From Desulfomonilia bacterium (lineage in GTDB: Bacteria > Desulfobacterota > Desulfomonilia > UBA1062): a stretch of 64,000 nucleotides of DNA. Both the position numbers and the translations under genes were made by a program. The notes beneath the pieces were generated by a model, which was not told the DNA's origin, searched no databases, and saw only the letters and a list, made by a program, of their open reading frames with translations. Within the stretch, counting starts at the first letter, position 1. The number at the start of each line of letters is the position of its first letter. Where the stretch lies: positions 154,645 through 218,644 of the forward strand of contig JBEKDT010000006.1 in the NCBI GenBank assembly GCA_050014195.1, written 5' to 3'. Shown here piece after piece: positions 1-64,000 of the stretch.

Positions 1-2526
1 GCCCATGATTTGATCTGGGTCTTCGACCTCAACTTCGGCTACACCTATGTGAGCCCATCAGTCAAACATCTTAAGGGATATACTGTTGAAGAGGCTATGA
101 AACTTAAGCTTCATGAAGTCCTCACGCCTGATTCCTACACGAAGGCAATGGAGATATTAACAAAAGAACGTTTCCTCGAGGAGGCCGGGCAGCGGCATGG
201 TCCTGACTGGTCAAAGACCATCGAGCTTGAGATGTTCCGGAAGGATGGCTCGAAAGTTTGGACAGAGGTTACGCTGAACCTTCTTTACAATGAAAAAGGC
301 TGGATCAAAGGCATTATGGGGATTACCCGCGATATTTCCGAGCGCAAGCAGGTTGAGGAGGCACTCAGGGCTTCGGAGGCAAAGTATCACCGATTATATG
401 ACAGTATGACGGATGCCTTTGTCAGTACTGATATGGACGGTCAAGTAAAGGAATATAATGAAACGTACAGGAACATGCTCGGCTATAAACCGGAAGAAAT
501 CAGCGCGCTTACCTATTCCGACCTTACCCCTGAGAAATGGCATGCGCTTGAAGCCGACATTGTTGAAAAACAGGTTCTTCAAAGGGGGTATTCGGATATC
601 TATGAAAAGGAATACCGTAAGCAAGATGGTACGGTTTTCCCTGTGGAGTTGCGGATGTTCCTCCTCAAGGACGATGGCGGGAAACCCACCGGTATGTGGG
701 CAATCGTACGTGATATCACCGGGCGCAGACAGGCTGAGGAAGAACTGAAGGACCATCGTGACCATCTGGAAGATTTGGTCAAAGATCGCACACTTAAACT
801 CACGAAGGCAAATGAGAAGCTTAAGCTGGAAATAGAGGAGCGCAAACAAATAGAGAAAACGTTAAAGAAGAGTGATGAAAAATACCGCAGCTATTTCTCC
901 CTCACCGATGATGTTATGTTCTCCTATGATAGCCAGTTCCGGGTCTTAAGCGTCTCTCCGAACGTAGAGAGGGTCCTTGGGTACAAGCCCGAGGAACTGG
1001 TCGGGAAGTACTTTCAGGACCTAACAATGCTCCTGCATCCGGAAGACGTGGGGGATGCTTTTGATAATGCCCTGCATGTGCTCTCTGGTAAGACAATCTA
1101 TACCAACATTTACCGGTTTATCACCAAAGACGGGGAAGTGAAATTTGGGGAGGCAAACGGTGTTCCGATCATTCGCGATGGCCGTGTTGTTGCGATGATC
1201 ACCGTGGCCAGGGATATCACCAAGCGCATCGAGATGGAAAATTCACTGCAGGAAAGCGAGGAAAGATACCGTATCACCCTTCAGAGCATGCCGGATGCCG
1301 TGAGCATTATAAAAATCAAAGATATGCGATATCTCTATGTAAATGATACATTCTGCAAGATAACCGGATACTCCTTTGAAGAAACCATCGGGAAAACGCC
1401 CTTTGACCTGAATCTGTCTGTGAGTTCCGAAGATTTTGATTATTATATTAAGCTCATAAAAAACGACGAATTGGTTGACAGCCTGGAGTGCCAGTGCCGG
1501 ACAAAAGAAGGGAATATTTTAGATACCCTCGTATCCGCCAGGGCGGTACACTACAGCGGAGAAGACGGTATGGTCATGGTAATGACCGATATCACCGCTC
1601 TTATAGAGATCAAAGAAGAGAAGAAGAGGCTGGAGATTCAAACGCAGAAAATGGAGTCAATCGGAACACTGGCAAGCGGTATAGCCCATGATTTCAACGA
1701 CATTCTGACAACCATTATCGGCTACACCAAGATGTCGATGAAAGATATCATGGACCTGACGAGGGGGGATAAAGACTTAAACGTAGTACACGCTGACCTC
1801 AATGAAGTGCGTAAAGCGGCTATCCGGGCGAGAGACCTTGTAAATCAGATCCTTGCCTTCAGCCGGCATGCGGAGAAGGAATATGTCCCGGTAGTGCTCG
1901 ATTCTACCATACGTGAATCGCTTAAAATGTTGCGGCCGTCATTACCCGCAAACATCAAGATCCGTGAGATGCTTGCCCCTTCAGGACAGATCCTGGGAGA
2001 TCCGGCTCAGATTCACCAGGTTATGACTAACCTTTGTACCAATGCAGCCCATGCTATGGGTGAGACCGGGGGAGAATTGGAAGTGAGCCTTCAGAGAGTT
2101 TTTATCGACAGTGATGCCGCCCTTAATCTGGATGTACCGCCTGGACCTTATCTCAGGATGACGGTAAGGGATACCGGTCATGGAATGACCTCAAAGGTTA
2201 TAGCACGAATCTATGACCCCTATTTTACCACCAAATGGAAAGGACATGGTACAGGTCTGGGGTTGTCGATTGTTCATGGGATTGTGAAAAGCCATGGAGG
2301 TGCAATCAGCTGTAAGAGCGCTCCGGGACAAGGAACCGCTTTTGATATTTATCTACCCGAGCTCGGATTTAAAAGAGAGGTGGTGGAAGATCTCGTTGAG
2401 ATGGCCGACATGGCCGGAAACGAGAGAATCCTTAACCTTGATGAAGAGCTCCCTCGTGTTGAGTTGATGAGCAAGGAGAAAGCGGATCCCGGGACACACG
2501 TTAAAGACAGAAACAAGCGGTATTAA
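1..2526 (+). CDS. Multi-PAS sensor histidine kinase (5'-partial); C-terminal receiver domain appears decayed
   Basis: Frame open from base 1; four PAS/PAC repeats (RDISERK, RDITGRR, RDITKR); H-box GTLASGIAHDFND; NLCTNA, DTGHGM, GHGTGLGL ATPase motifs; ends GNERILNLDEE then stops. Confidence 0.92.
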   Translation, partial: AHDLIWVFDLNFGYTYVSPSVKHLKGYTVEEAMKLKLHEVLTPDSYTKAMEILTKERFLEEAGQRHGPDWSKTIELEMFRKDGSKVWTEVTLNLLYNEKGWIKGIMGITRDISERKQVEEALRASEAKYHRLYDSMTDAFVSTDMDGQVKEYNETYRNMLGYKPEEISALTYSDLTPEKWHALEADIVEKQVLQRGYSDIYEKEYRKQDGTVFPVELRMFLLKDDGGKPTGMWAIVRDITGRRQAEEELKDHRDHLEDLVKDRTLKLTKANEKLKLEIEERKQIEKTLKKSDEKYRSYFSLTDDVMFSYDSQFRVLSVSPNVERVLGYKPEELVGKYFQDLTMLLHPEDVGDAFDNALHVLSGKTIYTNIYRFITKDGEVKFGEANGVPIIRDGRVVAMITVARDITKRIEMENSLQESEERYRITLQSMPDAVSIIKIKDMRYLYVNDTFCKITGYSFEETIGKTPFDLNLSVSSEDFDYYIKLIKNDELVDSLECQCRTKEGNILDTLVSARAVHYSGEDGMVMVMTDITALIEIKEEKKRLEIQTQKMESIGTLASGIAHDFNDILTTIIGYTKMSMKDIMDLTRGDKDLNVVHADLNEVRKAAIRARDLVNQILAFSRHAEKEYVPVVLDSTIRESLKMLRPSLPANIKIREMLAPSGQILGDPAQIHQVMTNLCTNAAHAMGETGGELEVSLQRVFIDSDAALNLDVPPGPYLRMTVRDTGHGMTSKVIARIYDPYFTTKWKGHGTGLGLSIVHGIVKSHGGAISCKSAPGQGTAFDIYLPELGFKREVVEDLVEMADMAGNERILNLDEELPRVELMSKEKADPGTHVKDRNKRY

Positions 2527-2561
2527 GGTTCTCTTGATGGAAAAATATACCTATTTACTTA

Positions 2562-3125
2562 ATGAATTTATTATATTATTCCCATGTAACTGTGGATAGA
2601 AACAAGTTGGCCCTCATGGCACTCTGCGCTGCACTCACTGCAGCGGGTTCTTTTATCAAGATTCCACTCTGGCCTGTAGCAATCACTCTTCAGACCTTCT
2701 TTGTCATACTTTCGGGGATTATCCTTGGCCCTCGCGATGGGGCCTTTAGCCAGCTTGCCTATCTGATAGTGGGTTTGCTCGGGCTTCCGGTCTTTTCCGG
2801 CGGGGGAGGACTTGCGTATCTTATGCAGCCGTCATTCGGGTATCTTATCGGTTTTGTGATTGCACCTCTTGCAGTCGGGAGTCTGCTGAGAAATAAAACG
2901 CTTACCCATAAGTCGGTATTCATCGCCGCGCTTGCAGGAACACTCGTCATCTATAGCATCGGCATCCCCTATCTGGCTGTCTATATGCGTATGGTGTTGA
3001 AGAAACCTGACGCCATAAACTTCGCTATCAAGACCGGAGCCCTGGTATTTCTGCCCGGAGATCTCCTCAAATGTCTGATTCTGGCTATGATCGCGCCCAG
3101 ACTCAAGTTACAGAGGCATACATAG
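2562..3125 (+). CDS. bioY: BioY biotin ECF transporter S component
   Basis: PVAITLQTFFV, GLLGLPVFSGG, PSFGYLIGF, FLPGDLLK motifs; 187 aa hydrophobic. Confidence 0.9.
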   Translation: MNLLYYSHVTVDRNKLALMALCAALTAAGSFIKIPLWPVAITLQTFFVILSGIILGPRDGAFSQLAYLIVGLLGLPVFSGGGGLAYLMQPSFGYLIGFVIAPLAVGSLLRNKTLTHKSVFIAALAGTLVIYSIGIPYLAVYMRMVLKKPDAINFAIKTGALVFLPGDLLKCLILAMIAPRLKLQRHT

Positions 3126-3252
3126 GGTATGATGTGAGAGTGATCTTTTCAGGTTCTCGATCAATATCTAAGGGACACAACATTCTTATTCCGGATTCTT
3201 CTCTGAGAAGCATACTTATATGGTTAACATCTTTTCCTCAGCCCATTGTTAT

Positions 3253-3496
3253 CACCACGAAGGACACGAAGAGTGGTTCGCATCCTAATTCTTTTCTCAC
3301 CACGAAGGACACGAAGAGCACGAAGATGATCTAAAAAATGCAAACAAACACGCTTAGACCCTTTGAACTGGTCCGCAATTTCTATAAAATCCTTTTTTCG
3401 TGTCCTTCGTGCTCTTCGTGGTGAAGTACTCTTCTGTCTGCTAGAGCCCATGCTCCATTTTGGTTGCGGCTATGCTGCGCTAAGCTCTTCGTGGTG
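3253..3496. repeat. Intergenic CACCACGAAGGACACGAAG direct/inverted repeat cluster
   Basis: Direct copies 3253-3273 and 3298-3325; inverted copies 3397-3424 and 3484-3496; lies between convergent genes. Confidence 0.85.
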
Positions 3497-3607
3497 GAAT
3501 ATCCCTCTCTCGTGCTCCGCAATGATCCGAGTATGCTTTACTGTGATGAACCTTATTCCGGGTTGGGGGATACTGAATGCTAAACCCTGACATCGGTCTC
3601 ACAGCAG

Positions 3608-4486
3608 CTAGCTCTTTCCAAGGCGTTGGATCATGAGCCCGGTGATGATGAATACGAGCCCTGCAAAGGTGGATGGGAAGATCTCCTCACCCACGATGAA
3701 GTGGATGAACAAGAGCGACAGGAATGGGGAAAGGAAGATGAGGTTGCCCACTTTGGCAGTATTCTCGGAGAGCCTTAATGCCGTGAGCCAGAATACAAAA
3801 GTGATTCCCATCTCAAAGGTGCCGACATACGCTGCCCCCCAAAGCCCTCTGAAATCAGGAACGTTAAATCCTGTAGTCACAAGGGCTGTAATAAAGATGA
3901 AGGGGAGGCCAAAGAGAAAGGCAAGCAGCAGACTCGCTACCGGGTCCCGTTTGTCCTGGGTGTTGTAGATCCAGGAGAGTGACCACACAAGCGTACTGGA
4001 AAGGGCCAGTGCGACACCCAGGGTATTGAACGAACTGAAGCTTACGAGGGAGCCTTTACTCGATATCACCACAACACCACAGTAACAGATAACACCTGCA
4101 ACGATGTCTCTCATGCCGATTTTCTGTTTCAGAAGTGGTATAGATAGGAATGTCAGCGTAAGCGCCCAGGTGTAATTGAGCGGCTGGGCCACCTGTGCGG
4201 GCAGGAGGTCATAGGCCTTGAAGAGGATGAGGTAATAGAGAAAGGGATTAAGAAACCCAAGCTTCAGAGAGCTTAAATACTGACCACGTGAGTAAGACAG
4301 TATAATGCTCAGGTTTCCCTGAACCAGCAGGATAAGGCTTAAGGTCAAGATAGACACGACAGAGGCATAGAAGAGGAGTTGTATGGGCTTGAGGAACTGA
4401 AGAGAGATCTTAAAGGCAGAGGCTACGGTAGACCACAGCAGCACTGTCAACAGGCCATAGAGGTATGCCTTCTGCTGATTTTTCAT
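3608..4486 (-). CDS. DMT/EamA family transporter
   Basis: 292 aa, about 10 TM segments in two repeats; AQPLNYTWAL, LIFLSPFLS motifs. Confidence 0.88.
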   Translation of the reverse strand: MKNQQKAYLYGLLTVLLWSTVASAFKISLQFLKPIQLLFYASVVSILTLSLILLVQGNLSIILSYSRGQYLSSLKLGFLNPFLYYLILFKAYDLLPAQVAQPLNYTWALTLTFLSIPLLKQKIGMRDIVAGVICYCGVVVISSKGSLVSFSSFNTLGVALALSSTLVWSLSWIYNTQDKRDPVASLLLAFLFGLPFIFITALVTTGFNVPDFRGLWGAAYVGTFEMGITFVFWLTALRLSENTAKVGNLIFLSPFLSLLFIHFIVGEEIFPSTFAGLVFIITGLMIQRLGKS

Positions 4487-4552
4487 AAGACAAGGATTAG
4501 GTGTTAACTTATATGGAGAAAGTATTTACCCCAGGGCCGTACGCCAGGAACC

Positions 4553-4575
4553 TAGGTCTTTAAACTCAAGACCTA
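4553..4575 (-). terminator. Possible terminator hairpin after SYLF gene
   Basis: TAGGTCTT-7nt-AAGACCTA inverted repeat just past the stop codon. Confidence 0.35.
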
Positions 4576-4579
4576 AAAC

Positions 4580-5275
4580 TTATTGCCCCTTTCCTACAAG
4601 CTTGATGAAGCTTTCTCTGAACCTGAGCACATCGGGTGATGCCATTTCCACCTTACCCCAGAGGACATCATGGGCGCTCAACCCTCTTTTTCCGTAGAGG
4701 GTTGCGGTTGCAGTATCGTCCATGCGCATGGTGGCTCCCTGGAGCGCGAACCCAACATTCAAACCTGCCGAGCGGGAGAAAGAATATATCTCGGCCCTCA
4801 GATCGGCCTCGGTATTTTCATCCATGTGGAGAGCCATGGTCCCGGCTACGATGGACACGTCGGTTCCCAGGAGGATATCCTCTTTAGCCTTTGTTTCGAG
4901 GGCTCGGCTTCTCCTGAAGACCAACACAAGATCGGTGGATTGCATGCCCATCTGCAGGCCGAAGCTGCCGCCGTTGATGGTGATGAGAACAGGGTTGCTC
5001 CAATGCCCGTCTTTGTCTCTTACTATGAGTACGCCCTTGCCCAATCTCGCACCCACAAAAAAACTGGCCTTTATCATATTGGGTATAATGGCTATGCCTT
5101 CAGCCTTCTGGAGGAGTACCGGCGGTATGGCACTTTGGGGAGATGACATGATCTTTGAGAATGTCTGCAGCGAATCCTGCAGGCGAGCCGTCATAGTGGG
5201 ATCGGTGACGGCCGGGCTATATGAAGGAAAGAGAATGGCCAGCAGCACAAGCATCAGCAACCTTGATCGTTTCAT
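4580..5275 (-). CDS. Secreted lipid-binding SYLF (Ysc84-like) domain protein
   Basis: Signal peptide MKRSRLLML; GARLGKGV, WSNP, GGSFGLQMG..STDLVLVF, YSFSRSAGL. Confidence 0.85.
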   Translation of the reverse strand: MKRSRLLMLVLLAILFPSYSPAVTDPTMTARLQDSLQTFSKIMSSPQSAIPPVLLQKAEGIAIIPNMIKASFFVGARLGKGVLIVRDKDGHWSNPVLITINGGSFGLQMGMQSTDLVLVFRRSRALETKAKEDILLGTDVSIVAGTMALHMDENTEADLRAEIYSFSRSAGLNVGFALQGATMRMDDTATATLYGKRGLSAHDVLWGKVEMASPDVLRFRESFIKLVGKGQ

Positions 5276-5338
5276 GTGTTCTCTCTCCTTGCCATGCAGT
5301 CCGTCATGAACAGGCAAAGTCTACTAAAAAGATCATCA

Positions 5339-6397
5339 TCAGTCCATTCCATTAATATTTTCCTCGTGTGTCGGCACATCGGAATCCAGGAGGATGGCGA
5401 TCCAGCGGGTAGATGGGAAGCTCTCGCAGGTGATCTTGAGAATCATGGTCAGCGGCACGCACAGCAGCATTCCCACAGGCCCGAGCACCCACCCCCAGAA
5501 TATCAGGGAAAGGAAAACCACCAGAATCGAGAGCGATAACCCCCTGCCCATGAAGATAGGTTCAAGGATGTCACCCATTACCGTCTTGATGACAACATAT
5601 CCCAGGGTCACCAGGCTTGCCGATACCAGACCGGAATCCACCAAAGAGAGCAGGATAGGGGGTATGGCAGCTATGAAAGGGCCGATATTGGGGATGTAGT
5701 TCAAAAGAAATGCCACCACACCCCACAGAATAGGATATTTGACCCCGAGTATCATGAGCCAGAGCGTCACTACTATGCCGGTGGACAGGCTGATCCATGT
5801 CTTAAGAGCAAGGTATTTCTCAATGCTCCGCACGATTCTGTCAATGGTCTCCAGGCTCGTTCGCGATGTGCCGCAAGCCGCCAATTTTTTCGAGAAGCTC
5901 GACGCCTCGACCAGGATGAACACCACGGTGAAGAAGATCAGGAAAGCATAGGTGAGTGCACTTCCGAGGCCGCTGAGGAAGTTTGCGATGATATTCATGA
6001 TAGAGCCGGGATCGAAGTACCTCAGGATCATTCTCTCGGAGATATAGATATTGAAACCCCTAAGCCATTTAATAACCATTACCATGAGATCATGAATGCG
6101 TTTCTGATAGAAGGGTAATTGCTGGATAAAATCGCTGACTGAGGCCCCGATGTAAGCCCCCATACCGAAAATAGCCCCAAAGATAATGAGGATAATAATG
6201 GAGATCGCAAGAAATGCAGGTATGCCCTTTCTTCTCATCCAGGAGAACAACCCGCCGCACATTATTGCAATGAAGAAAGAGAGCAGGAAGGGCACTATGA
6301 TGGATGACGCCTCTCGCAAGCCTGCAATAACGATCACGATGCATGCAAGGATGATAACGATACTGCCTTCGCCGGTCTCTTTCAGATCCACACCCAT
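5339..6397 (-). CDS. AI-2E family (PerM/TqsA-like) transporter
   Basis: LLNYIPNIG, LEP.FMG..L.LS, FWGWVLGPVGMLLCVPLT. Confidence 0.9.
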   Translation of the reverse strand: MGVDLKETGEGSIVIILACIVIVIAGLREASSIIVPFLLSFFIAIMCGGLFSWMRRKGIPAFLAISIIILIIFGAIFGMGAYIGASVSDFIQQLPFYQKRIHDLMVMVIKWLRGFNIYISERMILRYFDPGSIMNIIANFLSGLGSALTYAFLIFFTVVFILVEASSFSKKLAACGTSRTSLETIDRIVRSIEKYLALKTWISLSTGIVVTLWLMILGVKYPILWGVVAFLLNYIPNIGPFIAAIPPILLSLVDSGLVSASLVTLGYVVIKTVMGDILEPIFMGRGLSLSILVVFLSLIFWGWVLGPVGMLLCVPLTMILKITCESFPSTRWIAILLDSDVPTHEENINGMD

Positions 6398-6615
6398 CTC
6401 TACACCTCTTTCATCACATCGGCCTGCATGATTCGGGAATTATGCAGCCTTGAAAGCGAGACTCTATGAAATACGCTATCCTTCAAGAATAAAAACAATC
6501 TCTCCGTGCTCCAGGCAGGCTGATTATCCCTGATGGGACAGGGCATGTCAAGGAATGGCACTTTAGGAGATGTGCAGGGAATAATATTGGGAAAATTTGT
6601 ATCCATATTATTGTA

Positions 6616-7386
6616 TTATGGTATTACCGGGTTTTGTAAAGAGCAGGGCAGACCGCATGAGCACTTGCCGCACACATCGCTGCGGCCTTCGAGATTAAGG
6701 TGTGACTCGTTTTCAAGAAGCCTCTCATAACATTTCCGCCTGTCGAAGGTATCCTTTTGCAGGGCGTCACAGGGACACCGCTCAAGGCATACGGCACATG
6801 AGCCATTCTGGAAATACAGGCAATGATTACCATTAATCCTTTTATCGGGTGTCAGTTCAAGATCGGTCACCAGGCTCCCGATCCTGCCGCAGCAGCCGTT
6901 TTCTGTAATCAGCAATCTATGAAGACCGAAGGTTCCTAACCCTGCAATATAGGCCGCATGGCGGTGAGACCAGGCGCTCATGAGACTTACGGGGTCGAAG
7001 TTGTGGGTGGGAGGTATGGTGCATGCCCGATATCCTTTTGATTCAAGTAAGGTGGTGAGCTCGGAATGAATGATCGCAATCAGCCCATTGGTCTGGCTAT
7101 AGGCATAAGCCCACTGCCTGCTTGGAGACTCGCCATGGACATTGCTCGAAACTATTGCCTCGGTATAGGGCAGAAAGTAGACAATCACGGACTTTGCCCC
7201 TTTGAGCAGATCCTTAGGCAGCAGGTGTCCGGGGTGTACAACCTGTTTCAGATGCTTAAAAAGAGGGTCTTCGGCGTTCGCAAAGCCGATGAGGGGGTCC
7301 TTCCATGCCGATTGAACGGGTCCGGATGGAATATACCCGGCAACGGTCTGCTTAAGTTGCTGCCCGATGAGATCCTTCATGTCCAT
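6616..7386 (-). CDS. Epoxyqueuosine-reductase-like (QueG-like) Fe-S protein
   Basis: WSHRHAAYIAGLGTFG, GRIGSLVTD, CAVCLERCP and CGKC...PC cluster motifs. Confidence 0.75.
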   Translation of the reverse strand: MDMKDLIGQQLKQTVAGYIPSGPVQSAWKDPLIGFANAEDPLFKHLKQVVHPGHLLPKDLLKGAKSVIVYFLPYTEAIVSSNVHGESPSRQWAYAYSQTNGLIAIIHSELTTLLESKGYRACTIPPTHNFDPVSLMSAWSHRHAAYIAGLGTFGLHRLLITENGCCGRIGSLVTDLELTPDKRINGNHCLYFQNGSCAVCLERCPCDALQKDTFDRRKCYERLLENESHLNLEGRSDVCGKCSCGLPCSLQNPVIP

Positions 7387-7430
7387 TGATCAAGAAATAT
7401 GCACTCCCCCAAGAATCGAATGCTTTAGGA

Positions 7431-8753
7431 TCAGGGCCGTATCTTCCTGCACTCTACATAATAACGCTTTTCCTCGGCATGACCCATGGAAAATGCCTTT
7501 CTGGGCAAGGCCCCTTCCATGATGATGGTTTTGAAGAGGTTGTGCTTGGAGAGCACGGGCAGGAGGAAGCCGAAAACCGAAGGCTTTCCTGCGAGGTCTT
7601 CAACCACCTTATCGCCGTGAATATAGTCAATCTCAGTGTCCGGATGTCCTTTGCAGAAGGTGTCGAGGAAGGACTGGAGGCTACCCACCTCAAGGTTCCA
7701 ACGGGGGTTTGATATCCGGATATACCCATGAGACTCCTGCGTTACGAACTCGATGGTATGGGTGTTCTTATCGTGCACGGGCTGCGGTTCGCCCTCGGTA
7801 ATGATGGATACCGCCGAGCCCTTGGGCTCGAAGAACTCGGTCATGGCCTTGAAGACGTCGTGGTCCTTCACGTTGAAGAGCACCCGATGGATGGGCTCGA
7901 AATCGAGGCCCTTGTCGTGGACATTGACCAACTCCACCAGCGCATAACGGGCAGGGTGGCGCATGATGGTGTCCTTGTCGCGTGAGAGTTCCTTGAGCTG
8001 CTCCCAGAAGAGTTTTGCCGAGGCAAGGGAATGGTTCCCGTCTCCCACGGCATAGAGGAGCACATCGGAGTCTCTGACTCCGTAACGATCGTTGAACCGT
8101 GCGGGGTCGGCAAGCCGCATGAGGCTTCCGGCGATTTCCCCGATCGCTTGCTCATCGTCCACATGGTAGCCCCTGATGTGACCTCCGTTCATCATGAGGT
8201 CGGAATCATAGAGCTTGTTAAACCTTTTACCGAACAGGGGCTCGATAACGGTCATTTCCGGGTCGTCGATGAGAATCATTATGTGCGGTAGCTCTATTGA
8301 GGCCTTGGCCCTGATTTTCACGCGCACGGGGAGCCGCTCGATGACGGTCCCTTCCGTAGCCCGAATCAGGCAAGTACTGCCCTCCCTGAAGTCGTAGCGT
8401 TCGAGGTCCAGGCATACAAGCAGACCCCGCCTTATGGTCCCCCGGGAGGTGACACGCTCAACCAGGACAAAGCCTTCTTTCTGAGGCTCGATGATCCCTT
8501 CTGCAAGGTAGTGCTCCATGGCATTGCTGATCTTTTCGAGCTGTTCGTCGTTGTTTGTAGAGTTCAGATATGCCTCTGGATAGATAAGACGGAGTGTGGA
8601 TGGCGAAGAACCCACGAATTCATCCACCTGCTTCCAGTAGTCGGGCTGGGAAGTAAATTGGTCGCAGGCAACGACCGACCAGCGCAGAAGGTCGGTTCCC
8701 TGTCTCGGCAGGAGAATCCGAGGGATATGCAAGGCTGCCTTTTCAAGGCTCAT
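7431..8753 (-). CDS. DUF1015 family protein
   Basis: WSVVACDQFTS, IRATEGTV.ERLP.R, YAVGDGNHSLA, PIHR, LPRKAFSMG; start placed at MSLEK. Confidence 0.85.
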   Translation of the reverse strand: MSLEKAALHIPRILLPRQGTDLLRWSVVACDQFTSQPDYWKQVDEFVGSSPSTLRLIYPEAYLNSTNNDEQLEKISNAMEHYLAEGIIEPQKEGFVLVERVTSRGTIRRGLLVCLDLERYDFREGSTCLIRATEGTVIERLPVRVKIRAKASIELPHIMILIDDPEMTVIEPLFGKRFNKLYDSDLMMNGGHIRGYHVDDEQAIGEIAGSLMRLADPARFNDRYGVRDSDVLLYAVGDGNHSLASAKLFWEQLKELSRDKDTIMRHPARYALVELVNVHDKGLDFEPIHRVLFNVKDHDVFKAMTEFFEPKGSAVSIITEGEPQPVHDKNTHTIEFVTQESHGYIRISNPRWNLEVGSLQSFLDTFCKGHPDTEIDYIHGDKVVEDLAGKPSVFGFLLPVLSKHNLFKTIIMEGALPRKAFSMGHAEEKRYYVECRKIRP

Positions 8754-8870
8754 AGAAAATTTCTCCTCTTGGTGAGTGGAATCGTGGTGATGTTGACGTA
8801 TCCAGATCTTCATACCAGATCCATCACCTTGCTTGTCAACAGCATTGAGCATGAAGGTTGCTTTTCATTA

Positions 8871-11438
8871 TCATGGTGTAAGGACCAGCACCTCACGGTA
8901 CTGGTCCTTTACAGCAGCTTCCTTGAAGGGGAATGGGATGTAGCTTCCTTTGAGCCAGGCTTTAATTCCGTCATCATAATGAGGGCTCGAAGGGTTGTCG
9001 GACTGGCCGGAGCTGTTTACCCCGAGCATGGGCTCTTCCAGGCTGAAATCCACAATGATGCGCATGGCAGGGATGATAAAGGTATCAAAATCCCTTCCCA
9101 TGAGATAATTTGATACGTTCAGGGTGAAGTCATCACCCGGGGCAGGATATGGTCCCCGGTTGAAGTATGACCAGAGGAGGCCCATGCCAGTCCTCTCGAT
9201 AAAGCCCATGCTCGGGCTCATTTTTGCCGCCTCAGTCTCCCATTCATAGGTATGGAGCGATCCCCACTGCCATTGCTTGGGGTCACTGCCCGACTTTGTC
9301 TGTAAGAATGTGACGGCATCAGCCAGGGATTTGGCGAGAATCTGTGCCTTTGTCTCTCTTTCCGGTGTCTTTACATCATCCCAGAAAGGGCTCTCATCTC
9401 CGCGAATCAGGATATGGTCGCAGGTGGCATTGTAACTCAGGTTATTGATGACCATGAAGGCTTTCCACGTCTTTGAACCTTCTGGGCCCAGCTCGTCGAG
9501 AAAGATATTTTTTGTTGCGCAGTGGAGCAGGGCACCCACAAGGGCTGCACCGTTGGATCCGGCCCGCATGTCCCCATCAAACCCCTGAAGCATCTCAAGG
9601 GCGAGATGGGCCTTCTTTCTCCTCCCTTCATCAGCCCACCCGTTGATCTCTCGATTGATCTCTTGGGCAAGGCTCCCTTTCAGGAGAACATTCTTGAGTT
9701 TTGGTACAAAGGGTGAATAGGTGTCGAGCTGCATTGCCATGCATGTCTCGGTGGTGTGCCTGTCCGTGGCAGTAGCCATCTGGGCGATGCGCTCGGCACG
9801 CTCGGGCCAGTACCATGAAGATGAGAGAACATAAGGATAATCTTTTGCTATGGTGCGGTTGTTGGCCGTGCCTATGAACCCTTCAGGTGGATTCTTGGCA
9901 TTCGGCAGTACCGAGGGGTCCAGGAGCCCTGTCCAGTCGTACTCGCCGGTCCAGCCAGGCGACGGCATGAGTCCTCGTCCCTTGGCGCGCACCGGATAGT
10001 TCCCGGTCACCTGCCATGCGATATTGTCCTTGTCGGCAAAGACCATGTTCAGTGCAATGGCCCTGATCCGTTTCATGAACGGCATTGCTTCGTCCACGGA
10101 TTTGGCAAAGCTCAGGCTGAAGAATGCATTTATGCTTTCGTCATCTTCCGTTGCGGATGCCCAGCTCAAGGCGATGCCATAGGGGAGATCCACGGAGGCC
10201 GGCTGGAACATCAGGGCAGGCTCCTTCTTAAGGGCATTGTTGAGAAGCATACCGTGCCTGGTTTCATGAACCGTTATGGAAACAGGGTCCTTGCCTTTGA
10301 TCTTGATGGTTTCCTGGTGCTCGGTGGTAGGAAGCCAATGTTCTTTGTACAGGTAATGGAGCTTGCCGTCTATGGTCTTAAGGCGCTCCAGGAAAATATC
10401 CTGGTTATCCGCCATGACCATGGTCATCCCCCAGGCGATATGGCCGTTGTACCCTGCAACCACGTAAGGGAGGCCGGCAATATTTACGCCGGCCACATCA
10501 TATTGGCCGCACCTTACGTGCATCATGTTCCAGAGCGACGGAATGCTCAGCAGGAGATGGGTGTCATTGCATAGTATGCTTGCACCGCCCTTTGTCCTGT
10601 TTTTGGCAATGCCCCAGTTATTGGATGCGGCAAATCCGGAGAGCCCGATGGAGCTCAGGAGGGGTTGAATGTCTGCAAGCTGTGATGAGGCAAGCGCAGC
10701 CTTGTTCAGGTCAACACCTTTCAGCTTGTCAGCCTCATGGAAGGGTATGGGCTCATCCGGGTAGATGGGCATGAGCCATGCGGTTTTTTCAGCACCGATG
10801 GCCTGGGCAATGTTCAGCGCGGAGATCTCCTCATAGAGGTTAAACGACAATGCAAGATTCACCAGGGCAAAGATCATGATGGAATCGATTGGCTTCCACT
10901 GCTCCGGACTGTATCCTGACAGCGAAAGTCCGGGAGGCAGCTTGTTTTTATGCGTGTCCTGGTAAGCGTTCACACCTCTGCAGTATTGTTCCATCAATGC
11001 CAGATTCTCAGCACTCATGTTTTTGAGCAGGTTGTTTGCAGTACGTCTGAGGTTCATGGTGCGCATGTATATGTCCAGATCGAGCGCAGACTTCCCAACC
11101 ATCTCGGCAAGCCTGCCTTGTGATGCAAGCTTGAGCCCCACCATCTGGGTAAGCCGGTCCGAGGCATGCACATAGCCGACGGCAAAAGCCATATCAGCGA
11201 AGGATTTCGCCTCAATGAATGGGATTCCAAAGGCGTCTCTCCTTACGGTTACCGGTTCTTTAAGCCCGGGCAGGCGTATAGTCCCTTGAGCCGGATCAAC
11301 CGTATCTTTGAAATGCCTGTTGACCATATTGGTACAGCCGCTGGTGAAAAGATGGAGGATTACAATAGTGCACACCGAATAATATATGAACCTGTGTCTG
11401 CCGTTAAGGAAACAGAGATTCATACGTGAGGCCTTCAT
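8871..11438 (-). CDS. Penicillin acylase family Ntn-hydrolase, QuiP-like N-acyl amide acylase, probable lipoprotein
   Basis: RRDAFGIPFI alpha-chain motif; ASNNW beta-chain nucleophile Ser; NDTHL; TANNR; GQSDNPSSPHYDD; lipobox-like TSGC. Confidence 0.88.
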   Translation of the reverse strand: MKASRMNLCFLNGRHRFIYYSVCTIVILHLFTSGCTNMVNRHFKDTVDPAQGTIRLPGLKEPVTVRRDAFGIPFIEAKSFADMAFAVGYVHASDRLTQMVGLKLASQGRLAEMVGKSALDLDIYMRTMNLRRTANNLLKNMSAENLALMEQYCRGVNAYQDTHKNKLPPGLSLSGYSPEQWKPIDSIMIFALVNLALSFNLYEEISALNIAQAIGAEKTAWLMPIYPDEPIPFHEADKLKGVDLNKAALASSQLADIQPLLSSIGLSGFAASNNWGIAKNRTKGGASILCNDTHLLLSIPSLWNMMHVRCGQYDVAGVNIAGLPYVVAGYNGHIAWGMTMVMADNQDIFLERLKTIDGKLHYLYKEHWLPTTEHQETIKIKGKDPVSITVHETRHGMLLNNALKKEPALMFQPASVDLPYGIALSWASATEDDESINAFFSLSFAKSVDEAMPFMKRIRAIALNMVFADKDNIAWQVTGNYPVRAKGRGLMPSPGWTGEYDWTGLLDPSVLPNAKNPPEGFIGTANNRTIAKDYPYVLSSSWYWPERAERIAQMATATDRHTTETCMAMQLDTYSPFVPKLKNVLLKGSLAQEINREINGWADEGRRKKAHLALEMLQGFDGDMRAGSNGAALVGALLHCATKNIFLDELGPEGSKTWKAFMVINNLSYNATCDHILIRGDESPFWDDVKTPERETKAQILAKSLADAVTFLQTKSGSDPKQWQWGSLHTYEWETEAAKMSPSMGFIERTGMGLLWSYFNRGPYPAPGDDFTLNVSNYLMGRDFDTFIIPAMRIIVDFSLEEPMLGVNSSGQSDNPSSPHYDDGIKAWLKGSYIPFPFKEAAVKDQYREVLVLTP

Positions 11439-11500
11439 AGATTCCTCCCCTCATTTTCGAGGATACAAGATGCATTTCGTCAAATAAGAATGATCTTGGT

Positions 11501-12283
11501 TTACCCGATGGTAATGTTTCCCTGCATATATTTGACTGCATGTCCGGAGATAATGACCCTCTCCCCGGCATCTTTGCAGAAGAGCTCCCCGCCGCGCTCC
11601 GATACCTGGTAGGCGTGCAGGTTTTTCTTTTTTAGTATTCCTGACCAGTAAGGAATAAGCGCACAGTGGGCGGATCCGGTTACCGGATCTTCGTCGATCC
11701 CAAGCCTTGGTGCGAAAAACCGCGAGACAAAATCCGAACAGATACCGGGTGCAGTAACAATAACCCCCCTAAGGTCCACCTTTTTAAGCAGGTCCATATT
11801 GGGCCTTAATGTACGGACATCCTCCTCATGAGCATATACTACAAAGTAATCTGCGCTCTTGAGCACCGCTATAGGTTTAACCCCAAGACCATGAATGAGT
11901 TCAGCAGGCCAAGCGCATTCAACCGGCGGCTGGGAAGGAAAGTCCATAGAGAGCATCTCTCCTGTACGCTCCACCCGTAATGGTCCGCTCTTTGACGTAA
12001 ACACAACCTTTGAGCTCTTTGGGGCAAGCTCGGTAAAGATGACAAAGGCGCTTGCCAGCGTTGCATGGCCGCAGAGGTCCACCTCTTCCACAGGTGTGAA
12101 CCATCGGATGGAAAAGTTCTCACCATCCCGGATGAAGAAGGCGGTCTCGGAGAGGTTATTCTCCCGGGCAATAAGCTGCATGGTTTTTTCGTCAAGCCAC
12201 TGATCGAGAGGGCACACTGCAGCAGGGTTGCCGGAAAAGACATTCGCCGTGAAGGCATCGACCTGGTAGATGGGAATATTCAT
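11501..12283 (-). CDS. PhzF family isomerase
   Basis: VDAFT...GNPAAV, NLSETAF, EVDLCGHATLA, EDPVTGSAH. Confidence 0.93.
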   Translation of the reverse strand: MNIPIYQVDAFTANVFSGNPAAVCPLDQWLDEKTMQLIARENNLSETAFFIRDGENFSIRWFTPVEEVDLCGHATLASAFVIFTELAPKSSKVVFTSKSGPLRVERTGEMLSMDFPSQPPVECAWPAELIHGLGVKPIAVLKSADYFVVYAHEEDVRTLRPNMDLLKKVDLRGVIVTAPGICSDFVSRFFAPRLGIDEDPVTGSAHCALIPYWSGILKKKNLHAYQVSERGGELFCKDAGERVIISGHAVKYMQGNITIG

Positions 12284-12658
12284 GGTCCCAAAGCCTCCTC
12301 ATAACATGGATCGTGAGAACACCTAAAAAAGTTCATAAGGCCATATCTTGAAAGAGTGGCCGTACGTACGCCTGCCAAGCAATAAAATTGTACACCCTCG
12401 GGTATGGGCACTGCAATGGCAATCTAAAGACGGCTCTGGGGCTTTTGGTTATGCACCAGGGTAAAAGGGTTTCATGACTTCATAGCCAAAAGGCTCATAG
12501 CCTCTTTTTTGTTTCATAAACGGAATTGGAATACATAAAAAGGATAAAAAAAGTTACACTTTTAAGTACTTCCATAGACTGTATCATATAACACTATGAT
12601 AATATTTAATAAAATAATGGCATGTCCTTTGCTGTATCTCTCATATCAGTATTCAGGC

Positions 12659-12979
12659 ATGAAAGAGGACATAAATCGGGCAAGAAAGGCGGCAAAAGAA
12701 GCTATGATTTTTGATCAAGGACATCTCAACAAGATTGAAGGCCAAAGACGCGAAAGTCCCGAAGTCGAGCGGCTCATTGCCCAGAGAAACAAGTTGCTCA
12801 GTGACCATCCCCATCTCAGAGAACTTCAAGAAGAAGTCGACGTCCTTCTGAGTACCACGATTGACCCTGTTATGAGGCTTGAAATCCTCTTTATGCTCAT
12901 GACGGACAGGCTCATGGAGTTGAGAGCGGTCTTTACCGAGCTCATGAAGCTTGCACGCACTGCCGTGGCAGAGGAGTAG
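12659..12979 (+). CDS. Hypothetical helical protein (~106 aa)
   Basis: Open frame with protein-like, helix-forming composition; start uncertain (12596 or 12659). Confidence 0.55.
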   Translation: MKEDINRARKAAKEAMIFDQGHLNKIEGQRRESPEVERLIAQRNKLLSDHPHLRELQEEVDVLLSTTIDPVMRLEILFMLMTDRLMELRAVFTELMKLARTAVAEE

Positions 12980-13286
12980 CATCCCTTTTAGGACATTGCC
13001 CTGCATTTGCTTAGAAAGAGCTCTCAATGCAATATCAGCCTGTCTGGAGGGCGAATCCTTTTGAAGCTTTTTCAATCAGACTCACTATTCAAGAGAACAT
13101 ATATCTTGATCCCTTAAGCGGCTTAAAAATAGAACAGGCACATGCGAAAAGCCTTGTTTGCCTTGGCCCCGATCTTACTACAGGTATATAACCCTATCTC
13201 AAACTAAGCCTTGGAAGATGGGCCCAAGTGCCCTAGATGTTGGTATATGAAGATGTACTGAATGGCAATCATACATCGGCAACACA

Positions 13287-14756
13287 ATGATCCGCTATAA
13301 TAGGGTAGCTATGAGAGACGGTACGGACATACAAAAGGAAGACTCCCTAGGCAATCATCCACATCTTGGGACCAACCCCATCACAGCCGGTAATACATGG
13401 AATGCCATCTGGCGCCTGACCTGGCCTATGCTGATTATCATGATCCTCAACTTCCTTGTAGGGTTCACCGACATCTATGTAGCCGGGCTCATCAGCAGCG
13501 ATGTACAGGCTGCAATCGGATATGTCTCGCAACTCTATTTTCTCTTCATTATCCTGGCCAATGCCATCAGCATCGGTACGGTGGCGCTGGTGTCAAGGGC
13601 CTTTGGCGCATTGGCCTTTGAGAAGGTTTCAGAGTATGCAAAGCAGTCACTGATCTTTGGCCTCGTGGTCTCGCTTATGCTCATGACCTTCGGCCTCCTC
13701 TTTTATGCACCCACGGTGAAGATTGCGGGCTTTCCGTCCCAGATACGCACCATGGCCGAGACATTCCTTGTAATATTCTCCTTTGCGCTGGGCGCGAACT
13801 ACCTCCTGATAATCAGCAGCGGGATCTTCCGGGCAAGCGGAGAGGTGATAAAACCCCTCATCATCATGTCCGTCTTTTGTGTTATCAACATCGTGCTTGA
13901 TTTTGCCCTCGTGTTCGGCCTTGGACCGTTTCCTGTCCTGGGTTATGTGGGGATCGGCATTGCTACGGCGACTGCAGCCACAGTGAGCATGGTGATAAGC
14001 CTCCTTTTTTTCTTTACCGGAAGATGGAGGGGACTCCTAAAGAAAGGTTGGAGGATACAGGCCCGAACGATCTTCCTGATTGCAAAGCTTGGCTGGCCGG
14101 CCGGACTGCTCCAGGTAGCATGGAATGCCGGAAGCATCATTCTCTACAACATACTATCCCGCCTCGGCAGTGAAAGCATCACGGCATTGGCCTCCATCAC
14201 CAATGGGCTGAGGATCGAGGCAATCATCTTCCTGCCTGCCTTTGCCATGAACATGGCCGCCTCAGTCCTTGTGGGCCAGAATCTCGGTGCCGGCAATACG
14301 AAAAGGGCCACCCGGCTCGGGTGGAAGATCGCTTTAACGGCCACGATCACCTTAAGCCTGCTGTCGTGTATCATCTTTGTAGGGGCTCGGTTTTTTGCCT
14401 CGCTTCTGGCCCGGGACCCTGCCGTGCTTGCAGAGACGGCCAGATACCTGAGAGTGAACATGTTCTCCGAACCGTTTATGGCCTTGAGCCTCGTACTTGG
14501 TGGTGCCCTCCAGGGGGCGGGGGACACCAAGGGCAATATGTGGGTCATCATCTTCTGCATGTGGATCATACGGCTGCCGCTGGCCTTTGCCCTGGCCATC
14601 CTTCTCGGCTTCGGCGCCCTGGGCGTATGGATAGCCATGGTCACCTCCATGGTATTCCAAGGTCTGCTCATGGCATACCGGTTCCATAGGGGGAAGTGGA
14701 GAATGGTGAGGATAGATGGATTAGTAACGAGTGAAAGGAAAGTGACTAGTGAATAG
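13287..14756 (+). CDS. MATE family efflux transporter
   Basis: About 12 TM segments; GFTDIYVAG, NIVLD..LVFG, LVGQNLGAG, GAGDT motifs; true start may be downstream. Confidence 0.92.
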   Translation: MIRYNRVAMRDGTDIQKEDSLGNHPHLGTNPITAGNTWNAIWRLTWPMLIIMILNFLVGFTDIYVAGLISSDVQAAIGYVSQLYFLFIILANAISIGTVALVSRAFGALAFEKVSEYAKQSLIFGLVVSLMLMTFGLLFYAPTVKIAGFPSQIRTMAETFLVIFSFALGANYLLIISSGIFRASGEVIKPLIIMSVFCVINIVLDFALVFGLGPFPVLGYVGIGIATATAATVSMVISLLFFFTGRWRGLLKKGWRIQARTIFLIAKLGWPAGLLQVAWNAGSIILYNILSRLGSESITALASITNGLRIEAIIFLPAFAMNMAASVLVGQNLGAGNTKRATRLGWKIALTATITLSLLSCIIFVGARFFASLLARDPAVLAETARYLRVNMFSEPFMALSLVLGGALQGAGDTKGNMWVIIFCMWIIRLPLAFALAILLGFGALGVWIAMVTSMVFQGLLMAYRFHRGKWRMVRIDGLVTSERKVTSE

Positions 14757-14776
14757 TGACTAGTGACTATAAGTGA
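14740..14776 (+). repeat. 7-bp tandem repeat (AGTGA(C/A)T) spanning the MATE stop codon
   Basis: agtgact agtgaat agtgact agtgact then degenerate copy. Confidence 0.7.
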
Positions 14777-14797
14777 ACTTGTCCTCGCCCTTCATTC

Positions 14798-14890
14798 TGT
14801 AGGAGTGACTTTAGCCGCGACATCCGGAATTGGGTCGCGCCTGAAGGCGCTCCTACATCTCGATAATATGTTGCATGCTGTAGGAGCGGG
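14798..14890. repeat. GTAG-family REP doublet plus a further REP start
   Basis: TGTAGGAGTGACTTTAGCCGCGAC (14798) paired with GTCGCGCCTGAAGGCGCTCCTACA (to 14857); TGTAGGAGCGGG at 14879. Confidence 0.75.
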
Positions 14891-15174
14891 TTGAGCTTTA
14901 GCGAAAAACAACATCGTGTTCTATCTCCTGCTTGCTTGTTTCCGACGATCTATCCGCACACTTCAATGAGATATTTGCACAAATCACTGATCCTTTGCAA
15001 TACTACCCGGCATATGGTTCATGTGTTTCTGGACACGCACACCCGGAGGGACTACAATTTGCTTCCATGCCGCCATGAAACGCTACATACAGGTATGATT
15101 TAACGAGCATGGCTCAAGGCTTAATGCCTGTACTATGTTACTCTGGAAGGCATTGTCCGTTTGCAGGAGGATTC

Positions 15175-16503
15175 ATGGCTGAGAAGGTCATTATCATGGG
15201 TGCGGCAGGAAGGGATTTCCACAACTTTAATATCTACTTCAAGGACAATTCACGCTATCATGTAGTGGCATTCACTGCGGCACAGATACCAGATATCGAG
15301 CAGAGGTCATACCCTGCCCGGCTTGCAGGAGGCCTCTATCCGGAAGGCATCCCCATCTATCCCGAGGCCATGCTGGCAAATCTTATCACTGATAATCAGG
15401 TAGACTTGGTGGCCTTCTCCTACAGCGATGTCCCGCATGTGGAGCTCATGCACAAGGCATCCATCGCAATGGCCCACGGTGCCGATTTTATCATGATCGC
15501 CGCATCCTACACCATGCTCAAGGCCGACAAACCCGTAGTGGCCGTGTGCGCAGTCCGTACCGGCTGCGGCAAGTCGCAAACCACCCGCAAGGTGTGCACT
15601 ATCTTGCGGGGGCTCGGCAAGAAAGTCGTGGTGGTCCGCCATCCCATGCCGTATGGCGATCTCGTGGCCCAGGAGGTGCAGCGCTTCTCCACCTATGAAG
15701 ATTTCGAGCACCATAAATGTACGATCGAGGAGCGAGAGGAATATGAGCCCATCGTGGACCAGGGCATAGTGGTGTATGCCGGCGTTGATTACGGCAAGAT
15801 CCTTGAGGCGGCCCAGCAAGAGGCGGACATCATTGTCTGGGATGGCGGCAACAACGACACACCATTCTACAGGCCCGATGTGCACATCGTGCTCTTTGAC
15901 CCGCACCGTGCCGGTCATGAACTGCTCTACTATCCGGGCGAGACCAACATGCGTATGGCCCAAATTGCAATCATCAACAAGGTGGACAGTGCAGAGCCCT
16001 CTCAGGTAGAGTTGGTAAGGGCCAACATTGTTTCGTTCAATCCCTCAGCCAAAATCGTTCTTGCCTCTTCACCCGTTATTGTGAGCGAGCCCGAACGGGT
16101 CAAGGGTAAACGGGTCCTGGTGGTGGAAGATGGACCAACCCTTACCCACGGCGAGATGGCCTTCGGAGCCGGCTTAATTGCGGCGCATACGTTCAAGGCC
16201 TCTGAGATAATAGATCCCCGGCCCTCTGCTGCAGGTTCCATCAGGGATACATACCGGGTCTATCCCCATATCGGCCCGGTATTGCCCGCCATGGGCTATA
16301 GCGCAGACCAGATCGCAGACCTCGAGCAGACGATCAATGCCTCTGATTGCGATCTTGTGCTCTTTGCCACCCCCATCCAGCTCACCAGGATCGTATCCAT
16401 CAACAAGCCCGCCATCCGCGTGCGTTATGAATATGAAAACTATGGGGAGCCTACGTTAGAGGATGTCCTTCTGCGTGAACTTAAAGACATGGGGCTGATC
16501 TAG
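15175..16503 (+). CDS. arcE: ArcE-like arginine synthetase (P-loop protein of the cDPG-synthase/GTPase-annotated family)
   Basis: GAAGRDFHNFN, P-loop AVRTGCGKSQT, RHPMPYG, TIEEREEYEP, WDGGNND, EDGPTLTHG; AGGAGG RBS; stop overlaps carbamate kinase start. Confidence 0.72.
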   Translation: MAEKVIIMGAAGRDFHNFNIYFKDNSRYHVVAFTAAQIPDIEQRSYPARLAGGLYPEGIPIYPEAMLANLITDNQVDLVAFSYSDVPHVELMHKASIAMAHGADFIMIAASYTMLKADKPVVAVCAVRTGCGKSQTTRKVCTILRGLGKKVVVVRHPMPYGDLVAQEVQRFSTYEDFEHHKCTIEEREEYEPIVDQGIVVYAGVDYGKILEAAQQEADIIVWDGGNNDTPFYRPDVHIVLFDPHRAGHELLYYPGETNMRMAQIAIINKVDSAEPSQVELVRANIVSFNPSAKIVLASSPVIVSEPERVKGKRVLVVEDGPTLTHGEMAFGAGLIAAHTFKASEIIDPRPSAAGSIRDTYRVYPHIGPVLPAMGYSADQIADLEQTINASDCDLVLFATPIQLTRIVSINKPAIRVRYEYENYGEPTLEDVLLRELKDMGLI

Positions 16504-17438
16504 TGCAAAGCTCAAAGCCCATTCTGCTCGTTGCATTAGGCGGCAACGCCCTGATAAGGAAAGGCCAGCAAGGCACCATCGAGGAACAATTTGATAACCT
16601 CAGGGTGCCGATAAGCCAGATAGCCAGGCTCACGCGCGATTACCGCATCATCATCACCCATGGGAACGGACCGCAGGTGGGCAATCTCCTGCTCCAGCAG
16701 GAATGCTGCAATGATGTGCCCAAGATGCCCCTGGAGATCCTGGTGGCACAGACCCAGGGCGCCATAGGATATATGATAGAGTCCACCCTTGACAGCGAGC
16801 TCATGCGCCAGGCGATTGCCGCCAGCAAGCCCCTGGTAAGCCTCATCAGCTATGTGGTGGTGGATGAGAACAGCCAGGCCTTCAGAGACCCCAGCAAGCC
16901 CATAGGTCCGGCCTTCACCGAGGATAAGGCCGGGACATTACCCTATCGTGTTAAAAAGACGGAGAAGGGGTTCCGCAGGGTTGTGGCATCTCCCGAGCCT
17001 CTCACCATTGTGGAGAAGAACGAGATCATGAAACTCATTGCGATGGATTTCGTGGTTATATGCTGTGGTGGGGGAGGGATACCGGTAGTCCGTGAGGGCA
17101 GGTCATTCGCCGGTGTGGACGCGGTCATCGACAAGGATCTCGCAAGTGCCAAGCTGGCCGTTGAAGTAGGCGTGGATACATTCATCATTGCTACCGATGT
17201 CCCCGGCGTTGCCATCAACTATGGAAGAGAAGACCAGCATTTTTTAAAGACCATGACTACGACCCAGGCCGGTCGCTATAGGGAAGAAGGTCAATTCTCA
17301 GAAGGCTCCATGCTGCCCAAGATCCAGGCTGCAACTGCTTTTATTCATTCCGGGGGCAGAAGGGCCGTCATTACTGCAATCGAAGCAATTGAAGATGCAG
17401 TGGCAGGCCGGGCCGGCACCGAGATCACGAGGGGATAG
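16503..17438 (+). CDS. arcC: Carbamate kinase
   Basis: ALGGNAL, THGNGPQVG, RRVVASPEP, GGGGIPV, AVIDKD, GSMLPK. Confidence 0.95.
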   Translation: MQSSKPILLVALGGNALIRKGQQGTIEEQFDNLRVPISQIARLTRDYRIIITHGNGPQVGNLLLQQECCNDVPKMPLEILVAQTQGAIGYMIESTLDSELMRQAIAASKPLVSLISYVVVDENSQAFRDPSKPIGPAFTEDKAGTLPYRVKKTEKGFRRVVASPEPLTIVEKNEIMKLIAMDFVVICCGGGGIPVVREGRSFAGVDAVIDKDLASAKLAVEVGVDTFIIATDVPGVAINYGREDQHFLKTMTTTQAGRYREEGQFSEGSMLPKIQAATAFIHSGGRRAVITAIEAIEDAVAGRAGTEITRG

Positions 17439-17625
17439 CCCTAACTCTCTTCGCGGGGATCCGATAGTATTTTAGGAAATAAAAGTAGTTGTCTCGATCC
17501 ATACATATCACATGAAGAATGGTATCCTGACTGAAGAGATCTCATGACGTAATATTCATAATTTCAGATGGGAAGGAAGCGGATATTTATCGCAGAGATC
17601 TATGCTTTTACTTCATAAAGAAATC

Positions 17626-19839
17626 TTAATGATTTTTAATCAATTCAATAAAATAAGAAGTATTTCTAATGTTAGCAAGATCAGGGTCCCTCTTGATCAG
17701 ACCCCAATTGTTAAATCCCTTTTCAATTGACTGTTTCAGCCATTCAATAGATTTATCAGTCATATTCTGCTTAGCATAGATGCATGCAATGTTATAGTAG
17801 ACCTCTGGATTACCTGGCTGAATCCGCTGCATGTTCTTAAGCACATCTAAAGCCTGATCGTACTTCTGAAACTTAGAATATATGAGCACAAGCCCAGACA
17901 TGGCCTTCATATATTCTGGTTGAATTGAGATTGCTTTTTGATATTGGATAATGGCGTCATCATATTCTCCCATCTGAGAATAGAGATCACCAAGCCTTGC
18001 ATGGTAAGTAGGATTTTGTGGTTCTGATTTCAATGATTCATTTAATAGGGATAGTTCGGCTTCAAACTTTTCCGGAGTAGCCTTTGCTTTTTCAAGATAA
18101 CTCACCACCACATATTGATGTGGATCGATAAGCAGTGCTTCATTCAGTTGAAAAATGGCTTCATGTAGTTTCCCTGTCAGCAACATGGCTTTTCCGAGAT
18201 TAAAATGGGCCTGAAAGTCCATTGGGTTGAGCCTGAGCAACTCCTGGAATTGCTCGATGGCCTCATCTGTTCTGCCCATCGATGCTAAAAGGAGCCCTAG
18301 ATTATTGTGTATATTCATATTATTAGGATCTATCTGTACGCCTTTTGATAAATACTCGACAGCAGCTTTATCTTCTTTCTTCATTATATACGACATCCCG
18401 ATACCATTATACGCTTCCGAGGTCGGTCTTATCCGCAAGGCCTGATGGAATTCTTTGATGGCCTCATCCAGCTGTCCCTTCTTTATCAGTACAAGCCCCA
18501 GATTAGTGTAAGCCATGTAGTTATTCTTAGTGACAGCGATTGTGTGCCTGCAGATAGTTTCGCTGTTTTTCCAAAAGCCGACCTGCACCCATGCAACCGC
18601 TATCAGTAGTACCAGAACGCCGACAGATATCACTCCAAGGACCGCCTTGCCCCAGCGCCAACGGCAGAAGAGATCGCTGAATCCCCACACGATCATGAGA
18701 AATATCCCAATAAGCGGTATGTATGTGTACCTGTCTGCCATCGACTGAGATCCGACTTGCACGATCCCAATAACTGGGACCAGGGTACCGATGTACCAGA
18801 GCCAGCCCACTACAAGATAAGGAAACCTAAACGCAAAAAACAGGACCGCAACTGTGACAAACAAAAGAAATATGGCGCACAAAATAACTGCCAGGGGATG
18901 AATGACCTCAGGATACGCGTAGAAGTTTGCTAAATTGAACGGCCATATCATCTTCCAGAGATAAGAAGCATAAGAGATGATGACATTGGCCATTTTGAAA
19001 CCGAAATCTAACTCACTCAGGGAACTTAACGATCCCGCACTTTTTTGGGCAAACATGGTAATACCGCTTGAGATCATTGCAAACACAATGAGGGGTATCT
19101 TTTCAAGAACAAGGGCTGAAAGTCTTGAGTGCCATCCTACAGATTCCGCTGTTCCCTTGTCCTGGTTTTTGTTGAGATCTCCTGCCTGATGAATTTCCAG
19201 ACGATTTAACGGCCAGAAATCCAAAAGAAGCAGTACGAAGGGCAAGGTCACAATCATGGGTTTGGACAGAAGCCCCAGGATAAAGAAGAGAATCAAAACA
19301 AGATATCTCTTAATAGTACGGTTCTGAACATACCAGAGATAACTCATCATGGTGAGCATCCAGAAAAAAGTGCTCAGCACATCTTTGCGCTCTGCGATCC
19401 ATGCAACCGACTCAACATGCAACGGATGCACGGCAAAAAGAGCAGCCACCGCAGCGCTCCTCCAGGATGCAGCGGTCATCTTCTCCAGAACGAGAAAGAG
19501 AAGTATGGTATTGAGAATGTGAAAGATCACGTTGGTAATGTGGTGCAGGCCCGGATTGAGGAGACCGAAGATCTGTACATCAAGCATATGAGAAATCCAG
19601 GTTAGTGGATGCCAGTTCGATGCATAAAACGATGAAAATGCCCATCTGATTCCTTCAAGACTCACCCCATTTCTGAGGGTATAGTTGTCCAAAATATATT
19701 GAGGATCATCCATGTTAATGTAGTCAAAACCTACTACTTGCCAATACACTGTGAGTGTTGCAGCTGTTAACAGTAGGCAGATCCAAACCTTAAGGTTTGG
19801 ATTTCTTGAGTTGCTTTTGGCATCCAGCTCAATTTTCAT
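17626..19839 (-). CDS. Polytopic membrane protein with C-terminal TPRs (TMTC-like GT-C glycosyltransferase family)
   Basis: NMDD, NWHPLTWISH, HPLHVESVAW..ERKDVL, ADRYTYIP, W.NS; about 8 TPRs. Confidence 0.85.
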   Translation of the reverse strand: MKIELDAKSNSRNPNLKVWICLLLTAATLTVYWQVVGFDYINMDDPQYILDNYTLRNGVSLEGIRWAFSSFYASNWHPLTWISHMLDVQIFGLLNPGLHHITNVIFHILNTILLFLVLEKMTAASWRSAAVAALFAVHPLHVESVAWIAERKDVLSTFFWMLTMMSYLWYVQNRTIKRYLVLILFFILGLLSKPMIVTLPFVLLLLDFWPLNRLEIHQAGDLNKNQDKGTAESVGWHSRLSALVLEKIPLIVFAMISSGITMFAQKSAGSLSSLSELDFGFKMANVIISYASYLWKMIWPFNLANFYAYPEVIHPLAVILCAIFLLFVTVAVLFFAFRFPYLVVGWLWYIGTLVPVIGIVQVGSQSMADRYTYIPLIGIFLMIVWGFSDLFCRWRWGKAVLGVISVGVLVLLIAVAWVQVGFWKNSETICRHTIAVTKNNYMAYTNLGLVLIKKGQLDEAIKEFHQALRIRPTSEAYNGIGMSYIMKKEDKAAVEYLSKGVQIDPNNMNIHNNLGLLLASMGRTDEAIEQFQELLRLNPMDFQAHFNLGKAMLLTGKLHEAIFQLNEALLIDPHQYVVVSYLEKAKATPEKFEAELSLLNESLKSEPQNPTYHARLGDLYSQMGEYDDAIIQYQKAISIQPEYMKAMSGLVLIYSKFQKYDQALDVLKNMQRIQPGNPEVYYNIACIYAKQNMTDKSIEWLKQSIEKGFNNWGLIKRDPDLANIRNTSYFIELIKNH

Positions 19840-20068
19840 GAGGTCATCACCATATCAATTATTAAATTAATTGGTATTAATTTGATTGTAAATATTCAAA
19901 TAGTAATTCAGAGTAGTTTGTACCTCAAACTACTCCCAGACACAAATATATTGACATGAACCTATTATAAATTAATAATATTAATGATTACATTCTTTAA
20001 TTCTTTGATTATTGTTTATTTAGAATATAGTTAATTATTTTTTTTCAAATACTATCATCTCGATAATA

Positions 20069-20144
20069 CCCTGAAAACTGAAGATGTTGTGTGCCAACCT
20101 GTGGTGTTTGAAATAAGATGCCCTATGTGTAGATTTCGTGCCAC
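20069..20144. repeat. Dispersed ~75 bp repeat, copy 1 (uninterrupted)
   Basis: Aligns by eye with 37315-37386 plus 37495-37500 (shared tgtgccaa, gtggtgtttg, ataagatgccctatgt, tcgtgccac). Confidence 0.8.
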
Positions 20145-20507
20145 CGACATGGAGCGCCTTGCAGCATAGATTGTAAACCAAGATCATCAGTTTTGAGGCT
20201 CTTCGAAACATCTATAAATCGCAGTTATCAATGGTTCATAGAAGAAAGAAAGGTGTCATAAAATGTCAGAAAGAATCCTTCATGACTCTAAGCGGTAGAG
20301 CACCTTATGAATATGCAAAGACAAAGTCTGGGGCTCATGAAGTGTTACTTTCCCCGGTGCGAATAAGACCTGAAGTGTATCCCCTAAAGTGATCCTCAAT
20401 TAAATTGCACTATTTTGGACAAGAGTGGATATTTATCGAGAAATGCTGTATAATATCTAATCTGATAGAAGCTCTTTTCATAAAGAAGACCCTGGTTACG
20501 TCTGGAG

Positions 20508-22982
20508 GTGGTGGGTATGGCTGGACCCACAGACAGCACGGAGAAAAACAGGATCTGCAGGCTTGAGAGTGAATTGAATAAGTCACAGCTCACGATTGCT
20601 CAACTCCTTGAAAAAGAGCGCACGCTTTCCAATGTGATAGAAGCCATCCCCATCGCAGCCTTTGTCATCGACAGAACGCACCGGGTTACCCACTGTAACA
20701 GGGCCTATGAATACCTCACCGGATTCAGAAAAGAGGATCTCCTCAATACCAATAAACAGTGGTCCCCCTTCTATACCCGAAAGAAGAAGACCCTTGCTGA
20801 CCTTGTCGTGGACAATGCAGCAAGGCTGCAGATCGAAGATTACTATGGGAAGGATTCCCGTAGGATCAGCCACAAAGATGGGGCGTACGCGGTTGAGCTC
20901 TTTTTCCCCCATCTCGGTAATAAGGGGAAATGGATCTTCTGCACGGCCGCCCCCCTCAAGGACCGGGACGGGGTTACCATAGGTGCAGTGGAAACGCTCC
21001 AGGACCTCACCTCCCGAAAGGAGGTGGAAGAGGCCCTTTTCAAGTCGGAAGAGAAATCCCGGATCATTCTCGACCAGATCGAAGACGGTTACTACGAGGT
21101 TGACCTTCGGGGAAGGGTCATATTTTTCAACGACGCCTTCTGCACAATCATCGGGTATTCTAAGACAGACATGGTGGGCATGTCGTACAAGGTATTTGCT
21201 GGCCCTAAGTACATGAAAAAGATTTTCAGCATGTACAACCGGGTTTTCAGGACCGGCAAGCCCGTCAAGGCCTTCGAGTGGGAGATCGTCAGGAAGGATG
21301 GAACAAAACGGCTCGTGGAGTTCTCCGTGTCCCTCATGAGGAACGCATCAAATGCACCGGTGGGGTTCCGTGGGATCGTGCGCGATGTCACGGATGCCAG
21401 GAGTGCGGAGAGGGAGCTGCGCAGGTACAAGAACCGCCTCGAAGAGCTCGTGCAGGAGCGGACCTCCGAACTAAACAAAACCAACAAGAGGCTCACCAGG
21501 GTGATCGACAACCTGAGAAGGACGGAGAAGAATCTGGTGAAGCAGCAAAATTTCTCCGAGAGTATCATCCGTTCGCTGCCGTGCATCTTCTATATGATCG
21601 ATAAATCCGGCCAGTTCATTAAATGGAACAAAAAAACTGAGGAGATCGGGGGTTATTCGACAAAGGAAATGAACGACGTTCATGCCCTCGACTTCTTCCC
21701 GGAGAGGGAAAAATCAAATATCGCAGACAAAATCAGTGAGGTATTCAGCAGGGGCAGGGCGTTTACCAACACCGTCGTACTGGGTAGGGACGGCCGCGAA
21801 ACCCCTCACTACTTTACCGGGGTGCGTACGCATATCGACGGGAAGAGGTACCAGGTAGGGGTGGGGATCGACACCTCTGACGCGGTCCGTGCGGAGAAGG
21901 CGCTCAGGGAGAGTGAAGAGAAGCTCACCGCAATCCTTGGCTCGGTCACTGACTACATGATCATCGTCGATAGGTCGTACTCAGTGGTATGGGCCAATGA
22001 AAAGGCGCGCTCCCTTTTCCCGGACCTGATTAACAACAAATGCCACCAGGTCATCCATGGCAGCAAGCTGCCTTGCAATCCGTGCATCGGCGAAGTGTGT
22101 TTCCGTAAGGGGGGCACTTATGAGCGAGAAGGTGCCTGCATCATCCCTGTCAGTGGGGAAAGGATGGATTTCTGGAGCACCACGAGCATCGTGACCAGGC
22201 ATGGGGACGGCTCGCCTGAGCTTATCCTGGAGCTCTTCAGGGACACCACGGAAAAGAAAGCATACGAGGCCGAAGCCGTGCGTGTGGGCCAGCTCGCATC
22301 GCTGGGCGAGCTCGCTGCCGGAGTGGCCCATGAGATCAACAACCCCATTAATGGGATACTCAACTATGGACAGATACTTCTTGAGAAAACAGGGAGAGCA
22401 TCTGCAGACCATGAGATCCTGCAGAGGATAGTCCAAGAGGGGGAGCGGGTTGCGGGTATCGTCCATAATCTCCTTTCATTCGCCCGGGTAAGAAAGGATG
22501 AGTTCGTATCTACCTCACTGGATGAGGTTATCAGTTCCTGTCTCGGGCTTGTGGCCAAGCAGCTGGCCAATGACGGGATCTCACTGAGGATCGACACGGA
22601 TGTCGGGCTCCCGAGGCTCTATTGCAACAGCCAGCAGCTTCAGCAGGTGTTCCTGAACGTCATCAGCAACGCCCGGTATGCACTGAATCAGAAGTACAGG
22701 GGGGCCCACAGTAACAAGATCATCGAGATCAGCGCAGAAAAGACACGGATGAAGAGTATGAAGGCCCTGAGGATTATCGTGTGCGATCATGGCACGGGCA
22801 TATCGCCGGAGATAATCGACAAGATCGGCTCCCCCTTCTTCACCACGAAACCCATGAATGAAGGAACAGGGCTCGGGCTGAACATCAGCCATGGCATCAT
22901 CAAAAACCATGGGGGCAGGCTGTGGTTCGACAGCACCGTCGGTGAATTCACCAAGGTCATCATCGACCTGCCGGCACGTTAA
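20508..22982 (+). CDS. Cytoplasmic multi-PAS sensor histidine kinase
   Basis: Four PAS domains, no TM segment; GELAAGVAHEINNP; NVISNA, DHGTG, GTGLGL. Confidence 0.93.
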   Translation: MVGMAGPTDSTEKNRICRLESELNKSQLTIAQLLEKERTLSNVIEAIPIAAFVIDRTHRVTHCNRAYEYLTGFRKEDLLNTNKQWSPFYTRKKKTLADLVVDNAARLQIEDYYGKDSRRISHKDGAYAVELFFPHLGNKGKWIFCTAAPLKDRDGVTIGAVETLQDLTSRKEVEEALFKSEEKSRIILDQIEDGYYEVDLRGRVIFFNDAFCTIIGYSKTDMVGMSYKVFAGPKYMKKIFSMYNRVFRTGKPVKAFEWEIVRKDGTKRLVEFSVSLMRNASNAPVGFRGIVRDVTDARSAERELRRYKNRLEELVQERTSELNKTNKRLTRVIDNLRRTEKNLVKQQNFSESIIRSLPCIFYMIDKSGQFIKWNKKTEEIGGYSTKEMNDVHALDFFPEREKSNIADKISEVFSRGRAFTNTVVLGRDGRETPHYFTGVRTHIDGKRYQVGVGIDTSDAVRAEKALRESEEKLTAILGSVTDYMIIVDRSYSVVWANEKARSLFPDLINNKCHQVIHGSKLPCNPCIGEVCFRKGGTYEREGACIIPVSGERMDFWSTTSIVTRHGDGSPELILELFRDTTEKKAYEAEAVRVGQLASLGELAAGVAHEINNPINGILNYGQILLEKTGRASADHEILQRIVQEGERVAGIVHNLLSFARVRKDEFVSTSLDEVISSCLGLVAKQLANDGISLRIDTDVGLPRLYCNSQQLQQVFLNVISNARYALNQKYRGAHSNKIIEISAEKTRMKSMKALRIIVCDHGTGISPEIIDKIGSPFFTTKPMNEGTGLGLNISHGIIKNHGGRLWFDSTVGEFTKVIIDLPAR

Positions 22983-22996
22983 ACGAGGGGGACATC

Positions 22997-24742
22997 ATGG
23001 CAGAGCCTGAGAAGAAGAGACTCAAAAAAAAGATCCTCGTCGTGGATGACGAGGAAAGCATCAGGTTCACCTTCTCCCACTTCCTGAAGGAAGAGGGGTA
23101 TGATGTCGTCACCGCATCGGACCTCAAGAGCGCCCGGAGGATCCTGTTCCACACCCAGGTGGACCTCATCTTCATCGATATTGTGCTCGGAGGAGAATCT
23201 GGTCTGGACTTGCTCAAGCAGGTGAAGTCGCTGCATCTGAAGCATCCTGTGATCATGATAACGGGGAATCCTACCTTGGACAATGCGACCGATGCGCTCA
23301 GGCTCGGGGCCTTTGATTTCCTGCTAAAGCCTGTGCGGAAGGACGATCTGCTGAGGGCAGTCTCCCTGGCCATCAGTCACAAGGCTCTCATCGATGAGAA
23401 AGAGCTTGTCACGAGGGAGAAGGAGAAATACCGCACGAACCTGGAGGCGATCTTCCAGAGTGTGAACGAAGTGATCATAACGGTTGATGAGGACATGCAC
23501 GTGATCGATGCCAACAGACATATCGAGACCATCTGCAGCATATCCATCAAAAAAATCACCGGGCAGGCCTTTGATGATTGTTTCACGAAATGCAGCCACA
23601 ACTGCTCCAAGGTGATAAGGGAAACCCTGAAACAGAAAAAGCCCATACGGGAGCTCCGGATGGAATGCGAGCACTATGACCGGCCCCGGCAGGTGGTGCT
23701 GCTCTCATGTTCCCCCCTGATGGACGATGAAGGTGCATACATGGGGGCTGTTCTTGTAATCCGTGATATCACCAAGCTCCACGATCTCGAGGAGGAGCTG
23801 AGAGGCAGGAGCAAGTTCCAAAACATTATAGGAAAAAGCAAGAAAGTTCAGAATATCTTCAAACTTGTCGAGGCCCTCTCGGATCTCGGGACCACGGTTC
23901 TCATAACCGGCGAGAGCGGGACCGGCAAGGAGCTTGTGGCAAACGCCCTTCATTATTCGGGAAAGAGGGCGGGAAAACCCTTCGTGAAGGTGAACTGTGC
24001 AGCACTGGCCGAGAACCTGCTCGAGAGCGAGCTCTTCGGACACGCCAGGGGGGCGTTCACGGGTGCGATAAAGGACAAGCAGGGCCGATTCGAACTGGCA
24101 AAGGATGGCACCATTTTACTGGATGAGATCGGAGACATTCCACCGCGCATCCAGTCCAAGCTCCTGCGGGTCCTTGAGGCAAAGACCTACGAGCGCGTGG
24201 GCGATGCCGCCCCGAAAAAGACCGAGGCCAGGGTCATAGCCAGCACGAACCGCAACCTGCGGGAAAAGGTCAAGTCGGGGGAATTCAGGGAAGACCTGTA
24301 CTACAGGCTCAACGTGGTCGAGATCGAGCTCCCGCCCATGCGGGAGAGACTTGAAGACATCCCCCTGCTTGTGGATCATTTCTGCTCCATATTTGAAACT
24401 ACGTTCAAAAAGTTGATCAACGGCATCTCAGACGAAGTGATGAGGATATTCATCAATTACCGCTGGCCCGGAAACGTGAGGGAGCTGGAGCATGCCATAG
24501 AGCACGCGTTCGTACTGTGCAACGATCGTGTCATCCTGCCGGAGCACCTCCCTCCATACATGCTCGGCTCTGCGCTGAAGACTGGTACTGGGGATAACCA
24601 GTCCGGTGGTGAGATGGAGCTCATCCTTGATATCCTGACGCAGACCGACTGGAACATCGCCAAGGCCGCGCGTATGCTCTCCATGAGCAGGCCCACCCTG
24701 TATCGAAAGATGCGCGAGCATGGTATCGGCAAGCAAGGATAA
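22997..24742 (+). CDS. Sigma-54 enhancer-binding response regulator (REC-PAS-AAA+-Fis HTH)
   Basis: ILVVDDE/FIDI receiver; PAS; GESGTGKE, ESELFGH.RGAFTGA, WPGNVREL; RPTLYRK HTH. Confidence 0.95.
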   Translation: MAEPEKKRLKKKILVVDDEESIRFTFSHFLKEEGYDVVTASDLKSARRILFHTQVDLIFIDIVLGGESGLDLLKQVKSLHLKHPVIMITGNPTLDNATDALRLGAFDFLLKPVRKDDLLRAVSLAISHKALIDEKELVTREKEKYRTNLEAIFQSVNEVIITVDEDMHVIDANRHIETICSISIKKITGQAFDDCFTKCSHNCSKVIRETLKQKKPIRELRMECEHYDRPRQVVLLSCSPLMDDEGAYMGAVLVIRDITKLHDLEEELRGRSKFQNIIGKSKKVQNIFKLVEALSDLGTTVLITGESGTGKELVANALHYSGKRAGKPFVKVNCAALAENLLESELFGHARGAFTGAIKDKQGRFELAKDGTILLDEIGDIPPRIQSKLLRVLEAKTYERVGDAAPKKTEARVIASTNRNLREKVKSGEFREDLYYRLNVVEIELPPMRERLEDIPLLVDHFCSIFETTFKKLINGISDEVMRIFINYRWPGNVRELEHAIEHAFVLCNDRVILPEHLPPYMLGSALKTGTGDNQSGGEMELILDILTQTDWNIAKAARMLSMSRPTLYRKMREHGIGKQG

Positions 24743-24798
24743 GGCGATTAAGTATGATCTCATAGGGGCAATTACATCATAATAAAACACTATAATTA

Positions 24799-24827
24799 TT
24801 ACACTTGTGTAAATTACACTCGTGTAA
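24799..24827. promoter_or_regulatory. Tandem palindromic upstream activator sites
   Basis: TTACAC-TT-GTGTAA (24799-24812) and TTACAC-TC-GTGTAA (24814-24827), about 90-110 bp upstream of a -24 box. Confidence 0.7.
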
Positions 24828-24912
24828 AGATTTAACACATATCGAGTGCATATCCGCCCTACTGCTTTTGCAACCAACTTAAATCCCGAAAGATATCTCG
24901 TCATACCCCTCT

Positions 24913-24928
24913 TGGCACGAAGTTTTCA
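24913..24928 (+). promoter_or_regulatory. Sigma-54 promoter (variant -12)
   Basis: TGGCACG-AAGT-TTTCA: perfect -24, TC instead of GC at -12. Confidence 0.55.
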
Positions 24929-24999
24929 TTAGGAAACTATCAGGAGCCCTTCGGGGCATTAGTTTCTTAAAGCGATTAATTTTGCCGTGGTGTGGTGAC

Positions 25000-25365
25000 A
25001 TGAAGAGAAGAGTGAAACGGGAATATCCCATCAAGCTTATTAAGTACAACGAGTTTGACCACGAAATCGATTCGGCGGGCAAACCGGTCCTCATGCTGTG
25101 CATTCGCAGGGATTACGAGTTCAGCAGCCAGACGGATCTGATCAGGGATGTGCTCGGCAGGATGGTTCAAGGATTTCCCATAGACCTGAAGGTATGCCTG
25201 GTGGACGAAGAGTCCCGGCTGGCGCTCAAAGACAAGCTTGATCTTCAGGGCAGCCCTGCCTTCCTGCTCTTCGAAAAAGGCGAGGAAAAGAACCGCCTGC
25301 TGGGTGTTGCGGACGAGGAGCAGCTCAGGGGCTTTCTCAGCAGCACGCTGGGCTGGAACTTGTAG
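25000..25365 (+). CDS. Thioredoxin-fold protein lacking CxxC
   Basis: KPVLML...LDLQGSPAFLLFEKGEEKNRLLG thioredoxin C-half with cis-Pro; no CxxC. Confidence 0.65.
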   Translation: MKRRVKREYPIKLIKYNEFDHEIDSAGKPVLMLCIRRDYEFSSQTDLIRDVLGRMVQGFPIDLKVCLVDEESRLALKDKLDLQGSPAFLLFEKGEEKNRLLGVADEEQLRGFLSSTLGWNL

Positions 25366-25409
25366 GGGGCGGTTTAAGTTGATTTTCATAGACAGGAGGA
25401 GAGAAAGGT

Positions 25410-26669
25410 ATGCCGAACATTGATGATTTTATCAGGCCGAAGGAATGGGTTTCCGATTTCGTTACCGACATCGGGAAAGTGTTGAGGGAGTGGGGGAAGG
25501 ACAAATATTTACCGGTCAGACAGAAGATCGATGAGGATTGGACGCACCACAAGATCGTCAAACCCCTGTTGAAAGAGGTACTCGTCGATCTTGGGATTAA
25601 CGCAGCATTTTTCCCGTATGAGGTTGGTGGGACTGATATCCCAGATGCCTGCACGCTGATCTGCGTTCTTGGTGAGGAGGGGGCGAGGATCGATTCGGGA
25701 TTCACTGTTGCCTGCCTGTGTTCCGTATGGCCGATGCTGCCAATCATATTGAAACCTCACCGCAATATGAAACTTCTTGAGGAACTTGGACCGAAATTCT
25801 GTAGCTCCGAGCTGTATGTTGGCTGCAATGCCATGACAGAGCCTGCCAGCGGGGCGGACATTGAGAACATTGACCGGATGCAGGGCAAGACCATTCAGAC
25901 GACCGCAAAACTCGACGGTGATGAATGGGTGATCAACGGCCATAAGATATGGCCTACAAACTCAGGCGACGTGGCAAACCTTTACGGCGTGGTGTGCACC
26001 ACGAAGAAGGGGTCAAAGGACCTGAATGACTTTGCCTTCATTTACGTGCCCGCTGATACAAAAGGGGTCTCGGTCGGAGGTCCTTATCAGAAGGCAGGGA
26101 TGGCGGCAGACATGAATACTGATATCTGGTTTGATCAAGTGCGTGTGCCGAAGAGGTATCGCGCGCATGGACCAGGCGATGATCTGAAATATTTCAAAGA
26201 GATGATAACCTATGGGAACATGGGGACTGCCGCTATGTGTCTGGGGGTAATGAAGGGCGTCTATGAGATTATCAAAAAATGGACCACTGAGAGGATCATA
26301 GCAGGGAAACCCCTCAAGGAACACAGCATGGTGGCCGCAGCCCTTTCTGATATAGCCATCAACATCGAGGCAACATCTGCATGGATCCATATGTACGCAC
26401 GGGAAGTTGATCGCCCAGACATCTATGGAACAAATCCGTGGGATGACACGCTGGTGCATAAGACACGCGGACTATCCACATTTGCCTGTAAGGCAGTTGA
26501 GAAAGTCTGCAGCACAGCCATGGATTACATGGGCTCGTACGGTTACTCGAGAGAATTTGATCTTGAGAAGCACTGGAGGGACGGCAAAATGCTGGGACTT
26601 TGGATGGGCGGCCTGGGTTTGAAGCAGATGGAGAATGCCAGGTACTGGTATGAGCTGGAGACGTTGTAG
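25410..26669 (+). CDS. Acyl-CoA dehydrogenase family flavoprotein with atypical active site
   Basis: AMTEPASGAD, INGHKIWPTN, MGSYGYSRE...EKHWRD; LWMGG replaces IYEG. Confidence 0.9.
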   Translation: MPNIDDFIRPKEWVSDFVTDIGKVLREWGKDKYLPVRQKIDEDWTHHKIVKPLLKEVLVDLGINAAFFPYEVGGTDIPDACTLICVLGEEGARIDSGFTVACLCSVWPMLPIILKPHRNMKLLEELGPKFCSSELYVGCNAMTEPASGADIENIDRMQGKTIQTTAKLDGDEWVINGHKIWPTNSGDVANLYGVVCTTKKGSKDLNDFAFIYVPADTKGVSVGGPYQKAGMAADMNTDIWFDQVRVPKRYRAHGPGDDLKYFKEMITYGNMGTAAMCLGVMKGVYEIIKKWTTERIIAGKPLKEHSMVAAALSDIAINIEATSAWIHMYAREVDRPDIYGTNPWDDTLVHKTRGLSTFACKAVEKVCSTAMDYMGSYGYSREFDLEKHWRDGKMLGLWMGGLGLKQMENARYWYELETL

Positions 26670-26726
26670 GCAAGGGATACAATAACCAGAATTTATGAAA
26701 GAAAAAATCAATTAGGAGGTGAACCA

Positions 26727-27149
26727 ATGGCTCTATATCCATCGCAGGAATGGTGTGATGCATGGAAAAATGCAATGAACAATGATCCGGCATGTGTAGA
26801 AAACGGGAAGAATTGGGCCCTGGATTTTCCAGGGGATTTTCTCTTTGAGGTCACCCCGGGATCAGGGCTGGATAAGACACACTACATATATGCCAACATC
26901 AAAGGGGGCAAGTGCCTTGAATTGAAAATGCTCGATAGCCCAGGGGAAATAAAGCCTGGGTTCTATGTCACAGGCACCTATGGCGACTTTAAACCGGTGG
27001 TTAAGGGTGAAAAAGACTTTATAGAAGGCGTTGTTCGGGCGCTTTTCAAACTGAAGGGGGATATGGGGAAGATCATGCGCAATGCCAAATACATCCGGGC
27101 AATGGCAGCTTCCATAAGCTCATTCAAGAACGAGTATCTCGGCGAGTGA
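26727..27149 (+). CDS. SCP2 sterol/lipid carrier domain protein
   Basis: YPSQEW start; GEKDFIEGV..ALFKLKGDMGKIM SCP2 C-terminal pattern; GGAGG RBS. Confidence 0.8.
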   Translation: MALYPSQEWCDAWKNAMNNDPACVENGKNWALDFPGDFLFEVTPGSGLDKTHYIYANIKGGKCLELKMLDSPGEIKPGFYVTGTYGDFKPVVKGEKDFIEGVVRALFKLKGDMGKIMRNAKYIRAMAASISSFKNEYLGE

Positions 27150-27169
27150 GGGCTGGATAAGGAGGCCAA

Positions 27170-27532
27170 ATGGGAGAGATCCGCATCATCGGCGATCTCA
27201 ACGGCCTGGGTGCCACTCTGCTGCCCATTATGGAACAGAACATCGACAACCCGCAGCGCATGAAGAAGATCAGCAGGATTTCGGGCAGCCTCATGGCGAC
27301 GGAGAAGAGCACCGGTGTGGCGATCACCATTCTGTTCGATAGAGGGGTGATTTCCATCAAGGATGGGGCCATCCCAAACCCCTCGGCTGCACTGTGGACT
27401 GATTTCGACACGTTGGCTGCATACAGCTGCGGTGAGCTGAATCCCATCGTGGGTGTGCTCAAGGGCAGGATAAAGGTAAGGGGAAACCTCCTCAAGCTCC
27501 TGAAGATGGTGACCATCGTGCGGGCAGACTAA
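27170..27532 (+). CDS. SCP2 sterol/lipid carrier domain protein
   Basis: GELNPIVGVLKGRIKVRGNLLKLLK SCP2 signature. Confidence 0.8.
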   Translation: MGEIRIIGDLNGLGATLLPIMEQNIDNPQRMKKISRISGSLMATEKSTGVAITILFDRGVISIKDGAIPNPSAALWTDFDTLAAYSCGELNPIVGVLKGRIKVRGNLLKLLKMVTIVRAD

Positions 27533-27557
27533 CACGATACGGCAAGGGGATAAGGAC

Positions 27558-29417
27558 ATGTCCGGTTTCATGGGAAAGATTCTCAGGGTAGATCTTACAC
27601 ACAGGAAGGTATCGGAAGAGCCCCTTCCCAGAGGAGATGCCGCCCTCCTCCTGGGAGGGTGCGGTCTAGCCACCAAGTACCTGTTCCAGGAGCTCAAACC
27701 AGGTGTTGACCCGCTCGGACCCGAGAACAAGCTCATCTTCATGTCGGGGCCTTTAACCGGGACGCTCTCTCCCAGTTCCGGCAAGTACAATGCCGTCACC
27801 AAGTCCCCGCTGACAGGCCTCTGGGGCCAATCGGGCTCGGGTGGGAAGTGGGGCAGGGAGCTCAAGAGGAGCGGCTTTGACGGCATCATCATCGAGGGGG
27901 CCTCCGAAAAACCAGTCTACCTCATCATTGACAATGGCAAAGTTACGTTCAACGATGCTTCCGGGCTCTGGGGGAAGAACGTCTTTGACACCACGACGAT
28001 CCTCGAACAGCAGCTCGGCAAGGGCTTCTGTATCGCCTGCATCGGTACTGGCGGTGAAAACCTCGTCAAGTATGCCGCCATCATGAACGAGCGCCACCGG
28101 GCGTTGGGCCGGGGCGGATTCGGCGCTGTGATGGGCTCCAAGAAGCTCAAGGCCGTGGCAGTGAAAGGCGAGATGAAGATTCCCATATTCGACCAGGCGG
28201 CCTTCGAGGCGGCTGCGAAGGTTGCCTCCGACTTCATCAGCGAAAGCCTCCTCAAGATAACGCTCGAGGTGTACGGCACCGCCATGGTGCTCGACCTCGT
28301 CAACGTCAAGGGCGGTCTGCCCACGCGCAACTGGCAGGGCGGTGTCTGCGCATATGCAGACAAGATTAATGCACCGGCCATCAATGATAAGATCCTGGTG
28401 GGGAGGAAGGCGTGCTTTGCCTGCCCTATTGCTTGCGGCAGGCACGTGGACATCAAGACCGGAAAATATGCCATTAAGGGCGAGGGACCGGAGTACGAGA
28501 GCATCGGCACCTTCGGGTCCATGTGCGATATCAGTGATATTGAGGCCATCACCTATGCCCACATCCTGTGCAACGACCTGGGTCTCGACACGGTCTCGGC
28601 GGGCAGTACTATCGCCTTTGCCATGGAGTGCTACGAGAAGGGGATACTCAAGAAGAAGGACACGGGAGGCAAGGAGATCCTGTTCGGCAATGCGGACACC
28701 ATGGTTGACCTGGTCCGAAGCATTGCTGCCAGGCAGGGTATAGGCGACCTCCTGGCCGAGGGTACCAGGCGCATGGCCGCTCAGCTCGGGCATGGCAGCG
28801 AGCGGTTCGCCATGAATGTCAAGGGCATGGAGCTGCCCGCCTATGACTGCAGGGCCACAAAGATCACCGGCCTGGCGTATGTCACGGCAAACAGGGGCGG
28901 CGACCATATAACTGCATACATTCAAGGGCCTACATTTCTGGACATCCCCTTCCTCATCGTGGAGGAGAACACCATCGAGGACGCCACAAAGGAAAACCCT
29001 CTGGAGGCCAAGGTCGTCAAGGACATGGAAGACGCTCTGACCACCTTCGATGCGCTGGGTGCCTGCAAGTTCATGGGCATGGCCCTCATGGCCGACGATC
29101 TCTTGCCCGTGATCAACGCCGCCACGGGCTGGAACCTCGATGTGGCCGGGTTCAGGCGTTCGGGTGAGCGGATCTTCAACCTGGCCCGTATGTTCAACAT
29201 ACGGGAGGGAATGAGGAGGAAAGATGACACCCTGCCGGCCAGGCTGCTCGAAGAACCACTGCCCGACGGCCCTGCAGCAGGGCTTACCGTTGACCTCGAT
29301 CCGCTGCTTGACGCCTACTACGAATTCAGGGGTTGGGACATGCAGACAGGGATACCCACAAGAGAGAAGCTTCGCGAACTGGAATTGGATTTTGTGATCG
29401 ACGAGTTGGGAGACTGA
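27558..29417 (+). CDS. aor: Aldehyde ferredoxin oxidoreductase (tungstopterin AOR family)
   Basis: GFMGKILRVDL, KSPLTG, GRGGFGAVMGSKKLKA, CFACPIAC, GPEYE, DLGLDT, RGGDH, YYEFRGWD. Confidence 0.93.
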   Translation: MSGFMGKILRVDLTHRKVSEEPLPRGDAALLLGGCGLATKYLFQELKPGVDPLGPENKLIFMSGPLTGTLSPSSGKYNAVTKSPLTGLWGQSGSGGKWGRELKRSGFDGIIIEGASEKPVYLIIDNGKVTFNDASGLWGKNVFDTTTILEQQLGKGFCIACIGTGGENLVKYAAIMNERHRALGRGGFGAVMGSKKLKAVAVKGEMKIPIFDQAAFEAAAKVASDFISESLLKITLEVYGTAMVLDLVNVKGGLPTRNWQGGVCAYADKINAPAINDKILVGRKACFACPIACGRHVDIKTGKYAIKGEGPEYESIGTFGSMCDISDIEAITYAHILCNDLGLDTVSAGSTIAFAMECYEKGILKKKDTGGKEILFGNADTMVDLVRSIAARQGIGDLLAEGTRRMAAQLGHGSERFAMNVKGMELPAYDCRATKITGLAYVTANRGGDHITAYIQGPTFLDIPFLIVEENTIEDATKENPLEAKVVKDMEDALTTFDALGACKFMGMALMADDLLPVINAATGWNLDVAGFRRSGERIFNLARMFNIREGMRRKDDTLPARLLEEPLPDGPAAGLTVDLDPLLDAYYEFRGWDMQTGIPTREKLRELELDFVIDELGD

Positions 29418-29420
29418 AGA

Positions 29421-31106
29421 ATGAGTGAAAACAGCAAGAGACCATGGATCAAGAACTACAAGCTCGGACCGTTCGCCCTGGCGGACACCATGGCACCGTA
29501 TCCGGTGGTGTCGCTCAGTGCCATCTTCGATGAGACAGCTGCAAAATATGCGAAGAGGGCGGCATGCGAGTATTTGGGCAAGAAATATACCTGGGAGGAG
29601 CTGAAGAACCTTGTGGACAGGCTCGCAACCGCCCTGGCAGGCCTCGGCACCGTCAAGGGGGACAGGGTGGCGACCATCCTGCCCACATCACCCCAGTTCA
29701 TCATCAGCGATTATGCAATCCTCAGGGCAGGTGCGGTCCACGTGCCGTGCAGCCCGCTGCACCGCAGCAAGGAGCTCGCTTACGAGATCGGCCAGTCCGG
29801 GGCGAAGATCCTCATCTGTCTCGAGGAGTCTCTCGAACTCGTGAGTTCCATACGGGATAATACGATACTCGATCACATCATTGTCACCAATGTGCAGGAT
29901 TTCTCTGCAGACGAGCCGGCCGTCAAGGAGATACCCGGAGTGCTCCAACTCAGGAAGGTAATTGCAGCCCATGAGCCCATGCGGGCTGCGGTCAGCGTGA
30001 ATCCGGAGGAGGACCTCGCAGAGCTCGTATTCACCGGCGGCGCCACAGGTGTACCCAAGGGGGTCATGCTGACGCACTACAACCTGGTCACGAACACGAT
30101 CCAGGCATTGCCCTGGGTCCTCAAGCCGCTGGAGAAGGGTATCATCGGCAAGGCATCCATGCTCATCGGGATACCCACGTTCCACTCCTACGGTCATTGG
30201 ACCATCAGGGCGTCCGTGTTCTGGGGGCTCCAGATGCTCCTGCTGCCGGACTCGAGGGACACGGACACCATCGTACACTTTCTAAAGAAGTACCGGCCCT
30301 TCATGGCACCCCTGGTCCCCACCCAGTATATGCGGCTCGTGGAGAAGAAGATCGGCCGGACGAACACGACCTTTGCATCAGGGGCAGCGCCTTTGCCCGA
30401 GAAGGTGAGGGCCGATTTCAAGAAGGAGACCGGCATGCCCATCACCGAGGCATACGGGCTGACCGAGACTAGCCCGGTTACGCACTTCAATGTGTCCAGC
30501 TTCTCGAAGATAACTGGTTTCATGCCCTTCGAGAAGGTCGGCTCCATCGGGGTGCCTGTCGTGGATACCGATGCCAGGGTTGTGGACGAGGCAACGGGGA
30601 AGGACCTCGGACCGGGCGAGGTGGGTGAGCTCTACGTGCGCGGACCTCAGGTCATGATGGGGTACTGGCCGGAGCCGGGTTCCGGCCTCATTGAAGGCTG
30701 GCTCAGGACCGGCGACCTCTGCAGGATGGACGATGACGGGTACTTCTTCCTAGTGGACCGCGACAAGGACATGGTGAATGTCTCTGGCAACAAGGTCTAC
30801 ACCACACTCGTCGACACAGTGCTCTTTGAGCACGCGTCCGTGGCCAGTGCTGTAGCTATCGGGGTTCCCGATCCGGAGCGGGACGGCAGCGAGCGGATCA
30901 AGGCGTTCGTGGTCCTGAAGGACAGCTGCAAGGGAACGGTAACGGAGGCGGACATCATCGAGCACTGTCGGCAGAATCTGGCGCCGTATGCAGTGCCCAG
31001 GACTGTGGAGTTTCGGGACAGCCTTCCCATGACCGTGACGGAGAAACTTTTCAAGAAGCAGTTGAGAGATGAAGAAATGCGGAAACAGCAGGAAATGAAA
31101 GGATAA
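29421..31106 (+). CDS. Acyl-CoA synthetase (AMP-forming, long-chain/aryl type)
   Basis: FTGGATGVPKG, AYGLTETSP, GWLRTGD, VDRDKDM. Confidence 0.92.
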   Translation: MSENSKRPWIKNYKLGPFALADTMAPYPVVSLSAIFDETAAKYAKRAACEYLGKKYTWEELKNLVDRLATALAGLGTVKGDRVATILPTSPQFIISDYAILRAGAVHVPCSPLHRSKELAYEIGQSGAKILICLEESLELVSSIRDNTILDHIIVTNVQDFSADEPAVKEIPGVLQLRKVIAAHEPMRAAVSVNPEEDLAELVFTGGATGVPKGVMLTHYNLVTNTIQALPWVLKPLEKGIIGKASMLIGIPTFHSYGHWTIRASVFWGLQMLLLPDSRDTDTIVHFLKKYRPFMAPLVPTQYMRLVEKKIGRTNTTFASGAAPLPEKVRADFKKETGMPITEAYGLTETSPVTHFNVSSFSKITGFMPFEKVGSIGVPVVDTDARVVDEATGKDLGPGEVGELYVRGPQVMMGYWPEPGSGLIEGWLRTGDLCRMDDDGYFFLVDRDKDMVNVSGNKVYTTLVDTVLFEHASVASAVAIGVPDPERDGSERIKAFVVLKDSCKGTVTEADIIEHCRQNLAPYAVPRTVEFRDSLPMTVTEKLFKKQLRDEEMRKQQEMKG

Positions 31107-31150
31107 ATCGATTGATGGAGACACCAGGACTAAAAAATGAGGAGGTCAAA

Positions 31151-32284
31151 ATGACAGCGATAGAAGAGCTGAAGAAATTACCTTCACGCGAAAAGAATCC
31201 GTACATAAAGGAATGGAAGGCAGATGGGCGCAAAATCGTCGGTTTCACCTGCCATTATGCGCCGAAGGAGATTATTAACGCAGCAGGCATATTTCCTTAC
31301 CGGCTTGAAGCCCGGGGGACAAAAGAAACAGGACTTGCCGATGTGTACTACCACCGTTTCAACTGTACGTATTCCCGGTGTATTTTGCAGGAGGGTCTAT
31401 CCGGCGGATATGATTTCCTTGACGGAGTGTGCTTCTTGAATGGCTGCGAACAGATACGGCGGATGTACGAAGTATGGAAAGAAGCCGTTCCGACAACCGA
31501 TTATCAATACATGGTCACTGTCCCCCACTCGATCTATGATGAGGGCTTTGAATGGTATAAGGAGGAGATCTTCAGGTTCAAAGAAGATCTAATGAGTAAT
31601 TTCTCCGTAAGACTTAACAATAGCGACTTACAGTCAAGTATCGGTGTGTACAACGAAAGCAAACACCTATTGAAGGAGCTCTATGAGCTGAGAAAGGCCG
31701 ATAATCCTCCCATCAGCGGTACAGAGGCAATGAAGCTTGTATTTGCTGCTGATATCATGCCCAGGGAAAAGTACAATACCCTCCTCAAAAAATCCCTGAA
31801 GCAGATCCGATCGCGTGATGGAATTAAGGATTATAAGGCAAGGATCATGGTCGGAGGTTCCCCATTAGATGATACTCAGCTTATTGAGATCATCGAGAGC
31901 CTCGGTGGGATCGTGGTGACAGATACCCTCTGCGGAGGCTCAAGAAACTTCCAGGAGTTTGTTGAGGTTGAACAGGATGGAGATCCCTTGGCAGCGATTG
32001 CCAGGTGCTATTACTATAGTAATCCATGTCCCCGTATGCTTGGTCATTTTGAATCGCGGCTCCAGTATACGGAAAAAATTGCCAAGGAAGCGAATGTGGA
32101 CGGCATCATCCTCCAGAGGGTCGTGTTCTGCGACAACCATGCTGTTGATAACACCATGTTAGCAGATGAATTGGAACCCAAGGGGATCCCTGTACTCAAT
32201 CTCGAGAGAGAACATATGCTGACTGATGTGGGGAGAGTGAGAACCAGGATCGAGGCCTTTATCGAGAGAATTTCAAGGAGGTAG
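31151..32284 (+). CDS. 2-hydroxyacyl-CoA dehydratase / class I benzoyl-CoA reductase family subunit (BzdN/BcrC/HgdB-like)
   Basis: CTYSRC, NGCEQIRR, LCGGSR, PCPR, FCDNH, RTRIEAFIE; GGAGG RBS. Confidence 0.88.
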   Translation: MTAIEELKKLPSREKNPYIKEWKADGRKIVGFTCHYAPKEIINAAGIFPYRLEARGTKETGLADVYYHRFNCTYSRCILQEGLSGGYDFLDGVCFLNGCEQIRRMYEVWKEAVPTTDYQYMVTVPHSIYDEGFEWYKEEIFRFKEDLMSNFSVRLNNSDLQSSIGVYNESKHLLKELYELRKADNPPISGTEAMKLVFAADIMPREKYNTLLKKSLKQIRSRDGIKDYKARIMVGGSPLDDTQLIEIIESLGGIVVTDTLCGGSRNFQEFVEVEQDGDPLAAIARCYYYSNPCPRMLGHFESRLQYTEKIAKEANVDGIILQRVVFCDNHAVDNTMLADELEPKGIPVLNLEREHMLTDVGRVRTRIEAFIERISRR

Positions 32285-32287
32285 ACC

Positions 32288-33688
32288 GTGGCTGAATACA
32301 GTGACAGAAAAGACAGAACAATCACCACAAGGTGGCAGATAACCGGTGATTTGGCAAAATTTATTCTAACGCAGGATCTCTCGCACCTGGATGATTGGGG
32401 TGGGAAGGAGGCTGTACGCGAGGTCTTGCCCGAGCACTATCAGAAAATTTTCGATCTCGTACAGACCGATTTGATAAACTGCCTCCTGGAAGAGAAGAAC
32501 AGGAAAACGGCCATGGGATTTGCGGAGTGCATGGGGAGATGGGGCGACTGGTTTCACTCACAACTGGATCAAGGGAAAAAGGTAGTATACCATTATTTTG
32601 TCCATACCATCGAGCCTATGCTTGCCCTTGATCTTGCACCCATATGTCTCGAAGTCCTCTCAGGCTTGACCGCTGCCCTCTATACCGACGGGTGCGAAGA
32701 GGGTATCGATGCTATGCATGCCGAAGGGTATCCCGATCACCTCTGTTCTTCCAATATGGGAGGAGCCGGCTTTCTCTTAAAAGGATACGTACCTAAACCT
32801 GACGCCTTTTTAAAGGGGACCACCCCATGCGATCCCAGCAACAGGGTCTATGAATATCTTGCCCGCAAATTTAATGCCCCTCTTATCGTTGTCGAGACTC
32901 CCTATTACATGAACGAGCGTGCTCTCAAGTTTTTGACGACTGAAATGAAGAGGATGATTGGAAAACTGGAGAAGATTGCAGGGAAAAAGCTCGATGAGGA
33001 CAAGTTGAGGGAGTACATTAAATTAAGTAATGAAACCGGGGAATATATCTTGAAAATTCAGGAATTGAGGAAGCTGGTACCATGCCCAGACACGGGATGG
33101 CACCGCCCCGCCGACACCATCTTTACGGCGCAGATGGGAACACCTTTTTCCAGGGATTATTTCAAGGGCCTCTACGAGATTGTAAAAGAACGCGCTGACA
33201 AGGGCCAGGGAGTCATACCTGAGGGCAAAAAGGAGGTACGCCTGGCGTGGGGATATACCTGGGAGTGCTTTGATCTGCCGTTTTTCAACTGGCTCGAAAA
33301 CAAATACGGTGCAATCTACACGGAAGATTGTCTCACGTTATTCCCTGCGGACTATGCGATGATTGATACGACCAACATGGAGACCATGATTGAGGGGCTG
33401 GCACAGAGAATGATGCAGGTGCCCATGGCGAGGCAAGCCATGAGCTGGTCAGATACCTGGGTAAATGATTTTGTTGATGTAGCAAGGGCGTATAAGGTTG
33501 ATGCCTTGGCCATTGGCGGTCATATGGCCTGCAAGCATTTCTGGGCGCTCAACAAACTTCTTACCGACAAGGTAAAGGAAAAAACTGGTGTTCCCGCCTT
33601 GCGTTTCGAAATGGATATGATGGACAAGAGGTTCACCAGTCCCTCGGAGTTGAAACGTATTATGGACGACTTTTTTGCAACCTTCTGA
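32288..33688 (+). CDS. 2-hydroxyacyl-CoA dehydratase / class I benzoyl-CoA reductase family subunit (BzdO/BcrB/HgdA-like)
   Basis: GYPDHLCS, TPCD, GHMACK three-Cys pattern; G.P.L.FE.D..D.RF C-terminus. Confidence 0.85.
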   Translation: MAEYSDRKDRTITTRWQITGDLAKFILTQDLSHLDDWGGKEAVREVLPEHYQKIFDLVQTDLINCLLEEKNRKTAMGFAECMGRWGDWFHSQLDQGKKVVYHYFVHTIEPMLALDLAPICLEVLSGLTAALYTDGCEEGIDAMHAEGYPDHLCSSNMGGAGFLLKGYVPKPDAFLKGTTPCDPSNRVYEYLARKFNAPLIVVETPYYMNERALKFLTTEMKRMIGKLEKIAGKKLDEDKLREYIKLSNETGEYILKIQELRKLVPCPDTGWHRPADTIFTAQMGTPFSRDYFKGLYEIVKERADKGQGVIPEGKKEVRLAWGYTWECFDLPFFNWLENKYGAIYTEDCLTLFPADYAMIDTTNMETMIEGLAQRMMQVPMARQAMSWSDTWVNDFVDVARAYKVDALAIGGHMACKHFWALNKLLTDKVKEKTGVPALRFEMDMMDKRFTSPSELKRIMDDFFATF

Positions 33689-33729
33689 ACCTTTATCTGA
33701 AGACGTGATTCATGAAGGGGGAACATAAA

Positions 33730-34515
33730 ATGTTGATCCTTGGTTGTGATGTCGGTGCCATAACCACAAAGACCGTTATCTTTGGAGACGATGGTATTGT
33801 GGCATACGATATAACAGCGAACAACGGCAACCTGACAAAGGTTGTAGATAAAAGCGTGGATAATGTGATTTCCAAGGCCGGTGTGTCGCTTGCCGGCATC
33901 GATGTAAAGGCGGGTACGGGAATGGGTGAACGGTACATCTCCTTTGATCACATCACGGAAAGCATTATCAAATGCCTTGCCGTGGCTGCCCATCGGATCC
34001 ATCCCGATACGCGAACCGTTGTGGATATGGGGGGCTTGATAACCACCGTTATCAGCATCAACGAGAAGGGGAAGGTGCTCGAGTACAGAACGAGCGATAA
34101 GTGCGCGTCAGGGTGCGGTTTTTTCCTGAGGCTTGCTGCCCAGGCCCTTGAAATGAAGGTCGAAGATTTTGGTAATCTTATTCTCCCCTACGGGGAAAGT
34201 GCCCATATGGGCACCCAGTGTGCAGTATTCGGGGAGAGTGAAATTGTCAGTCATATAAATGACGGGGTGGAACCCGCGAAAATTGCAGCCGGGATCAACC
34301 ACTCCCTAGGAAGATCAGTCACCACGATGATCAACAGGATTGGGGGGATCAAGGATATAGTTGCCACCGGCGGGGTCGCGAAAAACAAAGGTGTGATAAG
34401 GGCAATAGAGGAGACACTCGGCATGGAGGTGATCACTCTCTCATCAATAGACGAGCAGTTGTTAGGCGCACTCGGGGCTGCATTGTGTGCACAGCAGCGA
34501 GTGCAGCAGGGATAA
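33730..34515 (+). CDS. ASKHA ATPase activase subunit 1 (BzdP/BcrD/HgdC-like)
   Basis: GCDVGAITTK, DMGG, DKCASGCG, QCAVFGESE, TGGVAKN, GALGAA. Confidence 0.9.
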   Translation: MLILGCDVGAITTKTVIFGDDGIVAYDITANNGNLTKVVDKSVDNVISKAGVSLAGIDVKAGTGMGERYISFDHITESIIKCLAVAAHRIHPDTRTVVDMGGLITTVISINEKGKVLEYRTSDKCASGCGFFLRLAAQALEMKVEDFGNLILPYGESAHMGTQCAVFGESEIVSHINDGVEPAKIAAGINHSLGRSVTTMINRIGGIKDIVATGGVAKNKGVIRAIEETLGMEVITLSSIDEQLLGALGAALCAQQRVQQG

Positions 34516-34527
34516 GGAGGGATTGTA

Positions 34528-35370
34528 ATGATCTATGTGGGTTGTGATGTCGGTTCCCTCTCGGGCGAAGCAGTAATCATCGAAGATGATTCCATTGTCG
34601 AATATGAGATCATACGGGTAAGGCCGAGACCCGAACAAACTGCCTTAGAAGTGACTGAAAAAGTTCTATCCAAGACGAGCTTGTCGTTTGATGACATAGA
34701 TTATTGTGTGAGCACGGGCTATGGTAGGGAGAAGATCCCCTTCGCACAGAGCAGCATCTCGGAGATCTCCTGTCATGGAAGAGGGGCGCAGTGGGCCAAC
34801 CCGAGTGTCCGGACGATCATAGATATCGGCGGTCAAGACGCCAAGGTAATCAGGGTAGACAAATATGGCTACATGGTCGATTTCATAATGAATGACAAGT
34901 GCGCTGCCGGGACGGGAAGATTTCTCGAGGGGATGGCAAGGGTTCTGGGTGTCGAGCTTGAGGATCTTGCAGCCCTCTCTTCCGGGGCAACCTCTCCTGT
35001 TGCCTTAACAAAGACGTGCACAGTACTGTCACAATTTGAGGTGTTGTACATGCTCAATGATGGGGTAGACCGGGCAAACATTGCTGCCGGGATAAACAGG
35101 GCGATGGCTGATAGGATAAGTAAGCTGGTTAAGCGTGTTGGAATAAAGGAAGGGGTAGCCATAACAGGAGGTGTCGCAAAGAATTTTGCAGTGGTCCAGA
35201 GCCTGATAGAGGTGCTCGGAGTAGAGTTTGTGAGCCTTGGTGAAGTTGACCCTCAGATTGTTGGAGCCTTGGGTGCAGCCCTATTTGCAAAGGAACGGTG
35301 GCAAAAGGCCCGGCAGAGGGAGGCCACCCCGGCTGGAGGAAACAAGGATACAAAGAGCGTATGTGTCTGA
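34528..35370 (+). CDS. ASKHA ATPase activase subunit 2 (BzdQ/BcrA/HgdC-like)
   Basis: GCDVGS, TGYGR, EISCH, DIGGQDAK, MNDKCAAGTGRFLE, TCTV, TGGVAKN. Confidence 0.92.
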   Translation: MIYVGCDVGSLSGEAVIIEDDSIVEYEIIRVRPRPEQTALEVTEKVLSKTSLSFDDIDYCVSTGYGREKIPFAQSSISEISCHGRGAQWANPSVRTIIDIGGQDAKVIRVDKYGYMVDFIMNDKCAAGTGRFLEGMARVLGVELEDLAALSSGATSPVALTKTCTVLSQFEVLYMLNDGVDRANIAAGINRAMADRISKLVKRVGIKEGVAITGGVAKNFAVVQSLIEVLGVEFVSLGEVDPQIVGALGAALFAKERWQKARQREATPAGGNKDTKSVCV

Positions 35371-35400
35371 GGGCTTCACGTCTATGCATAGGAGGAAAGA

Positions 35401-36228
35401 ATGTGCGAATGCTGCAACTCACACAAGAGACCCATTAATGAAATCATCGCGGTAACAGGAAAGGGCGGGACCGGTAAGACCACCCTGGTATCCCTCATGA
35501 CCCGAATCCTGCGCTCAAAGGGGTTCTCGGTCCTCGCAGTGGACGCAGACCCTGCGGTGAGCCTCACTTATGCCCTCGGGTGCACTCCGGTCAAGACCAT
35601 CGCGGATCTCAGAACAAAAATGATCGAGGATCCAGAAGAGAAGAGGAGGATCAAGGACATCCCCATGGAGGAGGTCATAGCTGGGGAAGCAGTCATGACC
35701 TTCAACGGATACAGCCTGCTTGTCATGGGCAAGTCAGAGGGACCGGGCTGCTTCTGCAAGATAAACGATCTCCTCAGGTATGGGATCAGTACGCTCTCGA
35801 AGCAATACGACTTCACTCTGGTCGATTGCGAGGCCGGAGTCGAGCAGATCAACAGGCGCGTTTTGGATACCATCACGAGGCTATTCATGGTGACGGATAC
35901 GACTGCCAAGGGTCTGCGGACCGCCTCGAGCATCCGCGGGATCGCTGGCGAATACGGAATTCAGGGTGATTATACCAAGGGGGTGATCCTGAACAGGATA
36001 CGAGGCACGGAGATCGATGAGATGGTGAAAAAGGCTAATGGTCTGGGCATCGAAATCCTGGGCTTCATGCCTGAAGACCCTTGTGTAACGGAACATGATC
36101 TGCTGGACATACCCATAACGGACATCCCTGACAATTCCCCCTGTCTGAAGGCGGTCAGGGATATCCTCGAGAAGCAGGGTTTTTTCAATAATGCTCATCG
36201 CCATGAGGCTACAGGCACGCTCCGCTGA
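35401..36228 (+). CDS. CooC/AcsF-family MinD-type ATPase
   Basis: GKGGTGKTT, VDADP, GPGCFC metal-binding CxC, DCEAGVEQ..R; Cys-rich N-terminus MCECCNSH. Confidence 0.85.
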   Translation: MCECCNSHKRPINEIIAVTGKGGTGKTTLVSLMTRILRSKGFSVLAVDADPAVSLTYALGCTPVKTIADLRTKMIEDPEEKRRIKDIPMEEVIAGEAVMTFNGYSLLVMGKSEGPGCFCKINDLLRYGISTLSKQYDFTLVDCEAGVEQINRRVLDTITRLFMVTDTTAKGLRTASSIRGIAGEYGIQGDYTKGVILNRIRGTEIDEMVKKANGLGIEILGFMPEDPCVTEHDLLDIPITDIPDNSPCLKAVRDILEKQGFFNNAHRHEATGTLR

Positions 36229-36338
36229 ACTTTATGAAGATAGGAGCCGGATTGCAGGGCAAGGGGTGGATAACGAGGCTGTGAGGTGGGAAGCGCCTTT
36301 TTTCTATATATACATCTCATTTTTAAGGAGGAATTGAT

Positions 36339-37073
36339 ATGAAGTGTGTTTTAAAGTCGGCATTATTTCTTTGTGTATTTTTCATCTTGCCACTCATTGT
36401 GCACGCCGAGGATTTCATGGCCCAAGGCAATGCCCTCTTCGACAAAGGGAAGATAAACCTGGAGAGCTATAAAGAGTCGGGTGACATGTTCATAAAGGCC
36501 CTGGAGGTAAATCCGAACAGCTATGAGGCGGCATGGAAGGCGGCCCGCTCGTACCGATATTATGCCGATGAATCCAAGAAAAAGAACACGCAGAACTGGA
36601 AGGCTGTCTGCAAGGAGTACGGGAAGATTGGGATGAAGTATGGGGAGAAGGCTATTGCCCTGAATCCGGATGGTGTTGAAGGCAATACCTGGTACGGGTT
36701 CTCGGTAGCGAGCTATTCTGACAGCGTGAGCGTGCTCACGGCTCTCAGGGAAGGTTTGAAGGATAAGACCCAGAATAGTTTCGAGAGGGCTTACAAGATA
36801 AACAAGATGTATCAGGATGGTGGACCCATAAAAGCCCTAGGCCGCTTCTGGTACGTCCTACCCTGGCCGCTCCAAGACAAGAAATTATCATTACAGTACC
36901 TGAGGGAATTTCAGAAAACATTTCCTAATGACCCCGAAGGTCAAGTGTACCTGGGTGAGACACTCATAAAGAGCGGAGGAAAGGATGAGGCCAAGTCGAT
37001 TCTCCAGAAGGCATCGGCATCCAACGACAAGTACTATGCCGACTGGGCGAAAAGGCTTATTGCTAATATGTAA
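36339..37073 (+). CDS. Exported TPR-like helical repeat protein
   Basis: Signal peptide ending VHA; YEAAWKAAR, KAIALNP, LGRFWYVLPW; AGGAGG RBS. Confidence 0.7.
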   Translation: MKCVLKSALFLCVFFILPLIVHAEDFMAQGNALFDKGKINLESYKESGDMFIKALEVNPNSYEAAWKAARSYRYYADESKKKNTQNWKAVCKEYGKIGMKYGEKAIALNPDGVEGNTWYGFSVASYSDSVSVLTALREGLKDKTQNSFERAYKINKMYQDGGPIKALGRFWYVLPWPLQDKKLSLQYLREFQKTFPNDPEGQVYLGETLIKSGGKDEAKSILQKASASNDKYYADWAKRLIANM

Positions 37074-37314
37074 CGGACGTCCGGTTAGCCGGAATCCTCA
37101 CATCAAGCCCTGAGTGAAAATAGAGAAGCTCGTGCTTGTGGGCATGGGTTGATGTTGTTTTTTGGCTCCTCGTGTAAGACTCGGTCACTACGGTCAAAAC
37201 TTCCTGTTTATTCCTGCGTGACCTCCTCTCGGCCCTCTGCCGTATAACATCCTGGAAGGGAAGTGGAGTCAGTATAAAACGATGATTATGCAATAGAATC
37301 ATCGGTCCTTAAAG

Positions 37315-37500
37315 CCCTGAGAAACTGGTGATTATGTGCCAAACCGTGGTGTTTGGGATAAGATGCCCTATGTATAGATATCGTGCGAGACTGTTGAAAA
37401 AGTCCGAATCACTAGATTTTGGCATATTTATATGTATTGATATCAAGTAGTTAAAAATATATAAATTTGAATTTTGAGGTTTTTCAACAGTCTCTGCCAC
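37315..37500. repeat. Dispersed ~75 bp repeat, copy 2 (interrupted by MITE)
   Basis: 37315-37386 matches 20069-20141; resumes tgccac at 37495. Confidence 0.8.
37387..37494. mobile_element. 108 bp MITE (non-autonomous, IS1182/IS5-like ends)
   Basis: Perfect 15 bp TIRs GAGACTGTTGAAAAA / TTTTTCAACAGTCTC; flanking TGC duplication (37384-37386, 37495-37497); AT-rich interior. Confidence 0.88.
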
Positions 37501-37607
37501 TCTATGCACTTCATAGCAAATGAATATTTTAGAACATAATCTCCATAGTCCTGCAACAGGGAGATTGTCAGCAGGTCGTGTTTTGTTCCGTCAACCCAAC
37601 CTGCAGT

Positions 37608-38711
37608 TTACTTTTCACGCATCCTCAATCCGCGCTCCAGGGTCACCACAAAGTCCTGGACGTTTGTGAGGATGGATCTGGCGGTCAGTGACCCGCGGTT
37701 GGCGAGCTTGTTCACCGCAAACTCGGACATGTCAACGGTATAGAAGTACACGGGTCTCACTGTCCCGTCGGTCTCAACCCGATAGGAGGGGACCATGTTG
37801 CCTGTTGCAATGGCATGGAGCTGGGTGGCCATGGCAATGACGGTTGTGGCCTTTCGCGCGACGGCACGCATCCCGTCCTGTGCTGCATAGGCATTACTGA
37901 TCACCTCGGGCAGCGGTCCATCGTCACGGATGGAGCTTGCCAGTACAAAGGGGATGCCTTTTGTGATTGCAGCCCTCATGACCCCGTCTTTGATGACCCC
38001 CTCATCGATGGCCTGTTTTAAAGATCCTATCCTTCGGACTCGGTTGATGGCATCCAGGTGGTTATAGTGCCCGAGCGGCACCGTGCGCTTGGAATAGATG
38101 TCTTGGCCCAACCCCGTAGAGAATAAGGCCGCCTCCACATCGTGGGTGGCAAGGGCATTGCCTGCCAGCAGTGCATGCGCATAGCCCCGGTTAATAAGCT
38201 CGGCAAAGGCATTCCTGGCGTCGCGATCAAAAACGACAGCCGGACCGAGCACCCAGGCAATAAACCCGTATTCCCGCTCGAACTCCAACAGGTCGTAGAG
38301 ATCGTCATAGTCGATGGAAAACGAAGTCTCTCTAGTGATGCGGCTCCTGAAGGCAAACTTCTCGCTTGCAGCATCCATGAAGTCAAAGGCCTGGGTATGC
38401 AGGAAGATGCCGTCTTCGCCGTTTTCATGTCTGCCGCAGGCAATCTTGTCCCCTGATTTGATGTTGCGGAACTCCTTGACCGACAGCGAGCCGTCATCTT
38501 CCAGCGCCGCCACACAGTCCATGCGGGACTCCCTGGGCAGGACCCATTGACCCTTTCTGATGTGAAAATATTCCGGATAGATGGATGTGGCGTGATAATC
38601 ATCAGGCGCCACACCGTCTTTCTCCGCACTGATGAACTTCACTATGGGCGCCACGGATAACGAACGGATGCTGAAATCAGGATGCCTGTACAGAGGAAGG
38701 ATAAAAGGCAT
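37608..38711 (-). CDS. LOR/SDH-domain protein (TIGR00300-like, putative ornithine cyclodeaminase)
   Basis: DGVAPDDYHATS, RMDC, AGNALATHDVE, SIRDDGPLPEVI, LHAIATGNM, KLANRGS. Confidence 0.8.
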   Translation of the reverse strand: MPFILPLYRHPDFSIRSLSVAPIVKFISAEKDGVAPDDYHATSIYPEYFHIRKGQWVLPRESRMDCVAALEDDGSLSVKEFRNIKSGDKIACGRHENGEDGIFLHTQAFDFMDAASEKFAFRSRITRETSFSIDYDDLYDLLEFEREYGFIAWVLGPAVVFDRDARNAFAELINRGYAHALLAGNALATHDVEAALFSTGLGQDIYSKRTVPLGHYNHLDAINRVRRIGSLKQAIDEGVIKDGVMRAAITKGIPFVLASSIRDDGPLPEVISNAYAAQDGMRAVARKATTVIAMATQLHAIATGNMVPSYRVETDGTVRPVYFYTVDMSEFAVNKLANRGSLTARSILTNVQDFVVTLERGLRMREK

Positions 38712-39214
38712 ACTTTACCTCCTGGTGATGAAGGCAGTAATATAAAAACTTTACCCCGGCAAGTCTAGATGAAGAAGAGGATGCCTGTCAAAGGCAATTG
38801 GATATTTTAAGTTCTTAATCAGTGGATGCCATCTTCTTGATGAACACAGAAAGCCCTATAAGAATACAACCGGTAACAAACATACTAAACATTATGATAA
38901 CCTCTCATTTTATGCCATGGCTCATGCCGGGTTTTTTGCCACCCGTTTTAAGCCGAATGGGTATAGTTTAATTATAAAAATCTTGGGCGACCCGGGCAAA
39001 ACCGAGATCATCTCAAGGAATTGCGACTGCGTCATTCGCAGTGCGCTGGAGACTCATAAAAAACTTCTCAGAAAAAAGCAAGAGGAAAATATAAAAAGTA
39101 ATAAGTGAGAAAAGAAGTTCCTCTTCTTATATATGTTGTTGACTGTCCGGGAGCGCTAAGGTATTTTAATTTCTCCTTGATTCTCCTTCTCGGGATAGAA
39201 AGGCAGAGGATTAC

Positions 39215-39634
39215 ATGAACATACTTGACGGATTTTATTGCTTTCGCATCGGCGCGGTGACCCGCCGGATATGGCGCTACGTGAATAGAGAATATGCCAA
39301 ATACGGTCTGACCGTGGGCCAGACATTCATTCTCTTCGACCTCTTGGACCATGACGGCAGTTCCGTCAAGGATATTGCAGACAGAGTACAGGTGGACAGC
39401 CCGGCTATTACCGGGTTTGTAGATCGTCTGATCCGTGAGGAGCTCGTGGAACGTTTTGTCGACAAGAAAGACCGGAGGGCAATGAAGATCCACCTTACTC
39501 CCAAGGGCCGGGAACTTGCCGTCACGCTCTTGCCTGTAGCCCAGACGCTCAACAAGAAGATCGAGGAGCTAGTGGGCAAGAAGGAAATCACGAAGCTTCT
39601 AAAGATTCTTGATATCATAGAAGAGACCGTTTAA
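39215..39634 (+). CDS. MarR family transcriptional regulator
   Basis: GLTVGQ, ITGFVDRL, DRRAMKIHLTPKGR. Confidence 0.93.
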   Translation: MNILDGFYCFRIGAVTRRIWRYVNREYAKYGLTVGQTFILFDLLDHDGSSVKDIADRVQVDSPAITGFVDRLIREELVERFVDKKDRRAMKIHLTPKGRELAVTLLPVAQTLNKKIEELVGKKEITKLLKILDIIEETV

Positions 39635-40398
39635 CAGAACTGCTTCCAGGAAATTCGCAACCGCGTCTTTTCGTGGTCATTTATGTTATCCGTTATTCGA
39701 TACAGGAATATCGGCAGCGCATCGTTCGAAAGACTCTGTGCTTGGGATTTGACGGTATCACCATACCCGACATCACCAAGGAAATTAACCTCGATCTCGC
39801 AGGGTAATAGGTGCAGTACTACAAGCTCGGGCACTGTCTCAAGTGCCCATTCGATAAAGACGGTATTGTTTACATGTCCGTTGAAGTCCAGATCCCGTCT
39901 CCTGATACGAAATATCTGCTCAAACTCGGGCTGCGATAATGCGGGTATCTCGGCACAGCTATTTTCAACCGGTGCGGCTCCGGTCATGAGACCGGGCGGC
40001 ATGTTATTCTTCAGGCGTACCGGCCTCTTCCTCCCGGCATCAATCATCACCCAGACGCTTTTTCCTTCTGTCAGCAATTCTCCTTGTTCATCCCGGATTT
40101 CATATGTTCTGATCTCGTAGAGATTTCGCTCTGCATGACGCCATGTTTTCAAATAAACGGTTTGATTCCACCTCGGGTAACCAAAGAACTTCACCCGATA
40201 CTGCAGTATCACCCAGGCAAGATTCTTGGGACGCAGGTGCAGGCCCGAGACTCCCATTTCATAGGCATGCTCGCTTGCCGCATCCTGGAAGTATTTAAAG
40301 ACCTGAACCGGCTTCAGCAAACCATCGGATCCGGTTTCGGAATACCGCACGCGAAACTGCCGGGTATACACATCCATACCGCTCATCATGTATCCCAT
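39631..40398 (-). CDS. Acyl-ACP/acyl-CoA thioesterase (FatA/FatB type)
   Basis: FQDAASEHA, YPRWNQ, DLDFNGHVNN..FIEWALE; stop shares TTAA with the marR stop. Confidence 0.9.
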   Translation of the reverse strand: MGYMMSGMDVYTRQFRVRYSETGSDGLLKPVQVFKYFQDAASEHAYEMGVSGLHLRPKNLAWVILQYRVKFFGYPRWNQTVYLKTWRHAERNLYEIRTYEIRDEQGELLTEGKSVWVMIDAGRKRPVRLKNNMPPGLMTGAAPVENSCAEIPALSQPEFEQIFRIRRRDLDFNGHVNNTVFIEWALETVPELVVLHLLPCEIEVNFLGDVGYGDTVKSQAQSLSNDALPIFLYRITDNINDHEKTRLRISWKQFC

Positions 40399-40707
40399 AT
40401 AGAGCTAAAAAGATACGGTTGATCGTTTATGATTTATTTGATAACATGTTAATTAATTATTAAACAAGCAACAAGAACACATTAAATTGCAACACCTCGG
40501 TCGTACGGGTGGAAAGACGTGCGTGAATAGAGGTTGTGCTTTTCCTCCACCAAGAAGATGTGCTCCGTATGCCTTTCATGCATAAGGTGCGAATCCGGCA
40601 TACATGCCTTTGGGAAATTACTCGCCGCACCGGCCACTTCAGCAAGGACAGATATCTCTGCGGATTGTATTTAAAATGAAAAATAATGGTTAAAGGAGCG
40701 AACAAAG

Positions 40708-41214
40708 ATGGCTAAGCTGAGCAAAGACAGACTTATTTTCGGAGTATTTTTGATCGTCCTGGTTGCACTTGGAGAGATCGTTCTCACGCACCTCAAACTC
40801 GCGGCATGGCCGGCGTTCATGGTCATGATCTTTTTCTTTGAGACGCACATGGACATAAAAAAGGCCCCCAACATCCTTGTGGGGGGGCTGTTCGGGATCG
40901 CCAATCTGATCATTGTCATGATCTTCCTTGAGGCCGCCGGCCCTGCCCTGGGAATGGAACTGGCAAAATTGCTGTACGTGATCGTTTTTGTCTATCTCAT
41001 TGTGGCCTTAGGAGAGATCATCCCTGTTTTATTCAACAATTATACCTTCATGTATTTCCTGGTGGCTGCAGTGGCATATAAGACCCCGGACCAGGATATA
41101 TTTTCATGGATGGGGGTTGAAGTCATAGGAGGCGCACTGTTCATTGCAGGTATTCTGGGCATCATAAAGATCCTGGGGTTCCTGGCCAGGAGAAAGGCGG
41201 CGAAGGCACAATGA
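40708..41214 (+). CDS. Small integral membrane protein (DUF1097-like)
   Basis: 168 aa, 5-6 TM segments, WPAFMVMIFFF; AAGGAG RBS. Confidence 0.6.
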   Translation: MAKLSKDRLIFGVFLIVLVALGEIVLTHLKLAAWPAFMVMIFFFETHMDIKKAPNILVGGLFGIANLIIVMIFLEAAGPALGMELAKLLYVIVFVYLIVALGEIIPVLFNNYTFMYFLVAAVAYKTPDQDIFSWMGVEVIGGALFIAGILGIIKILGFLARRKAAKAQ

Positions 41215-41493
41215 GACTTGCTCCAGCTTATGGCCTCCAGATTCATGAAGGATGGGATGTAATCCGCACATGATGAAAGCATTATCGAAAAAGAGTTTTG
41301 GATAACTCTTGATTGCATAGTAGTGCATACTGAACATTACCCTCTTCAAGGCGAAAAATTTCAGGAAGACACGAAATGACCGCCTTGAAGAGGTTTTCTT
41401 TATGAGTATTGGACAGCGGATTTTGGCTATCGGCAGTGATATGATTGCTATATAAGAGAGCAATACCAGAACAGAATAATGAAAGGAGCATTT

Positions 41494-42510
41494 ATGAAGG
41501 GTATACCTGCGTTTTTAATCGGACTCTTGGTTCTCTGTCTCATAACACCTTTATATGCAGCGGATAAGATGTATCGGATAGAGGTGCTTCAGGTGGCCAA
41601 TATCCCCGTGTTTGATGATTGCTATGAGGGATTTGTGAAGGAGTTGGCTAATAACGGAATATCGGTTGGCAAGAATCTCACCATAAACCGAAAGATCATT
41701 GACTTTGATATAGAAAAGGGGGGAATCTGGAAGAAGATCGGTGTTGCAATGGATATAAAGAGCGAAGCGTCACGCATAGCATCAGTCAAGCCTGACCTTG
41801 CCGTGACCATAGGCACACCGGCAACCAAATATGCAAAAGACAAGATCATAGGTGCAGGCATCCCCCTGGTTTTCACTGCAGTGGCTTTCCCTCAAGCTGC
41901 CGGGTGCAAGTCTTTGACCGAGGCAGGTCCAGGCTTTACCGGAGCGACACTCTATATGAACGTGAAAGATGCGCTCAGGATCGTGAGGCTAGGCTTCCCG
42001 AACGTCAAGACCCTCGGGGTCATTTACAGTGATGACGAAAATGCCGTAGCACATGCGGATGAGATAAAGAAACAGGGACCTCCTTTAGGTTTTACCGTCC
42101 TCACAAAAGAGGTGAGCAAGAATGATCCGATAATTCCTGCTTCACAGGAGCTCTTGAATAAGGGAGTACAGGCCTTTATCGTACCGCTTGATACGTACTA
42201 TGCCATCAAGGGTGGAAAGGCGTCAGTCGAACATGCAGCATTTGCACGAAAAAACAAGATTCCCAATATCAGTTTCGCGCTCAGCAGAGAGAATCGATCT
42301 GGTGCGCTCTATATCGGATCGGAGTTTTCCGTGGTGGGTTCCCTCGCTGCGAAACAGGCTGCAAACATACTGCTGAATGGGGTTAAGCCCGAAAGCCTTC
42401 CCATAGCCAGGCAGCAGGATCTTACCATCCTCGTGGATGAAAAGCAGTTTGTGGCCCTCGGTATCCAGTTGCCCATGGAAATCCTGAAACTCGCCAAACC
42501 GATTCAATGA
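41494..42510 (+). CDS. ABC-type substrate-binding protein (ABC_sub_bind family), orphan
   Basis: Signal peptide; PDLAVTIGTPA, IPLVFTAV, TLGVIYS.DE, ILLNGVKPESLPI. Confidence 0.85.
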   Translation: MKGIPAFLIGLLVLCLITPLYAADKMYRIEVLQVANIPVFDDCYEGFVKELANNGISVGKNLTINRKIIDFDIEKGGIWKKIGVAMDIKSEASRIASVKPDLAVTIGTPATKYAKDKIIGAGIPLVFTAVAFPQAAGCKSLTEAGPGFTGATLYMNVKDALRIVRLGFPNVKTLGVIYSDDENAVAHADEIKKQGPPLGFTVLTKEVSKNDPIIPASQELLNKGVQAFIVPLDTYYAIKGGKASVEHAAFARKNKIPNISFALSRENRSGALYIGSEFSVVGSLAAKQAANILLNGVKPESLPIARQQDLTILVDEKQFVALGIQLPMEILKLAKPIQ

Positions 42511-42523
42511 ATGAAGGCTCAAA

Positions 42524-42550
42524 CCCCAGGGGCAGATCCTGTCCCTGGGG
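42524..42550 (+). terminator. GC-rich hairpin after SBP gene
   Basis: CCCCAGGGGCAG-atc-CTGTCCCTGGGG; no clear U tract. Confidence 0.5.
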
Positions 42551-42667
42551 ATCAGTAATATTCAATGGTAACAGCATTGATGCTCGCACGGGCGGAAGGC
42601 TCTGGGGCGAATAACACCGCCAGATAATGAGGCATATTGGGAGTGCGCAAGGATTGGATGATTTAGG

Positions 42668-42697
42668 TTGACAATTTGTTAATATATTAATTATTAA
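42668..42697 (+). promoter_or_regulatory. Sigma-70 promoter with a palindromic operator candidate in the spacer
   Basis: TTGACA at 42668; perfect palindrome TTAATATATTAA 42679-42690; AT-rich -10 region. Confidence 0.5.
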
Positions 42698-42791
42698 TTA
42701 TCAATAAATTAATTTAAGATACTATATAACTCGTTCCTTGATGGATGGCTTTTCTGTCATAAAAAAGACACAGTAATATGGAGGTATATCC

Positions 42792-43586
42792 ATGAAGACG
42801 GTCAATGAAGGATCGCGGTGCTCATACACCGTGAATGACACAGGCGTAGCCCTGATGGAGATCAACAACCCTCCCATGAACGCGCTCAGCTGGGCCGTGC
42901 TGGACGAGATCCGGGACTCTTTTGTCAAGGCCCTTACTGATCCCGAAGTGCGGGTGATCGTGTTCACCGGCGCAGGCAAGGCATTCATCGCCGGCGCCGA
43001 GATCAGCGAGCTGAATGACTACACGACCGCCCGGGAGGGGGCCGACTCTCTCATCAAAGGCCAGGAGCTCTCGCACCTGTTCATGAACGCGGACAAGCCC
43101 ATCATCGCCGCCATCAACGGGTTCTGCCTGGGTGGCGGCATGGAGATGGCGCTTGCCTGCCATATCAGGCTGGCAGATGAAGGCGCCACCCTTGGCCTGC
43201 CCGAGATCAAGCTCGGCATCATCCCGGGCTACGGGGGCACCCAGAGGACCCCGCGTCTCATTGGACAGGCCAGGGCACTGGAGCTCATCCTATCCGGCAA
43301 TTTTTTGAGCGGCGCTCAGGCCCAAGCATACGGCCTGGTGAACAGGGCAGTGCCAAAGGGGACCGTAGTAGAAGAGGCCATGAAGCTCGCAGCAACCATT
43401 GCGGGCAAGAGTAGGGTTGCCGTCCAGGCTGCACTGCGGGCGGTCTTCGAGGGGTCGGCCATGGACCTCCATACCGGCATGAGGCTCGAGCGGGAGCTCT
43501 TCGGTACCTGCTATGCAAGTGAAGACAAGAAGGAAGGCGCTGCAGCTTTTCTGGAAAAACGCACCCCGAAATTCCGGGATCAATAG
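42792..43586 (+). CDS. Enoyl-CoA hydratase (crotonase), both catalytic Glu present
   Basis: AFIAGAEI, GGGMEMALACH, LPEIKLGIIPGYGGTQR. Confidence 0.93.
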   Translation: MKTVNEGSRCSYTVNDTGVALMEINNPPMNALSWAVLDEIRDSFVKALTDPEVRVIVFTGAGKAFIAGAEISELNDYTTAREGADSLIKGQELSHLFMNADKPIIAAINGFCLGGGMEMALACHIRLADEGATLGLPEIKLGIIPGYGGTQRTPRLIGQARALELILSGNFLSGAQAQAYGLVNRAVPKGTVVEEAMKLAATIAGKSRVAVQAALRAVFEGSAMDLHTGMRLERELFGTCYASEDKKEGAAAFLEKRTPKFRDQ

Positions 43587-43595
43587 GAGTGAGCA

Positions 43596-45452
43596 ATGGC
43601 CGACACCTTAGTTGACAGACGCGACATGGATTTCGTGCTCTACGAGCAGCTCGATATTGCTGCACTGACCAGGCTGGAGAGATTCTCTCACCTTTCCAAA
43701 GACGAATTCGATATGGTTCTCGAACAGGCGATCAAGTTCGCCCGGAACGACCTTGCCCCGACGAATGCAGACGGCGACCTCATCGGCGCGCAGTGGAAGG
43801 ATGGAAGCGTCATCCTGCCGGAGTCCTTTCACGGCCCACTGCAGCAGTATGCCGAGCAGGGATGGGTTGCATCCATCGAGGAACCCGAGGTAGGCGGTCA
43901 AGGGCTTCCCTTGACCCTCTTTACTGCAGCCTGTGAGGCGTTCGTGGCCGGGAATATGGCCATGAGCCAGTATATGACCCTGACCCATGGAACGGCACTG
44001 CTCATTAAGCTCTTCGGAACAGAGGAACAGAAGCATCTCTATCTTGACAGGCTCTTGTCCTTTCAATGGGGAGGCACCATGTGCCTGACCGAGCCGGGTG
44101 CCGGGAGCGACCTTGCCCGGATCGTAACCCGGGCGGAAAAGATCAATGAGCGGCACTATAAAATATCCGGGCAGAAAATCTTCATCACTGCCGGTGACCA
44201 TGACGGCAAGCCTAACATCATACATGCAGTGCTCGCCCGTGTAGATGGTGACCCCGAGGGCATCAAGGGGATATCCATCTTTATCGTGCCCAAGCACCGC
44301 GTCAATCATGACGGTTCCCTGGATGAGCCGAATGATGTGCAGTGCACGGGCATCGAGCACAAGATGGGGATCAAAGGCTCCGCTACCTGCTCTTTAAGTT
44401 TCGGTGCCAACGATGAGTGTATCGGGGAGCTTTTGGGTGAGCAGTGTCAGGGAATACCCATCATGTTCCACATGATGAATGAAGAGCGGCTCATCGTGGC
44501 CATGCAGGCCCTCGGACTCGCCGGCACGGCATACCTGAATGCAAGAGAATATGCGAAAGAACGCATCCAAGGCTCCGACATCACGAGCAAAGGTAAAAAA
44601 GCGCTGCCGGTAGCCATCATAGAGCATCCGGACATACGCAGGTCTCTCCTGTGGATGAAATCCTATGTAGAGGGAATGCGCGCCCTGAACTATTACACCG
44701 CTTTCTGCATCGACCGGCGAAATGCCTCTGCCGATGAGACTGAGCGCAAGCAGCTGCACGGTCTTATCGAGCTCCTGACTCCGGTCTGCAAGGCATACAC
44801 GAGCGACATGGGGTTTCAGGTCTGCAATGCGGCAATCCAGGTCTTAGGCGGGTACGGATATTGCCGGGACTATCCGGTGGAGCAGTTTACCCGCGACTGC
44901 CGCATCACTCCCATCTATGAGGGCGCCAACGGCATCCAGGCCATAGACCTGCTCGCACGGAAGATCCCCATGTCCGGGGGTAGTGTTTTCAGGTCGCTGG
45001 TGTCCGAAATCGACCGGACCATAGATACGGCAGCTGCAGAGCCCACGCTCAAGGGCCTGGCCTCTTCGGTCATGCGTGCAAAGCTTCAGATGGTAAACGC
45101 CGCCACATACCTTGACACCCTCAAAAAAACGGGTAATGCGCATGATGCTTTCATGAACGCCACACCCATGTTGGAAATCGTGGGAGATACCCTGCTTGCA
45201 TGGATGCACCTGTGGCAGGCGCAAATCGCATATACAAAGCTCGAAGAGTTTTTCGCATCCAAAGGTGCCTTGACTGTCGAGCAGCGGCGGGGGCTCATCG
45301 AAAGTCACCCGGAGGCTGCCTTCTACAGCGGCAAGCTCCACTCCGCCCGATTCTTCATCGCGCGGATCCTGCCCGTCATGCAGGGCAAGGTCATCGCGCT
45401 GGGAGAGGAAGAGTTTTCGCTGTCGGATGTGGACCGAGCCTGCTTCGGATAG
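43596..45452 (+). CDS. Acyl-CoA dehydrogenase (long ~600 aa type)
   Basis: GTMCLTEPGAGSD, GQKIFIT, EHKMGI, GGYGY, IYEGANGIQ. Confidence 0.93.
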   Translation: MADTLVDRRDMDFVLYEQLDIAALTRLERFSHLSKDEFDMVLEQAIKFARNDLAPTNADGDLIGAQWKDGSVILPESFHGPLQQYAEQGWVASIEEPEVGGQGLPLTLFTAACEAFVAGNMAMSQYMTLTHGTALLIKLFGTEEQKHLYLDRLLSFQWGGTMCLTEPGAGSDLARIVTRAEKINERHYKISGQKIFITAGDHDGKPNIIHAVLARVDGDPEGIKGISIFIVPKHRVNHDGSLDEPNDVQCTGIEHKMGIKGSATCSLSFGANDECIGELLGEQCQGIPIMFHMMNEERLIVAMQALGLAGTAYLNAREYAKERIQGSDITSKGKKALPVAIIEHPDIRRSLLWMKSYVEGMRALNYYTAFCIDRRNASADETERKQLHGLIELLTPVCKAYTSDMGFQVCNAAIQVLGGYGYCRDYPVEQFTRDCRITPIYEGANGIQAIDLLARKIPMSGGSVFRSLVSEIDRTIDTAAAEPTLKGLASSVMRAKLQMVNAATYLDTLKKTGNAHDAFMNATPMLEIVGDTLLAWMHLWQAQIAYTKLEEFFASKGALTVEQRRGLIESHPEAAFYSGKLHSARFFIARILPVMQGKVIALGEEEFSLSDVDRACFG

Positions 45453-45482
45453 AAAAGTACAAGACTATTGAGAGGTAACGTG

Positions 45483-46424
45483 ATGAGAAGGGATCTTCTG
45501 TTCATAACCGTTTTACTGCTCATATCCCTGACAACCGGATGCGCATCTTTTAAACACGGCATGTATGACCTCATGATTTCTGCCGACCGGTCCAAGTCGG
45601 GCCTCAAGCAGGGCCTGGTACAGATCCCGGGCCAGAGCATGGCATACCTGGAGCGGTCGGGATCAGGCGAGACCATCGTGCTCATCCACGGGTTCGGGGC
45701 CAATAAGGATAACTGGATCCGCTTCACACGGAACATCCCGGCAAATTACCGCGTGATCGCCTTTGACATGCCCGGATATGGTGACAATGCCAAGGCAGAG
45801 GACAAGACGTACTCCATTGATTACCTGACAAACAGCCTCGGCCAGGCTGTGGATGCACTCAAGCTCGGCCGTTTTCATATCGCAGGGAATTCAATGGGAG
45901 GATATATCTCCATCCTCTATACAGCAAGGAATCCTCAAAGGGTCATCACGATGTGCCTCCTGGACAATGCCGGTCTCCATAGAGTTTCACCGCAGCCGAG
46001 CGATCTTCAGATTGCAGTAGCAAAGGGCTTAAGTCCGCTCACCCCGGCCTCAGAGGAAGATTTTTCAGAACTAATGAAATATGCCTTTTACAAGGAACCC
46101 TTCATCCCGTGGCCCATCACTTCTGTCCTGGCCGAGAAGGCAGTCGAATCAAGCGCCTTCACCAAGAAGATGTGGATAGACCTCAATACCCACGATGTCG
46201 ATCTCCTGCCGTTGTTGCCCACGCTCAAGCTGCCTGTGCTCGTCATCTGGGGTGATCACGATCGCATCCTCCACGTGTCTACTACGGAGATCCTGAAACG
46301 CTCCCTGCCGGACTCCGAGATCATCATCATGAAGGACTGCGGTCATATGCCCATGGTGGAGAGGCCCCAGGAAACGGCCCAGTACTATGTTGCCTTCCTG
46401 GATAAGAAAAGAGCCAAAAATTAA
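45483..46424 (+). CDS. Alpha/beta-hydrolase lipase, lipoprotein
   Basis: Lipobox TTGC; HGFG oxyanion motif; GNSMGG; WGDHD; CGHMP. Confidence 0.88.
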   Translation: MRRDLLFITVLLLISLTTGCASFKHGMYDLMISADRSKSGLKQGLVQIPGQSMAYLERSGSGETIVLIHGFGANKDNWIRFTRNIPANYRVIAFDMPGYGDNAKAEDKTYSIDYLTNSLGQAVDALKLGRFHIAGNSMGGYISILYTARNPQRVITMCLLDNAGLHRVSPQPSDLQIAVAKGLSPLTPASEEDFSELMKYAFYKEPFIPWPITSVLAEKAVESSAFTKKMWIDLNTHDVDLLPLLPTLKLPVLVIWGDHDRILHVSTTEILKRSLPDSEIIIMKDCGHMPMVERPQETAQYYVAFLDKKRAKN

Positions 46425-46442
46425 CTTTTTGAGGAGGTGACT

Positions 46443-48269
46443 ATGAATAATATTTCAGAAGCGCAGATCAAGGAACTTGATAAGTACTTTACAAGTCCGA
46501 ACAACCTCGTAGATCTCTTTGAGCAGGGTGTGAAAAAGTGGCCGGACAACAAGCTCTTCGGCACGAAAAACCAGGCTACCGACCAGTACGAGTGGGTTAC
46601 ATACGCGCAGGTGGCCGAGAGGGTCAACAACCTCCGTGGCGCCTTGAAAAAACTAGGTTTATCCAAAGGTGAGTCCGTGGGCGTCATCCTCAACAATTGC
46701 GCGGAATGGTTCATTTGCGAACAGGCTGTCCACGGCCTAGGTGGTGTTTTTGTTCCCATGTATTTACAGGAACTCCAGAAAGTCATGAAGTACGTTGTTA
46801 CCGACGCCGCAGTTAAAATCCTCTTTGTCCGGGATGCCAGCATCTATGAAAAGGTCAAAGATTTCAAAAAAGATATTCCCACTCTCAAAGAAATTTATAT
46901 TGTTTACGGAGAAGGCGAGAATTCTCTTAAGGCCCTGGAAGAAATGGGCAAGAAAAATCCCACGCCGTCCATTAAGCCTCACTGGTCAGAGTTGGCCAAT
47001 ATCATATACACCTCCGGCACCACCGGCGATCCGAAAGGTGTTGAGCTCTCTCACGGCAATCTTACTTTGCCCCCACGTACCGGCGCGGAATCATTCGGGC
47101 TGGATGAAACCATGCATGTTGTGGCGCTTCTTCCCTGGGCGCACGTATTTGGTCTGGCCGTTGACCTACACTGTTACATTAGTTGCGGCGGCGGTATAGC
47201 TTTTGCCGAATCCGTGGAAAAACTGGTGCAGAACTTCAAGGAAGTCAAGCCCACGGGGCTCTCCGTCGTTCCACGCGTCGTTAACAAGATTTATGATACT
47301 ATTCAACAGGGGGTTAACGCTGATCCGGTTAAAAAGCAATTCTTCGATTTGGCAGTCGCGGAAGCTATCAAAAACAGAGACTTGAAGGAAAAAACAAAGG
47401 AGTTTAATGATTACGATGCGCTGGTCTTTTCTCAGGTACGCAATGTTTTCGGCGGCAATCTGAAGTTCTTCGTGAGCGGCAGCGCGCTTCTGAAACCGGA
47501 AATTGCTCTGTTCTTCAAAGATATCGGCCAGCCGACCTACGATGGCTATGGCCTTACGGAAACAGCGCCCATCATCTCCTCCAATAACCCCACAACCGGC
47601 AACAAATTGGGAACCGTCGGCAAGCCGGTTAAAAACATGCACGTAGTGATCGACAAATCACGAGTCGGTGAAGACAGCCTTGACGGAGAAATATGCGCTT
47701 ATGGTGCTCATGTTATGATGGGCTACCACAATAAGCCAGATAAGACGGCAGAAATCATGATGCCGGATACATGGAATGGTTTCCCCGGTATCCGCACAGG
47801 TGACCGCGGCTGGATCGATGAAGAAGGTTACCTGCATATTACCGGCCGCTTCAAGGACGAATACAAGCTGGCCAATGGCAAGTATGTCCACCCGGATAGC
47901 ATTGAAAATGAAGTAAGGCTACTGCGCTACGTCCTCAACGTGATACTTTACGGCGAGGGTAAAGACTACAATGTGGCCATCATTGTTACCGACTTTGCCG
48001 CACTAAAAGCCGATCCAAACATCAAGCAGTTGTTGAAAGACACACTGGAAGAATCCCTGAAGAACAAAGATTTGCAGGATTATCTGTCGAAAGATATCAC
48101 GGCTCATCTGCGCAAAACCTTCGGTGGCTATGAAGTGCCGCAGAAGTTTCTTTTCATAGCAGAGGATTTCACGGTGGAAAACGGTATGCTTACCCAGACC
48201 ATGAAGCTTATCAGGCGTAATGTCATGAAGAAATACGGTAGCCAGCTCCAGGCCCTCTATGAGGACTAG
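46443..48269 (+). CDS. Long-chain fatty-acid--CoA ligase
   Basis: YTSGTTGDPKG, LPWAHVF, GYGLTET, RTGD, TGRFKD, LTQTMK. Confidence 0.92.
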   Translation: MNNISEAQIKELDKYFTSPNNLVDLFEQGVKKWPDNKLFGTKNQATDQYEWVTYAQVAERVNNLRGALKKLGLSKGESVGVILNNCAEWFICEQAVHGLGGVFVPMYLQELQKVMKYVVTDAAVKILFVRDASIYEKVKDFKKDIPTLKEIYIVYGEGENSLKALEEMGKKNPTPSIKPHWSELANIIYTSGTTGDPKGVELSHGNLTLPPRTGAESFGLDETMHVVALLPWAHVFGLAVDLHCYISCGGGIAFAESVEKLVQNFKEVKPTGLSVVPRVVNKIYDTIQQGVNADPVKKQFFDLAVAEAIKNRDLKEKTKEFNDYDALVFSQVRNVFGGNLKFFVSGSALLKPEIALFFKDIGQPTYDGYGLTETAPIISSNNPTTGNKLGTVGKPVKNMHVVIDKSRVGEDSLDGEICAYGAHVMMGYHNKPDKTAEIMMPDTWNGFPGIRTGDRGWIDEEGYLHITGRFKDEYKLANGKYVHPDSIENEVRLLRYVLNVILYGEGKDYNVAIIVTDFAALKADPNIKQLLKDTLEESLKNKDLQDYLSKDITAHLRKTFGGYEVPQKFLFIAEDFTVENGMLTQTMKLIRRNVMKKYGSQLQALYED

Positions 48270-48306
48270 ATCCACATGAATGCATGGTAACCAAAAGGTG
48301 ATTCTC

Positions 48307-49191
48307 ATGTCGGATGTCAAGACAGCCCTGGTTGTGGAAGGCGGAGGGATGCGCGGCATCTTTGCAGCCGGCGTGCTCGATGCGTTCCTCAAGGAGCACT
48401 TCAATCCCTTCGACCTTCTCATCGGAGTGTCTGCAGGGGCGATCACGCTCGCTTCTTACCTGTCCGGACAATATCAGAGGTATTACCGGATCATCACGGG
48501 CCCCATGAACATGAAGGAATTCTTAAGCTTCAGGCGGTTTGTCAGAGGCGGCCACCTCATGGATCTGGATTGGCTCTGGAAATATGCAGCCGAGCATGAG
48601 CCCCTCGATACAAAGGCCGCCACCGGGAACCCTGCCCATGAATACCTCGTGGGTGTGACCGATGCCCTGACTGGGGAGCCGGTATTCGTGCATCCTGATA
48701 AAGACACACTCTCGCACTACCTGAAGGCATCGAGCGCCCTGCCGGTGATCTACCGTGACTTCGTCGAGGTTCAGGGCAGGCGGGTCGCCGACGGCGGAGT
48801 GGCGGAGCCTTTGCCCATACGGGAGGCATATCTCCGTGGCGCACGGAAGATAGTCGTCATCCGCACCCGTCCGGCAAACGCCTCCAAAGGATGCTTCCTG
48901 GACTCGATTCTGGCCTTCTTCTTTCTGCGGGGCTACCCAGCGCTTCGCGCCAGGATCCATCGCCTCAACCGTGCATACCGGGATGCCGTCCGGTTCATCC
49001 GGTACCCTCCCCCGGATGCATCGATCTGTGAGATAGCGCCTATAAGACCTCTTCGTTCCGGGCGTCTATCCATGGGTGACGTATCCATAGAAGCGGATTA
49101 CAGGATGGGAAGAAAGGCGGGAGAGGATTTCCTCTCCCATTGGCTGATACATGCAGGAGAAACATTTCATAAAGGAGAGATTTCCCCATGA
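48307..49191 (+). CDS. Patatin-like phospholipase
   Basis: EGGGMRG, GVSAG nucleophile, ASSALP, DGG. Confidence 0.92.
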   Translation: MSDVKTALVVEGGGMRGIFAAGVLDAFLKEHFNPFDLLIGVSAGAITLASYLSGQYQRYYRIITGPMNMKEFLSFRRFVRGGHLMDLDWLWKYAAEHEPLDTKAATGNPAHEYLVGVTDALTGEPVFVHPDKDTLSHYLKASSALPVIYRDFVEVQGRRVADGGVAEPLPIREAYLRGARKIVVIRTRPANASKGCFLDSILAFFFLRGYPALRARIHRLNRAYRDAVRFIRYPPPDASICEIAPIRPLRSGRLSMGDVSIEADYRMGRKAGEDFLSHWLIHAGETFHKGEISP

Positions 49192-49250
49192 ATATCGACG
49201 ATATCAAGACTATCTGCATTATCGGCGCCGGGAAGGAGATGCGAACATGA
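49188..49250 (+). pseudogene. Internally deleted remnant of a 3-hydroxyacyl-CoA dehydrogenase gene (20 codons)
   Basis: MNIDDIKTICIIGAG-KEMRT*; own AAGGAG RBS; ATGA overlaps with both neighbours. Confidence 0.7.
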
Positions 49251-50017
49251 AGGCAGAATACCTTTTACTCGCCGTTGACGCACGGGTGGCAACAGTCACC
49301 ATCAATCGCCCAGACAAGGGAAACTCCCTGGCCCCCGAGGTCCTTGAGGAGATCGAGGAGATGTTTTCCGCTCTGGCGGCCCGGGAAGATGTGAACGTCA
49401 TCGTATTGACCGGCGGAGAAAAATACTTTTCCGCAGGGTTTGACCTGACTGTCATCAGAAAGCTGGAGAAGGTCTCCAACGAAGCCTATACGGCCTTGTT
49501 CCAGAGGGCCTACCGTTCGATCCTGTTCTGCAGCCAGCCTGTTATCTGCGCCGTGGGAGGGCCTGCCATTGCAGGTGGTTTCGATCTGACCCAGATGTGT
49601 GACATCCGTTACGCATCACAGCGGGCGAAGTTCGGGCAGCGGGAGATCGTTCTGTCATTGACCCCCATCATCGATCCCCTCTGGAGGATCATCGGTTTGG
49701 GGAACGCCCTTGAGGTGGCCCTGACGGGACGGATCTACGATGCCGTTGAAGCCATGCGCATGGGGTATGTCACCAAGGTTTTTTCCGAGGGCAGGCTCCT
49801 CGAGGAAGTGGGTGCCATTGCCCGCGAGATGGCGTCCTATGATCGCGGCTGCCTGAAGGAGACAAAGCAGCTGGCACACAATCTCTTAGGCGCGGGCCTG
49901 GATGATGCCATGAGAGTCCAGGAATGGCTCTTCAGGACGTATATCGGCTCCAAGGACAATCATGAGCGGATAGATGCGCTCCAGGAGAAACTGGCGGCCA
50001 TGAGAAAGAAGAGATAA
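49247..50017 (+). CDS. Crotonase-family protein (non-canonical; possible isomerase)
   Basis: FSAGFDL, AGGFDL (Asp at first Glu site), FGQREI; AAGGAG RBS before 49247. Confidence 0.85.
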   Translation: MKAEYLLLAVDARVATVTINRPDKGNSLAPEVLEEIEEMFSALAAREDVNVIVLTGGEKYFSAGFDLTVIRKLEKVSNEAYTALFQRAYRSILFCSQPVICAVGGPAIAGGFDLTQMCDIRYASQRAKFGQREIVLSLTPIIDPLWRIIGLGNALEVALTGRIYDAVEAMRMGYVTKVFSEGRLLEEVGAIAREMASYDRGCLKETKQLAHNLLGAGLDDAMRVQEWLFRTYIGSKDNHERIDALQEKLAAMRKKR

Positions 50018-50101
50018 TCCGTCTCATACTTTGTGGTACCATTCTCGAACACGATACCATGATTACTGAGACGGAAGGAAATGAAGGTGCCGGAGGACTA
50101 T

Positions 50102-51568
50102 ATGAGCAAACTGATGAATGCGAAAGAGTATGAAGAGAGTCTGAGGAAGCTGAAGCTGAACGTGTACATGTTCGGCAAGAAGGTAGAAAACGTAGTGGAT
50201 GACCCGATAATAAGGCCCTCCATGAATGCGGTGGCCGCCACCTACGAATTTGCCCACAGGCCGGAATATGAAGATATCATGACCGCCAAGTCCCATATCA
50301 CGGGCAAGAAGATCAACCGCTTCACCCATATTCACCAGAGCGTGGAAGACCTGGTGAAGAAGAGCAAGATGGGAAGGCTCCTGGGGTCTCTGACCGCCTG
50401 CTGCTTTCAGCGCTGCGTGGGCATGGACGCCATGAATTCGCTTTCTATCGTAACCTATGCCATAGATCAGAAGTGCGGCACGGAGTATAACAAGCGTTTT
50501 CTGAAATATCTCGAATACGTTCAGGAGAACGACCTGGTCTGTGACGGTGCCATGACCGACACCAAGGGTGACCGTTCCCAGCCTCCTCACAAGCAGTTTG
50601 ACCAGGATATGTTTCTCCATGTGGTGGAAGAGAAGAAGGACGGCATCGTGGTCAGGGGGTCGAAGGCCCATCAGACCGGTGCGGTCAACTCTCACGAGAT
50701 CATCGTAATGCCCACCATCACCATGCGGGAAGAGGACAAGGATTTCGCGGTTGCCTTTGCGCTTCCCAGCGATACCAAAGGCATCACCTATATCATGGGC
50801 CGGCAGTCCTGCGACACGCGGAAGCTCGAAGGAATGACCTTTGATCGCGGCAACATGTTCTACGGCGGTCATGAGGCCCTGGTGGTCTTTGATAATGTGT
50901 TTGTGCCCTGGGAGCGGGTCTTCATGTATAAGGAGTATGACTTCACGACCCAGCTCGTCGAGAGCTTCTCTGCGTACCACCGTCAGAGCTACGCGTGCAA
51001 GGTAGGGGTGGGCGATGTGCTCATCGGCGCGACGCAGACCGTTGCGGAGTACAACGGGGCAGAAAAGGCATCGCACGTCAAAGACAAGATCGTGGAGATG
51101 AACCACCTGAACGAGACGCTGTTCTGCGGCTGCATCGCCTGTGCATCCGAGGGGCACCGTGAGGCGAGCGGGACCTATCTTGTGGATGTTCTTCTGGCCA
51201 ATGTGCACAAGCAGAATGTCACGCGGTTCCCCTATGAGATCGCCAGACTTGCCCAGGACATCGCGGGCGGTGTGGTGGTCACCTGTCCATCGGAAGCCGA
51301 CCTTAACTCGCCGGTGGTGGGTAAGTGGGTGAAGAAATACTATCAGACAAAGGCGGACTTCCCCACAGAATACCGGATGAGGATATTGAGGCTTATCGAA
51401 AACATCACCATGGGCACTGCAGCAGTGGGTTACCTCACCGAGTCCATGCATGGGGCGGGCTCACCACAGGCGCAGCGGATCATGATCGCCAGGCTTGTAA
51501 ACATGAAGCAGAAGCAGAAGATTGCGAAAGAACTGTGCGGGATCGTCAAGGGCGACCAGATACGATAG
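50102..51568 (+). CDS. abfD: 4-hydroxybutyryl-CoA dehydratase / vinylacetyl-CoA isomerase
   Basis: CFQRC (CX3C) and HRQSYAC Fe-S ligands; AMTD.KGDR, KAHQTG, ESMHGAGSPQAQ. Confidence 0.9.
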   Translation: MSKLMNAKEYEESLRKLKLNVYMFGKKVENVVDDPIIRPSMNAVAATYEFAHRPEYEDIMTAKSHITGKKINRFTHIHQSVEDLVKKSKMGRLLGSLTACCFQRCVGMDAMNSLSIVTYAIDQKCGTEYNKRFLKYLEYVQENDLVCDGAMTDTKGDRSQPPHKQFDQDMFLHVVEEKKDGIVVRGSKAHQTGAVNSHEIIVMPTITMREEDKDFAVAFALPSDTKGITYIMGRQSCDTRKLEGMTFDRGNMFYGGHEALVVFDNVFVPWERVFMYKEYDFTTQLVESFSAYHRQSYACKVGVGDVLIGATQTVAEYNGAEKASHVKDKIVEMNHLNETLFCGCIACASEGHREASGTYLVDVLLANVHKQNVTRFPYEIARLAQDIAGGVVVTCPSEADLNSPVVGKWVKKYYQTKADFPTEYRMRILRLIENITMGTAAVGYLTESMHGAGSPQAQRIMIARLVNMKQKQKIAKELCGIVKGDQIR

Positions 51569-51581
51569 AAAGGAGCACTGT

Positions 51582-52793
51582 ATGAAAAACAAAGATGATG
51601 TGGTTATCGTAAGCGGGGTACGAACACCCTTTTCCAAGTTCGGCGGGATGCTCAAGGAGATACACAGTACTGACCTCGGGGTCATCGTGATCAAAGAAAG
51701 CCTGAGGCGCGCGGGGCTGAAAGGCGAGGACCTGGACGAGCTGTACTACGGCATGTGCGACCAGGCCGAGGCTGCACTCTATGATAATGTGAATGCCAGG
51801 CAGGCACTCCTGCGGGCAGGGCTGCCCAATACGCTGGTATCCCTGACCATCGACCGGGCATGCTGCTCGTCTCTCTGCGCGGTTCAGCTGGGCCGCAGGG
51901 CCATCCTCCTGGGTGAGGCGGATACCTGCATGGCAGTGGGGGCCGAGAACATGAGCAACACGCCGCTTCTCATAAATAACCACCGCTGGGGCTCCGGCAT
52001 GAAACCGCTTCTTGTACAGGATTATCTGAACCCCATCACCTACCGGGAATATACCCCACTGGGAAAAGATGCGGGCGAGATCGCCATCGAATACGGTATA
52101 TCGAGGGAAGAGCAGGACTCATGGGCGGTAGGGTCCCACAGGAAGTGGGCCCGGGCCGACAAGGAAGGCCTGTTTACCGATGAGCTGGTGCCTGTCGAAA
52201 TCCCCGGCAAAAAAGGGGTGAGCATCATGTTCGCTCAAGACGAGCTGCCCAGGCCCAATACAACAGTGGAAGCCTTGGCAAAACTGAAGACCATCTACGG
52301 CAGCCCAACGGTCACAGCGGGCAATGCCCCTGGCCTGGACGCCGGGGCCACGGCCGTGATCATCATGAGGCGGTCCAAGGCGGAGGCATTGGGGGTAAAA
52401 CCCTTGGCTACCATCGTGTCCGTGGCGAGCGGGGCGAGCGAGCCCAGGAGGATGGCAGAGCTGCCCGGGTTCGTCATCCAGAAAGCATTGCAGCGGGCAT
52501 CGCTTTCCATCGATGACATGAAGGTCATAGAGATCAATGAGGCCTTTGCCGCAGTTACCCTGGTATCAACAAAAATACTGGCTGATCGGGATGAGCAGAA
52601 GTGGCGCTCTCTCCTGGAGCGGACCAACCCCAACGGCGGTGCCATTGCCATCGGCCATCCGGTGGGTGCCAGCGGAGGCCGCATTTTAATGAACATGATG
52701 TACGAACTGCGCCGCAGGGGAGGCGGCTACGGAGTCGCAGGCATCTGCGGGGGTCTTGCCCAGGGGGATGCCGTGGTGATCCGGGTAGATTAA
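51582..52793 (+). CDS. Thiolase (acetyl-CoA C-acyltransferase)
   Basis: RACCSS, TAGNA, EINEAFA, GHPVGASG, CGG. Confidence 0.93.
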   Translation: MKNKDDVVIVSGVRTPFSKFGGMLKEIHSTDLGVIVIKESLRRAGLKGEDLDELYYGMCDQAEAALYDNVNARQALLRAGLPNTLVSLTIDRACCSSLCAVQLGRRAILLGEADTCMAVGAENMSNTPLLINNHRWGSGMKPLLVQDYLNPITYREYTPLGKDAGEIAIEYGISREEQDSWAVGSHRKWARADKEGLFTDELVPVEIPGKKGVSIMFAQDELPRPNTTVEALAKLKTIYGSPTVTAGNAPGLDAGATAVIIMRRSKAEALGVKPLATIVSVASGASEPRRMAELPGFVIQKALQRASLSIDDMKVIEINEAFAAVTLVSTKILADRDEQKWRSLLERTNPNGGAIAIGHPVGASGGRILMNMMYELRRRGGGYGVAGICGGLAQGDAVVIRVD

Positions 52794-52803
52794 TTTCAAA
52801 CAA

Positions 52804-52841
52804 TATTCAGTATCCGGTATTTCTGAATCGGATACTGAATA
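52804..52841 (+). terminator. 13-bp stem hairpin ending the beta-oxidation operon
   Basis: TATTCAGTATCCG ... CGGATACTGAATA. Confidence 0.6.
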
Positions 52842-53414
52842 CTGTCTTTAATTCTGGGCAGTGCAAAGTTCTCAACAGGATTGCAAGTTATTCTTGCAAG
52901 CTTGCAAGAGCAAGAGAGAGATCTACTCACTCCCCATTAAGCTTTTTGAATAGCTGGAAGTTTGTAAATGCTAAGCGACCATTTTATATCCTTTGCCTTG
53001 ACGATTTCTGTTATGTATCTGAAATTAATTATATACAGGTATTGTGCTTGACCACTTCCATCTGAAGATGCGGGCATCCCCGTGTTTGATAAGATGAACC
53101 GTACTGTCTCCGTCCTGTCTATGATGAAGCGTGAGTTACATGGCCCGGGAGGATTTGCATAAGGTTTTTTAAGGAACGGATCCTGCCGGCAAGACGGCAA
53201 TGGCGAATCTTCGGACAGGAGAGGGCATGCTGGTCAACATCTCTGCAGACCGCTAAATTATGACTTGTCAATTCATGGCATTTATGGATAGTTAGGGAAT
53301 AATGAAAGTTCATTTATATAGTCTCTTGGAGCAGATTAAAATTATCCCGTTAACAAGGACGATTGATGTGGAATGGGCATCTTTGACGATTACATTTACA
53401 AAAGGAGCGTTTGT

Positions 53415-54428
53415 ATGAAAAGAGGCGGTTTCTGCATCGTCTTATTATTTGTCCTTGTAATTTTTTCCATTCCCTGTCTCGCTGCCGAGAAGACCTACCG
53501 GATAGAGGTACTTCAGGTCACGGCCATTGAGCCTTTCAAGAACGCCTACAACGGCTTCGTCAAGGAGCTGGAGAAGAACGGCATTGTCAAAGGCCAAAAC
53601 CTCACCATCAACCGCACGATCATCGACTTTGATGTCGAGAAGTCAGGCCTGTGGAAGAAGATCGGCCTTCTCTTAAGGATCAGGAGCGAGGCCTCCCGCA
53701 TAGCCGCTGAGAAGCCCGACCTCGTACTCACCATCGGGACACCGGCCACGAAGTACGGCAAGGACAAGATCATAGCGGCAGGCATCCCTGTGGTATTCAC
53801 TGCAGTCGCCATACCCACTGCTGCAGGGTGCAAGTCGGTGACAGAGGCAGGGCCTGGCTTTACGGGTGCGACCCTGTGGATGGACATGAACGGCGTGGTC
53901 AAAATCATGAGGCTCGCCTTCCCCAAGGCCAAGAGCATCGGGGTCATCCACAGTGAGGACGACAACGCCGTTGCACAGGTGGAGGAGTTGAAAAAGAGCG
54001 CCCCGTCTGCCGGTTTTACCGTCCTCTCCAGGCAGATAGACAAGAATGCCCACATCACCTCTGTTGCCCAAGAGCTGAACAAACAAATAGACCTCTCAGT
54101 CATCCCGCTCGACACCTACTATGCCATGAGAAATAACGAGGCTTCCAAAGAGCTCCGGGATCTGAACACGACCATGAAGATACCCGGCGTCGTCCTTGCA
54201 TACGTAAAGGTTCCGGGCGGCGTCCTCTATATCGGGTCCGACTTTGCGAACATCGGGGCACTCTCCGGCCGGCATGCAGCCAAGATCCTCAAGGAAGGGG
54301 TGAAACCGGAGACCCTCCCGGTAATGCGGCAGGAGGACCTCGGCATCATGGTCGATACGAAAGAAATGAAAGCACTCGGTGTCGAGCTACCCATGGGAAT
54401 CCTGCAGCTAGCCAAGTCTGTTGAGTAG
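53415..54428 (+). CDS. ABC-type substrate-binding protein, paralog of 41494..42510, orphan
   Basis: Shares YRIEVLQV, NLTINR.IIDFD, WKKIG, GCKS.TEAGPGFTGATL with the first copy. Confidence 0.85.
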   Translation: MKRGGFCIVLLFVLVIFSIPCLAAEKTYRIEVLQVTAIEPFKNAYNGFVKELEKNGIVKGQNLTINRTIIDFDVEKSGLWKKIGLLLRIRSEASRIAAEKPDLVLTIGTPATKYGKDKIIAAGIPVVFTAVAIPTAAGCKSVTEAGPGFTGATLWMDMNGVVKIMRLAFPKAKSIGVIHSEDDNAVAQVEELKKSAPSAGFTVLSRQIDKNAHITSVAQELNKQIDLSVIPLDTYYAMRNNEASKELRDLNTTMKIPGVVLAYVKVPGGVLYIGSDFANIGALSGRHAAKILKEGVKPETLPVMRQEDLGIMVDTKEMKALGVELPMGILQLAKSVE

Positions 54429-54435
54429 CATTATC

Positions 54436-54469
54436 CCGCTGCACCGGAGACTTAAATCCGGTGCAGCGG
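54436..54469 (+). terminator. 13-bp GC-rich hairpin after SBP gene
   Basis: CCGCTGCACCGGA-8nt-TCCGGTGCAGCGG. Confidence 0.55.
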
Positions 54470-54677
54470 CACACAGCCTAGGGCGGATATATTCACCATG
54501 TTTGCAACGGTTGGGATGAATAGCCCTTTGATCAGGCGAGATGCACATGCCCTCAAATATCGATATCAAGATCCTTTCTCTCAGGCCCGGCAGGACGTCA
54601 TATAATGTCTTTATATCCCAACGAGAAAATTTTGAAATTATATACACTACATTACCTGCTGTGCAGGTGAATTACAG

Positions 54678-56783
54678 ATGATGCATCTCATACCCAGGGA
54701 TGACCCTAAACAGGCCTTGAGGATCATGAGATTCCTCATGGCCTTTGGCACGTATATCATATGGATGCTCATCGCACTGTATTGCTATTACAATGGGTTG
54801 TTCGCAAGGTTTCTGATACCGATTTTCTGGGTCTTTGCAAGTATCGTTACAACTAACCTGATTATTTTCTTCCTGCTCCGTACTGGATTAAATCTACGAT
54901 TCAAGGATCCGAGCCTCACCCTGATGCAAATTATTCTCGCAACGGTATACCCCATGGCCATGGCATACTCCTTGGATGAGGGCCGAGGGATCATGCTTTT
55001 ACTTTACATGGTAGTTTTCACCTTTGGCACCTTCAGACTGAGCTTTCGCCAGTTCTTTTTTCTCTCTCTATTCGCCCCGATGGGATATGGCTTAGTAATC
55101 ATGCTCCTGATCATCAATCACCCGAAAAGCGTAAATCTCAGGGTGGAGATATTTAATCTTATTACTCTCTTTATCGTTCTCATTTGGTTCTCTTTTATCG
55201 GGAGCTATATAAATGGACTGAGAAAAAAGCTGAGCAAAACAAACAATGAGCTCAATAATGCCAATGCACTTATCAGGCAGAGTGAAGGGCGGTTCAGGGA
55301 CCTTGCAGAGTTGTTGCCCGAGACGGTTTTAGAAGCGGACCTTTCCGGCAGGATCACATTCGTCAACCGGAGTGCATTTGATCAATTCGGTTATACCGCG
55401 GATGATTTCATGGAGAGGCTCTCGGTTTTCGATGTGATTGTTCCAGAAGAACATGATACCTTAAGAAGAAACATGCAGAAGGTCTTCTCCTGTGAGAAGT
55501 TGGGACTCACGGAGTACACAGCCAGGAGAAAGGACGGCTCGTCTTTCCCGACCATGGCGCATATGACGTGCATATTTTGTGATGGCAAACCTGCAGGCCT
55601 GCGGGGATTTCTCATAGACATCACCGAGAAGAACAACCTTGCGGCGCAACTCTTACGGGTTCAGAAGATGGAGGCCATCGGGACGCTGGCCGGCGGCATT
55701 GCGCATGACTTCAACAATCTCCTCATGGGGATCCTGGGAAACGTGTCGCTGGTCCTCATGAAGATTGATGAGAGCGATCCCTCGCACGTCAGGCTGAAGA
55801 ATGCCGAGGAATATGTTAAGCGGGCCTCAGACCTCACGAAGCAGCTGCTCGGATTTGCACGGGGAGGCAAATACGAGGTCATGACCACGAACCTCGGGAA
55901 GTTTATCAGGAAGAGTTCCGAGACGTTCGGCCGGACCAGGAAGGAAATCCGGATCCATCATTCGATCCAGGATGGGCTCTGGAACGTGGAGGTGGATCAT
56001 GGCCAGATGGAGCAGGTATTTCTGAACCTGTTCGTGAATGCCTGGCAGGCCATGCCCGATGGAGGCGATATCTTTATCTCCGCAGAGAATATGGATCTGC
56101 ACGCTGTTGACATGGCTCCCTATATGCTCAATCCGGGCAGGTACGTGAGGGTCACGGTGAGAGACACAGGTATCGGCATGGATGAGACCACAAGGTACAG
56201 GATCTTTGAACCTTTTTTCACGACCAAGGAGCGCGGCAGGGGAACAGGCCTCGGGCTTGCCTCAGTCTATGGCATTGTGAAGAACCACGAAGGGTATATC
56301 CAAGTGGAGAGCGAGCCCGGGGCCGGAAGTGCGTTCATAGTCTATCTTCCTGCCTCGGACAAGGTCCTGGTGGAAGAAAAAAAGGATGCGGCTGTCGAAG
56401 GGGTGCGGAAGGGGAGAGGGCGAATTCTGCTGATAGATGACGAGGAGATGATCCTTGATGTCGGATCTCAGATGCTCTCCAATCTCGGGTACACGGTCAT
56501 GTCCGCACAGGACGGGAATGCCGGGATCGAGATGTACAGGCAGAACAGTGAAAAGATCGATCTCGTGATCCTGGATATCATTATGCCCGATATCGGCGGG
56601 AAAGAGACCTTTGAGCAGCTATTAAAGATCAACAATGACGTGAATGTCCTGCTATCGAGCGGCTACAGCCTGGACGACCATGCGAATGAGATCATGGAGA
56701 AAGGCTGCAAGGGCTTTATCCAGAAACCCTTTACCATGGGTGAACTATCAGCAAAGATCAACGAAATATTGAAAGAAAAATGA
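54678..56783 (+). CDS. Membrane-bound hybrid histidine kinase (6TM-PAS-HK-REC)
   Basis: Hydrophobic N-terminus; PAS; GTLAGGIAHDFNNLL; GTGLGL; ILLIDDE, LDIIMP, QKPF. Confidence 0.94.
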   Translation: MMHLIPRDDPKQALRIMRFLMAFGTYIIWMLIALYCYYNGLFARFLIPIFWVFASIVTTNLIIFFLLRTGLNLRFKDPSLTLMQIILATVYPMAMAYSLDEGRGIMLLLYMVVFTFGTFRLSFRQFFFLSLFAPMGYGLVIMLLIINHPKSVNLRVEIFNLITLFIVLIWFSFIGSYINGLRKKLSKTNNELNNANALIRQSEGRFRDLAELLPETVLEADLSGRITFVNRSAFDQFGYTADDFMERLSVFDVIVPEEHDTLRRNMQKVFSCEKLGLTEYTARRKDGSSFPTMAHMTCIFCDGKPAGLRGFLIDITEKNNLAAQLLRVQKMEAIGTLAGGIAHDFNNLLMGILGNVSLVLMKIDESDPSHVRLKNAEEYVKRASDLTKQLLGFARGGKYEVMTTNLGKFIRKSSETFGRTRKEIRIHHSIQDGLWNVEVDHGQMEQVFLNLFVNAWQAMPDGGDIFISAENMDLHAVDMAPYMLNPGRYVRVTVRDTGIGMDETTRYRIFEPFFTTKERGRGTGLGLASVYGIVKNHEGYIQVESEPGAGSAFIVYLPASDKVLVEEKKDAAVEGVRKGRGRILLIDDEEMILDVGSQMLSNLGYTVMSAQDGNAGIEMYRQNSEKIDLVILDIIMPDIGGKETFEQLLKINNDVNVLLSSGYSLDDHANEIMEKGCKGFIQKPFTMGELSAKINEILKEK

Positions 56784-57026
56784 TCTCAGTTCTTCCCTTT
56801 CCTTTATCCTCCCGATGCCTTTATCCCTACAAGCAGAGCTGAAGGATTCTCCTGACTAATGGCTCAGGATGCGTATCCGCATGTGCTACTGGAAACAGTG
56901 GCGCAAGGTGCGCACCAAGGTCAGGAATCTGCTTGGTTTGGATACAGGCAGGAAACAGGCTATTTTGACAGTGCTCAGCCGGAAAAGTTACTGGCATCTG
57001 TCCAAGACCCTGGCTACGCAAACCTC

Positions 57027-58013
57027 TTAGATATGAATCTCTACAATATCCCCGTCCTGCATGACATGGTCGCGCTGGACCATCATTCCATCGTGGACAG
57101 ACTTGCCCCAGATGCGGGCGTACTTGAGCTTGATGAGGAAGTCCTTGTGGATCCTGCCTGCCAGATCTTCAAGGGTGCTGTCTCTCGGGATGACAAAGGG
57201 TTCGTTCAGATCGGGGTCTTTGCCGGGGTTCTTGGAGTACACCCGGATCACACCGGACATATCGTAAATGCTTTTCATGAAGGCATCCGTGTTCCTGGCG
57301 TTCAGGATGGAGATGGGAAGTGAGAGCAGCTTGAGGTCGGTCAGTTCCAGGAAGGTCTGGAAGTCCTCCTCCTGCTTGGGGCCGTCCACCTTGTTTATTA
57401 CCATGAAGATCTTTTTGAAGAACACGGGCCTCTTGGTTCCTTCGGGCACATCAAATCCTTCGGGAAAGATTCTGTAGGATGTAAGGATCTCAACGATTTT
57501 CTCGTACTGATCTATGAGATCGGCAGTGATATCCAGGAGAATGACTACGATGTCCACCCTCCTCACCAGATCCATCATCAAAGGATCAATATACTCAGGA
57601 GTGATGGGTGGCGTGTCGATAAGCTGGAACTGGATGTTCTCAAACGGGGCCATACCGGGTGTGGGCTTGTGTGTGGTGTGGGGGAATGGTGCGATTTCGG
57701 GCTCGGCATTAGTCAGGGCTGCGATCAAGGATGACTTGCCGGTGTTAGGCGGCCCGATGACGATCACCTGGGCGGCTCCCTCCTTATCGATGGCAAACAC
57801 ACTTTTCTGTTTGGCCGCGCCCTTTTTCTTCTGGGCTTCTTCCCGATGCTTGGATATCCTGTGCTTGATGTCCGCTTGCATCTTGTCCGTCCCCTTGTGT
57901 TTGGGGATGAGGGCAAACATTTTCTCTAAGGCTTCGATCTTCTCCTCAATGGTCTTGGCCTCTCGATAGCGTCTTTCGGCTTCAAGGTATGTCGGCGGCA
58001 GATTAGCAGGCAT
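57027..58013 (-). CDS. DRG/OBG-family GTPase with TGS domain
   Basis: MPANL, PKHKGTDK, GPPNTGKSS, PHTT, DTPP, NKVD; TGS IHKDF...ARIWG...DGDIVEIH. Confidence 0.88.
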   Translation of the reverse strand: MPANLPPTYLEAERRYREAKTIEEKIEALEKMFALIPKHKGTDKMQADIKHRISKHREEAQKKKGAAKQKSVFAIDKEGAAQVIVIGPPNTGKSSLIAALTNAEPEIAPFPHTTHKPTPGMAPFENIQFQLIDTPPITPEYIDPLMMDLVRRVDIVVILLDITADLIDQYEKIVEILTSYRIFPEGFDVPEGTKRPVFFKKIFMVINKVDGPKQEEDFQTFLELTDLKLLSLPISILNARNTDAFMKSIYDMSGVIRVYSKNPGKDPDLNEPFVIPRDSTLEDLAGRIHKDFLIKLKYARIWGKSVHDGMMVQRDHVMQDGDIVEIHI

Positions 58014-58208
58014 AGTTTCAAACCACCCATAGTGCGGGAATCTATCCGTTGAGAAATACTCTCATACACAAAATCTCATCGGATTTCAATCAATGAGAGG
58101 CTTGCTCAATTGTGTAATGGCGATTTATTATCGTCAAGGACGAATAGAGTGGTGTGATCGATCATCAAAGGGGCATAAAGGGAGATTCGGCAAGTTATGA
58201 CTATATAA

Positions 58209-58233
58209 ATCCCCCCTTTATCAAGGGGGGATT
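58209..58233 (-). terminator. Rho-independent terminator after glnK
   Basis: AATCCCCCCTT-tatc-AAGGGGGGATT. Confidence 0.7.
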
Positions 58234-58248
58234 GGTTGCCGATGAGTT

Positions 58249-59837
<1,589 letters not shown>

Positions 59838-59881
59838 AGGTTAAGCCTCCTCATGAGGGATTCTAAGCTCTGGGTATATTC

Positions 59882-59897
59882 AGCAAATTGGATGCCA
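59882..59897 (-). promoter_or_regulatory. Sigma-54 promoter of amtB-glnK
   Basis: Minus strand TGGCATC-CAAT-TTGCT. Confidence 0.8.
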
Positions 59898-60210
59898 TGT
59901 TTTCACATTGTTCCGATTTATATGAAATCTTCTCAAGAATGTTTCCGGATGCGGGTTTTTAGAGATCAACGACATTTTTATATGAGAAAGCATTGAAACA
60001 AAATTGTCAATATTTATAACGATTGGCGCAATAATGTGTCAAGATGTTGGATGAATGACAGACTAATCATACGGTTTTGTATCAGGGACTGCTGAAAAAA
60101 ACCGGTCTGAGACAATGCCTAAGAGACCAGATCGCGAAGGGACAGCGTCATGGCTTCACGAAGTCTGGTCCTGAAAGGGGCTCTCACTTGCACCAAGTTA
60201 TCTGGAAATA

Positions 60211-60474
60211 CTAAATTTTCTCCTTAAAGAATTTTATGAAATCTTGCTTCAGCATCTTTACGGGTCTCCCTTTTTCATCTATCAATTCACGTCTTGACAA
60301 CTCCAGATTTAATACATCAAGGGGTGGATGTAATCCCACATTTTCTTCGATACAATGAACTTGATAGGATTTCCCGGGAATGAAGGTAAATCGTGGAGGT
60401 TTCTTCTTACACATGGCTTTGACATTGAATCCCTCATACCCGCCATAGGTGCCTAGTTTTTCATGATCTCTCAT
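60211..60474 (-). CDS. Small hypothetical protein (87 aa)
   Basis: GGAGGAG RBS; upstream TTGACT-N16-TATTAT sigma-70-like promoter. Confidence 0.65.
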   Translation of the reverse strand: MRDHEKLGTYGGYEGFNVKAMCKKKPPRFTFIPGKSYQVHCIEENVGLHPPLDVLNLELSRRELIDEKGRPVKMLKQDFIKFFKEKI

Positions 60475-60575
60475 AATTTATCTCCTCCATGATGACTAGG
60501 ATGGAGAAGACATAATAGCGTCGAGATGGCCTTAGTCAATAGGATGATAAAAAATCTCGTGCCTTAAAAAGTCAG

Positions 60576-60603
60576 CCTCTCCGCCTCTAAAAGGGCGGAG
60601 AGG
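60576..60603 (-). terminator. Terminator after glnA-asnA
   Basis: CCTCTCCGCC-8nt-GGCGGAGAGG followed on the minus strand by a T run. Confidence 0.7.
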
Positions 60604-60626
60604 ACATAACGACAAATGTCGGGAGG

Positions 60627-61850
60627 TTAGAAGAGGAATATCGGGAACGAATCGGGGTTTTTCCCGAAACAGGTAACATCGTCGATCTTTTCAATTCTGG
60701 GTCCCTTGAGCATCGCATAGAGCGACCTCTCTATACCAATCCCTGCGCCTAAGGTATCCGGGAAGTAAGGTTTCCCCTTTTCATCCTTTAAGAATACCGC
60801 GGTAAGGAAAGGACCATACCCATCCAGAATCGAGATGTTCTGTAGTATTCCATCCTCAAATTCGGGCAACTCGGGGATGATCCTGTTGTCGATGAGCCTC
60901 TGTATGATAGGCTCGTACAGCCACTCCCTGAGGGCACCAGAGAGGATCTCGAGTGCCCGGGTAAACTTTCCGGTCTCCCGTACTATCGACTTTGCGCAGA
61001 TATCATAGTTGTAGATCATGTCCGAGGTAAACGACGACAGCGGCTTTTTGCTCCCGTCCGGAAGCAGATACGGGTAGATCAGGTCATAGTTTTCCCTCAT
61101 GAGACCCGTGACCCAGAAGAACTGCGCCGAGACATCTTCACCCACCTTTGCATCAAGATCCACCTTGCCGTACTTCTTCAGTGCCTCATCATGCCTTACC
61201 CGGGGGAACGGTTGCTTGGGTACCTCAAGGGCAACCCCAAGGGCCTTAAGACTGTCTTCATTCTTATCTACAATGGCCGCCACACCCGCGATCAGCATTC
61301 GCTCAAAGAAGTCAATGGCCTTCTCATAGTCCTCTTTGAGGATCTTCTTCACCTTGTCCGGCTGATTCTTATACTGTTCCAGATCGATGCCCCTGTTTCT
61401 CCTCAGTTCAACATCGATCTGGGAAAAGTCGATGAGGTATTTACCCCGCTGTTTTCTCTGCGGGCTCTCGATCTCAAGCCTTATGTTTGGCGAGTCTACG
61501 AATATCCCCTTCAGCCTCGGGTTGAAGCATGCAAGGAACTTCATGTAGATCATGGAGTGTGTCACCACATACGGCATCCCTTTGTAGTGAATGGTCGGGA
61601 CGTGCTCCACGTCATGCGCCAGCGGATCGGTAACAGGACTCATCTCCACCCGCTCAAGATTCAAGAGGCCTTCATTTACCAGATAATCATTGATCGCCGC
61701 CACAAAGGAAGTGCGCACCCTCATGGCATTGTAGAGATCTTCATTCACCCATTTCTTTATATAGTTCTTCCGGATGAACTCCTCAAAGGTGCAACCTGAT
61801 TGTTGAATCGTGGCCTGGAAATGAAATAGGTCTTCACCGACAAAAGCCAT
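60627..61850 (-). CDS. asnA: Archaeal-type (AsnRS-like) ammonia-dependent asparagine synthetase
   Basis: Class IIb aaRS catalytic core without OB-fold: SPVTDPL, THSMIYMK, SPNIRLE, FSQIDVE, EILSGALRE, GAGIGIER. Confidence 0.78.
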   Translation of the reverse strand: MAFVGEDLFHFQATIQQSGCTFEEFIRKNYIKKWVNEDLYNAMRVRTSFVAAINDYLVNEGLLNLERVEMSPVTDPLAHDVEHVPTIHYKGMPYVVTHSMIYMKFLACFNPRLKGIFVDSPNIRLEIESPQRKQRGKYLIDFSQIDVELRRNRGIDLEQYKNQPDKVKKILKEDYEKAIDFFERMLIAGVAAIVDKNEDSLKALGVALEVPKQPFPRVRHDEALKKYGKVDLDAKVGEDVSAQFFWVTGLMRENYDLIYPYLLPDGSKKPLSSFTSDMIYNYDICAKSIVRETGKFTRALEILSGALREWLYEPIIQRLIDNRIIPELPEFEDGILQNISILDGYGPFLTAVFLKDEKGKPYFPDTLGAGIGIERSLYAMLKGPRIEKIDDVTCFGKNPDSFPIFLF

Positions 61851-61902
61851 CTTTTGTTACCTCCTTGCCTGAAAGCCGGGATCCGGCCGGCTCAGACCTC
61901 TT

Positions 61903-63234
61903 CTATAGCACAGGGAGATAGGTATCTATCTCATACTTACTCACGTGAATCCGGAATGCATCCCATTCTTTTACTTTGTTCTCAATGAACTTATCGAAGA
62001 TATGATCACCGAGGGCATCCTTCACGAGCTTGCTCTTGGACACCTCCTGGATGGCCTCAAAGAGATTCCCGGGCAGAGATATGATACCTGCCTTTTTGCG
62101 GGCCTTCTCGTCCATCTCGAAGATGTCCTCTTCTACCGGCTCAGGCAACGGGTACTTTCTGTCGACACCTTCGAGACCCGCTGCGATCTGGACTGCAAAG
62201 GCGAGGTACGGGTTGCAGGCAGGATCAGGTGCCCGGAACTCCGCCCTTGTGGCGTTGGCCTTCTCGGGCTTGTACATGGGCACCCTCACCATGGCGGAGC
62301 GGTTCCTGCGCGCCCAGGATATGTAAACAGGCGCCTCATAGCCCGGGACAAGCCGCTTGTAGGAGTTCACCCACTGGCTGGTGACGGCACAAATCTCGCG
62401 GGCGTGGGTAAGGAGGCCTGCTATGTACCACTTGCCCACCTTGGATAGGTGGTACTTGTCCTTGATATCGAAAAAGGCGTTCTCTTTTCCCTTGAACAGA
62501 GACTGGTGGACGTGCATGCCGCTTCCATTCTGACCTGCAATGGGCTTGGGCATGAAGGTGGCATACACACCCTTCTGGCGTGCAATCTCCTTGACCGCTG
62601 TGCGGTGGGTCATGACGATGTCGGCCATTTTCAGGGCATCCGCATACTTCAGGTCGATCTCGTGCTGAGATGGCGCAACCTCGTGGTGGCTGTACTCCAC
62701 TCCTATCCCCATGCTCTGGAGCGCAAAGATGGTATCTCTCCTGATATCCGGCCCCATATCGATGGGCAGCCCGTCGAAGTAGCCGCCATGATCAAGGATC
62801 TCGGTGCACTTGTCGTTGGCAAAGTAGAAGTACTCGAGCTCCGGTCCCATATAACAGGAGTATCCCTTGTCCGAGGCCTTCTTGAGCATCCTTTTGAGGG
62901 CATACCGGGGGTCGCCGTCATACGGGGTGCCGTCGGGGTTGAGGATGTCGCAGAACATGCGCGCAACCGGCCTGTCCATGGGTCTCCAGGGGATGATCTG
63001 GAAGGTGGTCACATCCGGCTTGGCGATCATGTCGCTCTCATGGATGCGGGCAAACCCCTGAATGGATGAACCGTCGAAACCCATGCCCTCATCAAGCCCC
63101 TCATCCAGTTCCGACGGCGTGATGCTGAAGCTCTTGAGCATGCCGAGTACATCGGTGAACCAAAATTGAACAAAGCTGACCTTATGGTCCTTTACCGCCT
63201 TTAAAACATCATTACTTGTCTTGCAATGAAACAT
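61903..63234 (-). CDS. glnA: Glutamine synthetase type I (GSI-alpha)
   Basis: FDGSSI.GF, GPELEY, HHEVAPSQHE, ATFMPKP..GQNGSGMH, NSYKRLVPGYEAP, EFRAPDP. Confidence 0.96.
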   Translation of the reverse strand: MFHCKTSNDVLKAVKDHKVSFVQFWFTDVLGMLKSFSITPSELDEGLDEGMGFDGSSIQGFARIHESDMIAKPDVTTFQIIPWRPMDRPVARMFCDILNPDGTPYDGDPRYALKRMLKKASDKGYSCYMGPELEYFYFANDKCTEILDHGGYFDGLPIDMGPDIRRDTIFALQSMGIGVEYSHHEVAPSQHEIDLKYADALKMADIVMTHRTAVKEIARQKGVYATFMPKPIAGQNGSGMHVHQSLFKGKENAFFDIKDKYHLSKVGKWYIAGLLTHAREICAVTSQWVNSYKRLVPGYEAPVYISWARRNRSAMVRVPMYKPEKANATRAEFRAPDPACNPYLAFAVQIAAGLEGVDRKYPLPEPVEEDIFEMDEKARKKAGIISLPGNLFEAIQEVSKSKLVKDALGDHIFDKFIENKVKEWDAFRIHVSKYEIDTYLPVL

Positions 63235-63271
63235 CTGTACCTCCTCTTGTAATTATTATTTCATCACTGAC

Positions 63272-63287
63272 TGCCAGAAACATGCCA
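63272..63287 (-). promoter_or_regulatory. Sigma-54 promoter of glnA
   Basis: Minus strand TGGCATG-TTTC-TGGCA. Confidence 0.7.
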
Positions 63288-63828
63288 CCAGTTGAATAAC
63301 TCTCGAGCAGACTTGATAATGAATTGTATAATCTTATAGTTAAGAGATGATGATTCAAATTGTAAACTATTACCGACATGGTTCAGGCAAAAAGAAATAC
63401 CTTCGAGATCCAATTTCTTTACAATTATGAATCATTTCATTAATACCACGGCTGATATTCCCAGAGAAGGTGAGCGAAATTAACCCTGAAACTTTAGCCA
63501 GCAAAAGTCTCGACCACCCAGTGCCTCCAGCCCGTTACAGGTTTAATGCACACAAACAAACCCTATTCATGAACTTGAAACACCGCATGCATTACATTCC
63601 TACTGAGAAGAAGCAGACATTCTCATATCAAAGTCGGTTATTATACATGATATCAGAGGTCTCAAGACATAATTATGGATCAATTATGATCCGACATAAT
63701 TTATATTATACAAAAAAGTAACATCATATTATATCTTAAACAATAATGGTCCTTACTAGGATACATATTATTAGTTAATTATCTTATTAATATAATATTA
63801 ACAGCCAGTTATATGATTATAACTATGA

Positions 63829-63844
63829 TGGCACCGTCATTGCA
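63829..63844 (+). promoter_or_regulatory. Sigma-54 promoter of second amtB
   Basis: TGGCACC-GTCA-TTGCA. Confidence 0.85.
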
Positions 63845-63880
63845 ATTGCCGGTTTATTCCACAAAAGAGGAGGATATCAC

Positions 63881-64000
63881 ATGATCAATTCAGGTGATAC
63901 AGCTTGGATGCTTGTTGCGACCGCACTCGTCATGGTCATGACACCCGGTCTCGGGCTGTTCTACGGGGGGATGGTCCGCTCCAAGAATGTGCTCGGCACC
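63881..64000 (+). CDS. amtB: Second ammonium transporter (3'-partial)
   Basis: [40 protein letters not shown]; GAGGAGG RBS. Confidence 0.92.

Follow-up and report, generated by a model that had tools for sequence, protein, structure and literature searches.

A conserved sigma-54-controlled operon encoding a four-subunit enzyme related to class I benzoyl-CoA reductases in peat and sediment anaerobes

The locus and its control region

The window analysed here, a stretch of 64,000 nucleotides from a Desulfomonilia genome, carries between positions 25000 and 36228 a run of 11 genes, all on the forward strand and separated by 3-57 nt. In 5' to 3' order they encode a thioredoxin-like (Trx-like) protein, an acyl-CoA dehydrogenase-fold flavoprotein (ACAD), two SCP2-like proteins (S1 and S2), an aldehyde:ferredoxin oxidoreductase (AOR), an acyl-CoA ligase, four enzyme subunits designated N, O, P and Q, and a CooC-type ATPase (ORF listing, Pfam and NCBIfam; Table 1). 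A first-pass annotation had described co-directional genes of these families behind a sigma-54 promoter, with no ring-pathway or amino-acid-fermentation genes among them; all of this holds, as does the gene content given in its title, although the actual gene order differs from that title. Among the 11 genes there is neither a ferredoxin gene nor any gene of the dienoyl-CoA pathway, and a literature search found no paper describing this gene set. The call of a terminator at the operon's end is weak, given 4 such sites found and an expectation of 2.0 (Table 1).

Table 1. Features of the operon and its control region (positions in the window)
Feature	Position	Strand	Basis
PAS-domain sensor histidine kinase	20508..22982	+	Pfam PAS x3, HisKA, HATPase_c
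Sigma-54-dependent response regulator (receiver, PAS, AAA+, HTH_8)	22997..24742	+	Sigma54_activat 228.9 bits
Two palindromes TTACACnnGTGTAA, likely activator binding site	24799..24827	+	read from sequence
-24/-12 sigma-54 promoter element TGGCAC-N5-TTTCA	24913..24928	+	conserved in 6/6 close loci
Thioredoxin-fold protein without CxxC	25000..25365	+	Pfam Thioredoxin 21.5 bits, cut-off 23.5 (weak)
Atypical ACAD-fold flavoprotein	25410..26669	+	Acyl-CoA_dh_M and _1 domains
SCP2-like protein S1	26727..27149	+	Pfam SCP2 18.1 bits, under cut-off 21.3; alignment A3
SCP2-like protein S2	27170..27532	+	Pfam SCP2 25.1 bits, cut-off 21.3; alignment A4
AOR (AOR type, single large subunit)	27558..29417	+	AFOR_N, AFOR_C
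AMP-forming acyl-CoA ligase, FadD/4CL group	29421..31106	+	AMP-binding and C-terminal domain
N subunit (BzdN/BcrC-like), predicted [8Fe-9S] double-cubane carrier	31112..32284	+	HGD-D 306 bits
O subunit (substrate-binding type), predicted [4Fe-4S] with open site	32288..33688	+	HGD-D 182.6 bits
ATPase subunit P (BcrAD/HgdC family)	33712..34515	+	BcrAD_BadFG 136 bits
ATPase subunit Q (BzdQ-like)	34528..35370	+	BcrAD_BadFG 185 bits
CooC/MinD-type P-loop ATPase with CxC motif	35401..36228	+	best PDB match CooC1 3kje, 55.4 bits
Terminator-like hairpin with T run, likely operon end	36283..36299	+	4 sites found, 2.0 expected

Directly 5' of the operon lie the genes for a sensor kinase and a sigma-54 activator, the former kept upstream in L010, L012 and L013 (84-94%) and the latter represented by orthologues in L010 and L012-L015 (81-93%). 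The strict promoter pattern occurs only twice within the 64 kb window, and the form YTGGCAY-N5-TTTCA precedes the first gene in all six of the close loci that carry the same activator, a count that includes the window itself; the element was not found in L055. The palindrome TTACACnnGTGTAA, of which there are two copies in the window, two in L010 and one in L014, is likely the site at which the activator binds. RNA-library contigs from four wetland metatranscriptome runs match the regulator genes and the stretch from N to CooC at 95-99%, no more than a hint of expression.

Genes of the upstream half

The Trx-like gene begins with the ATG at 25000 (the listed ORF begins at a TTG at 24982) and is confined to the close loci, plus a 29% relative in L055; its product has just one Cys in the region of the Trx motif. 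The ACAD, for which Pfam gave no N-terminal domain match, has the canonical YEG glutamate replaced (WMG) and lacks the helix-G glutamate as well; its best NCBIfam match is cyclohexane-1-carbonyl-CoA dehydrogenase (145.6 bits, cut-off 650), it reaches 118 bits with AcrC, the model for acryloyl-CoA reductase, and relatives stand beside paralogous systems at C12 (44%) and L064 (37%). The orthologue of S1 in L019 passes the Pfam SCP2 cut-off at 26.3 bits. The AOR, whose best PDB match is the P. furiosus AOR (507.5 bits, with BamB at just 227.8) and whose Cys286, 289, 293 and 503 are invariant in 11/11 sequences, is by its sequence a genuine AOR-type enzyme; an AOR-SCP2-Fe-ADH module occupies a second place in the same genome (L022). 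The ligase is assigned by sequence to the FadD/4CL group: its top NCBIfam matches are long-chain fatty-acid ligases, all under cut-off, and its PDB matches are a feruloyl-/fatty-acyl-CoA synthetase (200 bits), A. fulgidus FadD-1 (187) and 4CL (171).

The N, O, P and Q subunits and the CooC-type ATPase

The best solved relative of N is BzdN (8s02_B, 193.5 bits), and six cysteines of N (47, 85, 112, 274, 306 and 340), invariant in 33/33 sequences, align with those common to BzdN and DCCP. Cys153, 181 and 415 of O are likewise invariant (29/29 sequences), and its E122 lines up with the Glu found in BcrB equivalogs. The AF2 model of O (pLDDT 91.4) has TM scores of 0.70-0.74 to HadB, BzdO and MbdO (HadB 0.70-0.72, BzdO 0.73-0.74). 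In the alignment, O has no equivalent of BzdO Tyr97, which binds the thioester and the ring and is matched in the three BcrB equivalogs aligned, and O forms a clade of its own, separate from six BcrB equivalogs. P (Cys131 and Cys170, 21/21 sequences) and Q (Cys125 and Cys164, 35/35) each keep two cysteines that would hold a bridging cluster, as in the class I benzoyl-CoA reductase (BCR) architecture. The CooC-type ATPase gene always comes next after Q, and its product has a GPGCFC aligned to the CxC of CooC, both Cys being invariant in 20 sequences.

Every subunit falls short of the curated cut-offs for BCR, dehydratases and DCCP: the NCBIfam scores are 197.6 for BzdN (cut-off 453.8), 40.9 for BzdO (448.6), 70.7 for BcrB (486.55), 206.4 for BzdQ (380.2), 70 for HadB (750) and 156 for HadC (700), and N reaches 200 bits on the double-cubane model (350). 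With the separate clade of O, these scores place the subunits outside the characterised clades. Automatic annotation would make this an ordinary benzoyl-CoA reductase, JGI labelling homologues of N as 'bzd-type benzoyl-CoA reductase N subunit' or 'benzoyl-CoA reductase subunit C'. We reject that reading as improbable in the extreme: the Bzd and Bcr scores all lie under their cut-offs, O stands apart from the BcrB equivalogs and misses the thioester- and ring-binding Tyr, and the complete genome has no equivalog of Oah/BamA (best 69.9 bits, cut-off 464), dienoyl-CoA hydratase (Dch; 80.5, 292.5) or BadI (138, 467.6). BamA was absent from 5/8 orthologue-bearing genomes tested.

Conservation among related loci

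The gene set was found again in MAGs of Desulfomonilia, Syntrophaceae and Desulfarculales, and the operon is a conserved, sigma-54-controlled one of peat and sediment anaerobes. Neighbourhood comparison confirms that the genes are conserved together: N-O-P-Q-CooC is present in 12/12 related loci, and ACAD-S1-S2-AOR-ligase is complete in nine of the ten whose DNA reaches far enough upstream. The N-O-P-Q-CooC core occurs again in 5/5 sister-clade loci (L053-L057); in four of these, L053-L055 and L057, it has no AOR, ligase or ACAD beside it, and in L056 AOR and ligase adjoin it. L011 has no AOR match and only a fragment of the ligase, and G045 has S1-S2-N-O-P-Q-CooC, with AOR and ligase not found in the DNA fetched; AOR and ligase are not obligatory partners of the core.

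The cores that stand without AOR, ligase and ACAD, together with the score of N on the double-cubane model, could be read as N and O forming a DCCP-like small-molecule reductase that does not act on CoA esters, the AOR, ligase, ACAD and SCP2 proteins then serving some other pathway, for lipids or aldehydes, housed in the same operon. This is highly improbable, given that N falls under the 350-bit cut-off, that N has a partner of another kind, the substrate-binding (HadB/BzdO) type of subunit O, in a heteromeric enzyme, and that ligase, N and O are tightly linked, with gaps of 3-5 nt, in 9/10 loci.

Proposed function

The operon is a real, uncharacterised branch, and probably an inducible catabolic operon for a hydrophobic aldehyde or carboxylic acid. 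Our tentative reading, in which we place slightly less than even confidence, is that the four subunits make up a reductase with the mode of action of a class I BCR, yet not a benzoyl-CoA reductase. Whereas the families, co-direction, promoter and absent genes of the first-pass annotation stand as observations, its route from aldehyde to acid, CoA ester and a radical step, with the AOR feeding ferredoxin, is one that we reasonably infer. The AOR would oxidise the aldehyde and reduce ferredoxin, the ligase would form the CoA thioester, and the SCP2 proteins may hold the greasy substrate or intermediates. P and Q would spend ATP to drive electrons from ferredoxin first onto N, with its [8Fe-9S] cluster, and then onto the open [4Fe-4S] site in O, which would hand two electrons of very low potential to the acyl-CoA at a conjugated or aromatic moiety. 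The flavoprotein of ACAD fold, which has no catalytic base, could act on the product, and the CooC-type ATPase may serve in maturation or repair of a metal cluster.

This reading is backed by the conservation of the gene set and, in the sister clade, of its core; by the six Cys of N, the two ATPase genes with their Cys pairs, and the three Cys and E122 of O; and by an AOR much nearer that of P. furiosus than BamB, the AOR and ligase at L056, the L022 module and the ACAD relatives at C12 and L064. Several points count against such a class-I-BCR-like reductase: the fold of O is as near HadB as BzdO and the Tyr97 equivalent is missing; equivalog scores are far under cut-off and ring-cleavage genes are absent from the genome; the ACAD is without both usual catalytic glutamates, AOR and most of the ligase are missing at L011, and both are missing from the DNA fetched at G045; and two ATP per turnover is, according to Fuchs 2025 (PMC11971306), expensive for strict anaerobes.

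Comparison with known systems

With class I BCRs (BzdNOPQ, MbdONQP and BcrABCD; 8S02, 9G87) the enzyme has in common four subunits, two of HGD-D type and two BcrAD ATPases, as well as the six double-cubane Cys of N and the three Cys and conserved Glu of O. It differs in that O scores just 39 bits against BzdO, has both Tyr97 and His131 replaced, and carries GHMACKH at the third-Cys motif where BzdO has NRGCEGL; the CooC-type ATPase, always attached here, was not found in 4/4 BcrB-equivalog loci.

HadBC with its activator HadI ((R)-2-hydroxyisocaproyl-CoA dehydratase, 3O3M) has the fold of O, a three-Cys open [4Fe-4S] site and an ACAD nearby. The fold of O, the ACADs that come with known dehydratases, the AcrC score of the ACAD and a genome that has some ten HGD-D pairs but no ring pathway speak for dehydration by a ketyl-radical enzyme, a 2-hydroxyacyl-CoA dehydratase or one of similar kind, acting on a hydrophobic hydroxy-acyl-CoA, with the ACAD as subsequent enoyl-CoA reductase or dehydrogenase, as in Had/Fld/Lcd clusters. 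We regard this as distinctly unlikely: besides the low HadB and HadC scores, one of the six Cys of N has no counterpart in the beta subunit HadC, Had relies on a single homodimeric activator whereas two different ATPase subunits are encoded here, and the CoA-transferase and 2-hydroxyacid dehydrogenase genes of Had clusters are both missing from the operon (Pfam). According to Fuchs 2025 (PMC11971306), dehydratases have lost the double cubane, which BzdN retains as a two-electron store. Because N keeps the six double-cubane Cys and the two ATPase subunits differ, a two-electron reductase is more likely than a dehydratase; where the first-pass annotation had its substrate 'radically dehydrated or reduced', reduction is thus favoured.

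DCCP with DCCP-R (6ENO, 7YYL) has six cluster-binding Cys at a spacing similar to that of N, but has a single kind of subunit, which carries a seven-Cys motif and forms a homodimer, whereas N has no seventh Cys and pairs with O; a true DCCP equivalog lies at another locus of this genome (C3, 457.7 bits).

The thn operon, by its described gene content (PMC12016498), likewise encodes a class I type ATP-dependent reductase for a hydrophobic aryl-CoA in strictly anaerobic Desulfobacterota, in an operon of 22 genes including hydratases, thiolases, a lyase and a ferredoxin; no AOR, SCP2 or CooC is listed in that description. This precedent from strict anaerobes for an enzyme of class I type, the class I BCR architecture, and SCP2 proteins and a 4CL-like ligase that would suit hydrophobic aryl acids all accord with a narrower form of the class-I-BCR-like reading, in which the enzyme is an aryl-CoA reductase that dearomatises a bulky, hydrophobic aromatic acid (such as an alkylbenzoate or a tetralin- or naphthoate-like acid). 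We consider that form unlikely, as the operon is without hydratase, hydrolase and thiolase genes of the thn kind as described, the genome has no ring-cleavage equivalogs, and O is without the Tyr97 equivalent.

Within the preferred class-I-BCR-like reductase system, the CooC-type ATPase keeps GKGGTGKT (Walker A) and the metal-binding CxC of CooC1/AcsF, the nickel-insertion ATPases of CODH/ACS; the similarity is just 55 bits, no CODH or ACS gene is present in the operon, and the putative client here would instead be the BCR-like enzyme.

An eleven-gene operon behind a sigma-54 promoter

The operon is real and conserved, and it encodes an uncharacterised branch of the superfamily of benzoyl-CoA reductases (BCR), dehydratases and double-cubane cluster proteins (DCCP), one with a distinctive CooC-type partner. 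The ORF listing places its eleven co-directional genes 3-57 nt apart, and Pfam and NCBIfam give their order as a thioredoxin-fold protein without a CxxC motif, an acyl-CoA dehydrogenase (ACAD)-fold protein, two SCP2-like proteins (S1 and S2), an aldehyde:ferredoxin oxidoreductase (AOR), an AMP-forming CoA ligase, two HGD-D subunits (N, 390 aa, and O, 466 aa), two BcrAD ATPases (P and Q) and a MinD/CooC-type ATPase. These searches bear out the eleven-gene operon of the first-pass annotation, from whose title only the gene order deviates. Immediately 5' of the operon are the genes for a PAS sensor kinase and a sigma-54 activator, and a weak terminator-like hairpin follows the last operon gene. 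The -24/-12 element is kept in six of six close loci that share this activator (the window counted), and none was found in the compared locus L055.

The TPR lipoprotein gene beyond the operon keeps its downstream position in three other loci, L012-L014, at 76-78%, and a paralogue on contig C2 is 77% identical to it. Its sole named resemblance, to the sterol-transporter protein BstC, is very weak (22 bits; cut-off 350).

Features of the window and of compared loci (G000 is the window's own genome)
Feature	Location	Strand	Remarks
Operon	window 25000-36228	+	eleven genes
-24/-12 element	window 24913-24928		TGGCAC-N5-TTTCA, 5' of first gene
Two TTACACnnGTGTAA palindromes			ahead of the -24/-12 element
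TPR lipoprotein gene	window 36339-37073	+	3' of operon
Putative nickel-pincer-nucleotide-dependent ornithine cyclodeaminase	window 37608-38711	-	NF052526, 588.7 bits (cut-off 440)
Separate lipid/beta-oxidation cluster	window 42792-52793	+	two enoyl-CoA hydratases, 618-aa FadE-type ACAD, alpha/beta hydrolase, 610-aa AMP ligase, patatin-like phospholipase, 4-hydroxybutyryl-CoA dehydratase-like (HpaB-fold) protein, thiolase
Second AOR locus, L022	G000:C2:340000-353000, 2928-9389		sensor kinase, LuxR-type regulator, AOR, S1-like SCP2 protein, Fe-alcohol dehydrogenase
C12 cluster, L021	G000:C12:44000-63999		two TetR regulators, two N/O pairs, three BcrAD ATPases, an SDR, two ACADs (one shares 44% identity with that of the operon)
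Sister-clade locus, L057	G234:C18, 5511-10257		core adjoins a 993-aa glycyl-radical enzyme and a radical-SAM activase
Distant locus, L067	G239:C91, 10145-13064		two O-type genes in tandem between N and P, sharing 58% and 60% identity with that of the window

Conservation and distribution of the gene set

A conservation scan with N as query and one genome per species returned 12 loci, from metagenome-assembled genomes labelled Desulfomonilia, Syntrophaceae, Desulfarculales and 'delta proteobacterium'. The first-pass annotation had read the genes as one system, and they are indeed conserved together: N-O-P-Q-CooC stands in the same order at all 12 loci, ACAD, S1 and S2 accompany it at all ten loci with enough upstream DNA, and AOR with a full-length ligase does so at nine of those ten. 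Locus L011 gave no AOR match and holds only a 13% fragment of the ligase; some genes of L011, L012 and L015 are split ORFs. The kinase and sigma-54 activator are retained in close loci only, a LuxR-type regulator replacing them in L019. L019, L020/L062 and L067 encode a further Fe-S protein, about 430 aa long, between S1 and S2, and a PDB sequence search with this protein from distant orthologous operons returned generic 2x[4Fe-4S] ferredoxin-domain matches only. Identity to the window is a mosaic. In L015 it amounts to 93-100% for ACAD, S1, AOR and ligase and to only 72% for N and O, and the CooC-type genes of L009 and L010 are 63-69% identical against 80-97% for their neighbours; this pattern suggests recombination between operon variants.

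Within the phylum, O-like proteins (E<=1e-60) occur in 22 of 401 sampled genomes, this one counted, and BcrB-type reductases are rarer (6 of 401). The distribution is patchy, since one of two other genomes of the genus and one of six of the family carry O-like proteins. In one genome (G045) an SCP2 pair immediately precedes N, and neither AOR nor ligase is in the neighbourhood. Sister clades, whose O proteins are 38-44% identical, keep the N-O-P-Q-CooC core at five of five loci in differing contexts: a MarR regulator, AOR and ligase (L056), or a glycyl-radical enzyme and its activase (L057). At E<=1e-30 the O profile matched 352 representative clusters among 1.84 billion representative proteins, and the source names of family members, among those retrieved, are generic or automatic.

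The window's genome holds 20 PF06050 (HGD-D) matches, forming about ten systems, in 4.2 Mb. Two ATPase subunits and a CooC-type gene occur together only in this operon and in the cluster on contig C12. In the latter the CooC-like ATPase adjoins a 245-aa CdhC-like (ACS beta subunit-like) protein, and a 436-aa 2x[4Fe-4S] protein with a CHCCGCCCG-type cysteine run resembles the Fe-S type of about 430 aa. One lone HGD-D copy, on contig C3, passes the DCCP cut-off and adjoins a DUF362 protein.

Place of N and O among known families

The closest solved relative of N is BzdN (193.5 bits), and O reaches only 39-45 bits with any solved chain. Curated equivalog cut-offs are missed widely: BzdN (197.6 against 453.8), BzdO (40.9 against 448.6), BcrB (70.7 against 486.55), BcrC (147.2 against 421.15) and BzdQ (206.4 against 380.2). 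A FastTree phylogeny (LG+gamma) was computed for 67 O-type proteins, with no BzdO, HadB, HgdA, FldB or Thn sequence among them and with the DCCP equivalog of the window's genome as root. In this tree all 27 members of the family fall into one clade (support 0.989), which joins the sister sequences at a support of 0.805. The six proteins scoring above the BcrB cut-off make up another clade (support 1.0). The earlier expectation that the subunits fall outside characterised clades stands as regards the BcrB equivalogs and the missed cut-offs. Elsewhere in the sampled genomes, BcrB equivalogs of a single family are encoded by open reading frames of 792-831 aa, roughly double the usual length (L095-L099, in G136, G256, G284, G310 and G334), which may be fusions with a C-type subunit.

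Judged from sequence, N-O-P-Q is very unlikely to be a benzoyl-CoA reductase. According to a passage of Fuchs et al. (2025, PMC11971306), Tyr97 of BzdO binds the thioester oxygen and the ring. At this position, two after the first cysteine, the O family has Ser, Ala or Thr, so that C-S-Y in BzdO and C-T-Y in three aligned BcrB equivalogs contrast with C-S-S/A/T here. His131 of BzdO is Ser in O, which is not diagnostic because the BcrB equivalogs also lack that His. No Dch, Oah/BamA or BadI equivalog was found in the window's genome, which is scored 100% complete (best scores 80.5 against 292.5, 69.9 against 464.45 and 138.2 against 467.6). Among genomes whose O is at least 54% identical, eight were checked, G229 being left aside, and BamA is present in three of these and absent from five.

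A reductase or a dehydratase

The first-pass annotation proposed either a radical dehydration or a reduction of the CoA ester. Dehydratases of the Hgd/Had/Fld/Lcd type have a beta subunit with a three-cysteine [4Fe-4S] cluster and use a single homodimeric activator, and their gene clusters carry a CoA-transferase and a 2-hydroxyacid dehydrogenase; Pfam finds neither of these two enzymes in the operon. P and Q are different proteins, 35% identical to each other and each with an invariant cysteine pair, and two distinct ATPase subunits are reductase-like. Six cysteines of N (47, 85, 112, 274, 306 and 340), invariant in 33 of 33 sequences, align with those common to BzdN and DCCP, in a spacing near the published DCCP motif minus its seventh, non-ligand cysteine; HadC has Ala at the cysteine of the CGGSR stretch and is thus one short of six. 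In the account of Fuchs et al. (2025, PMC11971306), as far as the relevant passages go, the double cubane of BzdN is a two-electron store and dehydratases have lost it. In O, C153, C181 and C415 align with C95, C128/129 and C380 of BzdO and are conserved without exception among 29 sequences, and E122 aligns with a Glu of three BcrB equivalogs (BzdO being outside the alignment there). The AlphaFold model of O (pLDDT 91.4) leaves the choice undecided, since it matches HadB, BzdO and MbdO equally well (TM 0.70-0.74). Because of the six cysteines of N, the P/Q pair, the three cysteines and Glu of O and the contrast with HadC and the dehydratases, we favour a two-electron, ATP-driven reductase.

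The CooC-type gene

The nearest relative of the last operon gene is CooC1. Its product has a deviant Walker A motif, GKGGTGKT, and a GPGCFC stretch that aligns with the CxC of CooC1, both cysteines being invariant in 20 sequences. Pfam finds no CODH or ACS client in the operon, and no CooC-type gene was found at any of four loci around BcrB equivalogs. The O motif reads GHMACKH in 12 CooC-linked sequences and GG(N/Y)Q(T/G)CKY in the nearest four without a CooC gene. We considered whether His412/His417 of O go with the CooC gene and rejected this, as the difference reflects a single divergence of two clades and does not hold in more distant sequences.

The ATPase would mature a cluster. It is a long shot that it builds or repairs a non-standard cluster in the reductase, possibly with nickel or another heterometal, which would make a new class of metallocofactor in the superfamily. 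Were this so, Birch-type or other ultra-low-potential reductions of hydrophobic acyl-CoAs would be open to strict anaerobes, the electrons coming from the substrate's own aldehyde group via AOR. Identifying the client of this helper would bear on double-cubane cluster assembly.

AOR, ligase, SCP2 and ACAD proteins

The operon AOR is a genuine enzyme of the AOR type; it scores 267.5 bits with AFOR_N and 459.6 bits with AFOR_C (Pfam), and no small-subunit gene lies beside it. A BamB-like role was rejected on its scores (507.5 bits with 1aor against 227.8 with BamB). Its C286, C289, C293 and C503, which we take to be the cluster-binding cysteines, are invariant. The ligase groups with FadD and with feruloyl/fatty-acyl and 4-coumarate ligases. 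For the SCP2 family (PF02036, gathering score 21.3), S2 passes with 25.1 bits and S1 falls below with 18.1; an S1 orthologue reaches 26.3 and the S1-like protein of L022 37.6, and alignments find the SCP2 C-terminal pattern in both S1 and S2. A predicted complex of AOR with S1 and S2 scored 0.00, which speaks neither for nor against an interaction. The pairing of AOR with SCP2 recurs, since an S1-like gene follows the second AOR, 38% identical to the operon's, in L022, a locus that has the appearance of an alcohol/aldehyde/acid module acting on a hydrophobic substrate. In the operon's ACAD, WMG replaces YEG and a Gly stands at the helix-G position (alignment to 2dvl), so that both usual catalytic Glu are missing; the YEG loop and helix G are the sites of the two known ACAD catalytic bases.

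Proposed pathway and occurrence

We hypothesize that AOR reduces ferredoxin as it oxidises a hydrophobic aldehyde; a passage of a review (PMC13328260) places the aldehyde/acid couple near the ferredoxin potential. The ligase would then make the CoA ester, to be carried by the SCP2 proteins, and P and Q would spend ATP to pass electrons via N to O, where a conjugated or aromatic portion of the acyl group may be reduced. The ACAD-fold protein would handle the reductase product, and general beta-oxidation enzymes encoded elsewhere would complete the degradation.

At least 18 metagenome runs from peat or wetland contain nearly the whole DNA, and its source may be among them. In four wetland metatranscriptome runs, contigs 95-99% alike span the regulator genes and the stretch from N to CooC, and short pieces fall in AOR and the ligase; 36.5-39 kb and portions of ACAD, SCP2 and ligase genes are without cover, gaps that prove nothing. 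These contigs give only a hint that the operon is transcribed, because they stem from RNA libraries of a close relative. Automatic annotation names subunits of this branch bzdN or bcrC, so metagenome surveys may count anaerobic aromatic degradation even where there is no ring-cleavage pathway. Identifying the substrate would add a step in peat's anaerobic carbon turnover.

Comparison with known systems

Our search of the literature, mostly abstracts plus passages of PMC11971306, PMC12016498, PMC7317905 and PMC13328260, found no description of this gene set, nor, in one of its searches, SCP2 together with the BCR or AOR terms. Identity with the thn operon is ruled out on its gene content as given in a passage of PMC12016498. 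DCCP consists of one subunit with a seven-cysteine motif, whereas N lacks the seventh cysteine, is heteromeric with O and does not pass the DCCP model (NF040772, 200.1 bits against a cut-off of 350). The operon is like class I BCR in encoding two PF06050 and two PF01869 proteins adjacently (Pfam). ATP-spending reductases of the class I type are described, in a passage of Fuchs (2025, PMC11971306), as textbook enzymes of facultative anaerobes; the distinct class I-type branch here is found in strict anaerobes that live in peat, wetlands, sediments and digesters.
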